Shown: positions 1-64,000 of the stretch, piece after piece | Numbering within the stretch: the first letter of the stretch is position 1 | How the letters are laid out: every line of letters begins with the position of its first letter | Assembly (NCBI GenBank): GCA_052426225.1 | Contig: JBNJNM010000009.1 | Location: forward strand, 1,332,323-1,396,322 | Source of the DNA: Zancudomyces culisetae HAW-14-8 | Taxonomy: Eukaryota > Fungi > Kickxellomycota | Reading direction: 5' to 3' | DNA length: 64,000 nt | Made by a program: the position numbers and the translations under genes | The notes under the pieces: generated by a model | What the model was told of the DNA's origin: nothing | Database searches by the model: none | What the model saw: only the letters and a program-made list of their open reading frames with translations

Positions 1-778
1 CAGGTTAAAGTTTCACTCAAAAGTACCTCATTGCTTAGAATCAACTCTTCCCACATCTATTCACAAAAAATGAAAGCAGTATGCGCTATGTTGGGATCAA
101 GCTATTTAGATATTTAACAATAGCACTTTATGGTGCAATGTTGTAAGCTATGCATCATGAAAGCTAAGTTGATCAAATTTCTTTGCTCTAGTGGAATGCT
201 AATATGTCATGAATATATTGACCCATTAGGTTAGGCTGTAAAAGCAAAAAAAAATTTTATGTTACACGTAAAATGTAAATCATTTTGTCATATAATTTAA
301 AATCATTTTATATCACTCCATTTGCAATTACTAAAAATATTTATCTTCCAAAATTAGATAATTCATTTACGGGATAGGTCATAAATGATTGCAATATTGT
401 ACCACCTCATTTAAAACGCGTAATGAAGTAAATTTCGTTTAAAATATTATGATTGAAATTACCTATCGACTAAAATATATATCAAAAAAATTTTACAAAT
501 CGGCTCATGTCCCTGTAGTTCCGAGAAACGAATTAAAATATACATTTTGAATTCACAAGTTAGTGATTTCAAAAGTTGGGAAAGTAGAGGTGAAATGGTA
601 GTAACCATTTTATTGTTTATTTTAGTGATATCCAACATGTTGGTCTGTTAGTGATCAAAAAAAGAATATAAATACTTTAGCAAAACCTCGTCTACCGAAA
701 CTCAAAGATTTTTGATAGAGAATCTGCTTTGCTAAAAATATAATTTATAATCTTTAACAACTAGATATCACTATCGCT

Positions 779-2218
779 ATGAGTGACAAGGAGAAGCAGG
801 AATTAACAACCATCAATCAGGATGAGGTTCTCACTCCCAGAGAACAAACAGTCGTCAAGCAATACCTCAAAAAGGTAGACATCAGAATCCTTCCCATATT
901 CTCATTGGTATACCTACTCGCTGTCATGGACCGTGCTAACATTGGATCTGCTATTAACCTGGGTCTTGGTGACACCGTCAAATTCACCAAACAACAAGCT
1001 CCATGGAACGTATCTATTTTTTTCGTATTCTACATCATCTGTGAAACACCAGCAAATATCCTTTTGAAGAAACTCAAGCCACATATCTGGTTCACAATCA
1101 TTGTCTGCGGTTGGTCAATTACATGTATCTTGATGACTTGGGCTAGAACCCCAGCAACTCTATTGACAGCCAGAGGCTTCTTGGGTGCCTTCGAATCCGG
1201 TCTTACACCAGGAGTGGTTGGATACATGCCATACTGGTACACTCGATCTGAAATTGGTTTACGTATGTCCATCTTCTTTGCTGCAGGTACACTTTCAGGT
1301 GTGTTTGGAGGACCGATCGCTGTGGGCCTCTCTAGTCTTACCATTGGAAACATTCCTTCGTATGCAATCATCTTCCTTATTGAAGGTATAGTATCCCTTT
1401 TAGTCGGTATCTCACTTTACTTCCTTGTGTACGATTACCCAGACACAGTCAAGTTCTTTACCCCTGAAGAAAAGGAACTCATTGTCCGCAGAATCACCAA
1501 TGATCAAGGTCTCGCCTCAAAGACAAGCATGTCAATGAAACAAACTATCAACGCACTATTAGACTGGAAAATGTGGCTATATGCCGTTATGTTCTTTGCT
1601 GTCAACTTTGCCGGTGTAACTCTTGGTGTATTTGGACCTGTACTTGTATCATCTTTGGGATTCAGCAGTATTAGAGGAACTTTGATGTCATCACTTCCTA
1701 ACGCTGCCGGATTTATTGGACAACTTCTGACAGGATACACAATGGCTAGATTCCCATTGTGGTTGAACTCTATTGTCTTTGCAGCTATTGGATGTTTCGG
1801 TATCTGTATGGTCGCATTCACACACTTCTCACCAGTGCCAAAACTTATTATGTTGTGTATTGGTGGATTCGGAGTGTTCCCAAATATTCCAATCATTGCC
1901 ACATGGATGTCTATTAACATGGGAGGTATTTCGAAGCGTATGGTTGCATCTGCAATGACAGTATCATTTGGTGGTATTGCAGGTATCACCGCACCACTTG
2001 CCTTCAACAAGGAGCTATATGCACCTAAGTTCACATTGGGTTTGGCTCTTAACACAGCATGTTTGGCACTCATTTGCGTTCTCGCTTTGTTCTTCAAGTT
2101 CTACTATGATATGGAGAACAGAAGAAGAGATAACAACCCAGTAGATGTATCACACCTGTCAGAGTTTGAACAACGTGAACTCAATGACAAGCACCCAGAT
2201 TTCAGATACAAACTCTAG
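779..2218 (+). CDS. MFS transporter, anion:cation symporter (Dal5/Tna1-like) family, copy 1
   Basis: Intronless 479-aa ORF with about 12 hydrophobic segments and family motifs KVDIRILP, DRANIG, RGFLGAFESG, WYTRSE, EN.RRD and C-terminal PDFRYKL. TATAAATA at about 668. Confidence 0.93.
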   Translation: MSDKEKQELTTINQDEVLTPREQTVVKQYLKKVDIRILPIFSLVYLLAVMDRANIGSAINLGLGDTVKFTKQQAPWNVSIFFVFYIICETPANILLKKLKPHIWFTIIVCGWSITCILMTWARTPATLLTARGFLGAFESGLTPGVVGYMPYWYTRSEIGLRMSIFFAAGTLSGVFGGPIAVGLSSLTIGNIPSYAIIFLIEGIVSLLVGISLYFLVYDYPDTVKFFTPEEKELIVRRITNDQGLASKTSMSMKQTINALLDWKMWLYAVMFFAVNFAGVTLGVFGPVLVSSLGFSSIRGTLMSSLPNAAGFIGQLLTGYTMARFPLWLNSIVFAAIGCFGICMVAFTHFSPVPKLIMLCIGGFGVFPNIPIIATWMSINMGGISKRMVASAMTVSFGGIAGITAPLAFNKELYAPKFTLGLALNTACLALICVLALFFKFYYDMENRRRDNNPVDVSHLSEFEQRELNDKHPDFRYKL

Positions 2219-2519
2219 TTTTATTTTTGCTATATCATTTTTGTAGTGCAAATATGAGCTACTCTTATATATTCTGATTGTTATTATTGGTAATTAATAT
2301 GGATAAAATATTCTATCAACATTTTTGAATAAAATATTTATATTTACAGCTATAGGCTGAAAAAAATACAAATGATTCGTAGAAATATGTCGAATTATTC
2401 GCGGTTGCAGCAAAGTTGGATAACGCCGACCCCCTTCCCCCACTCGCACATAAGATTATGTATTTTTTGATTATAACCTGCTGTTTTGTATATTCCAAAT
2501 ATTTGATCTTGAGTTAAAC

Positions 2520-3111
2520 CTACAACTTATATACACTGAACATAAGCTAGGATTTATGGAGGTGGGGAAGATAAGAACAGGTAGGTTCTAGACAGCAGAG
2601 AGGCTGGCAAAATTGGGAACAATAGATGAAAAGTTCAAGACTAGATGCCCATTTTGTAAAAAAAAAAACAGCGCTGAAACTATTGAACACATGTTACTGG
2701 ACTGTAAATACTGGGCTGGAGTTAGGTATAAAACTCTGGAACGTATCCCAGATATGTCAATTATAGGAAGTCAGGAGAGAGGTAGTAGTGAAGGATGGCG
2801 GAATTTTTTTGTAGGGCGACTCCTTGGAGGGGAGTCAAAAAGAATGGTTACTCTCTCCGTTAAGAAGAGAGAAACCGAAGCACCGTCTTTGGTTGAGCTG
2901 GTAACGGCACAATTTTTGGACGGAATATGTCGAACGAGGATGCAAATCTTAGACCGACTTAGATCAGAAACAACCTCCTTGAACCAACGCCCGGTGGGTA
3001 TGGAGTCCCTAGAGGGACGGAGGGGAATTGGTTAGGTAGATATTTTGTAGGATTATTTTTTGTAGTTTTATGGGATATTTATTTAATAAATTCATCTAAC
3101 AAAAAAAAAAA
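2520..3111 (+). mobile_element. 5'-truncated non-LTR retrotransposon (LINE) 3' end, copy 1
   Basis: The frame encodes a C-terminal CCHC zinc knuckle (CPFC-x6-ETIEHMLLDC) with an upstream in-frame stop. It is followed by a short 3' UTR with AATAAA and an A11 tail at about 3101-3111. The 5' edge is approximate. Confidence 0.75.
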
Positions 3112-3169
3112 CTTGTAGTTTATCGTAAATAAATTATTGAGAAGAATGCCATTTTATTAACTAATACAG

Positions 3170-3440
3170 TATGATATAATAAATACAACAAAATACAGTA
3201 TAATACAATAAATACACTATAATACAATAAATACAATACAATATAACATAATACATTTAACCAACTCCAGTACACTAAATTAATTTTATTCGTTTTTACA
3301 ATTTAGGAATCGTGTTGATATTTCAATTATACAGTGGTGTAGTACACCATTTTTAACTTTTTCCCATCACTTATAAGCTAAACCCAAAAAAACATCAAAA
3401 TCAACTAAATCAACTAAATCAACTAAATCAACTAAATCAA
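3170..3440 (+). repeat. Simple repeats: degenerate (AATAC)n and (AAATCAACT)n
   Basis: Visible tandem units at about 3170-3255 and 3398-3440. Confidence 0.7.
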
Positions 3441-6400
3441 AACCAGAATATAGATACTTGACCTTTTATATGATAAATTAGCACCAACACTCAACTGCCA
3501 TTTTGTGACAACCCCTGTGTTTTTTACAGGGTATTCAGCTTGTCTATTTATAATGTATTCAACAATACCATCAGTTAACTCGCATATGTGACCATTATCT
3601 GTGGTCTACAATATCTACTTTTCATCACAATATATATAGAGTTTATCGTTTGAGATCCGCAGTGGTACTTGATTTCCGCCTTTACCAAACTTCAAGATAA
3701 GCGTATAGGTGTGATTAATACTTATTGCATCAGCGCTAAAGTACATTCCCTCAATATTATCGTAATTGCAAGTGTTAAGGATTTGAGTTGACCACCAGCT
3801 TTATACTTTATAATAAACTGTAAATCCAAAAGTTTAGTATATAAGTTATTCTAGTTTGTTGTACTTGCACTATTTGAATATTTAAAGACTTGAATGTTAT
3901 TTTACTTTTTTTAACTACAGTTTCTAATAACCTGTATACAATAAACTCCTAAAAAAATGACAAAGTTCTTCGAAATCGTAGGTTGACTAAGCTATTCAAA
4001 CAAATCAATAAATTACAATTAGCTACAACAAACATAGCGTGTGTTTTTTTAAAAAAGAGCTGAAAAGTCAATTTTGCTGTTGGTAACCTTGGTATTAGAT
4101 ATTTTGACAAAATCATATTCCAAGTTGAATTTTCTGTTTTATTTCGCGCCTTTATGCGGCGAATGATGCTGTGTGAGTGCTGAGTTAGTAGACAAACATC
4201 ATTTCTTGTAGAAAGCTATCTAGTACAGGTTTTACTAAAGGTATTAATTATTCGGCGCAAACAGAAACGCTTCCTAAACCCAATAAATGTAACAAATCCA
4301 TTAATTTTGCCTTGAAATTTTTCATTTCACGGACATAAACATTCAAACTGAATATGAAACACCCTAACTAGCAGATATATTTCAGTTAATCTATGATAAG
4401 TATAATATAAGCCTATTCGCAGAACATCATCCAAAGCTTTCTTTTAGGTTGCTGACTAGAAACACTCTGCGGAACCAGCACTTCCTATTTTTTACCAGGG
4501 AGTATCACAATCTACTGTTTTTGTTGCTACTACATTTTCATTTGTGTGCGGTTTATAATATGTACACATTAAATTATGTAATGCCATCTGTAGTAAAATC
4601 TAAACATTTTTCATTTAAATACACTGTGATGAAGTAAACGCAATAAATTGCTTACATAATCGCCGATACGTGAAAAATGCTTTTTCTTAAGGGTTAAGTT
4701 ACTTTTATAGCCAAAATGGAGGTTAATATGAAAGAACATAATGTTTTTTTAAATGGCCGCTCGTTTTCAGTAATATAATAGAATTACATCATTCATTCTT
4801 AACGCAGTTATTTATCACAACTTTGAATACGGATTTTGTAAATAAACATCAGAAGTTAGGCACAAGGTCGTCAGTTTCCGGCGAATTTAAAAAAACATTG
4901 GACTTTGTAATTTATGGCTTGGTTGGATTGTCAAAATTATTAATGACTGTACAAAGTTGAAAAATACGCTAGATTCATGGCCCCACGCCCATTGCGTGTT
5001 CAAAAAAGCACAAATAGTAAAAATTAAGTACAAATTGAAGTGTGAGTCGTACCCACATACTATGGTGATGAATACCAAAATGTGTACCACGTTCATTATT
5101 TATCAAGATTTAAAAACATTTTAATTAAACGTTAAAGATCTTTGTTTCATATTATGGTCGCGTAGCTCAAAATAAATTAAAAACATCAACTACACATCTA
5201 GTGGATTTTCTAAGTACAGTGTTATTGGTGTTCATAAACTCAATCATGCTATAGTATTTTCAAACTGTTTCATCAGTACTATTGCTAATAATACATCAAT
5301 ATTTACCGAAAACTCGTATATTTTTTCCTTATCATAATTAATCTATTCCAGAGCATTATACAATTGTCATTGTTAAAACTACAATCATAAGCATATGGTA
5401 TAAAGGTCGAGTTATTTGAACTATTTAGTATAATTTAATCGTAATCAACGACAATTAGAATAATATCGTATTAGCAGCTATATCATAAATGATTTTAAAT
5501 TAAACTGCAACTTTTGACTCAACGAGAGTTTATAAATCTGATCAACATAATCTACTTTGAATCACCCACCCGCATTTAAGTTCACTTTACTCTTCTCACC
5601 GTTCTCACTCAACTTGTGTGTTTATCAATTATGAAACCATCACTAATTATATATAGTATAGATGACTAAAATCGTGTACAACAATAGCAATAAAATCTTC
5701 ATTTATTTTGATTAAAAAAAGTTTTTTGTTAGAATCATAAGGTAAAAGTGACGTAAACTTTGATTGATAAAGCGGAGAATAAAAACAAGAGCGAGCCACA
5801 ATATTTATTTTTAGTGAGAATTTGCAAGCAATCTAATTAGTTAGAGATGTATGACATCGATTTAGAGATCAATATTTTCTCGGTTTTATTTTAGCGTAGA
5901 TTTGTAAGTGCCTAATCAGTTGCAACGTTATATTAGCGACTATACTGAATATCTTTACACAGTGTAAAATACTTCCACTCAAAATGAACATTACTTTAAA
6001 ATATTTTTTTTATTCATTTTCTTTTACCTTTTCTTGTATTTTTCATATTTTATCATTACCTATATTTTACAAATCGCACCTATACTCAATATTTCGATAT
6101 TTTAACGATCTACAACGTAAAATTCTAATATTTTGATTAAATTGATACTGAAAAAAATAAAAAGTGCAACCAAACCATTACGTCAATAGTACATACCAAG
6201 TTGTGAGTAGACTAAAAGTTAGTGGTATTAGCAAAAATATATATATACAAAGTCACTGATGTCTAGTTTCATTTTAGAAACAAAAGTTCATTATGGTAAT
6301 ACAATGGGAACAATGTTATAAGTATATGTCTAAATTTTTTTGTAGCATTAATTTTGTGGCCGTTGACGTTATGTTAAGCTGGTCTTTTTTTCCCTTGTAT

Positions 6401-9400
6401 TTTTAGTTTACTTTTTTTTTGGTTAGTTCAACAATTTGTATTGTTGAAATAAGTTGGGGGCTACAACAAACCTAAATCTGTCTAAATTATAAACTGTATA
6501 CGTATCAAAGCGACAAGACATTTAGTGTTTAAAATTATCTTGAATTAGTATGGTCATATAGATAAATAGTGTATCTATTGTAGATCAATCCTTCAAGAAA
6601 TTGGGGTTTTGCCCGCAAATTACTGGGAAAACCAGAAAATTATTATTGAATCTAAATATGAGAATTGTGGTTCCCGTAGAGGTTTTGAACCAGTGGTAAA
6701 AAGTTGAAATGCAAGAAGTGTGGATATTGGAAGCACACGTACTTGAGGACATTTTTGGCTATATCAATATCAAATTACAACTTACACAATAGGCTCAACA
6801 AATGACCAAATTCCATGATGAGTTGAGTTGAGTTGAATGCATTGCACAGCAACACTATACAGAGTTATAATGGAACCAGATACATTTATGATAATAGTAT
6901 TATAGAAAAGAGAGTGTGGTTAATCATTGGGACGCTCTGTGTAATTGGGCATATGACATATGATATATGGGGCTCTCGATTAAATGGTAAAAATGATACA
7001 TGCTTTTACCTAGTATGTCTATTGAGGAAGCACATGTGTGCTCAAAAAGTCATAATTGAAGTGAAAGCGTTCCTTGAAGACTGGGTTAGAAATTGATTAA
7101 ATGAGGTGCAAGAAGATCAAATAAGAAAAATTCACAAAAAATGAACAAGCTTAATAGACTGCTTATTGAGCTGTCTAATGTGAACTTTAGCAAGCTCAAA
7201 ATCAATATATATGTGCTTGATGATTTCATAAAGTGCGTGAGCAATGAATAAAGTAACAAGTGAATAAAAACAACAATACCACGAAAAAAAGTATCCCTAT
7301 TAGTATATATTCTTTAAAGCAGCAGAATACTATATAGATATCATTTAGAACTTCTGACACGTTTCATATCTGTCTAAAGTTCTAATTCTTATTTATCTTT
7401 TTCTATTTATTTTTTCTGCTACCTTTACTATTAACTTTCAATCTCATGTTGGTAGTCAATAGATTACAGCGAAATTGAATTAAACAAAAAAAAAAGAAAA
7501 TGGGAGAAAGGGCAAAACGAGGAAGAAAAATCTAGTAAATTGTATTAGGCTTTCAAACGTCTTCAATAAAAGAAATTAGCACTGCAAACAAAAACTTAAC
7601 AAGTTAATCAGAGATTTTGCGATATAGTGACATGTAGTATCTGATGAAGTGGTTATATAAAGTATCTCACTAATAGATAGTGACCCCGCTAGTATATTGA
7701 TAATAGTAAATTTTTGCTCAATAAATCAATTGTACTCATATGATTTCCAGAAACTACTTGGTTAGTTATTTGATTCAGGTGTTTCGTAAACTAGTGGTTT
7801 TCATGAGTTTAATAGGTTTAATAATTTTAATGGGTAGTCAATGTGACGATAAGTAGCCCATGTATTCACATAGCATCCTTCTGAAAAAACATTTAAGCTC
7901 AGTTATTCTACCCACAAAGGAGAAAAAAACCAGTTACTATCTTTTATCAATATCTGTGCAACTCTATGGCCACTCTGTTTACATACTGGATTATTAACTT
8001 TTACTGGTTTGTTGCTAGAACCTACAACTATCATGGATTTATAAAGATACAATTTCCAACTTAATCGCTTTGCAGCCCAATTTATAACATTATGCTCGAG
8101 ATGTTGATTCTATTTTTGATTAATAATTTAACTAATTGGGTGTTTTCCTGTCCAACTGAAAGAAGCCAAAAACAGTTTTCTTGTTTTCTCTCAGCGATAC
8201 ACATTTTTGTACCAGGTAATTTCATTTTCTCGGATTATTAATTCCATATCCTTCTTTTATACAAATATTGTACCCATATTCCAACCATTTTATTATTTTC
8301 TAGCCCCGACAAAACAATTGTTTTAGAATCTCAATATTTCTGATTTAGTTGCATTTTTTATAAATAAACTGTTAGTGTTTAATGATTTTACATCTGTTTT
8401 TGAAATTAAATGATTAATATTCCCTATGCACCCACTCATATATTATTTATAAAATATTATATATCTGTTTATGTGTTGTTAGGTTAACCACTACAAGTAA
8501 ATCCATAATCTCAAGTATTCCATTTTTTGCTATTTTTTTCCACCATGTACTCAAAGTTACGTTACTCAATTCAAAAATATTAGCAGTATCACATTCCAGT
8601 GTATTTTTAAGCATAGACTCATAAATATTAACAACATTATGAGTTTACCACAGATATTTTGTATGGATAATACGCTTATTGTATGGAAAATCATACCTTA
8701 TAAAGTTTATCTTTACTATATGAGTATCACAAATAAAACTGGTTCCAATATCTGATACTTTTTCTATTTTTACATGATCCATACAAAATCTATATTATTT
8801 TCAATACTCGGTATTTAGTTTTAACCACTATGCCAGAGCATTATAAAGTTTTATTAACTTATTAACTTATATTTCCACTTTAAATTTTGCCAACTCGAAG
8901 TATCCTTTTAGAACAGCTATTCTTGTGGTCATTTCTAAATATACAATCAAGTTGATACTGGGTATCAATATATCTAGGAACTGAGATCACCAATTAGAAT
9001 AGCCGAATGGTTTATTGTATGCTTGTATAGTTTTATATCTTCTCGGTAGTAAATTTATATTTAAATTGCATGTCTGTCGAGAGATAACCGTGTTGATACC
9101 TTTCAACTATTCTGCTGCCTCATAAATTTGCAGCTACAGCCTATATGTTGAGCACTGCTTTTTTTATTATTCATAATATCCAAGGCGTCAAATCCATCTT
9201 CAGTATCCCATATTCACCAATAAACGTGGTATTCGCACATATATTATCACCGATCGGATCAGTGTTTATGTATATTTCTCAAGCTATTCTCTATTTCCAA
9301 CTCTAGAATCCTATTTTATTACCCTTTTAGATCCACTTCAGTACTAGTAACCTGATACTTTATTCAATTGCTAGAATGTATATTTCTCATAAATCCATAC

Positions 9401-9773
9401 AAATCAGAGTAAAAAGCCGATTCTATGTTGATTCAAACATAATTCTCAATATGAAATAATTGATATTGCATTTTTGGGTATTAGGTGCATTACATATCAC
9501 TGCCAACTGAATAAACTCTGATATTGAACGGAAGAATAAATATTTTAGTCAACTCATTGGCAGGAATCATGTTTATTTTTATATTTGACATTTTTTTTGG
9601 TACTCTTTTTTAATTCGGGTTGGATTCATTTAGCTAGTGATAAAAGTACGCAAGTATTAAACTCATAAACTTTATCTAACTTTATGTTTATATATTCTAT
9701 TTGAAAATTGTTTGGTTGTAAACTGAGATCTATTTTATTTCTCAGTAAAAATTTTATAAACTGATTGAATGAG

Positions 9774-11843
9774 TGTTGATAACTTGAAACTCAGTACCAA
9801 AACTGAATTAATACATATAATTAATGTACTATTATTAGATACCAATATTATACACATAATATTGATATTAACTAATCAACACACAGTTAATTTATAAAAG
9901 TTATTATTAATTATACTAGTTTAAAACACACAGTAATAATATAATATTATTTAATAATATCTTTATATTGTTAAACGAGATTGACAAACTTAATTGTTCA
10001 TGAAAGGGATTAGTATCTCCTTATACAATTAAGTTTGTACTAAAACTTTAATATAAACTAAAACTATTAATATAACTAATATAAATAAACAAATAAACTA
10101 ATATCATTAATATACACAATATTAATGATGATACATTATATATTGATCATGTGTATCAATATTAATGTTTTTAACTAATTATTAAATAATAATTAAATAA
10201 TATAAACTAATAATCAATTAACATTATATTTTAATATACAATATTGTTATGATACATGTGTATTCATAACACTCCCCCCCTCTTAAGGTTACTTACAGAT
10301 GTTTTTTATTCAGATTCGCGTTCGTTTTGGATCTTGCTGAGCCAAAATTCTTGTATTTTTTCATGAGCGTTAACATCCTGTTCACGCTCCCAACTTCGCT
10401 CTTAAGGTCCATATCCTTCGTAATCAATGTAATAATATGTGGTACCATCAATTTCTTTTGTATCCAAAATTTTATTTACCACATATTCTATTTCATTATT
10501 GATGATAACTGGTGATGGTGGTCTGATGTCTGGTCGTATCACTAATTCTGATGTGTGATATTTTTCTAGTTATGATACATGAAATACTGGATGTATCTAC
10601 ATGTTTGGTGGTAATTGTAGCTTAAATGTGACGTCGTTTATTATTCCTATAACCATGTATGGACCTATCTTTTTGTTGTCCAACTTATTTGTAGGCCTTG
10701 TAGTTTGTATATTTTTTCTTATTAACCATACTTTATCACCTATTTTAAACTTTGGATGTCGTTTTCGGTTTCTGTCAGCAAACTTTTTACCAGTTTTAAT
10801 TGCATTTCGTAACACTTTTTTGATGTCGTCGTGATGTTTTTCTAGTTCTATAACACGGTTTTCAGCACTTGGAATTAACTCAATAGTTGGTATTTGCGGA
10901 GTAAATGAAGTATCTAAAACCATATAATGCTTTAAATGGTGACATCTTTATTGCACTGTGATATGCATTATTGTATGAATATTCAGCTAACGGAAGTAGT
11001 TTGCACCAGTTATCTTGCATGTAGTCACTGTAACACCTCAAATATTGCTCCAATGTTTGATTAGTACGCTCAGTTTGACCATTAGTTTCAGGGTGATAAG
11101 CACTTGAAAGTTTTATTTTTACGTTTAATAGTTCGTAAAAACGCTTCCAAAACTTGCTTATAAACTGAGATCCTCTATCAGAAATGATTTCATCAGGTGT
11201 ACCATGTAGTTTAAACACGTTTTTAATGTATGCAGTAACAGTTTCGGGTGAAGTCGGCAACTTTTTAAATGGTATGAAATGTGCCATTTTAGTATATCTA
11301 TCAACAATAGCCATTATTGTTGTATACCCATTTGACTTTGGTAAATCTGTAATGAAGTCCATAGTTATAGATTTCCATGGTCCAGGTGCTATAGGTAACG
11401 GTTGAAGCAATCCATACTGTTTATGTCTGTTAGATTTATTTTTTTGACATACATCACATGTATTAATGTATTCTTTTACATATTTCATTTTTTGTTTTAT
11501 AAAATAGTTTCGATCCAAATTTTTTATTGTTTTATGTATCCCAAATTGTCCAGCTGCACCTGAAAAATGAACTTCTTGAAGTAATTGCATCCTTAGTACA
11601 TCAGGTACATATATTTTTTCATTTATATATATTAAACCATTACGTTTTATAATAATATCAGATTCTTTTAGTAGATGATTTAAATCATTAATATCAATAC
11701 ATTCTGCTCAATATATGAATTAATGTTGTTTAAAAGTTCACTTTGTGGTATTATGATTACATTAATAAAGTGTTTTCCCTCAATAATATTGTGATTTATC
11801 ACTTTTGAATCATCACTATTACTATATCTTGAAAGTGCATCAG
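9774..11843 (-). mobile_element. Degenerate Ty3/gypsy chromovirus D: integrase/chromodomain half, PPT and probable 3' LTR
   Basis: Frameshifted integrase ORFs 10880-11590 and 10597-10923, chromodomain remnant near 10350-10500, PPT at 10272-10285, LTR ending TAACA at 10271 (left edge about 9774, uncertain). Cut at the ADALS motif at 11843. Confidence 0.85.
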
Positions 11844-12034
11844 TGTCATGAATATGACATGAAAAGATTTTGAATTAGTATTGTTACAATACTGATTCAA
11901 AACACTTATTTTAATTGAAACATTTTGTTGTTTTAATCATTTACTTAAGTAATGATACTAACACAAAACCAAAATTATAATTATAACATTAATCTTACAA
12001 TAGTTAATTATAATATTAGTACATGTTTTTATTA
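11844..12034 (+). mobile_element. Partial family-C LTR inserted in element D and truncated by the DIRS element
   Basis: Starts TGTCATG and is the reverse complement of the first ~190 bp of the LTR at 54977-55288. Confidence 0.88.
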
Positions 12035-12398
12035 TTATGCTTCACTTATCCAGATACAATTATGTGTGTACCAATCTTTATTATAAATCGTAAATTCTTT
12101 CCTAGATACTATTTTTATCGATTAATCCATTACCTTAAAATTTGGTAAAAAATTAAATCGATAAAAAGAGTGTTTAAATTTAAAAACTTTATACGTAATG
12201 ATGTGTGTAATGACAGACATCACTGTATAATTTTTATAAAATAAGTAAAACTAACTAAATAAAATAAATTTAAACCATATATAAACTGATGTCCCCTGTT
12301 TCCTGATGAATCTTTACCATCTTTTCTTTCGCTAGGTACTCAACCAGCTTATAAAAAATACATAGTATTTATAAAAGTCATTAGTTAAATTTTCAATA

Positions 12399-13280
12399 AT
12401 GAGTCAAAATGCAAACGTTACAGTTGAAGTTTTGCAACAGATTTTGGAGAGATTATCAGCTCTTGAAAAACAAACCGCACCAAATGATCACATGTCAGTA
12501 TCAGAAATCAGTGATTCAGCAAACATCACTGCTCCATCAATCGTTGATGCAGTCGACGATGATTCAGTTGAAAACTTCGTGGTTCCCAGACCAACACCAT
12601 CAGACCTGGTCATGTATCCAAAACTGCAAAAGGCGCTACCAACAGTTGAACAGGATTTCTTTTGGACACCACTGGCAGATGTTGAACGCAAGAAGTTTTA
12701 CGCAGCCATCCCAAGAAACTCTGGCATGGATTATGAACCACCAGAGGAAAACATCAAGTTATCAGGTGACGATAAACGTACTGATGCGATGTTATATGAC
12801 ATCCAGTACCGTTTATCAGCCGTTACAAGACCTTTGGATTACTTCATGCACGAAGCAATCCGTGACGGAGGTGCAGTCAGTGCCGAAAAACTTGCAGTTT
12901 TTATCAACTCAATCAGAGTTTTACTTGCGGATGTTGCATCCAATATCACGCAACAAAGAATCAAACTGTCGTACAAAGCCTCAGGAGTACCATCAGATCC
13001 TCCAGAAATGGTTTCAACATCAAGGAAGCCTCTCGTGGACATACAGCAGATGTTCGAAGTTAAAGCAGCTGCAAATACATTGCAGCGTGCAACAAAAAAT
13101 GTGCAGCAGAGAAGACCAAGATTCAACGCAACCAGGACCTTCCCAAGCATTCCGTTTCAGCCATCAGTTAACCAGAATGTTCAAGCAGAGCCGCAGCAGA
13201 TCCAACAACAACGACAACACAAATCCGCTGCTACTGGCGGTAATTTTCGGTTTGCAAACAGCAGCAAACACCGAAAGTAG
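12399..13280 (+). CDS. DIRS1 ORF1 (gag-like)
   Basis: 293-aa ORF just inside the left ITR and upstream of RT; motif LYDIQYRLSAVTRPLD. Confidence 0.8.
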   Translation: MSQNANVTVEVLQQILERLSALEKQTAPNDHMSVSEISDSANITAPSIVDAVDDDSVENFVVPRPTPSDLVMYPKLQKALPTVEQDFFWTPLADVERKKFYAAIPRNSGMDYEPPEENIKLSGDDKRTDAMLYDIQYRLSAVTRPLDYFMHEAIRDGGAVSAEKLAVFINSIRVLLADVASNITQQRIKLSYKASGVPSDPPEMVSTSRKPLVDIQQMFEVKAAANTLQRATKNVQQRRPRFNATRTFPSIPFQPSVNQNVQAEPQQIQQQRQHKSAATGGNFRFANSSKHRK

Positions 13281-13294
13281 GAGGGAGACTGAGG

Positions 13295-15877
13295 ATGTTC
13301 CAGGAGGCTTGGATGCGCCTCACAGATCACAAATGGATACTCCAAGTGATCTCAGAAGGGTTCAGAATCCCCTTCAAAACGCATCCACCGACGATCAAGC
13401 AGAAAAAACCGTTCGGTTACAACTTGAAAAAGCTTCCAGAGAAAGTGGTCGAACAGGAGATATCAAACCTCCTGTCAAAGAAAGCAATAGAGGAAGCTTC
13501 ATCCGCGCAGCCAGGGTTCTACTCAAATCCGTTTACAATCCCACAGCGACATTTCAAGATGGAGTCGCTTACAACCATCTCCAGAATGATTCGCAAAGGG
13601 GATTATATGACCAGCATAGGCCTCAGCGATGCTTTTCTACACGTATTGATCAACAAAACGTCCAGGAAGTATCTCAGGTTTACATGGGGCGGTCGCACCT
13701 ACCAGTACAGGGTGCTCCCATTTGGTCTATCTTTAAGCCCACTAGTATTCACAAAAATACTAAAACCAGTACTGAAATGGGCCAGAGCTCGCGTGTTAGG
13801 AACGGCCAATTCCTGGAACATAATTTTTAGTTACATTTTGGCCTACTAAAAATCTAACCTATTTTATTATTTCATTTCCGGTTTTCTAATATGCCATTCC
13901 GACATTGGAATCATGTTTGCAAAATTCACCATGAATTTTCTGATTTTATTATTGGGAAAATTTACTAAGCAAAATCAAGAAATTTTCCAATAATTAAATT
14001 TAACAAAAATCCTTGAAAAAATTGGATAACCAAATCCATGATAAAATTGGATATACAAAATCCATGAGAAATTGATAAACCAAATCAATGTTAAAATCGA
14101 TAAACAAAAACCATGATAAAATCGATAAACAAAAACCATGATAAAATCGATAAACAAAATCAATGTTAAAATTGATAAACAAAATCAATGTTAAAATTGA
14201 TAAACAAAATCAATGTTAAAATTGATAAACCATATCTATGTTAAAATCAACAAATGAAAATTACAAGTTTCACGATAAGTAGATACCTAAAACTAGTTCA
14301 ATTTTACATAGACAAATTTTATAGCTAAGATTTATTGACTTTAAGTTTTTCTTCACAGTAAAATTCTCTGATGAAAAATTATATAAACCCTTCGAAATTC
14401 CGTTGGGATACATCAGAGAAAAATATATATTGATCAACACATCAAATATTATATTTTTCTAAATACTTACTTCTCCCTAAATAAATATTAATCAAGCATA
14501 ACAAATCTCTACTCCAAGTTATAAGCAGCTCATTGTTTATAACATCGCGGGATACGAATGTCGAGCTACTTAGACGATTTGTTAATCTTAGGATCAACAA
14601 AAACAGAGTGTCTGAAGTTCACAAATATGGTTTCCAAGAAACTGGTGAAACTGGGATTCCTGATCAACCAGGAAAAGTCATCAATACATCCCAAACAATG
14701 TATTACGCATCTTGGGATGGACATCAACAGCCGTCAGATGAGTTTCAAGATACCCAAACAGAAACTCAAAGATTTAGCGAGAGAGGCATCCAGGTTGATA
14801 CACAAAGGGTGTACAACACTGAAGGATCTGGCATCATTCATTGGCAAAACGCAGGCAGTGAATATAGCACTCAGACCAGGACGACTGATGAGCAGGAGGT
14901 TGTTAGAGCTCAAAAACAACACTCTGAAACGCACCACGGATTGGAGTTCACAAGTAACACTGAATCAGCCCGCACTGGACAATCTGACGTGGTGGAGGGA
15001 CCATCTGAAGCAATGGAATGGTCTATGCTTATTTCCGGAGATCCCAGAGATAGAAGTATATACGGATGCGAGCGACAATCACTGGGGGATAGTGATAGAC
15101 AGCAATCAGTATACGGGGACATGGACACGACAACAGATGAAGCTCCCTATCAATGCGAAGGAATTATTAGCAATCCAGTATGCAGTGAAGCTGCCGCAGG
15201 TTCAGGGAAAGAGTGTTGTTGTATATTGCGACAACAACACTTCAATCAGCTACATCAAGAAGCATGGGGGAACCAAATCAGTGAATCTGATGGACATTTC
15301 GGAAGCAATTTGGAAACATTGCATCAGCAATGGCACTCGGGTTCAGATTCAGTATGTGCCATCAATACTGAATCCAGCGGATGCACCATCACGTTTAACA
15401 GCTCAAACAGAGTGGTCACTATCAGACAAGATGTTTCAGAAGATACAGAAACAGTTCGGTCCACACGATGTGGACCTGTTTGTCAACAACAACAACCACA
15501 AACTACCAACATTTGTGAGTTGGAAATGGACACCAGAAGCAGCAAAAACGAATGCATTCAATCATCATTGGAGCATTTGGACGAATCCATACCTTTGTTC
15601 ACCATGGAATCTGATACAGAAAACACTACAGAAGATCAGACAGGACAAGGTATCAGCGACATTGATAACACCGTTTTGGAGGTCAGCACCATGGTATCCA
15701 GATCTCAAGAGCATGCTAATAGCTCCACCGATCAAGATATTAGCTCCACAGATAATTCCGGATCCAAAAAGCGGAAAGCAAGTGACACAGATAAACAAAA
15801 CATGGTCGCTTACGGCTTGGAAATTAAGCGCGCACGTCTTGAAAAAACTGGTTAAAAAGATTCAGTTATCACGTTAA
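13295..15877 (+). pseudogene. DIRS1 RT-RNaseH-DNA adenine methyltransferase ORF, split by a solo LTR
   Basis: LPFGLSLSP is present. Removing 13794-14549 restores WARARGIRMSSYLDD. RNaseH motifs YTDAS, INAKELLA and DNNTS; MT-like tail DVDLF...YLCSPWNLI...PFWRSAPWY. Confidence 0.9.
13794..14544. mobile_element. 751-bp solo LTR with an internal ~24-25-bp tandem array
   Basis: TGTTA...TAACA termini; TSD TCGCG at 13789-13793 and 14545-14549; repeats of AAAATCAATGTTAAAATTGATAAAC at about 14020-14250. Confidence 0.88.
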
Positions 15878-18246
15878 TGACAACTGGCAAACGAAATATG
15901 GCAAAACAAAAACAATATTATAACATCAAGGTAAAGTTTATTAAGTGGTTAGAGTCTGCAAAACTTGATATTAATAACGTTTCAGTTGTTGATGTTATCA
16001 ATTTCCTTGATGAACATCGTATTAGTAACAATTTAAAAGTTGGTACTATAAAAAACTACAAGTCTGCTATCATCGATATTAATGCAGAATGGCGAACATT
16101 TAGCAGCGATATTTTGATGATTGATTATTTAAAACAGCTCGATTCAACTTCAGTTCGATCTTTTAACAACCCTAACTACGATATTAATCCGATTATTGAA
16201 CATATTAAAAATTTTGGTTCAAATTTTAAAATGAGCAAGCAAAACTTAACAATTAAATTTTGTAGGTTGCTAGCAATTTGTGGATTTTTAAGACCTTCTG
16301 ACATTGAACGAATAGACGATTCAAAGACGGAAATCAATAAAGATTATGTTAAATTTGTTATTGTTGGACCAAAAGAAAAGCGAAGTGGAAATCCGATTGA
16401 AAAGGTCAGTATAATCCACGCACATAGCGACTATAAATTATGTCCTGTAGTAACATACAGAGCATATAAAAAACGCATTGCAACTTTTCCGAGTGTTGCA
16501 AACCATCCGATCCTCGATGGAGTACAATTGCACTACCTTATCCGCAACTTAAAGTATAACGACAAACACATTGGGGCACAACGAATCAGTAAACACATTA
16601 ATTTATTGATGTCACTCTTGCAGTTGCCAGAATGCGCAAAGTTACCAAAAGCATGAGCATTAGGATCCATCAGAGCTACAAAGCTAGTGTCATGAACTGA
16701 TTCTAGAATGTTCGAAAACGTTCTAGAATCATCGGATTTTATTCCGCAGTAATGTTTAGAATGTTCCCCAACATTCTAGAACATTACCGAAAATTCACAT
16801 TATTTATTAATTTTTATTACGTAATAATTTTCACATGTTTAATTTTAATAGCATTCGAGTTTGAATTTTGTTTGATTACTAATCCAATTTGATTAGTAAT
16901 CAAACACGTTTTTCTTTAGCTTGAATTTTTAGCTATTCCGCAGTTTTCATAGTGATTATGTTCAAAAACCAAGGCTGGAAAAAAGTATAAAAAGGGTACA
17001 AATTTCCTGTCTTGGATTCAGTATCTAGTATCTTGTATACATTCATACAATAAACTTTAATAATAATAAATATAACTTTCCAGACTCCAGATCTTGACAC
17101 TATACTAGATCAAAATATTATATGTATTATTTTCTGAAACCAGCCTAAGTATTTTAACCATGGAACCGTTTAGCCCAGAACAAGTTGAATTCCTCAACAA
17201 AGCCGCCGTGACCCTGCCAGCAGTTGAAGAAGCCCTCCAGCAACTACTAATAAGAGTAGAAAAAGCCGAGTCTGCCATCAAGGAACACCCTGCCACAGTA
17301 TCCAAGAAAATTTATGACAAGGTCAAAGCAGACACTACCAAGTCCATCCAGACCATTCTTGACTCCATGAACAACCTCCAGTCCGATATCCAGAATTCAG
17401 ACCAGCTAACCCAAAGCGCCATACAGGCCAACCAGTTGGAAATCCAATCCCTTCAGGACCAGCTCAGTACCCTCAGGAACGAAGTCATACTTTATATAAC
17501 TGAAAACCGTGCCACCAAAGTTGCTAGTACTTCTGAACCTAGTATCAAAGTAAGACACCCAGACACATTTTCAGGAAAACCCTCCGCCTGTTCCAACTTC
17601 TTTTCACAGCTTGCTCTCGTCTTTGCCGCTTCACCCGATAAATTCAACACAGACTCAAGTAAAGTCTTGTATGCCATCTCCTACCTCTCAGGCACACCAT
17701 TCAGTTACATGGAACCTTACCTCATGAAAGCAAACCTTCCAGAGTCTGACCGTCCTGCCATCCTCTCCAACTACAATCTGTTTAAAGAAACTATCACTCG
17801 TGTCATGATTTATCATGCCATTTGTAATTAAATACACGTGTTGTATTTAATTACTAAATTGCTGCGCAATTTTGTCAAAAATCATTTTGGGAAATTTAAT
17901 TTTGTTGATTGCGCAGTAGATTAGGTAATTTAGAAACGTGTTAAAATTACGACATTTTGCTGCGCAATTACACGTTTTACATTACTAATCAATTGATTAT
18001 TAATCATTCTAGAATTCTAACATTCTAGAATTTTCTAAATAGTTATAACAATGTTTTTCATAGTTTTTTAGTAGTTTTGGAAAAGTATATATAGCCATAG
18101 ATTTTATTGAAAGAGAACTTCAGCAATAAAATATCTTCACAAGATATATACTACTTTAAATAACTAAATAATATAAAATAAAATAATACTTAGTTGTCAG
18201 GTCCTGACATTATTTTATTGCTACTTCAACTACCTATTATTTTACC

Positions 18247-19140
18247 ATGAATGACGAACAGTTAAACCAGTTAACTGCCGAACTCCAAGCTCTCAGAGAA
18301 GAGAATGCCAGGTTACAAGCGTTGCAAGCCGCAACCCAAGATCAGCCAGTACCTACCGCCTTGCCAGTCCAAGCCCCAGCCCAAGCTCCCGCTCAGTTTC
18401 CAGCCCATGTCCCATCAGCCAGAATTGCCTTGCCAGAGAGGTACGATGGAGACCGAAGTCAGTTCAGAGGTTTCACGAATCAATGCCGTCTTCTATTCTT
18501 TACTCATCCTGACCACTACCCGTCCCAAACCAATAAGGTAGGGTTGATCATGTCTCTTCTTACTGGAAACGCACTAAGATGGGCAAGCCCTTATATTGAG
18601 AAGGGTAGCCCAGTGCTCCAAGATTATGAACTCTTTATGAAGGAGTTCTCAAAGGTGTTCGATGACCCACAACGAACACAGACCGCAAACGACGCCATCC
18701 GTGCGCTCCGCCAAGGTTCTACAACAGTATCAATGTACTCTTCTGAGTCCAGAAGACTCATGATGGACCTAGACTGGCGCGAGTCCGCTCTCGTATCCCA
18801 GTTCGCAGAAGGTCTCAACGAAAACATTTTGGATACCCTTGCCTTGTTCCAGACACCTTCAGACCTAGAAGGGTATATCAATGCAGCCATCACAGTTGAC
18901 AGCAGACTCACCAGACGGAAGGAAGAGAAAGCCAGGAGACGCAGAGGAATCCAACCATCAATATCAACCACCACGCAAACCACAGAACCCATGCAAGTAG
19001 ACAGTGTTCATCGCACTGTATCCCAGCCTGAACTTGACCGTAGAATGAAACTTGGACTTTGCTTCTACTGTGGTGGTGAAAAGCACCAAGCCCAAAATTG
19101 CCCAGAAAAATCCAAGAAGCCCAAGCCGGAAAACCAATAG
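18247..19140 (+). CDS. Chromovirus B gag
   Basis: LPERYDG motif, retrotransposon gag domain, CCHC knuckle CFYCGGEKHQAQNCP. Confidence 0.93.
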   Translation: MNDEQLNQLTAELQALREENARLQALQAATQDQPVPTALPVQAPAQAPAQFPAHVPSARIALPERYDGDRSQFRGFTNQCRLLFFTHPDHYPSQTNKVGLIMSLLTGNALRWASPYIEKGSPVLQDYELFMKEFSKVFDDPQRTQTANDAIRALRQGSTTVSMYSSESRRLMMDLDWRESALVSQFAEGLNENILDTLALFQTPSDLEGYINAAITVDSRLTRRKEEKARRRRGIQPSISTTTQTTEPMQVDSVHRTVSQPELDRRMKLGLCFYCGGEKHQAQNCPEKSKKPKPENQ

Positions 19141-22100
19141 GTTCAGGTTCAGAACGGAAGCAAACCCTGAACCTACAAGATGCTTCCACAGTTTCCATGA
19201 AGTCCGAACCCATGTCTATGACAGTTCCAAAACAAAGTCCTAACCCCGTCCTTAACCATTCACACCGTTTTATGATTCCTGTCACAGTCCACATGCCAAG
19301 CAAGCTCAGCTTTAAGATCATGGCCATGATCGATTCAGGTGCTTCAGGAATGTTTATCAACAAGAAAATTGTAGACTCAAAGCATATTCGTACCCAAGCC
19401 AAGAAAGACCCAGTCTCAGTTGAGTTCATAGATGGTAGTCCGTTGACCGAAGGCCCAATTACCCATCACACCAAGCCACTCAAGATTCAGATTCAAAGTA
19501 ACCACTGTGAACTAGCTGTATTCGACGTTATGACTTGTTATCATGCTGATATGATTTTGGGTCTCCCGTGGCTAGAACTTCATGACCCTGCTATTAATTG
19601 GAAAACCCGTTCCATATTGTTTGACAAAGACTACTGTAACAAGAATTGTTTTAAACTTCTAAAGAATACTTTCAAAAAAAGATGTACTAAACAACGTAAG
19701 CGACAGTTCAATTATGAGACCGGACCTATAGTCGGAACACCACCAGGGCTACAATCATATCAACCAATGGGTTTACCTATAGTAAACAGTAGTCAAAGAA
19801 ACCACAGCCAAACTAAAGTCCAAGATAACCACAGCCAAGAAAACCACAGCCATGCAATTAAAACCCATAGCCAAGAAAACCACAGCCAAACTAAAGTCCA
19901 AGATAACCACAGCCAAGAAAACCACAGCCATGCAATTATAACCCATAACCAAGAAAACCACAGCCAAGAAAACCACAGCCAAGAAAACAATAGTCAAGGA
20001 ATCAATAGTCAAGGAATCAATAGTCAAGGAAACCACAGCAAACCACAAGTCCAAGAAGACCACAGCCGAGCTAACAACAATCAAGAAACCAAAGTCCAAG
20101 ATTTCCACTGCCAAGGTACCCAAACTCAAAGCCAAGAAACCCAAATCCATGATGAACAGGAGCCTCACCAAGTAGACATCCTCAATGATTCCCACTTTGA
20201 TCCTACTGATACTTTTGAGTTAGAATCTATCTTAGATGCTAACTACCTTTCTGACTCCTCGTCTTGTTCAGAAATGAGTATGGAAACGCAATCCTCCACA
20301 TCCGATAGTTCCAGTGCCTCTGAATACCTAGACCTACCAATGGATGAGGCTCCACCCATTCCACCAATCCCACTCATGATTAGACCAATGACCCCACCAC
20401 CTGCAGACCCAGTGGAACCAATCAGAAAACGCCCAAGTAACATCATACTGAACGAGCCGTACCCCACCAAGAAAAAGAAACTTACAGTATCACACATGAT
20501 TGGTCTCATCAGCCAAGCCAAGCCTAGTCTACCAACGACCGAAGAAGTTACCATTCCTGCCAAATACCATGATCTCCGCCAAGCCTTTGATAAACAAATG
20601 GCTGACACCTTACCACCTCACAGAGAATACGATTGCCCCATAGACCTGGTTCCTGATGCTAAGCTACCGTATGGCCCTATCTACCCTCTGGCTCCCAAAG
20701 AAAGGAAAGTCCTCAAAGAGTATATCGATGAAAATCTAGCCAAGGGGTTTATTGTTAAATCCAAGTCTCCTGCTGCCGCACCCGTCTTTTTCACGGGTAA
20801 GAAAGATGGTTCACTAAGACTCGTCGTTGACTACAGAGAGCTCAACAAGGTCGTCATACGCAACCGGTATCCATTACCGTTGATGACTGAGCTGCTAGAA
20901 AGAGTACAGCAATCCAAGATCTTCACCAAACTCGATCTTCGTGGTGCATACAACCTCGTGCGTATTCGTAAAGGTGACGAGGAAAAAACTGCTTTCCGCA
21001 CACAGTATGGCCACTTTGAGTATAGAGTAATGCCATTTGGGCTTGCAAATGCCCCTGCAACGTTCCAGTCTTTTGTCAATGATATCTTCAGAGACATACT
21101 TGATTTGTATGTTGTCATATATCTGGATGACATTCTCATATTCTCCGCAAGTCCTGAAGAGCATACACTTCATGTCCGATCTGTACTTGAACGCCTAATA
21201 AAAAACAAACTCTATGCCAAACTAGAAAAATGTGAGTTTGACAAGGATAGAGTGGATTTTCTGGGATATGTCATCACGCCTGCCGGATTATCCATGGACC
21301 CCTCACGTATCGCCGCAATCAAAGACTGGGCCACACCACAATCTGTAAAGGACATTCAAGTATTCCTAGGCTTTGTCAACTTTTATCGCCGATTCATTGA
21401 TAACCACTCCAAGATAGTACAACCAATTACTTCACTGTTAAAGAAAAATGCCCAGTTTATCTGGGGCTCCGCTCAACAGTCAGCATTTGAAGAGCTAAAA
21501 GCCAAATGTACCTCCTCACCAGTTCTTGCGCACCCGGACCCCAACAAACAGTTCATACTGGAGTGTGATGCTTCAAACTATGCTCTCGGTGCTGTTCTGT
21601 CTCAGAAGCACGATGGTGTCACACATCCAGTAGCCTTCTATTCCAGAACCCTTAACCCTGCGGAACAGAACTATCACATCTATGATAAGGAGCTGCTCGC
21701 AATTAAATGCGCTCTTGAACAATGGAGACATCATTTGGAAGGTGCCTCACATCCTGTCCTTTTAATCACAGACCACAAAAACTTGGAATATTTTCGCTCA
21801 GCCAAAATACTTAACCAGAGACAAGCCAGGTGGGCACTTTTCCTAACCAGATTCGACATTGAATTGACTTACCGGCCAGGAACTCAGAACGGAAAGGCCG
21901 ATGCTCTATCCCGAAAAGATGAGCATAAGAGGGGGGTAGATAATCTTGATCCCCGTCCCATTTGGCAGCCTAAGATTATCGTTGGTTCAATAGATACTAG
22001 CCAGTCCAGCGATCTCATGTCAATGATACTATCCATGACCAAGACCAGTAACGAAGCCCAAGCCCTGATAACCAAGTCCAAGTTACCGTCCTCAAAGCTC

Positions 22101-23455
22101 ACAGTCACAGATGGCCTAGTCAGATACAAGGGCCTAGTCTATGTTCCAGAACCACTTAGACTCCAAATCCTTGAAATGTGCCATGATTCACTGCTTGCTG
22201 GCCATTTCGGTAGAAGCAAGACACACAGCCTTATATCCCGTAATTATTGGTGGCCAGGAATTCGAACCACTATTCAGGAATACATCGACTCCTGTGAAAC
22301 GTGTAACCGCATCAAACATGTCACAACCAAGCCATCTGAAATGCTCATGCCATTAAACACCCCCAATCGTCCTTGGGAAGCTGTTTCTATGGATTTCATA
22401 GTGGAGTTACCTCGTTCTGAAGGTAATACTGTAGTCTTGGTGGTAGTGGACCGCTTAACCAAGATGGCCCACTTTATTCCGCTCAAGAGTACTCCGTCCG
22501 CTACAGAAACAGCCACAAAGTTTATGGAGTACGTTTTCAAGCTACACGGTATGCCACAAAGCATTGTTTCTGACCGTGGACCCCAGTTTGTTTCTAAGTT
22601 CTGGAGAGAACTAACTCGACTCCTAAAGATTGACTTGCACATGTCTACCGCATACCATCCACAGTCTGATGGTCAGACAGAACGAGTCAACCAGATACTC
22701 GAGCAGTATCTGCGTTGTTTCGTCAATTATCAACAAGACAATTGGGTCCAGCTTCTCCCCATGGCCGAGTTTGCATATAACAATGCGACTCATGCATCTA
22801 CCAAAGCCAGTCCCTTCTACGCTAACTATGGTTATGACCCTCAACTAACCATTGACCTAACCTCTGACTCCAAAGTACCTAGTGCGCTAGAATTTGCTAC
22901 TCATCTGAAAAACATTCAAGACCAACTCAAGTTACATCTAGAAACTGCCAAGAGTAACTATAAACGTTTTGCTGACAAAAAACGATCAGATACCCAAGAC
23001 TTCAAGCCAGGCTCCAAAGTATGGCTTTCTCAAGCCAATATCAAGACCATGCGACCATCGCACAAGTTAGACTTCAAATACATTGGTCCATTTGAAATTA
23101 TTGAGATGGTCAATCCTGTAACTGCTAAACTCAAGCTACCTGACAATATGAAAATTCATCCCGTCTTCCACGTGTCCCTGCTTAAACCACATAAACAGAC
23201 ATCATATTCTAACCGTACCCAACCACCCCACCTCCTATCATAGTAGACAATCAAGAAGAATACGAAGTATCTTCTATCCTGGACTCCAAGTTTGTTAAAA
23301 GGAAATTAAAGTATCTGATTGATTGGAAAGGATACAGTCCTGAAGATCGGACATGGGAATATGCTGAAGACGTTCATGCACCTGACCTCGTTGCCAAGTT
23401 CCATGCCAGATATCCAGAAAAGCCAGGACCGCGTGCCAGCATTAGAGAGGGATGA
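19128..23455 (+). CDS. Chromovirus B pol (PR-RT-RH-IN), with chromodomain 23237-23455 in the -1 frame
   Basis: IDSGA protease, YLDD, RNaseH CDAS, HHCC and DDE integrase. The ORF stops at 23243; YEVSSILDSK...YLIDWKGY follows in another frame. Confidence 0.93.
19795..20150 (+). repeat. Coding minisatellite (QENHS)n in the PR-RT spacer of element B
   Basis: Repeated CAAGAAAACCACAGC units with a higher-order duplication. Confidence 0.85.
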
Positions 23456-24427
23456 TGTCATGATTTATCATGCCATTTGTAATTAAATACACGTGTTGTA
23501 TTTAATTACTAAATTGCTGCGCAATTTTGTCAAAAATCATTTTGGGAAATTTAATTTTGTTGATTGCGCAGTAGATTAGGTAATTTAGAAACGTGTTAAA
23601 ATTACGACATTTTGCTGCGCAATTACACGTTTTACATTACTAATCAATTGATTATTAATCATTCTAGAATTCTAACATTCTAGAATTTTCTAAATAGTTA
23701 TAACAATGTTTTTCATAGTTTTTTAGTAGTTTTGGAAAAGTATATATAGCCATAGATTTTATTGAAAGAGAACTTCAGCAATAAAATATCTTCACAAGAT
23801 ATATACTACTTTAAATAACTAAATAATATAAAATAAAATAATACTTAGTTGTCAGGTCCTGACAACTCGTGCCTTTGGTGATCCCAACCCTATTGAGAAT
23901 GCTGATAGGGCAATCCGCCAACTCCGCCAAACCACTTCCGTTGCCGCATATGCCACCGAGTTTAGACGCCTACAGATGTTAATTGACTGGAACCAACCAC
24001 CTTTGATCTCACAGTTTCTATCCGGTCTCAAGTACAACGTATCCCAGGAACTCAACCGTAGAGAACAAATAGAAGACATCGATACCCTGATCTCTACAGC
24101 CATCCAGATCGACAACCGCCTCTTCAGCCATCCACAACGTCGTCAACCTCCAGTTAACCCCACTGCAACTATGCCACCCAAACCCACTGCTTACAACCCG
24201 TTTGCTTCACCTGTTTCTGCACCATCTACCACTCCACCAGCTAATAGTGATGGACCGCAACCAATGGATCTCAGTACCGCTTCATCGACTAGAAGACCAC
24301 CACTTACTCCTGCTCAAAGAGCATACCGTATCGAAAACAACCTCTGTCTCTATTGTGGCGGTAATGACCATTTCAACATCAACTGTCCAAAGAAACGCCA
24401 CAACATGTCCAGCATTACACCAACACA

Positions 24428-27400
24428 GGAAAACGACACCGCCCAGTAGACAGTAAGGGACACCTATTGGGCAACTTAGCCAGTCCCCACGCCACTGTAA
24501 CCACTCCTGTTTCTGACACCCAATCTCCTGATAAACCAAACACCTTGACCATTCCTGTAACCATCTTGTCCAAGCACCACCACATCAAAACCTACGCTAT
24601 GGTTGATTCTGGTGCTTCGTCCTCGTTCATTGACGCCAATTTTGCTCTAAAAAACAATCTACCATCTATATCTAGAAAAATGACAATCACGCTCGCTGAC
24701 GGATCAAAGCTTAGATCCAACTCTGCCTCCCAAGTATCACTAAAAATCAACGATAACCATCTCGAAAGTATCTATCTGCAACAAATAGACCTTGGATCTT
24801 CACCAATCATCCTTGGTCTTTCCTGGCTTCAACAACACAATCCTGACATCAACTGGACTGAGAACATAGTCCATCTGCCTTGTACCTTGACTTCTTGTGG
24901 GCCCAACCATGTCAACCTAGACATCTCTCTTGTGGGCTCAAACCAGTTTAAAGAACATCTGAAGGCACCAGACACTGTCTATGCTGGTGCAATTACCGTG
25001 AACAATCTTGAATCCCTTGTAGCTCCTGAATCTTGTGAAAATCTCTGTCTTGTCTCTGAATCTAATCCTGAAACCCCTGTTACTCCTGTATTCCCTGAAA
25101 AGTATAAAATGTTTGAATCTGTCTTCTCTGAATCCCAATCTGCCAAACTGCCTGAACATCGTCCATATGATCATACCATTCCTTTGCTTCCTGACTCAAA
25201 GATACCATATGGCCCATTGTACAACCTCTCCCAATTGGAACTAAAGACCCTGTACGACTACATTCAGGAAAACCTAGCCAATGGTTTTATCCAACGCTCT
25301 GAATCCCCGGCTGGGGCTCCCGTCCTATTTGTAAAAAAGAAAGATGGTAGTCTCCGGTTGTGCGTCGACTATAGAGCCCTGAATAAGATCACTGTCCCCA
25401 ACCGTGCAGCCTTGCCACTCATCTCTGAAACCTTGGATCGGCTTGGCAAAGCCAAGATATTCACCAAGCTGGATATGAAATCCGCATACCACATGATCAG
25501 GATCTCGCCTGGTGAAGAATGGAAGACCGCGTTTCGTACACGCTACGGCCACTTCGAGTATAAGGTCATGCCGTTTGGCCTTATGAATGCTCCAGCCACG
25601 TTCCAGTCCTTTGTTAACGATCTCTTCCGTGAATACATTGATCAATTCCTTGTTGTGTACATCGATGATCTGTTAATCTACTCAGATGATATCGATAAGC
25701 ACTATGACCACGTCTGCCTTGTCTTGAAGAAGCTTCAGGAACACAATCTCACCCTCAAGCTAGAGAAATGTGAGTTTGATGTACAATCAGTACAGTTCCT
25801 CGGTTTTGTAATTGGCCCCAACGGAATCTCTATGGATCCATCTAAAGTATCCAGCGTTACCGAATGGAAGACACCAACTTGTGTCCGTGACGTTCAGGTA
25901 TTCCTTGGCCTTACAAACTTCTACCGCCGTTTTATTTTGAACTACTCCAAGATATCTCTGCCGCTCACCGCCTTGTTGAAAAAAGGTGTCCAATTCCAGT
26001 GGACACCCAAAGCTGAAGAAGCTTTCGCCTTGCTAAAAGAAACCATGATCAGTAACCCAGTCTTAGCTCACTACAATCCTGACCAGCCTTGTATCATCGA
26101 AACCGATGCATCAGATTTTGCATTAGGTGCCATTTGCAGCCAGTATGACAACGAGGGACAACTCCACCCTGTTGCATACTACTCCCGCAAACTCCTGCCT
26201 GCTGAAGTGAATTATCAAATCTATGATAAGGAACTGTTAGCAATTATCGACGCTTTTGCTCACTGGCGTCACTACCTTGAATTTTCTGTACACCCAACCG
26301 TTGTTATGACCGACCATAAAAACTTGGAATACTTCTCCACTACCAGAAATCTTAGTCGCCGCCAAGTCAGATGGTCAGAATACCTCAGTAACTTCAACTT
26401 TGTCATCAAGTACCGCCCTGGAAAACAGAACACTGCCGCCGATGCTCTTTCTCGGAAAGACCAACCTTGGAAGGGGGGTGACTCCCGTACTGACCAAAAC
26501 AAAATAACTTTGCTGCCTCCTGAAATCTTCTTGAAGTCCATGACTAGTACACCTGTTGAACCTTTGTCATCCACGCTCATGAACAACATCAAGTCACTAC
26601 AACCCAAAGACACGTACTTTGGACCCATTTACACTGACTTATCCAAGAAACCTGATTCCCATGAAAAGTTCGCTCTTGTTGACAATCTTCTGCACTATGA
26701 TGGACTAATCTGTATCCCCTCAGACGACAACATCAAAAGAACAATTCTGATTGAATGCCATGATTCCCCTGCTGCCGGCCACTTTGGAAATGCAAAGACG
26801 TACGAACTTGTATCTCGCAACTTTTACTGGCCAACCATGAGAAAATATATCAAAGACTACATCTCTGGTTGCGATACCTGTCAACGCAACAAATCCTCTC
26901 GCCATAAACCATATGGCTACCTCGCTCCACTTCCCGTTCCTGATTCACCTTGGTCATCTGTTTCTGTCGACTTCATCACTCAGCTACCTCCATCCAATAA
27001 CTTTACTGCAATCTGTGTATTTGTGGATCGCCTTACCAAGATGGCGCATTTTGTTCCCACAACCAATGAAATTGATGCTGAAGGTACTGCAGATCTGTTT
27101 ATCCAACATGTCTTCTGCAAACATGGGCTCCCTAAAGACATCGTATCTGATAGAGGTGTGACCTTCAATTCATCATTCATGCGTACTCTAATGAAATCAC
27201 TGAATATTGAACAGAAAATGTCCACCGCATTCCATCCTCAGACAGATGGACAAACTGAACGCGTAAACTCAGTATTGGAACAGTATCTCAGGTGCTACAT
27301 TGATTACCAACAAACTGATTGGTCAAAGTGGTTACCAATTGCTGAATTCGCCTACAACAACACATCTCATGCTTCTACTAAAACCACACCTTTCTACGCC

Positions 27401-28045
27401 AACTATGGCTTCCATCCACGCTTCTCAGTCATAATCCCTCGTACTCAAGTTTTAAATCCTGCCTCCTCTGATAGATCCAAACGACTATCTGATATCCACC
27501 AAGAACTGAAGTTTAACATCTCCCTTGCCCTTGAAGACCATGAGAAATACTACAACCGAAAAGTATCATCACAACCTGACTTCAACATTGGTGATCTTGT
27601 CTATCTCTCAACTAAAAACATCAGGACTCAAAGACCAAGCAAGAAGCTTGACTATCGGAAACTTGGTCCATTCAAAGTATTGGAAAAGATTGGACAAAGA
27701 TCATACAAACTTCAGCTACCACACACAATGAAGATTCATCCAGTATTCCACGTCAATCTCCTTGAACATTGTAAACCAGATCTGATTCCAGACAGACTAT
27801 CAAAACCGCTTCCACCTGTGATCATTGACGGTCAAGAAGAATATGAAGTTGAGAAAATCCTAGACAGTAAAATATTTGGTAGAACTGTCAAATACCTGGT
27901 ACACTGGAAAGGATACCCAGACACTGAACGTACCTGGCAAACATATTCTGACTTAGCAAATGCAAATTATCTTGTCACTGAATTCCATCGTCACCATCCT
28001 GAAAAACCAAAGCCAACACAAATGCTTCACGGAGCTCAGCCTTAA
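24428..28045 (+). CDS. Chromovirus A pol (PR-RT-RH-IN-chromodomain), intact
   Basis: VDSGA, YIDD, TDAS, integrase core, and in-frame chromodomain YEVEKILDSK...YLVHWKGY. Reached from gag by a -1 shift. Confidence 0.95.
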   Translation, partial: GKRHRPVDSKGHLLGNLASPHATVTTPVSDTQSPDKPNTLTIPVTILSKHHHIKTYAMVDSGASSSFIDANFALKNNLPSISRKMTITLADGSKLRSNSASQVSLKINDNHLESIYLQQIDLGSSPIILGLSWLQQHNPDINWTENIVHLPCTLTSCGPNHVNLDISLVGSNQFKEHLKAPDTVYAGAITVNNLESLVAPESCENLCLVSESNPETPVTPVFPEKYKMFESVFSESQSAKLPEHRPYDHTIPLLPDSKIPYGPLYNLSQLELKTLYDYIQENLANGFIQRSESPAGAPVLFVKKKDGSLRLCVDYRALNKITVPNRAALPLISETLDRLGKAKIFTKLDMKSAYHMIRISPGEEWKTAFRTRYGHFEYKVMPFGLMNAPATFQSFVNDLFREYIDQFLVVYIDDLLIYSDDIDKHYDHVCLVLKKLQEHNLTLKLEKCEFDVQSVQFLGFVIGPNGISMDPSKVSSVTEWKTPTCVRDVQVFLGLTNFYRRFILNYSKISLPLTALLKKGVQFQWTPKAEEAFALLKETMISNPVLAHYNPDQPCIIETDASDFALGAICSQYDNEGQLHPVAYYSRKLLPAEVNYQIYDKELLAIIDAFAHWRHYLEFSVHPTVVMTDHKNLEYFSTTRNLSRRQVRWSEYLSNFNFVIKYRPGKQNTAADALSRKDQPWKGGDSRTDQNKITLLPPEIFLKSMTSTPVEPLSSTLMNNIKSLQPKDTYFGPIYTDLSKKPDSHEKFALVDNLLHYDGLICIPSDDNIKRTILIECHDSPAAGHFGNAKTYELVSRNFYWPTMRKYIKDYISGCDTCQRNKSSRHKPYGYLAPLPVPDSPWSSVSVDFITQLPPSNNFTAICVFVDRLTKMAHFVPTTNEIDAEGTADLFIQHVFCKHGLPKDIVSDRGVTFNSSFMRTLMKSLNIEQKMSTAFHPQTDGQTERVNSVLEQYLRCYIDYQQTDWSKWLPIAEFAYNNTSHASTKTTPFYANYGFHPRFSVIIPRTQVLNPASSDRSKRLSDIHQELKFNISLALEDHEKYYNRKVSSQPDFNIGDLVYLSTKNIRTQRPSKKLDYRKLGPFKVLEKIGQRSYKLQLPHTMKIHPVFHVNLLEHCKPDLIPDRLSKPLPPVIIDGQEEYEVEKILDSKIFGRTVKYLVHWKGYPDTERTWQTYSDLANANYLVTEFHRHHPEKPKPTQMLHGAQP

Positions 28046-29050
28046 AAGGGGAGGTCGTGTCATGAACTGATTCTAGAATGTTCGAAAACGTTCTAGAATC
28101 ATCGGATTTTATTCCGCAGTAATGTTTAGAATGTTCCCCAACATTCTAGAACATTACCGAAAATTCACATTATTTATTAATTTTTATTACGTAATAATTT
28201 TCACATGTTTAATTTTAATAGCATTCGAGTTTGAATTTTGTTTGATTACTAATCCAATTGGATTAGTAATCAAACACGTTTTTCTTTAGCTTGAATTTTT
28301 AGCTATTCCGCAGTTTTCATAGTGATTATGTTCAAAAACCAAGGCTGGAAAAAAGTATAAAAAGGGTACAAATTTCCTGTCTTGGATTCAGTATCTAGTA
28401 TCTTGTATACATTCATACTATAAACTTTAATAATAATAAATATAACTCTCCTGACTCCAGATCTTGACAGCTAGGTGCGACATACGACGATGTTATTGCA
28501 CAAGGATTTTGGGCAAGTAAAAGTATATTTGATACTTATTATCAATTATCACGTAGAACTCGTGAAAATTTAACTCAATTTATCTTGAACTCTGAAGCTA
28601 CATAATTGTATCTGGATAAGTGAAGCATAATAATATGTTTAGTTGAATGAAATGAAAACTTATTATTATTATGCGAACATCCAGATACAATTATGTCCCA
28701 CCCAATTCCCACCCATACCTAGCTCAACGATGGTAAAGATTCATCAGGAAACAGGGGACATCAGTTTATATATGGTTTAAATTTATTTTATTTAGTTAGT
28801 TTTAATTATTTTATAAAAATTATACAGTGATGTCTGTCATTACACACATCATTACGTATAAAGTTTTTAAATTTAAACACTCTTTTTATCGATTTAATAT
28901 TTTACCAAATTTTAAGGTAATGGATTAATCGATAAAAATAGTATCTAGGAAAGAATTTACGATTTATAATAAAGATTGGTACACACATAATTGTATCATG
29001 ATGTTCGCATAATAATAATAAGTTTTCATTTCATTCAATTAAACATATTA

Positions 29051-30958
29051 TATACTTTTGCCGAATATCTTTACTAATGTCTTACAGTTCGATTGACGCT
29101 TTTCTTCAAGTTCTAACTCGTTCACTTCGAAGACCTTTTTATTTATAATGTATGCGGCTGTTATGGTTTTAAATTATATGAAACCTTTGTCTCCACAGGA
29201 CAATGTTTATATATTTATCAATTATAACCATAACATTTACCGACCTCCACATTATTAATTTAAATGTTTAAATTAATGTTTTAGTTATGTTTTAAATTTA
29301 GTTTAATTTTAACATTATCGTCCCATCATGAAAAGTATATAAGCTATGCAATTATCATGATGTAACGATAAGTTTTACAACGAGTTTAGTTTCGTTTAGT
29401 TATTCACTTATAGTCTAGTTTATTAATAAATATAATTTATCCAAGTCCAGACCTTGACAGCGGCCATCTCTTCTTTATAGTAGTAGAATTTTGCAAAAGT
29501 TGCAGTACATTAACCTTGAGTGTAACTTTCTCCAACTCTTTTACTAGTGAGAACTATTGTTCTTGCGTTGGGTTAGCCACTTCGCCAATGGATTCTGAAG
29601 TTAGTTCAGAGTCGGAAGCAACATTAACTCGATTCCGAGTACGTATTGTGTTGGATTTATCAATCCTGGGTCTTCCAACCTTTCTTTGTACCTCATTATC
29701 TTCTCTACGTCTTTTTCTTTTTTCCACAGAAAAAATTTCTTTATCATCCTCTTCAAAAGTATCCAATAACTGAATGAAATTCACTTGTTTTGTTTTTTCA
29801 CCTAGTGGTTTGTTATTTGTACTTCTGCTCAGGTCCGGACATTCGTTCCTAGTTGGCCTTCTTTTTGGCAGTTGTAACAGACTATTCTTCTTGGTCCGTT
29901 AAATGTCGGTTTACTTTCTTTATAATCTTTCAGATGCCCTCGAATACCTCTTCAACTTTGTTAAATAAGTTAACGCTCATGTCATTAAACATTTTCATAA
30001 TTTGACTGTATGGAAGTTGGTCCTTGACTGCCTCTTTAACATTTTTTCCAGTTTTAGTAGCTGATTTCGTGTGTATTCCTTTGCTTTAGTTTCTACAGCT
30101 CTTGTATCTGGTTTTTTCCTTTGGGTGGTCCAAGTTTGTTCCTCCTTAAGTATTCTTGTGATTATGGATTCCCACAACACTAATTTCTCATTTTCCACAA
30201 TTTTCTTATTTTCTGTAGTTAGCAAACTAAAGCGTCAGTCTGCTCTCATACCTTCATAAGTAATCTTTGCACCATCAAGTAAAATCTCTAGTTCTAGTTC
30301 GAACTGTTCAACGGACTCAAAATCATTCTGCTTAATGGATCGCAGTCTTTCCCATACCTGCGTCTTCGATTTTTCGATTTTGAACTTTCCTTTGAATGAC
30401 TTCGCGAATTCTTACCAGTTTGTAAAATCTTCCTTTTTCTTCTTGTACCTAATCTTTTCATTGGGTCCTAAATATAACTTTATAAGATCTACCCAGTCTG
30501 CTTGCTCCCATTTGTTTAGTTAAGCCATTAACCTAAACTCCTCTAGCCATTCTTCTGGGTCCAAGTTTGTATTACCTACGAATACTTTTGGCTGGTTCAT
30601 TTTCATGTGGATATAGACTTAAATTATCTTATCACTATATGATTCTGTCGCTGACGCCACTTTTAGCGAAAATGGTTCTTTTTTCACTATTCTTTTATAT
30701 TTACTATGAAAACAATTATATTTTAGTATTTTTGTCAAGTTTTAATCTTAAATTTTTTAGACTATTAGTAATTAGATCAACACTTAATTTTATTGATAAT
30801 ATTTCATACTAAGAAATCTTACTGGTATTTATATTTTAAACAGCTAAATATAATCCATATTAATAAACCTTAATATTAATAAACTCATAATTTTTTGTTA
30901 GTTTTAACCTAGTATTAATCCGTAGATAAAATAAACAAACTAAAAATAAACCATGACA
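29051..30958 (-). mobile_element. Degenerate LTR retrotransposon G: 5' LTR, tRNA-type PBS and decayed gag
   Basis: The minus strand reads DPEEWLEEFRLMA*LNKW... with stops. PBS-like TGGCGTCAGCGACAG at 30645-30659. Probable LTR about 30662-30958, beginning TGTCATGG on the minus strand. Confidence 0.7.
29159..29459 (+). mobile_element. 301-bp solo LTR
   Basis: TGTT...GACA termini, TSD GCGGC at 29154-29158 and 29460-29464; 3' end CCAGACCTTGACA resembles the end of LTR A. Confidence 0.88.
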
Positions 30959-31945
30959 GATCAATTTTTGGATATGCATGAACATGTATAAAATTAATAT
31001 AATTTAACTAAAACTATTTGTTCGTTAATCCTATAGGGTCTAGGAGGAATCACTGCCACTATATAACAATGCATTTTCTATTTTTTAACTTAGCGATTAA
31101 ACTAAAATCCACTAGTCATGCTTCTGAGTTTGAACCCACCGATAGTTATATATTTTGGGTTTTATATATTCTCAATTTTTATTATGTTTCTACGTAGTTT
31201 TTGTTTTATTATATTCTATTATTGTAATTAACAGTTAATGCTTGAAACCTGTAGTATTCAGTCAATGCGTTGATAAGTCTTCCATTTAATAAATTTGTTA
31301 ATAGATATATTTCAATATCCTGTCGCTGACTTTCTGCTAATAATAACTTATTTTTGGTTCCAATGCTGTGATTTACCAGGATTACCAATTTAGAGTAATC
31401 GGATACGATTTCTTTTCTGATGTTATAAATGTTATTAATATTATATTTTTTTGTATTTATTTATTTTCTTTTTTAAATTTTTTGAAAGGTACAAACATAT
31501 AATATTGTATTAAATAATATTTTATTAGCTGCAAACCGTAATAATAAAGTTGGTGATTTTATCACTTATTACTAATATATATATTAAATATAGTTTGTTG
31601 ATTTTACTTTGAATAAAATATAAATACTTTTAAAACGTTTTAAAAACTACTTTTAGGTCAATGATTCTATGATTTTGATTTAAATTCTAGTACTCAATGT
31701 TTTTAAATGATTAACAAAAATACATAATATCTTCAGTCGTGTAGAAATTTCACGACAATCAGGGATTCTTTTGCGCTTTTATTGGTTTATAAGAAGAAAA
31801 GAATAAAAAGTTTAACATATAGTATCTGTGAAATAAAATTCAAGTTTCAGATACACAACAAGTATATTCGGAATAGTGATACGGCTAGTTATATAATATT
31901 TAGCATTTAAATAAGTACAAATACTATTAAAATCTGAGATTCAAC

Positions 31946-32188
31946 ATGTCAGGCTTCATACGTAAACTCAGAACATCATTGATTCAGAATGCTAGAACTG
32001 AGGGCCGATACATATCGGATAGTGAACGTTTGGGGGCAACTTCTTTGGAAGTTGATCCTCAAGAAACACACGTCCCCTTTGCGGATATAATGGAAAATGC
32101 ATCTTTACAAATGAAGAATCCAACTAGTGATGAGGTATCACTCAAAATCAATCGACAGTGTAACTCTATTTTTTTTGCTTCAACATAG
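31946..32188 (+). CDS. Small protein (80 aa), putative paralog of 36640-36813
   Basis: ATG-initiated, GC-richer island in very AT-rich DNA; shares P-x6-F-x2-I-x5-LQxKN with the ORF at 36640. Confidence 0.5.
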   Translation: MSGFIRKLRTSLIQNARTEGRYISDSERLGATSLEVDPQETHVPFADIMENASLQMKNPTSDEVSLKINRQCNSIFFAST

Positions 32189-33970
32189 AAATAATATATT
32201 CAGAATTATATTTAAATTTATTTAGTAAATTTTTGTTTAGTAGTGTATTTTAGAAGTATCATTATAATAGTTTTTTCTATTAAATTACTTGTGGTTTTTA
32301 ACTATATAATAGCTATATGACAATATTTTATTAATTTACACTATCGTTGAAAATGGTATATATGATTATGTTACTTTTACATATAACATTATTTGACTAA
32401 TTTTCACTCTAGTTAATTCAAAGAATCATTTAATCATTTCTATTTTATTCCTTTTTAGTAACCAACTTTCTAGTATATTATAGTGATACTCAATTTTACC
32501 AATAAAATGGAGTGTATTGGAAAACACTAACTAAAAAGTGGTGTAGAATAGTGGATTGTGGAATCTATTTATCATTCGAAACTCATTATCGATATTTGTT
32601 TAGTGGTGGATTTAGAAAAATAATTATCATTTTTCTTGTAAAGCTTATATTTTTTGGCTTTACATAAACAGTTAATGATTTAATAAAAGCTTTGGAAGTT
32701 TATAAACCACTATTTGATACTAAACTATTATATTTACTCTACGAATACTATAGACAAATTATAACAATAGCCCTACCGCTATAAAAAGTTTATTGACCAC
32801 TCCTGGAAATAAATTATGTTAATTTATTTGTTTACTTTTTGTATCTAGAAGACTAGCGTTGTTGAGTATTATTTTAATATTTTGTTTAGACCATGAAAAA
32901 CCATTATATCTAGAGTCTTCAATTATTACTTTGAGCGTATTTTGCATAATGTTACAATGCAAAGTACAGTACACTATTTACTAAACACTATCAAATAATA
33001 TCTATTTAAGCACATGTACTTATTATATTAATATTTTCAGTAACAAAAGTTGGTATCAACTTTAAACCACTTGAATTTTTAATCTAGAATAATATACTTT
33101 TTTTTAGTCGACTAATAAATTATAATTGACTTTTTTTTGTAAACTTTACCTATACACCCCAGGAAAATTGCTATTATTACTAACTTGAAAATCCGACTAA
33201 AACTTTATGCATTAGCTCTAGAAGTATTGATGTTAATATATATTTACGCTAATAAAACTATGAATATGGAGTAAGAGTATTTAATTAACCAGCTTGTCTG
33301 GAAAAAATTTCGTATTAGCGATAATAATAAGTTTGTTCTCGTATCTGAATATAATTGGTAGAATTTAATGAACATAAAATGAGTGGTATTTAAACTACTC
33401 TGTTATTTGACTACCAAAGATGAAACTTTATAGCTATGTGTGACCATGCTAAAAGTCCAGCTATATATTGTATTTTAGAGTCAGTATTTTTCTAGGATAC
33501 TACCAATAATAATCAAAACCGCATGCTTGCTAGAGTTTCTAGTACAAAAAAGTAGATCCAAATTAGCATGAATATATATTTTAAAAACGGATACGTTAAG
33601 CTAGAACAACTAATATTAAACATATGAAAGTAAATGATTCCATTAAAAGCCAGTTTTATAATATTAAAGGTTTTTAAGGACTGAAAACAATACTGAATTG
33701 AAAACTCGACTATGGACACTTACCAATATATTTTAAATTTGAAAATGATTTACATAAGCATTGTCCAGAAATAACTGTAGCAAGAAAATAGAAAACAACT
33801 AATACTTATTCAATGCACCATTTATAATACTACTTAAGCTTTGACAGCAAAAAATATGTATAAATAGCTTGAAATTTTCACTAAAAAGTAATTCACTAAA
33901 CTACAAAGTATTGGAACTTTAGCAATATTAAATAAAGAAAGCAAGAATTAGACAAACAAAAAAAGTAAAA

Positions 33971-34390
33971 ATGGTAAGCAAGATTTTGACAGCCACGCTT
34001 TTGATTGCCTCAAAGTTTGCAGCAGGTGTTTACATTTATGACACCCAGATGACTAATAATAACGAAAAAGTTGACTACAAACTCAACAACGTCGATTCTA
34101 ATAGTCAAAACCCCCCACAGCAAAGTTTGGAAATTGAGATGTTTAGTTCAAACTACTTAAAGGATAAAATTGATACCATAGCAATTCAACCAGGTGCATG
34201 TTATGGCTTACCTAATATTAATTCATGCATGCTTGATGGTGGTAAACCTGGTGAGGGAACAATCAAGTTCTGCACAGGAAACAACTGTGATGGTAAATGT
34301 CGCTCTGGATCTAGAAAAACCTGGTTATACCCTCAACACATGCTTAATGATATTGGAGGAAGTGCAAATTCAGTTATTTGGACCATTTAA
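33971..34390 (+). CDS. Small secreted cysteine-rich protein (possibly beta/gamma-crystallin-like fold)
   Basis: 139 aa, N-terminal signal-like peptide, N/Q-rich linker, C-terminal domain with 5 Cys. TATAAATA about 110 bp upstream and A-rich start context. The fold is a pattern-level guess. Confidence 0.75.
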   Translation: MVSKILTATLLIASKFAAGVYIYDTQMTNNNEKVDYKLNNVDSNSQNPPQQSLEIEMFSSNYLKDKIDTIAIQPGACYGLPNINSCMLDGGKPGEGTIKFCTGNNCDGKCRSGSRKTWLYPQHMLNDIGGSANSVIWTI

Positions 34391-36639
34391 TCAGTTGATA
34401 AAAGCTAGATTCAATTAGTTTGGAGCTGTTTAAACATATTGGAATTTTGTTACTTTTTTACTATTTCTTTTTGGATTTATAACATGCTTTGATTATATGG
34501 TAATAGAATCATATTATATATAATTGAATTTATTAAAAGATATTGGATTTTATCCTTAATATAGCATTATTTAATTACGCCGTTAAAAAATAAATAAAGA
34601 GTTGATTTGAACATCTCAATAGAGGACTACTTATAGGAAAAGGTATAAAATTTTTGATAGAATATCAATTGACTCCATTTGATCTTGAGTATTTAAAAGT
34701 TATGAGTTTAAATTGAATTGAATATCCGTGTATTCAGTTATTATGAAATTAATTCCTTATATCAATTTATTTTTTAGGTATATCCTCTTCTTATTTCTTA
34801 ATTTGTTACTTCATCTCAACAATTATTTAGGGTTGATCTAAAGTATAGTTTTCATTAAACTGATTCTCTTTCAAGATTTTAAGGTTAAAAAAGACAAATT
34901 TAAGTAAAGCATATTCTTGTCTGCAGTTATATTAAATACACCTGGAGTTTTGAAAACTATTTATTAAATTCTACAATCATCAATGATACTGATATAGGGA
35001 TAGCTAACATTTATAGTGGTTTACTAATGACTAGATTTAAAGAAAAAATCATTTCGATGTAAAGCTATATTATGGTTTTCTATTGGGTATTTTCTCAAAA
35101 TTTTGGTATAACTAGCATTTTTTTATTTGTTTAAAAAATTAGATTCAATATTGACTCTAAATTTGTTTTAAAAGGAAGAGGCTATTATGATTGTTGACTA
35201 TTATATTTAATTTCAACACTTTTGCATACACTCTAGCCCACATAGTAATTTAAATCAACTGAAACATACTATTTTGCATTGATGCCACAAACAGTAATGA
35301 TACCTAATTATATTAAAAGCGTATATTCTCCTCTAGATATTTTTAATGCTATTATAATATCAAGTTAAGCTATATATTTTACTATATAATAAAAGCTTTA
35401 TATTATTTTATTTACGAAATCTAATACATTAACAAGTGATGTTTAATTTTAATAACAATATTTTTATAAATCCAACTATCATACTTGTAAATTCAGAAAA
35501 TAGATAAATAAACCTAAATATCTGGAAATATAATCTCGGAATGTTATTTTTATCTAATTTTAAATTTTCTCAAACAAGACCATACCTTTAATTAATTGTA
35601 AGTTTATTTCTACCTACCCCTGCCATAAGTAGATTTTATCACATATTTAAAAGTTCTCCAAATAAAAAATAAGTGATAAATGTTAGTGTGATAGATAAAT
35701 ACTATCAATTAGGTTCTGCTGAGTTGTAGGTTTAGTAGAATGTATTTGAGTTTAGTATTGAACACAAAAAAATAGAGATATATATTAAATAATACAATCA
35801 TCTAAAAAAATATTATTATCTCAATCGCCTTTTTGGCAACGTTTATAAATTTTGTTGTTAATAGATAAATTTACATCTGTATTATAGATTAATTATTTAT
35901 TTATAAAGATTAATGTTCACCTCGTATAATCTAGAGGTCTGAAAAGTATTAATATTGTAAAAGTGTTAAATTTAGTATTTTTAGTCATTTTTAGTATAGT
36001 TTTTTTTAAAAAATAGTCTAAAGTTATTCTTTTAAATAAAATTAATTTTCTAAATCTTTACGTTTACTAACCTAGACCTTTATTATACAATCTAAAAAAC
36101 TTATTGTTTATTTTTGTTCAAAATGACTGTTAAAGTTTCATTTATTAGGTATCAGGTTTTTTTTCAAGCGGTTAAATATTATTAAAATAGAAAAAACACA
36201 CTTTCTTTGTAAACGACTAGTAGAGAACAAACTATAATAAAAAGTTATAAAATTGTTTTAAAAAAGTTTCAAAAAATTTTATTAGTTAATAATGTTGTTT
36301 AACTTAAGTACTAACAGAAAAAGAAAAATTAAATCAAATAACGAGGCCACAAGTTTAGATTAAATTAAAAAAATACTACAATAATTTATTAAATATAGAT
36401 ACAAGTATTTTTATACCAATAGCATTAAATATATAAAAAATAGAATGAAATGATAAATCCTTAGCTATTTTAGTAATTTAAATAATTAAAAAAGTAAAAA
36501 ATAAATATCTTTTGTAAACAGAAGATTAGATTTAAAATAATTACCATTAATTAGTATAGAGCTACGGCTAGATAGTAATATCAAGTGTTAACAAAATCAT
36601 TAAAATCATTAAAATCTCATTTTAAACATTTCAGACCTC

Positions 36640-36813
36640 ATGAGTAAATTAGAACCGCCTTCATCTAGAAAGCTAGAGATGAGGTCCAATACTCATCTCG
36701 TGGTGATCACTCCCGTAAAATCACGTGAAACGTTTGACAATATTATAGATACTGTCTTTTTACAAAGGAAGAACCAGCAGGAGATGGGGTCTCTTATATT
36801 CTACACACAATAG
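36640..36813 (+). CDS. Small protein (57 aa, below the ORF-track cutoff), putative paralog of 31946-32188
   Basis: Manual translation MSKLEPPSSRKLEMRSNTHLVVITPVKSRETFDNIIDTVFLQRKNQQEMGSLIFYTQ; the ORF coincides with a GC-richer island. Confidence 0.45.
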   Translation: MSKLEPPSSRKLEMRSNTHLVVITPVKSRETFDNIIDTVFLQRKNQQEMGSLIFYTQ

Positions 36814-37724
36814 AAAAAATATATTTGAAGGTCGTTAATAATAATTATTGTGTTATTAACTCAAATTTTATTTTTACTATAAGTATGTACTATAAAATTC
36901 ACTTTGGGGTTTCCATCTTTTCTCGCTAATGACAAAAAAACTATATTAATAAAATTATTTAAGAATCAGTATTATTTAAAGTTAATTTTCTATTAGAATA
37001 ATTTTGTTTAACATACTAAATTACTTGAATTGAAATATATGTTATCAGTATAACATTGCCTTTTAAGCAATAGTGTTGAATTTGTTTAGCTGAAAAAAAC
37101 TATATTTAACCATACCTTTGCATTGAGATCATAATAATCAACAGCCTGCTTTGACGTTCTCTTTAAATTTTATTATCTGGAACGTATATTGAAGTTCTAT
37201 AACGAAGATATTAAATAATGTTAAAAGAATGGCATTCTTGAACAAAAAGTGAAATATAATTAAAATAATAAGGCCCTAAATTATAATCCAATGTTTTAAC
37301 AATTATTTATAGATATATCAAGTACAGTAGATTATTAAAGCTTAAACTATGTAGAGCTTTTAGAAAATAAAAGAGTATGGTAAGATATGAGCTAATTTCC
37401 GAAATTAATTATGAATAAAAAAATCTATTTTCAGCTGCTATTCGCATACTCACTATATTAGCATAGTAAAATAATCTTAGCCCTATTCAAAAGAAAATTA
37501 TTTTTAGTGAATTAACTAGTCTATTAATAAAGTCTAAATTAATTATATATTTGGATTAAAGTTTATTAAAAAATTATTTATAGAACATTTGAGTAATGCA
37601 ATAATAGTTTTAAGTAATAGTATAGATTGTATAGACCAGAATACAAGTGATTATCAACGCAAAGTAGAAGATAAATTATATTAAATAAAATAAAAATGAG
37701 TTAGATAATACAAATTAAACAAAA

Positions 37725-38972
37725 CTATTTCTCGATAACCAACTTGACAGTTTTATCAAAGCTCTGAACTGGTTCTTGTGCTATCTTGCGAATCAACTCA
37801 TGATAGTTTGATCCTGGTGTGATCTTACCAAGAACTGTATATTGTGATGCTCCAGTACACGATGGGATTTGACCTGGTCGGCCGTGTATACATTCATGAC
37901 CAATAAGTGCAAACATTGCTGCCTCTTTGCATGAAGCTGGTAATCCATACTCTTCTTTTGTCAAAAGTGTTACTTTTGTATTTGGCAGTCCCTTTCTAAT
38001 TCCTTCCATAACTACAGGATTGAAACCTCCTCCTCCATGAACAAAGATCTCCTCTACTGGCTCTGGCATAAAATCGTGGTATGATTGAACAACTGTGTCT
38101 ATTGTCAGCTGTGTGATGGTAGCAACCACATCATCTGGAGACATGTTTAGTTCTTCACATCTCTTAATCACCTCATCTGCATACGAATCGCTAAAAAGCT
38201 CACGTCCAGTGGTCTTTGGTAGCTGTTTCTTGTAGTATGGATTCTGCAAAAGCTCCTGCAATAACTCTGTGTTAACTTTACCACGAGATGCCATCTGACC
38301 ATCCTTATCAAATTGTTGTTGTCCACCAGTATAGTGTCTTACGGCGCGATCAATCAAAACGTTTGAAGGTCCTTGATCAAATGCAAACGCTGTGATTATT
38401 CCATTTTTCATTGATACGAATGTGGTGTTTGAAATTCCTCCCAAGTTTTGGTAAGCTCTTGTTCTTCCTTCCTCTGCACATAAAACAACATCCAAGAATG
38501 AAGTCAATGGTGCTCCCTGTCCTCCGTAAACCATATCTGCTACTCTCATATCATTTACAACTGTTCTCCCTGTTTCTTTGACAATCACCGACGATTCTCC
38601 GTTTTGCCATGTAGATTTGACCTCAGAGTCATCATCAACTTGATGCCACATAGTAATACCATGTGGTGCAATAACATCAATATCATCGTTTGTTAGTCCA
38701 TTCTTGTCCAAAAACTGACGAATAGCATCGGCAAACGCTTTTCCCACAAGGAAGTTCAACTGTGTTATTTCAGCTAGGTCTCCAGACTTTTTGTTAATCA
38801 TGCTCAATATTCTCTGCTTCAGCTTAATGTCATGAGGAACTTCATCATAGGCAATGACTTTTAATGACAGAGTACCTGTACCGTTTTCATTACGTTCCAC
38901 CTGTTTGAATTCACACAATGCGAGGTCAATACCGTCACATGCGGTTCCGCTGTTCATTCCAAGAACTCTCAT
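37725..38972 (-). CDS. anmK: Anhydro-N-acetylmuramic acid kinase / levoglucosan kinase family anhydro-sugar kinase
   Basis: 415 aa, intronless; motifs GMNSGTxxDGID, HGxT, DxRxxD...GGQGAPL, NLGGISN, FDxGPxN, PKTTGRELF, GGGxxN, KEAxxFA. Substrate unresolved. Confidence 0.92.
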   Translation of the reverse strand: MRVLGMNSGTACDGIDLALCEFKQVERNENGTGTLSLKVIAYDEVPHDIKLKQRILSMINKKSGDLAEITQLNFLVGKAFADAIRQFLDKNGLTNDDIDVIAPHGITMWHQVDDDSEVKSTWQNGESSVIVKETGRTVVNDMRVADMVYGGQGAPLTSFLDVVLCAEEGRTRAYQNLGGISNTTFVSMKNGIITAFAFDQGPSNVLIDRAVRHYTGGQQQFDKDGQMASRGKVNTELLQELLQNPYYKKQLPKTTGRELFSDSYADEVIKRCEELNMSPDDVVATITQLTIDTVVQSYHDFMPEPVEEIFVHGGGGFNPVVMEGIRKGLPNTKVTLLTKEEYGLPASCKEAAMFALIGHECIHGRPGQIPSCTGASQYTVLGKITPGSNYHELIRKIAQEPVQSFDKTVKLVIEK

Positions 38973-39360
38973 TTTTAATGTATTTTTCTTGTAGTTTTCC
39001 TTTTTTTAGATCACTTGTTGATTCAAAGTTTATAGACTAGTCTTTAATAATCAGACCCAGATATTTGTTTTCAGCTTTATTGAGTTTTGATGAACAAAGA
39101 ACAAAGCCGGTGATAGATATATTTGTTGTTACTCTATTTACCGAAACCCGAGATGGATAAATAGGTGAACTTATACATTTTTCATTAACAATAAATGGAC
39201 GTAAAAAAAATATACGTTTTTCATTTAAAACCAAGATCCAAAATGTGAATATTCAAATAGGCGAGAATTGTCATTCTAGTAATTTACAGGCCTGAAAATT
39301 ATTGTAATAGAACATGTTTGAAAAATGAAGTAATACTGGAAAATATAAATGAGACGAATA

Positions 39361-39420
39361 AAAATGAAAAAATAAATGAAAAAAATGAAAAAAATGAAAA
39401 AAATGAAAAAAATGAAAAAG
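39361..39420 (+). repeat. (AAAAAAATG)n tandem repeat in the anmK-MFS intergenic region
   Basis: About 5-6 visible 9-bp units. Confidence 0.7.
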
Positions 39421-41111
39421 TAGTACTGAATAGGACAACATTAAAGATAGACATTTATGTTGTGGCAGAGAAAACATAAAATTATGGCCAGAGCTTGAGG
39501 CAATATAAAAAAAAACCGCACGACCTGCTCTGCTTTACAAAAATGAGATGATTCACCATTTGAACTTGTGTTTTCTGCACAGATATTGCTTGATGGCCAT
39601 AAACATGGATATAAACATGGCCATAAACATAGACACTCTTTGAGAATTAGGTAATAAGGGGGTTATTAGCTAATTGAAGCCAGTTTCATTTCCCAAAGCC
39701 AATTCGATGCTTTTCTATTTTTACTTGGAAAAATATCCAATGAACAACATATCAATAGCCAATCTGGGACCTTGGAGGGGGGGAAAGGGGGTATAATCAC
39801 ATATTTTGGGTATCAATGGAGTACAGGTATGTAAATTGTCAACAAGGTATAAACAAACTTGGTTTTGGGTTTCATAAAGTAACTGCTGAAACATATTACC
39901 AATAATATTTATACCATTAGATAACAAATTTAGAACAACAACCTCAAATAATACATATTGAATACCAAGTTCAGATTTTCACTAATTATGGTGTATACCG
40001 GTCAATTATAAGCGATACTTTTAACATTTTTGTATCTTTGGTGACTAACAAAAATGTGAATTGGATATCTTTTATAATTGATGTACTCGAGTTATATAAA
40101 TGGAATTTGTAGTAGTTCAGTTAATAATTCACAATGGTATTTTTAACATTTTATTGATATCTAAATTTTTCCAGTAATTAAATTGTGCTATAAATCAACC
40201 GATAATTTGCCGGTTTTTTCATAAGCTTTCAATCAGTTTATTTTTATTGTAATTAGAATGATTTTTTTTTTAATTTCAGTCTTTTGATTTGTAGATTTAA
40301 ATTGATTATTGGCTCTAGTTAACTGTTTAACTCAAATAAACCAATTTTAAAATTCATCTAAATATTAAGATAACAAAATGTACTCTAGAAAATAAACATA
40401 ATTGGAATAACAGCTTGAATCATGCACTGAATCAGCTAATACCCCTTTATTTTTTTGATAATTATAAATCTATATCAATTTTTAAATCATGCTGCCTATT
40501 GGCCAATTACAAAAAGTCTTGGATATACACAAATGGTAATTAAAATCTAGAAAAAACAGTAGGTATAGTGCCTAGGTGTAAACTAAAAAAACTTGGACTC
40601 GATCCTTCATTTAATCAAAATTAACCCTTACAGTTTGATTTGACACTAAATTTAATTTGATTAAAAGATTCCTTAAAAAGAAATATTTTGGAGGTCAATG
40701 AGAATTTCTCTTGGAAAAAACTCAATTGATTTAATTCTACGGACTTTCATTACGTATTAGCGATAATTAAAATTAAATTTATTCATTAGAATTAGGTAGG
40801 ATGTAGAAACGGTAGTCAATTATATTTAGCTTTACATAAAGGCCCATCACATGATACTACTGCTCATTACACAAATTGACAAATCTCAATTTTATTGTAA
40901 TTGAAACACGTTAGACTAGTAAACAATTCAAGCTGCATTTACATAGGTAGATGAACTAAATCAATTGAGTTTTTAGAAAAAATGCTTTTGAAATTAGTAT
41001 AAATAGTTGATCCCATGGCCTCCCATGAACACCATGAACATTAAATAATTTTCTACGGAAAATAATTTTGTTATTGATATTCATTTATAAATTATAAACT
41101 TAATTTTCAAA

Positions 41112-42551
41112 ATGAGTGACAAGGAGAAGCAGGAATTAACAACCATCAATCAGGATGAGGTTCTCACTCCCAGAGAACAAACAGTCGTCAAGCAATACCT
41201 CAAAAAGGTAGACATCAGAATCCTTCCCATATTCTCATTGGTATACCTACTCGCTGTCATGGACCGTGCTAACATTGGATCTGCTATTAACCTGGGTCTT
41301 GGTGACACCGTCAAATTCACCAAACAACAAGCTCCATGGAACGTATCTATTTTCTTCGTATTCTACATCATCTGTGAAACACCATCAAATATCCTTTTGA
41401 AGAAACTCAAGCCACATATCTGGTTCACAATCATTGTCTGCGGTTGGTCAATTGTGTGTATCTTGATGACTTGGGCTAGAACCCCAGCAACTCTATTGAC
41501 AGCCAGAGGCTTCTTGGGTGCCTTCGAATCCGGTCTTACACCAGGAGTGGTTGGATACATGCCATACTGGTACACTCGATCTGAAATTGGTTTACGTATG
41601 TCCATCTTCTTTGCTGCAGGTACACTTTCAGGTGTGTTTGGAGGACCGATCGCTGTGGGCCTCTCTAGTCTTACCATTGGAAACATTCCTTCGTATGCAA
41701 TCATCTTCCTTATTGAAGGTATAGTATCCCTTTTAGTCGGTATCTCACTTTACTTCCTTGTGTACGATTACCCAGACACAGTCAAGTTCTTTACCCCTGA
41801 AGAAAAGGAACTCATTGTCCGCAGAATCACCAATGATCAAGGTCTCGCCTCAAAGACAAGCATGTCAATGAAACAAACTATCAACGCACTATTAGACTGG
41901 AAAATGTGGATGTATGCCGTTATGTTCTTTGCTGTCAACTTTGCCGGTGTAACTCTTGGTGTATTTGGACCTGTACTTGTATCATCTTTGGGATTCAGCA
42001 GTATTAGAGGAACTTTGATGTCATCACTTCCTAACGCTGCCGGATTTATTGGACAACTTCTGACAGGATACACAATGGCTAGATTCCCATTGTGGTTGAA
42101 CTCTATTGTCTTTGCAGCTATTGGATGTTTCGGTATCTGTATGGTCGCATTCACACACTTCTCACCAGTGCCAAAACTTATTATGTTGTGTATTGGTGGA
42201 TTCGGAGTGTTCCCAAATATTCCAATCATTGCCACATGGATGTCTATTAACATGGGAGGTATTTCGAAGCGTATGGTTGCATCTGCAATGACAGTATCAT
42301 TTGGTGGTATTGCAGGTATCACCGCACCACTTGCCTTCAACAAGGAGCTATATGCACCTAAGTTCACATTGGGTTTGGCTCTTAACACAGCATGTTTGGC
42401 ACTCATTTGCGTTCTCGCTTTGTTCTTCAAGTTCTACTATGATATGGAGAACAGAAGAAGAGATAACAACCCAGTAGATGTATCACACCTGTCAGAGTTT
42501 GAACAACGTGAACTCAATGACAAGCACCCAGATTTCAGATACAAACTCTAG
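41112..42551 (+). CDS. MFS transporter, ACS (Dal5/Tna1-like) family, copy 2
   Basis: 479 aa with 3 amino-acid differences from 779-2218; TATAAATA at about 40998; divergent from anmK. Confidence 0.93.
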   Translation: MSDKEKQELTTINQDEVLTPREQTVVKQYLKKVDIRILPIFSLVYLLAVMDRANIGSAINLGLGDTVKFTKQQAPWNVSIFFVFYIICETPSNILLKKLKPHIWFTIIVCGWSIVCILMTWARTPATLLTARGFLGAFESGLTPGVVGYMPYWYTRSEIGLRMSIFFAAGTLSGVFGGPIAVGLSSLTIGNIPSYAIIFLIEGIVSLLVGISLYFLVYDYPDTVKFFTPEEKELIVRRITNDQGLASKTSMSMKQTINALLDWKMWMYAVMFFAVNFAGVTLGVFGPVLVSSLGFSSIRGTLMSSLPNAAGFIGQLLTGYTMARFPLWLNSIVFAAIGCFGICMVAFTHFSPVPKLIMLCIGGFGVFPNIPIIATWMSINMGGISKRMVASAMTVSFGGIAGITAPLAFNKELYAPKFTLGLALNTACLALICVLALFFKFYYDMENRRRDNNPVDVSHLSEFEQRELNDKHPDFRYKL

Positions 42552-42854
42552 TTTTATTTTTGCTATATCATTTTTGTAGTGCAAATATGAGCTACTCTTA
42601 TATATTCTGATTGTTATTATTGGTAATTAATATGGATAAAATATTCTATCAACATTTTTGAATAAAATATTTATATTTACAGCTATAGGCTAAAGAAAGA
42701 TACAAATGATTCGATAGAAATATGTCGAATTATTCGCGGTTGCAGCAAAGTTGGATAACGCCGACCCCCTTCCCCCACTCGCACATAAGATTATGTATTT
42801 TTTGATTATAACCTGCTGTTTTGTATATTCCAAATATTTGATCTTGAGTTAAAC

Positions 42855-43438
42855 CTACAACTTATATACACTGAACATAAGCTAGGATTTATGGAGATGG
42901 GGAAGATAAGAACAGGTAGGTTCTAGACAGCAGAGAGGCTGGCAAAATTGGGAACAATAGATGAAAAGTTCAAGACTAGATGCCCATTTTGTAAAAAAAA
43001 AAACAGCGCTGAAACTATTGAACACATGTTACTGGACTGTAAATACTGGGCTGGAGTTAGGTATAAAACTCTGGAACGTATCCCAGATATGTCAATTATA
43101 GGAAGTCAGGAGAGAGGTAGTAGTGAAGGATGGCGGAATTTTTTTGTAGGGCGACTCCTTGGAGGGGAGTCAAAAAGAATGGTTACTCTCTCCGTTAAGA
43201 AGAGAGAAACCGAAGCACCGTCTTTGGTTGAGCTGGTAACGGCACAATTTTTGGACGGAATATGTCGAACGAGGATGCAAATCTTAGACCGACTTAGATC
43301 AGAAACAACCTCCTTGAACCAAAGCCCGGTGGGTATGGAGTCCCTAGAGGAACGGAGGGGAATTGGTTAGGTAGATATTTTGTAGGATTATTTTTTGTAG
43401 TTTTATGGGATATTTATTTAATAAATTTATCTAACAAA
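42855..43438 (+). mobile_element. LINE 3' fragment, copy 2
   Basis: Near-identical to 2520-3111; ends ATCTAACAAA with only a 3-nt A run. Confidence 0.75.
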
Positions 43439-44240
43439 TATTACATGTACCAGAATCGGACTGTCATAAACACCATAACACTAGCTATCCTCTTGAATAC
43501 CCTTCAATACTAGACCGGAACAAGCGTCGATCAAATGTGTGGCACATATCATACCACCTGACTGGTATGTACTCTTGAAAAATAAAGCCAAAGGCTGAAA
43601 AAACGCTCATCTTTCTTTCTATGCATAGCGTTTTTTACAACTACCAGTCCTGACAAGTTTTAAGATTGCCAGTGCACTTATTCAGAAGATCTATCCGTTT
43701 TTGGATGATTTTTACTTGCTCTGAGGTACGGGTTTACATGGTTTTGAGCTTTGGTGTTTCTCAAAACATATTTTTCTCATCACTTGGCATATATTATTGG
43801 CCAGATGTGTGTTTGGCCAACAGATATTCAGTATAATTTACGTAGATTACTCGCAATCAATCTGCAAAGATGGGTATTTTATAATCTACGAATTCTGCTA
43901 GAAATTGAGATTTGATTGCTCGAAATTACAAAGAAAAATACGCGTCCAGTATGCCTGATTGCATGAAACAAAGATGGTAAACATGATTTAGCAATTCCAG
44001 CAAATAATTTGATTTTCATCTATACTAATGGTTTCATAAAGTTTTATTCTTTTCTGACTCTAATCAGTTGTAAGATCTAGATGGATTTCATTTGTGATTA
44101 TGTAGGAAATACTATATAAGCCGAACAAATCTGTGTGTTTCTTTTTGAATTCCACGTTATTCCGTATTAAAATATCTAATTATACTTGTTCATAATTGGT
44201 TTTAACAAAAGACAAATACAAGGCTAGATATATAATAATA

Positions 44241-45338
44241 ATGAAATTAAACAATAAAATTTTCCGTAAACATGTCGTTACAACATTATCACTTGGAGGT
44301 ATTGCTATTGCACATGCCGCCTCAGTTGGTAATTTAGATTTGGATGCACTCATGCCACAAAACGAATCAGGCGATCTTAACTATGCTAGAATACTAAATG
44401 GGGAATCAGCAAAGAGAGAGGATTTTCCATATATTCAAGTCGTGAGTGCGTTCGTAGGAGATGCTCCTAGAATGTGTCATGCTTCATTAATATCTGATAA
44501 AATAGTAATAACTGCAGCTAGCTGTTTCTCAGACAAGAACGGCGAGCTCACAAAATATGTTAACGCTACAGGAGTTTTTATCGGAACAGGAGCATCAAGT
44601 TTTGGTCCCATGGCTTACATTATAACGCGTGGAGTGCATATTCATCCCGATTTTTCACCTGTGACATTAGAAAATGACATAGCAGCTATCGAGCTAAACA
44701 CTACAATACCAAAAATATTTGCCACACCAGTAGCGATTTACAGTGGAAGTGTAACGGATGATATGAATTTAGTTACAGTAGGTTGGGATCTCACTTCGAC
44801 TGGACTATCGGATTTACCAGATAAAAAACTAAACAGAATTGCACAGTCGCCTTCTTCTTCAAGTGTTTGTAAAGATGCCAATGCCAACTGGTCAGATAAT
44901 AACAAAAATGTTGTTTGTACACTAGTAAACAATGATAAAGGTTTAGCAAATGGTGATAGTGGAAGCCCCTTGACATACGTGAATAACAAAGTTAATTTAC
45001 TTGTTGGTATCGCGAGTAATACAGGTAGATCTGGGAGTGGTGCAACTATTCTTCCGGAAGATGCTAAAACGAACTATTATACTCATGTATACAGCTACAT
45101 TGACTGGATTGTAAAAGTTACAGGAATTGAGAAATCGTACCTACTGGATACAACTGCACGACCCTCACCTGACTATTCAAAAATTAATGATACAAACACA
45201 GATACAGATAAAAACACAGATACCGATAAAAACACTGGTGGGAATCATAGTACTTCCACTTCCGCCTCAACTATTTTGCAGAGTACTGGGTTTACACTAG
45301 TGATGCTATTATCTTCAATGTTAGTTTTACTATTTTAG
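44241..45338 (+). CDS. Trypsin-like (S1) serine protease homolog, secreted and probably GPI-anchored, catalytic His replaced
   Basis: First ATG at 44241; signal peptide, R/ILNG activation site, TAASC in place of TAAHC, NDIA, GDSGSP, S/T-rich stalk and hydrophobic C-terminus. Confidence 0.88.
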   Translation: MKLNNKIFRKHVVTTLSLGGIAIAHAASVGNLDLDALMPQNESGDLNYARILNGESAKREDFPYIQVVSAFVGDAPRMCHASLISDKIVITAASCFSDKNGELTKYVNATGVFIGTGASSFGPMAYIITRGVHIHPDFSPVTLENDIAAIELNTTIPKIFATPVAIYSGSVTDDMNLVTVGWDLTSTGLSDLPDKKLNRIAQSPSSSSVCKDANANWSDNNKNVVCTLVNNDKGLANGDSGSPLTYVNNKVNLLVGIASNTGRSGSGATILPEDAKTNYYTHVYSYIDWIVKVTGIEKSYLLDTTARPSPDYSKINDTNTDTDKNTDTDKNTGGNHSTSTSASTILQSTGFTLVMLLSSMLVLLF

Positions 45339-46079
45339 AGTTGTTAATGACTTTTTTGATCTATGTGTCGATGTTTAATTAACTTTTCACTACAAATAAG
45401 TATAAAAATGTGATTGATATATCCGACCGATGGGTGATGTGTCTGTAATCTATGTGTTAATAGCAGCTGGAAAACAAATTAATTTTCACCATAAATAGAA
45501 TATTTTGTATCTCACTATGATGAAAAACATTCAACAAAAATAGGGTAGGGGGATGATGACTAGAGTGGATGACAGTTAATAATGTCCAAAATCTCAGTTT
45601 TACAAATTAAAAAAATATACAAGTGGCTATACTTTTGGTTTGAATAATACACGCGGTATAAGTCTTTTGATCCACCACTTTCTTTCTTTAAATAAAATAT
45701 CTTTTTCCTGAACTAATGCTAGGTGGGATATAGAGTTCTTAGAGGAACAGAGTAGAGTTAATACTTTTGCGGTTTTACGAAATGTTCATTATTAGATTAA
45801 TAATTCAAAAAAATAATAGCTGAATACCAACGTAGTAAAGGCTCATTAAAAATAATAGTACTATAAATCCTGTTATAAAAGTTGAAGTTTAATAATATTG
45901 TTTTACATCTCAGTAATTTTCTTTTATACTAACTAAAAAAATATTCAGAGCAAGTTTTTTTGTCGAACTGTCAATCTAGTGAACCACGAGTTATTAAAAT
46001 ATACCAAACATAAAAAAACCCTAGTTCAAGGCCACTGAGCATGTAGCATTGATCAGTACTAAAAACACAAGAGTTTTCT

Positions 46080-46343
46080 TTATGATTTCTCTTTATAAAT
46101 AACGTTATTGTATGATGGTGGTGCCTGTAAGCAGTATTCGTTGTGTGAGTTCATAATCGACTTTTTCAAACCTCTCCAAACAAAATCATTTCGATCAAAT
46201 GGTGGGCTATCAAGTAGGTGTATTTGACAACCATCATTCCCGCATCTCCTATCCTTATAGTCGTCATAGTTATATGGATCTACAATTTTGCGACTAAACC
46301 CCTGTTTTCCGCCAAGCAATCTCAAAAATTCAAAATTTTGCAT
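46080..46343 (-). CDS. Small hypothetical protein with a PPSY (PY) motif
   Basis: 87-aa ATG ORF with AAAAAATG context in a GC-richer island; no family recognised. Confidence 0.4.
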   Translation of the reverse strand: MQNFEFLRLLGGKQGFSRKIVDPYNYDDYKDRRCGNDGCQIHLLDSPPFDRNDFVWRGLKKSIMNSHNEYCLQAPPSYNNVIYKEKS

Positions 46344-47599
46344 TTTTTAAGTGTAGATATACGTTTGTATCTGTGGTAATTATTGAGTTATTCAAGGTTT
46401 TAGTTTTATGTCTTCTTTTAAAGAATATTAAACTTTTATGAACGTATATTATTTTAAATATTTAGGTTTGAAAAAAACGCAAATATATATGTAATTTTAT
46501 AAGATTGCATGGTGAGTCTCTCCAATTACAAAAAAGAACCTAGCGTGATATATATTTATGTACCAAGGGCTAATGTGTTTCATAATTTTCTAACTGCTAC
46601 TCATCAACACTAACTTGTTGGGTAAAAAGTCGAGATATTAAAAATATTAGCTAAAAATAAACAAATTCTTGTGGATATCCATTTGGAAATCAGCATCTAC
46701 TGACCCATCCGTTAGGTCATGCCTGATTCTCTCATTGTTCTAAATATTAATGTTTAATGTCCTGTTTATTGACTCATTCGCTAATATAATGTGTTATTAT
46801 TTGAAAACCAAATCACGCATAAAATTGTTATTCTTATTCTTAAACTCATAGATAAACACAAATGAATCTTAGTATTAAATGATAGATTGTAAACTGAATA
46901 TACGTGGTTTTTGTTTTTTCAACATCACATGACATTGTAAGATACGAAAAATTATTGTGCAATGTGAAAACTCAAATAAATCAAATTGCATATTTTACCA
47001 TCTCTGCACTCACTCATTATATATTCTTTTACTATCTTGTTTATATGGTTATTTCCATTAATCAAACTGCTTTTCACTATTACCAATAATTTTGTTGCGT
47101 ATTAAGAAACAACGAAAATTGTACACTCACGTACACACTTTTATCTTTTTACAATGACATGTACTTATAATAAATCCAACAACACTGTAGATAAATATTC
47201 AAGTATAACAATAAAAAAAGGGAATTTTAGACAAAATCTGTTTAACCCGCCCAACCAGTAATATTGGGTTGGTTCCTTTTCTCGCTATGTAAAGAGTAAT
47301 CGGTCTCTGTGACTCCTTCACAGGGAGTCTACCTAGAAAGTATATTTCTCTATCATCATCTACACATATGTTTTCTAATCTCTGCTCTCTTATCTTTCCA
47401 TCTAAATACACTTGGGTTGTGTAATTTCAAATACGTTTTTTAGTCTGCGATCAATAAGTTGCAGCCAAAAGATTAAATGTCTATGGTCTCTGTACTCTTT
47501 CAACCAACTAAACGTTGATCAACGAAAAAATAAAAGTCAATTTTGCTAGTTTAACATTCGTTTATATCTTTTCAATTACTATCACACTAAATTCACAGA

Positions 47600-48560
47600 A
47601 CTTGATCAATTTATGACCATTTGTGATCTTGAAATATTTGTGATAGACTCAATATATGAAGTTATTTTGGCACTATGTTTTATCATTTCTACATTTTTGC
47701 GACGACATACTTGCCTGAATTCAAACTTTCAGTATTACACCAGGTTGGGGTTTCTTTCAAACAAAACTTTTAATATTTTGAGACTATTGTTATTGCAGGC
47801 CTGTATTACCCACTATGAAATCGCTCTTTTACTCTTCCTCCTTATTCAAACAACAGTATCACATTTCTAGATTATTTTTTTTGCAAACCTGTACCACACC
47901 ACAGTTTAATCCTCTTTGTACACTTGCTTCATTCTTCATCAACATCTTATAGACATTCATATTATTTCTCTTACATGCCTGGAGAACGTAATTTTTATCG
48001 CTATTTTCAAGAGAGTAATAATATTCCAAAAGCAACTTAATTGGTTCTAGATTGTTTCTTTTGATGGTAGCTTGAACAAAATATAAATCCACTATCAATC
48101 TGAAGACAGTAGAAAAGCACTAGTCATAGTATTTCAATATTATCTAGAGCTATGTACTCTAAAGGATATTAATATCTTTTTTCTTGTGCTCCATTTTCGA
48201 ATACTAATCTTACAATATCAATTATTTTTGTACTGAGTGCTGCATCTAAAACAAATATTGCACCATAAAATCAGTCTTATTCTTAAAAAGTGGTTTCATT
48301 ATCTCGATATCTTGGCTTTTTATTATTAATTCAATATTTCAGAATTGCTGTTGAAATCAATTTTGTTGGTAAAAGTATTTTCAGTATCTCGGAGTATTTG
48401 TTATAGCCGCGTCCTCACCCCATCCAAAAATTTTTATTCTGAATTGGTTTACTATATACTAGTAAAAAATCGGTAACATAGTATTCATCCAAACCGTCAT
48501 GCATTCTTGGTCCAAACGATTGATAATATATATAATTTATCCCTTTTTTGTGTTTTTTTA
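47600..48560 (-). pseudogene. Degenerate ankyrin-repeat gene
   Basis: Fragments such as ATIKRNNLEPIKLLLEY, ACKRNNMNVYKMLMKNEA and VCKKNNLEM, interrupted by stops; limits approximate. Confidence 0.5.
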
Positions 48561-48594
48561 ATTCCATTTTTGCAATTTTCCTAAACCATCATAG

Positions 48595-48910
48595 TAATAT
48601 GTTTAGTTGAATGAAATGAAAACTTGAATTATTATGATAACATCCAGATACAATTATGTGTGTGTACCAATCTATATTATAGTTCGATAATTCTTTCCTA
48701 ATTACTATTTTTATCGATTAATCCATTACCTTAAAATTTGGTAAAAAATTAAATCGATAAAAAGAGAGTAAAAATTTAGAAACTTTATACGTAATGATGT
48801 GTGTAATGACAGACATCACCGTATAATATATATAAAATAAGTAAAACTAACTAAATAATATATTTTTAACCAACATAAACTGATATCCCCTGTTTCCTGG
48901 TGAATCATTA
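48595..48910 (-). mobile_element. Isolated right end (extension plus ITR) of a second, diverged DIRS1 copy
   Basis: Reverse-complement match to about 28735-29050, with scattered substitutions. Confidence 0.88.
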
Positions 48911-49526
48911 TGTTAGAAACGCATTATTTACCCATGAGTTTTAATATTTATTTTTGATAATATTTAATTACCTTTGAATCCTAACTTGAAAAATTAAGTT
49001 TCCCAACTTAAATAAATTAGTTTCCTGACAATATTTATATGATTTTATGATATTTTCTTGTAAATAATTATTATTTATAGTATTACACTTATTTGTTTGA
49101 CTTACTTGTTTAATATTTGTTTGTAGTTTATACATATTTATTTATTATTTTTAAACACAGAAGTAGTCTGTGCATATTTTATTAGTATATTTTAAGTAGT
49201 ATTTGTTTATGCAAATCATGAATGTTTGCATATGTTTATTTATTTGTAGGAATCATGTATAGTTTTATTATCTTTATGGCTTTTCTATGACATGATAAGA
49301 AAGTAAAAACACAGTTTATTAGTATAAATTAATTACTATTAGTATTTGAATTTTGTATAAATAGGTTGTTAAAAGACTTAGAAAGAAAAAATATCAATTT
49401 AATAAAGTTGGTTCTACACAGGATCTTATAGTATTATAGTGAAAACTTATAATAAAACAGTACATAGTATAATGATTATAATATTTTCCAACTAATTGAT
49501 AAACAATACGTGTGAATCTGAGCTTT

Positions 49527-52500
49527 TGTCACGATTGACACTAGGTACTATTGTTGCTTGAAAATATTTTATTTAGGATAAGATAATATTTTATCGCTAA
49601 GGATTTCATAGCGAAAAAATATTACTTTATATATTCAATAAATATTACTAATAAAAACATGTACTAATTTTATAATTAATTATTGTAAGATTAATGTTAT
49701 AATTATAGTTTTGGTTTTGTGTTAGTATCATTACTTAAGTAAATGATTAAAACAACAAAATGTTTCAATTAAAATAAGTGTTTTGCATCAGTATTGTAAC
49801 AATACTAATTCAAAATCATTAAGTCATAATCATGACATTACTCCCTCTTAAGGCTAATCAACGTGGTTTATTCGGATATAGTCTGTAAAATTGTTTAATT
49901 AATCCAGGAGCGTGTACATCTGTCGCGTATTCCCAAGTTCTTTCTACTGGAGGATAACCCTTCCAATCAATTAAATATTTTAATTTGCCGTGAACAGTTT
50001 TAGAATCTAAAATCTCTGATACTTCATATTCTATCTGATCATTAACAATAAAGGTGGTGGAGGATCTTGTACACAATTAGAAAATGAGGTAGTTTTGTGT
50101 GGTTTCAACAGTGATATGTGAAATACAGGATGTATTCGCATACTTGGAGGTAAACGAAGTTTAACAGCAACTGGATTTATAATTTCCATAATCTCAAAAG
50201 GACCAATGTACTTATAATCCAACTTCCGACATGGTCTAGTAGATTTAATATTTTGTTGTGATAACCAGACCTTTTTTCCTATTGTAATGTCTTGTGAATC
50301 TTTTCTTTTAAGATCTGCAAATCTTTTATAATTATGTTTAGCCTTGCATAATTGAACAGTTAGCTCATTTTGAATATTTTTTAAATGCTTAATAAGCTCT
50401 TCTGCTTGAGGAACTGGAGATTCAATTGTACTATCTAAAGTTAAGTTAGGATTATAACCATAATTGGAGTAGAAAGGGCTAACTTTGGAACTTGAATGTG
50501 TCGCATTGTTATATGCGAATTCAGCCAAAGGTAACAGTTGAACCCAGTTGTCCTGTTGAAAATTGATAAAACAGCGTAGATACTGTTCGAGGATTTGATT
50601 TACATGCTCAGTCTGCCCATCAGACTGAGGGTGGAATGCTGAAGTCATACTCAAAGATATTTTACGTAGGCGTGTTAGTTCTTTTTAAAATTTTGAAACA
50701 AATTGTGTTCCACGATCTGAAACTATGTTCTGTGGCATCCCATGAAGTTTAAATATATGTTTAATAAATTTTTTGGCAGTTTCTAAGGCAGTTGGTGTAG
50801 ATTTAATAGGTACGAAGTGTGCCATCTTAGTTAATCGATCTACTACCACTAAGATAACAGTACAACCTTCTGAACAAGGTAAGTCAACTATAAAGTCCAT
50901 TGAAACTGCTTCCCAAGGACGATTGGGTGTTTCTAATGGCATAAGTAGTACAGCAGGTTTTGAGTTTAGGTGTTTTGTACGATTGCATACATCACAAGAA
51001 TCTATATATTCTTTTACAGTATTAAACATGTTAGGCCACCAATAAGTACGTGATATAAGCGTTTGAGTTTTTGCTCTTCCGAAATGACCTGCTATTGGAG
51101 AGTCGTGGCAAATTGCTAGAATTTTTATTCGAATTGATTCAGGTACGTATATCTTGTTCTTTACTTTTAAAATAAAATCTTGAAAATTAATCTGAAAGTT
51201 AGGTTTTCCTGATTTTAAAATTAGTTCTTTGGCTAGTATATCGTTATTTATAGTATTCTTAATCATTGATATAATCTCTTTAGTTTGGTTGGTACTTATA
51301 GCGGAAATGACAATTTTTGGTTTCCAGATAGGTTCAGGTTCTATATTTATTATCCCCTCTTTATGCTCACTTTTCCTGGATAGGGCATCTGCCTTTCCGT
51401 TTTGGGATCCCGGACGATAAGTTAATACGATATCGAACCTAGTTAAAAATAAAGCCCATCTCGCTTGCCGTTGGTTTAATATTTTTGCAGACCTAAAATA
51501 TTCTAAGTTTTTATGGTCAGTTATAACACTTACAGGATACAAAGCACCTTCGAGATGGTGGCGCCATTGTTCCAATGCACATTTTACTGCAAGTAATTCT
51601 TTATCGAATATATTATAATTTTGTTCGGCCGCATTTAAGGTTCTAGAATAATAAGCTACAGGGTGTGTAACTCCATGATGTTTTTGCGATAACACTGCGC
51701 CCAATGCATAATTAGATGCATCACATTCTAGAATAAATTGTTTATACGGATCAGGATGAGTTAAAACGGGTGCAGTCGTACATAATTCTTTAAGGTTTTC
51801 AAAAGCCTCTTGTTGATCCGATCCCCATACAAAGGGTGTATCCTTCTTTAATAATGTCGTTATTGGTTTTACCGTTTTAGCAAAGTTGTTTATAAACCTT
51901 CTATAAAAGTTTACAAATCCCAAAAATACTTGAATATCTTTTACTGATTTTGGTACCTGCCATTCTTTAATTGTTACGATGCGATTTGGGTCCATAATAA
52001 GTCCAGCAGGGGTAACTATAAATCCTAAAAATTCAACCCTATCGCGGTCAAATTCACACTTTTCAAGTTTAACATATAACTTGTTTGCTATAAGTCTTTC
52101 CAACACTGTGCGAACATGCGAGGTATGAATTTCGGCGTTTTCAGAAAATATTAATATGTCATCTAGGTAGACAACCACGTAAAGATCTAGAATATCTCGA
52201 AATATATCGTTAACAAATGCCTGAAATGTTGCCGGTGCGTTTGAGAGCCCAAACGGCATAACTTTATATTCGAAATGTCCATATTGTGTTCGAAAGGCCG
52301 TTTTCCATTCGTCTCCTTTTCGGATTCGTACCAGATTATAAGCGCCGCGAAGATCGAGTTTTGTAAATATTTTTGCAGATTGAACGCGTTCTAATAATTC
52401 TGACATTAATGGAAGTGCATATCTATTTCTTTTAGCTACTTTGTTTAATTCACGGTAATCTACGACTAGACGCAGATATCCATCTTTTTTCCCTGTAAAG

Positions 52501-55288
52501 AACACTGGTGCTACAGCGGATGATATAGAACGAACAATAAACCCCTTGGCAAGGTTCTCATCTATATATTCTTTTAACACTTTTCGTTCGTTTAGAGATA
52601 AAGGATAAATTGTACCATAAGGAATTTTAGCATTAGGAATGAGATCTATTGAACAATCATATTGTCTATGGGGTGGTAAGGTGTCGGCTTTCTGTTTATC
52701 AAAGGCTTGCCTAAGATCATAATATTTTTCAGGAATTGAAACCATCACTTGTGAACATGGTTGTGTTGGTTTAGCCTGACTAATTAACCCTATTAAATGG
52801 TTCATAATTCTAGGCTTTTTAAATGTATTTTCATCAATGCTTTCCAATTCTATCTCTCTTTTCCTAAATGGCTCTACTGGATCAGCTGGAGGTGGTGTAC
52901 GTGGTATAATAATTTTATTTTGTTGATATTGTTCATTTCCGTTACTGTAGTTCATCTCTTCTTCCATTACAGATAATAATTCTTCATCCGTAACAGAATT
53001 ATAATAACTTTGATTTTTGAGAAAATCTTCAATATCAACATCTTTATCAGGATAATATTCAAGATCGATGTAAGCGTTTAGATCACTACAGCTAGATAGT
53101 GATTGAATTTCCAAGTTAGAATAAGTTTTGGCTTGGGAATGATTTTCTGAACTTATAATTGATTTTTGGATATTATGTGAATTAGAAAGGCTTTGATTCA
53201 AGATAATCGAATTAAATTGCTGTTGCTGTTGCTGTTGCTGTTGTTGTTGTTGCTATTGCTGTATCATCGGCTGTAATTTATGCTCTTTAAATGATTTTGA
53301 CTGTGGCTGTGATGGCAATATAGGCTGTGATTGTATCAAGGGCTGTGATTTTTGTCGTGGTATTTCCTGTGACTTTAAAATGGGAAAGGTACTAGGGGTG
53401 GGTATTGTATTTTTTTTTTCATTTTTAACTTTTGTTTTTACTTGTTTTATATTATTACTTTGTAATTTAATGTTATGTTTCGCATTTTCTTTGCAATTGG
53501 TACTACAATAATAGTTATTAAATATAACCTTGCGGGTTTTCCAAATAATTGTTGGATTATGTAGTTCAAGCCACGGGAGACCCAAGATAATATCAGCATG
53601 ATGGCAGTTAATAATTTCAAAAACGATGGCTTCAAAAAGATTATTATTTATTGAAAGTTCAAGAGGTACTGTGGTATGTGTTATTGGACCTGATGTCATA
53701 GAACTTCCATCAATGAATTCAATTGAAACAGGAATTCTCTTTGGTATAGTATTTATATTATTTTGGTTTACAATGGATTTGTTGATGAATAAACCTGATG
53801 CGCCAGAGTCTATCATTGCTAATAATTTTACGGATGTGTTGTTGAACATAATTTTTATGGGCAGCAGGAAACATAAGGATGTATGTTGGAATTAAGTGTT
53901 CCAATTATATTTTGTGAATTATAAGAGAAAGAATTAGGAATACTGTTAAAATTATCTACCTTGTTCAGGTTTAACTTCCCATTTAAACCTGAACCTTGGC
54001 TTTTCCCAGTTTTTAATTCTTTGCTGGACAGGTATTAACTTGATGTCCTTCGCTACCACAATAGAAACAAAAATTGAGTTTGTTTCTTCTCTCCCTTTCT
54101 GCTTGTGTTACTGTACGTTGAGCTGAATCCACTTGCATGTATTCAGTTTTTTCAGTAATGGGAATGGTCGAGATTATCCTCTGGGTGCCTCTGCGTTTTC
54201 TCAGTTTTTCTTCCTTACGTCGAGTGAGTCTCGCATCAACTGTAATAGCGGCATAGATGTATCCTTCTAAGTCAGTAGGCGTTTGAAATAATGCTAAGGT
54301 GTCTAATACCGATTCGTTTAATCCTTCGGAAAATTGTGATACGCAGGCAGCTTCATTCCAGTCGAGATCCATAATTAACCTACGGAATTCTGAAGCATAC
54401 ATGGTTACTGAAGAATCACCTTGTTTTAGTGCTCTTATAGCATCATTTGCTGTTTGGGCACGTTGTGGATCATCAAATACTTTTGCAAATTCTTCCGTGA
54501 ATAGATCGAAATTATGTAACACAGGACTATTTTTTTCGATGTATGGACTTGCCCAACGTAATGCATTGCCTGTAAGAAGAGACATAATAAGTCCAACTTT
54601 ATTAGCCGAAGAAGGATAATGGCCAGGTTGTGTAAAGAATACGAGGCGACACTGATTGATAAATCCTCTAAATTTGGTACGGTCACCATCATAACGTTCA
54701 GGTAGAGCTATCTTAACAGGCTGAGTATGGATGGTGGTTGACAATAGATTAGGATCTGTTACTGCAGCTGGTTCTGGTATTGCAACATGGTCTGGTGTTA
54801 TGGCTGGGTCTGAATTTTGTGTTAGATGGTTTTCTACGAGTTGAGCTTGATTTGCAATGATTGTTTGCAGTCTTTCGTTATCCTCTCTTAATCTTTCCAA
54901 TTCGATTAAGAGTTGTTCGAGGTTTATTTCTTGTGTAGACATGATATAGTAGGTAGTGATAATAGCGATAAAATAATGTCACGATTGACACTAGGTACTA
55001 TTGTTGCTTGAAATTATTTTATTTAGGATAAGATATTATTTTATCGCTTAGGATTTCATAGCGAAAAATTATTACTTTATATATTAAATAAATATTACTA
55101 ATAAAAACATGTACTAATTTTATAATTAACTATAGTAAGATTAATGTTAAAATATATTTTTGGTTATGTGTTAGTATCATTACTTAAGTAAATGATTAAA
55201 ACAACAAAATGTTTCAATTAAAATAAGTGTTTTGCATCAGTATTGTAACAATGCTAATTCAAAATCTTTTCATATCATATTCATGACA
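49527..55288 (-). mobile_element. Ty3/gypsy chromovirus C (sister of B), full length but decayed
   Basis: LTRs 54977-55288 and 49527-49837 (visibly diverged); gag 54013-54942; PR 53253-53849; RT-RH-IN 50685-53201 and 50031-50654; chromodomain 49858-50076; PPT at 49838-49850. No matching TSD. Confidence 0.95.
53216..53262 (-). repeat. CAG/CAA poly-Gln microsatellite in the PR-RT spacer of element C
   Basis: (TGC/TGT)n on the plus strand, with one unit reading TAG on the minus strand. Confidence 0.8.
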
Positions 55289-55822
55289 TCCCAACACCAA
55301 TCGATGTTTTTCTTCAATGATTTTGTAAGAGGATTGGCTATCTTTGCATTATTTTTTATAAACTTACGGTAATAACCGGTAAGTCCTAGTAGTGCCTGCA
55401 GCTCTTTTTTGTTAGTTGGGTTTTTTAACTGACTTACCGCTTATATTTTTTTATCTGTCGTGCTTATTCCTGCCTTTGAGATTTGGTGTCCCAAATATTC
55501 TAAACTTTCAAGTGCAAACTTGCATTTGTCTAAGTGCAGCTGAATCGACTCTATTCTGAAAATCTCAAAAACTGTATTTAAATCATTGTAGTGGCTTTCA
55601 TGATCATTAGAATATACTACCACGTCGTCTATAAATACCACTGAATTTTTTCACAGCACTTCCTTCAATGTAGTCTTCATTAATCATTGGAATGTCGCTG
55701 GACTGTTGGTCAGTCCAAACGGCATTACATTGTATTGGTATGACCCACTTCCAGGAATAGCGAACGATGTTTTCTCCTTGTCACAGTCTCGCATTTTCAC
55801 CTACCAGAACCCTGACATAGCA
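55289..55822 (-). mobile_element. Degenerate Ty3/gypsy RT fragment
   Basis: SGFW*V...MPFGLTNSPATFQ...VFIDD...YLGH...[10 protein letters not shown], with stops. Confidence 0.85.
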
Positions 55823-56273
55823 TGTTATAACTTGGTTTATTTATTTTATTTATTATAACTTGGATTATTAAATATTAACTTTATTAATATAAAAGGAATG
55901 TTTTTCACTGACGATTTCCACCACGAATTTCGTTGGGTTTATATACTTTTTCGTCAGCAAAATTTTCATGAAAAATAACCAAGGTCGCAAGACCTTGTTT
56001 GTCGAAGAAAAAATATTTTCTTACTTCGATAAACATTCAAGGAGTTTGACCCTTGATTAGTTTCATGATTTTCAATGTTGGGGTTTAGTTCAACATTGGT
56101 TGTATTGGTTTATGTAAAATAAGAACAGTTAATTAAAAATCGAATTGGTAATAAATTTATTTCATGATTACCTAAATAAATAAATATATCTTTACTAAAA
56201 TGGAAATTCAACTTAATAATTTAATTTAACTAAAATAGAAATAAAATAAATTAATTATAGAACTACGTTCTAT

Positions 56274-59200
56274 TCACAACAAGTTTGTTTGGTTGTAGTT
56301 ACGATAAATTCTGATATACAGTTCTAAAACTTGGTTTACACGTTCCGTTTGACCATCCGTTTGTGGATGGTATGCTGTTGACATATTTAATTTTATATTT
56401 AATACTTTGGTAATAGTATTCCAAAATTTATAAGTGAAGATAGAACCTCTATCAGAGACAATATCTTTTGGCAGTCCGTGAAGTTTAAATATGTTATTGA
56501 TAAATAGTTTTGCTGTTTGTTGTTCGTTGATGTTGTTATTTGTTGCAATAAAATGCGCCATTTTTGTTAGTCTATCTACAATAACCAATACTGAATCGTA
56601 AGTTTGTGACAATGGTAACCCAACAATAAAATCCATAGAAATTGATTCCCACGGTTTTTCTGGAATCTGGAAAGGTTGTAGTTGACCATTTGGTTTGTGT
56701 CTTATCGGTTTACATCTGCAACATTGATCGCATGAGTTAATATAATTTTTAATCATTATTCTCATTTTTGGCCAATAATAGTATCTTGAAATCAGTTCAA
56801 AGGTTTTAGAATGTCCGAAGTGTCCAGCAATAGGCGAATCGTGAAATTGGTTGAGTTGTAGTAGTTTGATTTCAATGTTATCTGGAATGTAAGTTTTACC
56901 TTTAAAAGTAAGTATTTCATTGTCGTATTTATAATCCTTTAAGTTTAGATATTCAGAGTTAGATGAATTGTTAATATGTTTCAATTTAGAAATAATGGAA
57001 TTAGCTTTAATATCTTTTTTGTAGCTACTATTTAATATAGTTTTATCAAATTTATTAGCAACCATTGGTTCTACTGCTGCAATAATCAATTGTTCTGGCT
57101 TTAGCATACTTTACTTATTACGTAGATCTTCATCCCCCTCCTTAGGCAAATGATCCGGGCGTCGGGACAAAGCATCGGGTTTCACGTTAGATGAACCAGT
57201 TGCGTATTTAATAATGAAATTATAATTTCCTAATAATTCTGCTCATCGTGCTTGACGCCTATTCAAAGTTTTAGTGGTAGAAAATATCTAGATTTTTATG
57301 GTCAGTTAAAACCGTAATTTGGTGTATGCTCCTTCGAGGATTGATCTCCATTCTTTAAAAGCCTCAATTATGGCTAACATTACTTATCGTAAATTTCGTA
57401 GTTGATTTCAGCAGGTTGTAACTTTCTGGAATAATATGCTATAGGATGTAAAATGTTATTATCGTCGCGTTGTGAAATAACTCCACCAATTGCGAAGTCT
57501 GATGCATCAGTTTCGATAGTAATTGATTTATTCGGATCAAAATATTTTAAATTAAGTGCAGTTGTAAATCTATTTTCAATTGATCGAAAGAGTTTTGTGC
57601 GTCAGTCTACAGTTCCATATTTCATTTTTTCGTAACAATATTGTTATAGATGTCACAATCATTGAAAAATTCATTATAAATTTTCTATAGAAATTTGCAA
57701 AACCAAGGAACGTTAGAATTTCTTTTATTAGGTTGGTATAGGCCATGCACTTACAGCTATTGTCTTTGTTATATCTATACTTACCCCTTTATCGGAAACA
57801 ATATATCCCAAGAATTCGACTTCAGTTTTGTGAAATAGACATTATTCCAGTTTAGCATAAAGTGAATTATTCCGGAGTCTTCATAATAATTCTTTTACAT
57901 GCTTAATATGTGATTCAAATTGTACTATATACCAGTATATCATATAAATATACTACTGCAAATCTATCTAAGCAGTCAGTTAATACATCATTCATGAAAT
58001 ATTGAAACGATGCTGGAGCATTGCAGAGTCCGAATGGCATAACTCTATATTCATAGTGACCGTATCTCGTACGGAATGCAGTTTTCCATTCTTCTCCCTT
58101 AGCTATTCTTATTAAATTATTAGCGCCTTTTTAATCGATTTTAGATAATATTTTCGCTTGTCTGAATCTGTCGAGTAACTCTCCGATTAAAGGTAAGAGA
58201 TACCAGTTTTTAATTGTCAAGTTATTTAATCCTCATAATCAACGCATTATCTTAAAGATCCAACTTTCTTTTTTACAAAAAGTATAGGAGAGCCAGCAGG
58301 AGATGATGAAGGATATATAAAACCGTTATCTAAATTTTCTTTCAAATATTCACGAAGTGCTGCGAGTTCTGTTTCAGATAGTGATTAAATGGTCCAAATG
58401 GTGGTTGTGAGCCTGGTGTTAACGGAATTTTATGATCATATGTACGATGAGGTGGTAAATTATTAGCTGCTTTTTCGTCGAATACATCTTTAAATTCTGA
58501 ATATTCCGATGGTATAGGAGTTATTTCTGATTATTCTGGAATTAATGTGCAAGTTATTGTGTGTGTATAACATTGGTTTTGTTGAATACTACAATTATTT
58601 TGGCAATATTCAGACATGAAATACAACTTATCTAAATTCCACTCTATGTGTGGATTATGGGTTCTCAGCCAGTTTATTCCAATAATTACAGGGTATTTTC
58701 CCAATTTGGTTACATCAAAAGATATAGTTTTGTGATGATTATAGGTGTTAAGTTGAATTGGTATTGTATTGAGTGTTATGGAGCCTAACGAAATAAATCT
58801 TCCGGCAATTACTAGTAGCGGAATTGGAAATTTTTTTAATACTAATGGAATGTTATTAGTATTGGCAAAAGTAGAATCAATGAAGCAATTAGTTGAACCC
58901 GAATCAATCATGGGAACGGTTTTTATCGGGTTATTGTTTACCCGAAGGGTTACTGATACTATAAGATGAGAGTTAACTTTATTTGTTGACATAGTTAAAT
59001 GTTCCAGGTCAGATTCTTATTGATTGTGGAATTAATTTATAAGTTGCAGTCAGGTATAGATTCAGGCTTAAATTCAGGCTTAAGTTCAGGCTTAAGTTCA
59101 GGTTATGAGTGAAGTACGGGATTATTTTTAATTATAAGTTAAGATATGGTTACAGGTTTAAGTTCAGGTTTAAGTTCAGGTTTAAGTTCAGGTTTGATTT

Positions 59201-60760
59201 CAGTATTAAGTTCAGGTTTGACTTCAGATTTGGTTTCAGGTTTATTTTCAGAGTTATAGTTAGATTGGTAGAATGTATTTTTTTCATTTAATTCAGGTGT
59301 TAGATTGGTTATTTCAGTAGTGTTTATTTTATTGTTAAATTGTAAAGGTAGATTTAATTCAGCTTGATACAAACTTCCGGATGTTTCATTAGCTACAATA
59401 ATTAAAGGGTAAAAATTTTGATTGAAGTGGACGGTTTATGAAATTAGATAAGCTCAAGACTAAATCCGATAATTGTCTTGAGCTTAATTGATTTCCTTAA
59501 TAATGCTTGCAGATATAGTATTTGGTACCTTTATTTGCGGGCGACGAGGACAAGATGAAATGACATGATCAGGATTACCACAGTATAGACAAAGATTAAG
59601 GTCGCGGTAGAGTTGTGTTTCAGTCTGAGTGAGTGGTGGGCGACGAGATGAATTTCCGTCAATTTCCATTTGTTGCACCCGAGGCTGTGTTATGTTTATT
59701 AAATTGTATCTTGATGATGTAGAGTAATCCAAATTTAGAATATCCATTGGGCGAGGGCGTAACATTATTTCACGATATCTTTCAAATAGTCTGTAGTCAA
59801 TTATTATAGCGAGGTCAAAAATTTCTGAACATATGTCTGGTCTATCAAAACGGGCTAATAAATCCTTAATGTCTTTTTCAAGTCATTCATAAAATTGGCT
59901 ACAGAGTGCTGCGTCATGCCAGGACATAAGTGTCGAAATACGACAAAATTCAGTAGCATAGGTGGCTGCGGATTTCAACTGGCGAATTTTTCTGAGTTGA
60001 CGTTCAGCTGTTGAAGATTGGTGTGGATTTCCGAAAACACGATGAATTTCGTTTATGAAAATGTCAAAATTTTCCAAAATTGGTTCATGATCATTAGATT
60101 CTAGAAACGGTTGTAGCCACGAGATAGCAGGACCACAAAGGAAAGTAGAAGCAAAAATGACTTTCTGAGTATCTGTTGAAAATCTTGAGGGTTGAGCTTG
60201 TATGACTAGTTGGACTTGTGCTACAAAGTTTCTTAGTTGGTCTCAATTGCCACTAAAGCATTCAGGATCTGCTACATTTGGTTCTCTAGCCACTGGTAAC
60301 TCGTTTGCTTGATTATTTCTTAACATATTTAAGCGGAGCAGAAGATCGTCTAGTTGGGTTGCTGTCATGATCCATTCATGACATGATTGCTATTTTTTAT
60401 ATTTTATTAAAAATAGCAAATGTTAAATTTATTTACGTTTTCTCCGCTTTAATTCTTACTCATAAATTATATTTTATGGAGTAAAAATTAGTAATTTTTA
60501 TTAATTTGGTTTTATCCCATATTATTAAATGTTAACTGTGGAGATGACAGTTAATATTAATTAGTTTAAGTTATAGTTTAAGTATAGTTTTATAATGTTT
60601 TACAATTAATTTTGTATATTGTAAAACTATATATGACAAGGATTTTATTGCTTTAATAAACTTTAACAATATAATACTTTTCATCGCATAGTATTTTAAA
60701 ATAAATCATAGTCATAGTTAATACAAATAGTAATTAGTGACGAGTTGTGACAGTTGCCAT
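56274..60760 (-). mobile_element. Degenerate Ty3/gypsy element F (gag-PR-RT-RH-IN, 3' truncated)
   Basis: gag ATG at 60760; CCHC knuckle in 59484-59765; 12-bp (KPEL)n repeats at 59055-59242; IDSGS protease; broken RT/RH; integrase 56274-57107. Confidence 0.9.
60363..60752. mobile_element. 390-bp solo LTR inserted in codon 3 of element F gag
   Basis: TGTCA...TGACA termini; TSD GTTGC at 60358-60362 and 60753-60757; removal restores MATQLDDLL. Confidence 0.88.
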
Positions 60761-61442
60761 CCTATGTAATTCATTAATATGACTTTAGTCATTGTTACTA
60801 GTGCATTTAGGTCTATGTAATTATTCTCTGACAAGATAGTATAAGATATTATATATTGATCTGACAAACTTCATGAAATTATCTATTTTTGTGTAATTTG
60901 GTGAATATTAAGTATTACTATAATTATATTTATTGTTGACACTTGTTGTCTGATAAGTTTTTCTGAAGTAAATATATGCTAGTATAAGTTTTTGTTTGTA
61001 ATATTAAAATTTAAAATAAAAACTAAAATGTTGCATAAATAGAAAGTAGTTAAAATTAATGAACTATTTAAAGAAAAGTTGTGTTTTGTGCTAGTTTCAA
61101 TATTAAACATGTTTAAAATCATATTTCTGATTCATCCAAATCATGTTTGATATTGTTTGTTGATTTAATTATAACTTATTAATATTAGTTTATGACAATC
61201 AGTTGGATTTTTTTATTGGTGGCTTTTTATATTATCGTAAAACAGTGAGCTATAATGATAATAGCTATCTTTTGAGTTACTGGAGAGTTACTGTTTATAA
61301 CTGCAATGAATTTAAGCGTGTTAGGATTTAACATATTATTTTCAAGTTCAGCTTCTTTAGTAGAGTTTCTCATTCAGGTTGATAACTTTGCAGTCAAAGA
61401 AGCGATTATGTTAGCAGTTTTCATGAAGATTCGATTGATTTC

Positions 61443-61595
61443 GGGATAGGGAACGGGATAGAGATAGGAAACGGGAACGGGATATGAATATGGAACGGGA
61501 TAGGGATAGGGATAGGGATAGGGATAGGGATAGGGATAGGGATAGGGTTAGGGATAGGGATAGGGATAGGGATAGGGATAGGGATAGGGATAGGG
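61443..61595 (+). repeat. Proximal variant telomere repeats (GGGATA, GGGAAC)
   Basis: Degenerate hexamers grading into two (GGGATA)n blocks separated by one GGGTTA. Confidence 0.9.
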
Positions 61596-64000
61596 TTAGG
61601 GTTAGGGTTAGGGTTAGGGTTAGGGTTAGGGTTAGGGTTAGGGTTAGGGTTAGGGTTAGGGTTAGGGTTAGGGTTAGGGTTAGGGTTAGGGTTAGGGTTA
61701 GGGTTAGGGTTAGGGTTAGGGTTAGGGTTAGGGTTAGGGTTAGGGTTAGGGTTAGGGTTAGGGTTAGGGTTAGGGTTAGGGTTAGGGTTAGGGTTAGGGT
61801 TAGGGTTAGGGTTAGGGTTAGGGTTAGGGTTAGGGTTAGGGTTAGGGTTAGGGTTAGGGTTAGGGTTAGGGTTAGGGTTAGGGTTAGGGTTAGGGTTAGG
61901 GTTAGGGTTAGGGTTAGGGTTAGGGTTAGGGTTAGGGTTAGGGTTAGGGTTAGGGTTAGGGTTAGGGTTAGGGTTAGGGTTAGGGTTAGGGTTAGGGTTA
62001 GGGTTAGGGTTAGGGTTAGGGTTAGGGTTAGGGTTAGGGTTAGGGTTAGGGTTAGGGTTAGGGTTAGGGTTAGGGTTAGGGTTAGGGTTAGGGTTAGGGT
62101 TAGGGTTAGGGTTAGGGTTAGGGTTAGGGTTAGGGTTAGGGTTAGGGTTAGGGTTAGGGTTAGGGTTAGGGTTAGGGTTAGGGTTAGGGTTAGGGTTAGG
62201 GTTAGGGTTAGGGTTAGGGTTAGGGTTAGGGTTAGGGTTAGGGTTAGGGTTAGGGTTAGGGTTAGGGTTAGGGTTAGGGTTAGGGTTAGGGTTAGGGTTA
62301 GGGTTAGGGTTAGGGTTAGGGTTAGGGTTAGGGTTAGGGTTAGGGTTAGGGTTAGGGTTAGGGTTAGGGTTAGGGTTAGGGTTAGGGTTAGGGTTAGGGT
62401 TAGGGTTAGGGTTAGGGTTAGGGTTAGGGTTAGGGTTAGGGTTAGGGTTAGGGTTAGGGTTAGGGTTAGGGTTAGGGTTAGGGTTAGGGTTAGGGTTAGG
62501 GTTAGGGTTAGGGTTAGGGTTAGGGTTAGGGTTAGGGTTAGGGTTAGGGTTAGGGTTAGGGTTAGGGTTAGGGTTAGGGTTAGGGTTAGGGTTAGGGTTA
62601 GGGTTAGGGTTAGGGTTAGGGTTAGGGTTAGGGTTAGGGTTAGGGTTAGGGTTAGGGTTAGGGTTAGGGTTAGGGTTAGGGTTAGGGTTAGGGTTAGGGT
62701 TAGGGTTAGGGTTAGGGTTAGGGTTAGGGTTAGGGTTAGGGTTAGGGTTAGGGTTAGGGTTAGGGTTAGGGTTAGGGTTAGGGTTAGGGTTAGGGTTAGG
62801 GTTAGGGTTAGGGTTAGGGTTAGGGTTAGGGTTAGGGTTAGGGTTAGGGTTAGGGTTAGGGTTAGGGTTAGGGTTAGGGTTAGGGTTAGGGTTAGGGTTA
62901 GGGTTAGGGTTAGGGTTAGGGTTAGGGTTAGGGTTAGGGTTAGGGTTAGGGTTAGGGTTAGGGTTAGGGTTAGGGTTAGGGTTAGGGTTAGGGTTAGGGT
63001 TAGGGTTAGGGTTAGGGTTAGGGTTAGGGTTAGGGTTAGGGTTAGGGTTAGGGTTAGGGTTAGGGTTAGGGTTAGGGTTAGGGTTAGGGTTAGGGTTAGG
63101 GTGGGTAGGTTGGGGTGGGGTGGGTTAGGGTAGGGTTGGGGTGGGTGGGTTGGGGAGGGGTGGGGTGGGTTAGGGGTGGGTGTAGGGTGGGTAGGGTAGG
63201 GGTAGGGTTAGGGTTAGGGGGTGGGTGAGGGTGTGGGTTAGGGTAGGGGTTGGGGTAGGGGTTAGGGTAGGGTGTGGGTTAGGGTTAGGGGTAGGGTTGG
63301 GGTAGGGTGAGGGTTAGGGGTTGGGTTGGGTGAGGGGTAGGGGTTGGGGTAGGGGTAGGGTTAGGGTTAGGGTTAGGGTGGGTAGGGGTTGGGTTAGGGT
63401 TGGGTTGGGGGTAGGGTGTAGGGGTAGGGGTAGGGTGGGTAGGGTTGGGTTGGGTTAGGGGTGGGGTAGGGTGTGGGGTAGGGTTAGGGTTAGGGGTAGG
63501 GGTTAGGGTTAGGGTTGGGGGTGGGGTAGGGGTAGGGTTAGGGTTGGGGGTGGGTTAGGGTTGGGTTAGGGGTGGGGTGAGGGTTAGGGGTGGGTTGGGT
63601 GGGGTGGGGGTGGGGTAGGGGTTGGGGTAGGGGGTGGGGGTGGGGTAGGGGTAGGGTTAGGGTTGGGGTAGGGGTAGGGGTGGGGTTGGGGTGGGGGTGG
63701 TGGGTAGGGGTTGGGGTAGGGGTGGGGAGGGGTTGGGTAGGGTTGGGGTTGGGGTGGGGGTGGGGTGGGGTGGGGTGGGGTGGGGGAGGGGTGGGGTAGG
63801 GGTAGGGTGAGGGTTGGGGTAGGGGTGGGGGTAGGGGTTGGGGGTGGGGGTGGGGTGGGGGTGGGGGTGGGGTAGGGGGTTGGGGGTGGGGTGGGGTGGG
63901 GTAGGGGTAGGGTTAGGGGTAGGGGTGGGGTAGGGTGAGGGGTGAGGGTAGGGGGTGGGGTAGGGTTGGGGTGAGGGTAGGGTTAGGGTTAGGGGTAGGG
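61596..64000 (+). repeat. Telomere (TTAGGG)n
   Basis: About 251 perfect units at 61596-63101, then noisy G-rich repeats to the window end; G strand points outward. Confidence 0.98.

Follow-up and report, generated by a model that had tools for sequence, protein, structure and literature searches.

An AnmK-type kinase, an ACS-type MFS transporter and a MurQ fusion protein probably make up a pathway for scavenging MurNAc and 1,6-anhydro-MurNAc (anhMurNAc) in Zancudomyces culisetae, a fungus of the mosquito-larva gut (Harpellales). Scavenging is meant here rather than recycling, since the eukaryote that hosts these genes has no peptidoglycan of its own. The kinase and transporter lie in the window analysed, a 64,000-nucleotide stretch of contig C9 (JBNJNM010000009.1), where both open reading frames are intact; as an earlier note on this DNA had observed, they stand head to head, separated by a 2,139-bp spacer in which an ORF search gave no credible candidate. 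The description of the locus as subtelomeric is also borne out, as a TTAGGG-type array (about 61.3 kb to 64,000) closes both the window and contig C9, 19 kb from the kinase-MFS module.

The entire kinase-MFS module has a second copy 40,333 bp upstream (Table 1). Complete copy A runs in the order MurQ-BadF fusion (-), AnmK-type kinase (-) and ACS-type MFS (+), and copy B, within the window, consists of kinase and MFS only, without MurQ. Self-BLAST matched the block 37704-39897 to -2719..-533 in window coordinates, and no similarity was found between the two copies across the 1.2-1.3 kb beside the MFS start codon, where the spacer of copy B is unlike the corresponding stretch (1.3 kb) in copy A.

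Table 1. Features of the two module copies and their surroundings (window coordinates unless another frame is given; negative values lie upstream of the window).
Feature	Coordinates	Strand	Evidence
AnmK-type anhydro-sugar kinase, copy B, 415 aa	37725..38972	-	PF03702 320.6 bits; NF007148 401.7 bits
Spacer, kinase-proximal part, common to both module copies, ~99% identical	38973..39897		self-BLAST
Spacer, MFS-proximal part, copy B only	39898..41111		single-copy in genome
ACS-family (SLC17/DgoT/Dal5-type) MFS, predicted organic-anion:H+ symporter, copy B, 479 aa	41112..42551	+	MFS_1 120.8 bits; TIGR00893 181 bits
Duplicated 3' flank of MFS	42552..43438	+	block 41112-43438 = 779-3103, 99.4%
140-aa ORF, retroelement-tail-like, inside MFS 3' flank	42948-43370		no Pfam match
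MFS copy A, belongs to complete cluster	779..2218	+	476/479 aa identical to copy B
Kinase copy A, just outside window	-2697..-1450 (7302-8549 within C9:1322324-1332322)	-	413/415 aa identical to copy B
MurQ-BadF fusion, just upstream of window	-6217..-4340 (3782-5659 within C9:1322324-1332322)	-	
TTAGGG-type telomeric array, contig end	61338..64000	+	

A genome search for MurQ, proposed in the earlier note, was positive: the 27-Mb genome has a single MurQ, whose gene neighbours the other copy of the kinase (copy A) at a distance of 1,642 bp on the downstream side, and whose product is a fusion with a sugar kinase of the BadF/MurK/NagK type. The MurQ half scores 385-387 bits on TIGR00274 (cut-off 302) and aligns without gaps to E. 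coli MurQ at 53% identity. For the kinase half, the best solved match is the MurNAc/GlcNAc kinase 8ZO3, a MurK of the type known from Clostridium acetobutylicum and Tannerella forsythia, although specificity for MurNAc versus GlcNAc is unreadable from sequence in such kinases (PMC10465942). Bacterial MurQ-BadF fusions have an identical two-domain architecture, with 40-45% identity over the full length, and one of them was found behind NamZ and an SSF symporter; the fungal gene differs in having introns in some species. The suggested muramidase search likewise succeeded, with NamZ exo-muramidase at four loci, where the one ORF read has a signal-peptide-like start. NagA, NagB and one GH20 were also present, while the genome yielded no GH25 lysozyme and no muramoyl-alanine amidase of the Amidase_2 or Amidase_3 type, and the cluster contained no amidase and no NagZ-type GH3. 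The fungus would therefore need enzymes of the host or of bacteria to obtain substrate free of peptide.

The kinase matches the Pfam AnmK model end to end and exceeds the cut-off of the NCBIfam AnmK equivalog NF007148 (387) by a small margin of about 15 bits; two further Harpellales kinases tested (P0002, P0004) scored 395-411 bits and that of Ktedonospora formicarum, its closest bacterial relative (50% identity), scored 443. Residues D13, T107, R143, D199 and E350 align with D14, T97, R129, D182 and E326 of PaAnmK, and the motif reading of the earlier note holds, in that D199 (FDQGP) and E350 (KEA) are both kept and the internal motifs carry the bacterial states H110, Q123, G151 (GGQGAP) and T373/G374 (CTGA). 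All 104 bacterial AnmKs compared, that of E. coli among them, share these five states, whereas the Dikarya LGK clade has L, T, R, V and E instead. Of 21 diagnostic columns, defined by conservation of at least 85% within bacteria and within the LGK clade but with a different residue in each, 17 show the bacterial state in the Harpellales kinases and two the LGK state. All Harpellales kinases also have Q beside the catalytic Asp, where T is otherwise invariant, which could reflect a shifted specificity.

The transporter belongs to a native Harpellales family with more than 25 paralogues in the genome. Among NCBIfam models it scores highest on the ACS/D-galactonate subfamily TIGR00893, where it falls below the cut-off of 395, and its best solved match is DgoT, at only 43 bits. 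The carboxylate-binding Arg and proton sites of DgoT are present, with D51, R52, R132 and E139 aligning with D46, R47, R126 and E133. It shares with ACS/SLC17 proteins (E. coli DgoT, human sialin, yeast Dal5/Tna1) the MFS fold, the TM1 Asp-Arg pair and the TM4 Arg and Glu, residues that in this family bind the carboxyl group of the substrate and couple its transport to protons; unlike those proteins, it is part of a Harpellales-specific expansion. Some ACS members carry carboxylated sugars such as galactonate and sialic acid, and we know of none that carries MurNAc. A precedent for direct coupling of AnmK to an organic-anion:H+ MFS symporter is the plasmid operon of Streptomyces sp. NBC_00069 (NZ_CP108251.1), in which an MHS-family MFS gene overlaps AnmK; this is, however, a bacterial operon, and its transporter belongs to TIGR00883 rather than ACS and has no sequence similarity to the Z. 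culisetae MFS.

The kinase and fusion have bacterial affinities and the MFS is of native origin. Outside Harpellales, the next relatives of the kinase are Chloroflexota-type, whilst those of the fusion are mostly unnamed metagenome proteins, the few named ones being from Gemmataceae. These bacterial relatives are what would speak for bacterial contamination or misassembly, an explanation we reject as extremely improbable. The 1.4-Mb contig that carries the genes ends in a telomere, and the genes are flanked there by fungal transporters and retroelements; they recur, as P0001 and P0206, on a single 40-kb contig of an independent, older assembly. Kinase and fusion were found in all Harpellales recovered here, with orthologues (57-67% identical) beside ribosomal and spliceosomal genes in six assemblies; the fusion gene has introns in Smittium simulii and assembly GCA_003097675.1, and the GC3 of these genes resembles that of native genes.

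That the kinase might instead be a levoglucosan kinase, as in its Dikarya relatives, feeding glucose-6-phosphate to glycolysis with the MurQ and MFS linkage coincidental, appears very unlikely. In overall sequence it is closer to the solved Lipomyces starkeyi LGK (PDB 4YH5, 4ZLU; 332-354 bits) than to solved proteobacterial AnmKs (164-175 bits); it shares with LGK the fold and mechanism of family PF03702 and a beta-hairpin four residues longer than in PaAnmK, and fungal proteins annotated as AnmK phosphorylate levoglucosan (PMC9476349). In a quick 118-row tree the LGK clade was the sister group of the Harpellales kinases (SH-aLRT 92), but this grouping carried a long-branch warning and dissolved in a careful 53-row tree; the Harpellales kinases form a clade of their own, placed beside the LGK clade in the quick tree only. 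True LGK orthologues, among which we count P0069 (681 bits against Lipomyces LGK), fail NF007148 at 366-374 bits and lack the bacterial residues described above. Furthermore, MurQ has no part in levoglucosan use, its linkage with LGK has not been reported, and levoglucosan, a pyrolysis product, is presumably an unlikely nutrient in the larval hindgut. The AnmK residues, the NF007148 score and the MurQ linkage together point to a kinase of anhMurNAc rather than levoglucosan, as the earlier note had proposed. A more serious competitor, though still unlikely, accepts kinase and fusion as a MurNAc/anhMurNAc pathway and regards the MFS as a bystander, a subtelomeric ACS paralogue for a vitamin, allantoate or another organic anion. 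The many paralogues are consistent with this, as are the automatic NCBI name of the protein (high-affinity nicotinic acid transporter), the differing MFS-proximal promoters of copies A and B, and the locations away from pathway genes of P0122 and P0126, its closest relatives with a neighbourhood read, and of P0152, sister of the S. simulii MFS neighbour. The divergent pair as such was seen only in Z. culisetae; at three other Harpellales kinase loci no MFS was found within the available flank, and the sequence of a fourth, in S. culicis, stops at the kinase. Against the bystander reading, an MFS of the same subfamily adjoins the kinase in S. simulii, at 0.9 kb and tail to tail; it groups with P0125/P0126 (97*) and falls outside the paralogue clade of 29 members. 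Given some 30 ACS loci across the 27-Mb genome, adjacency by chance within about 2 kb is estimated at roughly 1% per species. MurNAc, as a carboxylated sugar, also suits a family whose substrates include galactonate and sialic acid, and the MFS is the sole transporter of the cluster, whereas the bacterial counterparts examined always carry one.

Related genes have been acquired by other eukaryotes, namely anaerobic ciliates (NamZ, anmK, murQ), ticks (anmK) and Camponotini ants (murQ), and the ciliate set has been interpreted as a complete peptidoglycan-degrading route (PMC13198582; bioRxiv 10.64898/2026.03.13.711553; PMC13320244). In each case bacterial peptidoglycan-sugar genes have become fixed in a eukaryote living with or on bacteria; Z. 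culisetae differs in being a fungus, in the physical clustering of its genes and their joining to a host-derived transporter, in a MurQ fused to a kinase, and in the different nearest bacterial relatives of kinase and fusion. The literature searched yielded no paper describing such genes in Harpellales; a general speculation that fungal AnmK-like kinases act on bacterial peptidoglycan is attributed to Dai et al. 2015, as cited in PMC10570956. For the acquired tick and ant genes, roles in controlling symbionts or in immunity have been discussed, and a real pathway in Z. culisetae could similarly serve signalling or host interaction, for example by clearing immunostimulatory peptidoglycan fragments or sensing bacterial density. 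To judge by the title of one study (PMC7393158), Z. culisetae reportedly alters the mosquito microbiota. We nevertheless consider this role improbable, as a full catabolic route to NagA and NagB, multi-copy NamZ and a duplicated kinase-MFS module suit flux over sensing.

Nutritional salvage of bacterial wall sugar, the proposal of the earlier note, is thus the reading we favour, and the MurQ fusion, NamZ, NagA and NagB argue for it, as does the Amidase_2-ABC-NamZ-AnmK-MurQ-GH3 operon that holds the kinase homologue of K. formicarum. Enzymes and logic match those of bacterial MurNAc/anhMurNAc systems (E. coli AnmK, MurQ and MurP; B. subtilis-type NamZ/MurQ operons; K. formicarum), in which NamZ supplies MurNAc, AnmK converts anhMurNAc to MurNAc-6-phosphate, MurQ cuts the lactyl ether, and NagA and NagB finish the route. 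Bacterial transport is by PTS (MurP), ABC or SSF systems rather than a native ACS-type MFS, and the Z. culisetae genes, unlike bacterial operons, are monocistronic, subtelomeric and partly duplicated. They may be co-regulated. In the proposed scheme, NamZ exo-muramidases encoded elsewhere in the genome would be secreted and, in the larval gut, cleave MurNAc off the ends of glycan chains, whilst gut bacteria and host would provide anhMurNAc-containing turnover fragments. The MFS would import this carboxylated sugar in symport with protons; R52 would pair with its lactyl carboxylate, and H+ would be carried by D51 and E139. The AnmK-type kinase would then open the 1,6-anhydro ring and phosphorylate O6 to give MurNAc-6-phosphate, the BadF-type half of the fusion would phosphorylate plain MurNAc, and the MurQ half would remove D-lactate to yield GlcNAc-6-phosphate, from which NagA and NagB would produce fructose-6-phosphate. 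Ultimately, if this scheme is correct, a gut fungus feeds on sugars from bacterial cell walls.

The two protein-coding genes at the centre of this analysis lie in the final 64 kb of contig C9, one of the 25 contigs that make up the 27.1-Mb genome of Z. culisetae, a fungus of the Harpellales that inhabits the hindguts of larval mosquitoes. The window terminates in a TTAGGG-type telomeric array. The head-to-head kinase/transporter pair described in the earlier note proved to be as claimed, with both ORFs (copy B) intact and separated by a spacer of 2,139 bp, within which nothing but short low-complexity ORFs was found. A near-identical second set (copy A) straddles the start of the window, and the start of a third ORF, encoding a MurQ-BadF fusion protein, lies 1,642 bp downstream of its kinase gene. 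In full, the cluster thus runs from the fusion and the kinase, which share the minus strand, to the MFS transporter on the plus strand across 8.4 kb (C9:1326105-1334540), and so contains the at least three linked pathway genes by which a metabolic gene cluster is recognized, while the window copy comprises the kinase and MFS genes without the MurQ fusion.

Features of the kinase and transporter loci, other candidate pathway genes and neighbouring elements. Plain numbers are window coordinates; C-numbers are Z. culisetae contigs, L003 is the stretch C9:1322324-1332322, L024 lies on MBFU01000103.1 and L025 on NZ_CP108251.1.
Feature	Position	Strand	Remark
Kinase copy B	37725-38972	-	intact ORF, 415 aa
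MFS copy B	41112-42551	+	intact ORF, 479 aa
MFS copy A	779-2218	+	476/479 aa identical to copy B
Kinase copy A	C9:1329625-1330872	-	just upstream of window; 413/415 aa identical to copy B
MurQ-BadF fusion	L003:3782-5659	-	625-aa ORF
NamZ locus	C15:20008-20658		
NamZ locus	C15:55579-56229		
NamZ locus	C21:1645203-1645853		
NamZ locus	C21:2614387-2615040		
NagA and NagB-type isomerase	C7:44287-49768		4 kb apart, 44-50 kb from contig start
ORF in MFS 3' flank	42948-43370	+	140 aa
Trypsin-domain ORF	44196-45338	+	380 aa
Long ORFs between module copies	10880-29050		largest 1,381 aa
Inverted repeat	12029-12324		296 nt
Inverted repeat	28726-29021		296 nt
SBP_bac_6-like protein	L024:5995-7086	-	363 aa, GCA_003097675.1
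Streptomyces MHS symporter and AnmK	L025:492-2992		overlap of 4 nt

The earlier note had proposed a genome search for MurQ homologs, and this search was positive, returning one strong match in the whole genome (387.5 bits, cut-off 302; C9:1327071-1327940), which belongs to the fusion gene beside kinase copy A. Residues 12-306 of the fusion correspond to a MurNAc-6-phosphate etherase (NF003915, 408 bits; TIGR00274, 385 bits against a cut-off of 302) and align gap-free with E. coli MurQ over 289 residues at 53% identity. Residues E83 and E114 of E. coli MurQ, which are reported to be catalytic (Hadi et al. 2008), are conserved and align with E92 and E123 of the fusion. Residues 322-588 form a BadF/BcrAD-type ATPase (PF01869, 80.4 bits), and the top match of this half among solved structures is 8ZO3 ('N-acetylmuramic acid/N-acetylglucosamine kinase', 64.7 bits), slightly above human NAGK (60.7 bits). 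The C-terminal half is predicted to be a MurK/NagK-type sugar kinase, for which the choice between MurNAc and GlcNAc is not callable from sequence. Orthologues of the fusion were recovered from other Harpellales (57-60% identity), forming one Harpellales clade (support 100). The next relatives are bacterial fusions of the same architecture (40-45%), the few named ones being Gemmataceae MAGs and the rest unnamed metagenome proteins, with no non-Harpellales fungi among the best 120 matches. Atlas neighbours of the MurQ half were 100% bacterial, and on a metagenome contig carrying a protein cluster named Gemmataceae by NCBI, the bacterial fusion is encoded behind NamZ and an SSF symporter.

The adjoining kinase could be an anhMurNAc kinase (AnmK) or a levoglucosan kinase (LGK). 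It matches PF03702 end to end, its residues 1-386 covering profile positions 1-366 of 367 at 320.6 bits, and this family takes in LGK as well as AnmK. In raw similarity to solved structures, the kinase is nearer to Lipomyces LGK (332-354 bits) than to the proteobacterial AnmKs (164-175 bits). The active site does not separate the two: D14, T97, R129, D182 and E326 of PaAnmK are all present in the kinase as D13, T107, R143, D199 and E350, so that the FDxGP Asp (D199) and KEA Glu (E350) noted from the first reading are indeed retained. The anhMurNAc-contact residues T97 and R129 were tried as discriminators and rejected, being conserved in both groups; LGK carries the catalytic and substrate residues too, which makes them non-discriminating. 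On the NCBIfam AnmK equivalog NF007148, the kinase scored 401.7 bits, a modest margin over the cut-off of 387, and the other Harpellales kinases tested (P0002 and P0004) scored 395-411 bits, also above it. Reference scores were 443 bits for Ktedonospora AnmK, the closest bacterial relative, and 366-374 bits for three LGK orthologues that served as a negative control and fell below the cut-off; the Dikarya protein P0069 is a true LGK orthologue by its 681 bits against Lipomyces LGK.

To this threshold we add 21 diagnostic columns, defined as at least 85% conserved in bacteria and in the LGK clade and differing between them; the alignment comprised 104 sequences from bacteria, 9 from the LGK clade and 5 from Harpellales. 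At these columns, the Harpellales hold the bacterial state 17 times, the LGK state twice and another residue twice. They keep H110, Q123, G151, T373 and G374, which are invariant across the 104 bacterial sequences, including E. coli AnmK, and replaced in the LGK clade; the AnmK-like internal motifs that had been pointed out in the earlier note are thereby borne out. By identity, the kinase is followed by its Harpellales orthologues (61-67%), then by Ktedonobacteria (47-50%) and other Chloroflexota-type sequences, with Dikarya at only 40-41%. The Ktedonospora homologue lies in an operon whose genes encode Amidase_2, a sugar ABC transporter, NamZ, AnmK, MurQ, GH3 and GNAT, so AnmK adjoins MurQ in the nearest bacterial relative, as kinase copy A does in Z. 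culisetae. Based on its relatives, the curated threshold, the diagnostic columns and this genomic context, we favour AnmK over LGK and regard the kinase as probably an AnmK acting within a MurNAc/anhMurNAc catabolic pathway. The bacterial relatives, AnmK threshold, diagnostic columns and MurQ linkage likewise support the earlier proposal of an AnmK-type kinase in a salvage module for wall sugar. In all five Harpellales kinases, the residue after the catalytic Asp is Q (FDQGP; Q200 in the Z. culisetae kinase), with T in the 104 bacterial AnmKs and in the Dikarya LGK clade; this Harpellales-specific residue may mark a shifted specificity.

Phylogenetic analyses placed the kinase outside the LGK clade. 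In a quick tree of 118 rows rooted on E. coli AnmK, the Harpellales were a separate, monophyletic clade (support 100) inside a 46-row set (support 95) with Ktedonobacteria and the LGK clade. Within this tree, they were sister to the LGK clade (SH-aLRT 92, subject to a long-branch warning), a relation that was lost in a more careful 53-row analysis, where the Harpellales grouped weakly (67/22) with Ktedonospora and Ktedonobacter. A bacterial, Chloroflexota-type origin of the kinase is well supported. The LGK stem is much longer, at 1.1-1.7 substitutions per site versus 0.7-0.9 for the Harpellales, consistent with a functional shift along the LGK branch.

Bacterial contamination as the source of these genes was ruled out, because the kinase and fusion genes lie on a 1.4-Mb contig with a telomere and occur together on a 40-kb contig of an older assembly, and because eukaryotic neighbours, introns and native-like composition accompany them. 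Orthologues of both genes in other Harpellales adjoin RPS7e, Syf1, RPS2 and similar genes; the translation of the fusion gene is not colinear in S. simulii and GCA_003097675.1, which implies introns there; and GC (0.41-0.44) and GC3 (0.33-0.42) fall inside the native-gene range.

The two module copies did not arise by simple segmental duplication, since their homology (99.1-99.4%) is limited to two blocks, one spanning the kinase and extending 21 nt past its 3' end and about 925 nt past its 5' end, and the other running exactly from the MFS ATG to 887 nt beyond the MFS stop. The 1.2-1.3 kb upstream of the MFS (39898-41111 versus 1-778 and the preceding 533 nt) is unrelated between the copies and single-copy in the genome in each case. 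Because homology begins exactly at the ATG, below unrelated upstream sequences, the two MFS copies have different promoters. Both gene conversion of the coding blocks and promoter replacement are possible sources of this pattern. The duplicated MFS 3' flank also contains an ORF without a Pfam match that looks like the zinc-binding tail of non-LTR reverse transcriptases, and the next gene past the module encodes a Trypsin domain (82.7 bits) with a Ser/Thr-rich hydrophobic C-terminus. Long ORFs and a pair of inverted repeats lie between the module copies.

The transporter is less securely tied to the pathway. MFS copy B has an MFS_1 match, and among NCBIfam models it scores best on the ACS/D-galactonate subfamily TIGR00893 (181 bits, below the cut-off of 395); the ACS family (TC 2.A.1.14) takes in SLC17, DgoT and Dal5. 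Its relatives are Harpellales paralogues, followed by Jimgerdemannia (41%) and Mortierella and Dikarya (about 30%), and the MFS is native to Harpellales, with more than 25 paralogues in the genome. Among solved structures, DgoT is the sole relative (43 bits); its D46, R47, R126 and E133 correspond to D51, R52, R132 and E139 of the MFS, which make up an Asp-Arg pair in TM1 and an Arg and a Glu in TM4. The partner of the substrate carboxyl in DgoT is R47, and D46 and E133 serve as proton sites (PMC6532931). An anionic substrate would fit these DgoT-type residues, which are common to the whole family.

Outside Z. culisetae, a kinase next to an MFS of the same subfamily was found only in S. simulii, where the two are tail to tail and 0.9 kb apart; in the other species, the kinase, fusion and MFS genes lie on separate contigs. 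The S. simulii neighbour was rejected as the closest relative of the Z. culisetae MFS (45% identity versus 56% for the homologue P0126), and it belongs to the same subfamily in the tree, grouping (support 97) with P0125 and P0126, two of the proteins most closely related to the Z. culisetae MFS, outside a 29-member clade of other paralogues. No MFS was found beside the kinase in the available flank in GCA_003097675.1 and GCA_003086725.1 (named Furculomyces boomerangus), S. mucronatum or S. megazygosporum, the S. culicis contig ending at the kinase, nor were pathway genes found beside the MFS relatives P0126, P0152 and P0122. Given some 30 ACS loci across 27 Mb, we estimate chance adjacency within about 2 kb at roughly 1% per genome, and the repeated kinase-MFS pairing in two species is therefore suggestive, not conclusive, of a meaningful association. 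That the MFS imports substrate for the MurNAc/anhMurNAc pathway of the kinase is a possibility that we place at, or just short of, even. A bacterial precedent for AnmK with an anion symporter exists on plasmid NZ_CP108251.1 of Streptomyces sp. NBC_00069, where an MHS-family MFS symporter gene overlaps AnmK, an arrangement that looks like a two-gene operon for taking up and trapping an anhydro-sugar acid, but this symporter is unrelated to the Z. culisetae MFS. In GCA_003097675.1, one close relative of the cluster MFS has, at a distance of 2 kb, a gene whose product weakly matches a bacterial solute-binding-protein family (SBP_bac_6).

Gene neighbourhoods in the other Harpellales bear on the history of the cluster. 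RPS7e flanks the fusion in S. simulii and GCA_003097675.1 and is on contig C11 in Z. culisetae, and Syf1 is located close to the kinase in both S. simulii and S. megazygosporum, and in GCA_003097675.1 close to the fusion. On the simplest reading, the genes were ancestrally dispersed or loosely linked and were later gathered in Z. culisetae at the subtelomere of C9, this polarity being putative. The proteins of GCA_003097675.1 are named both Furculomyces boomerangus (the kinase P0002, and P0209) and Smittium angustum (the MFS relative P0122), and an identical P0002 occurs in GCA_003086725.1; the reading of synteny here depends on how these two assemblies are labelled by species.

Genes for the rest of the route were found elsewhere in the Z. 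culisetae genome. NamZ exo-beta-N-acetylmuramidase (PF07075 and PF20732) is encoded at four loci (218-238 bits), one with a stop codon, and in the one NamZ ORF read, a signal-peptide-like sequence comes after an internal Met. The two C15 copies have equal scores and lie 35.6 kb apart near the contig start, a second case in which a peptidoglycan gene has a subtelomeric duplicate. NamZ/DUF1343 is not confined to Harpellales among fungi, the nearest atlas cluster being 66% eukaryotic and mostly Ascomycota. The NagA-type deacetylase (219 bits) is in two exon-sized pieces and, with the NagB-type isomerase on C7, looks like a small GlcNAc-catabolism pair; there is one GH20 hexosaminidase in the genome. 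Enzymes from exo-muramidase to fructose-6-P are therefore represented among Z. culisetae genes, while lysozyme (GH25) and muramoyl-alanine amidase (Amidase_2, Amidase_3) were not found in the genome searches, in which case the removal of peptides and endo-cleavage would presumably fall to enzymes of the host or of bacteria.

The catabolism of MurNAc is considered a trait of bacteria. Public automatic annotation already names the proteins of the cluster AnmK, MurNAc-6-P etherase and nicotinic acid transporter, and our literature search found no paper on a MurNAc pathway or cluster in a fungus, the Harpellales genome papers searched containing no muramic, etherase or AnmK. Eukaryotic acquisitions of anmK, murQ or NamZ have only just been reported, as single genes in ticks and ants and as gene sets in ciliates (PMC13198582; bioRxiv 10.64898/2026.03.13.711553; PMC13320244). 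For fungi there is only the older speculation, as cited in PMC10570956, that AnmK-like kinases act on bacterial peptidoglycan (Dai et al. 2015).

Overall, the Z. culisetae genes support the reading of a peptidoglycan-sugar pathway of bacterial type that was rebuilt in a fungus as a gene cluster, with a native transporter recruited to it, and they form a clear example of a eukaryotic metabolic gene cluster built from genes of different origins. More tentatively, and with somewhat less than even confidence, we propose that Harpellales feed on bacterial walls through a complete MurNAc/anhMurNAc route derived from separate bacterial acquisitions, a Chloroflexota/Ktedonobacteria-like AnmK and a MurQ-MurK fusion, together with multi-copy NamZ, which in Z. 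culisetae were gathered with a recruited native ACS transporter into a subtelomeric, partly duplicated cluster. If true, this would make the transporter the first MurNAc/anhMurNAc:H+ symporter of a eukaryote, and the levoglucosan kinases of Dikarya would belong to the same lineage of bacterial AnmK as a branch that has neofunctionalised. A working pathway would also provide a candidate for a eukaryotic transporter of muramic-acid sugars, a natural series of bacterial AnmK, Harpellales kinase and Dikarya LGK in which to study substrate change in anhydro-sugar kinases, and a concrete connection, through nutrition, of a widespread fungus of the mosquito gut with the microbiota there.
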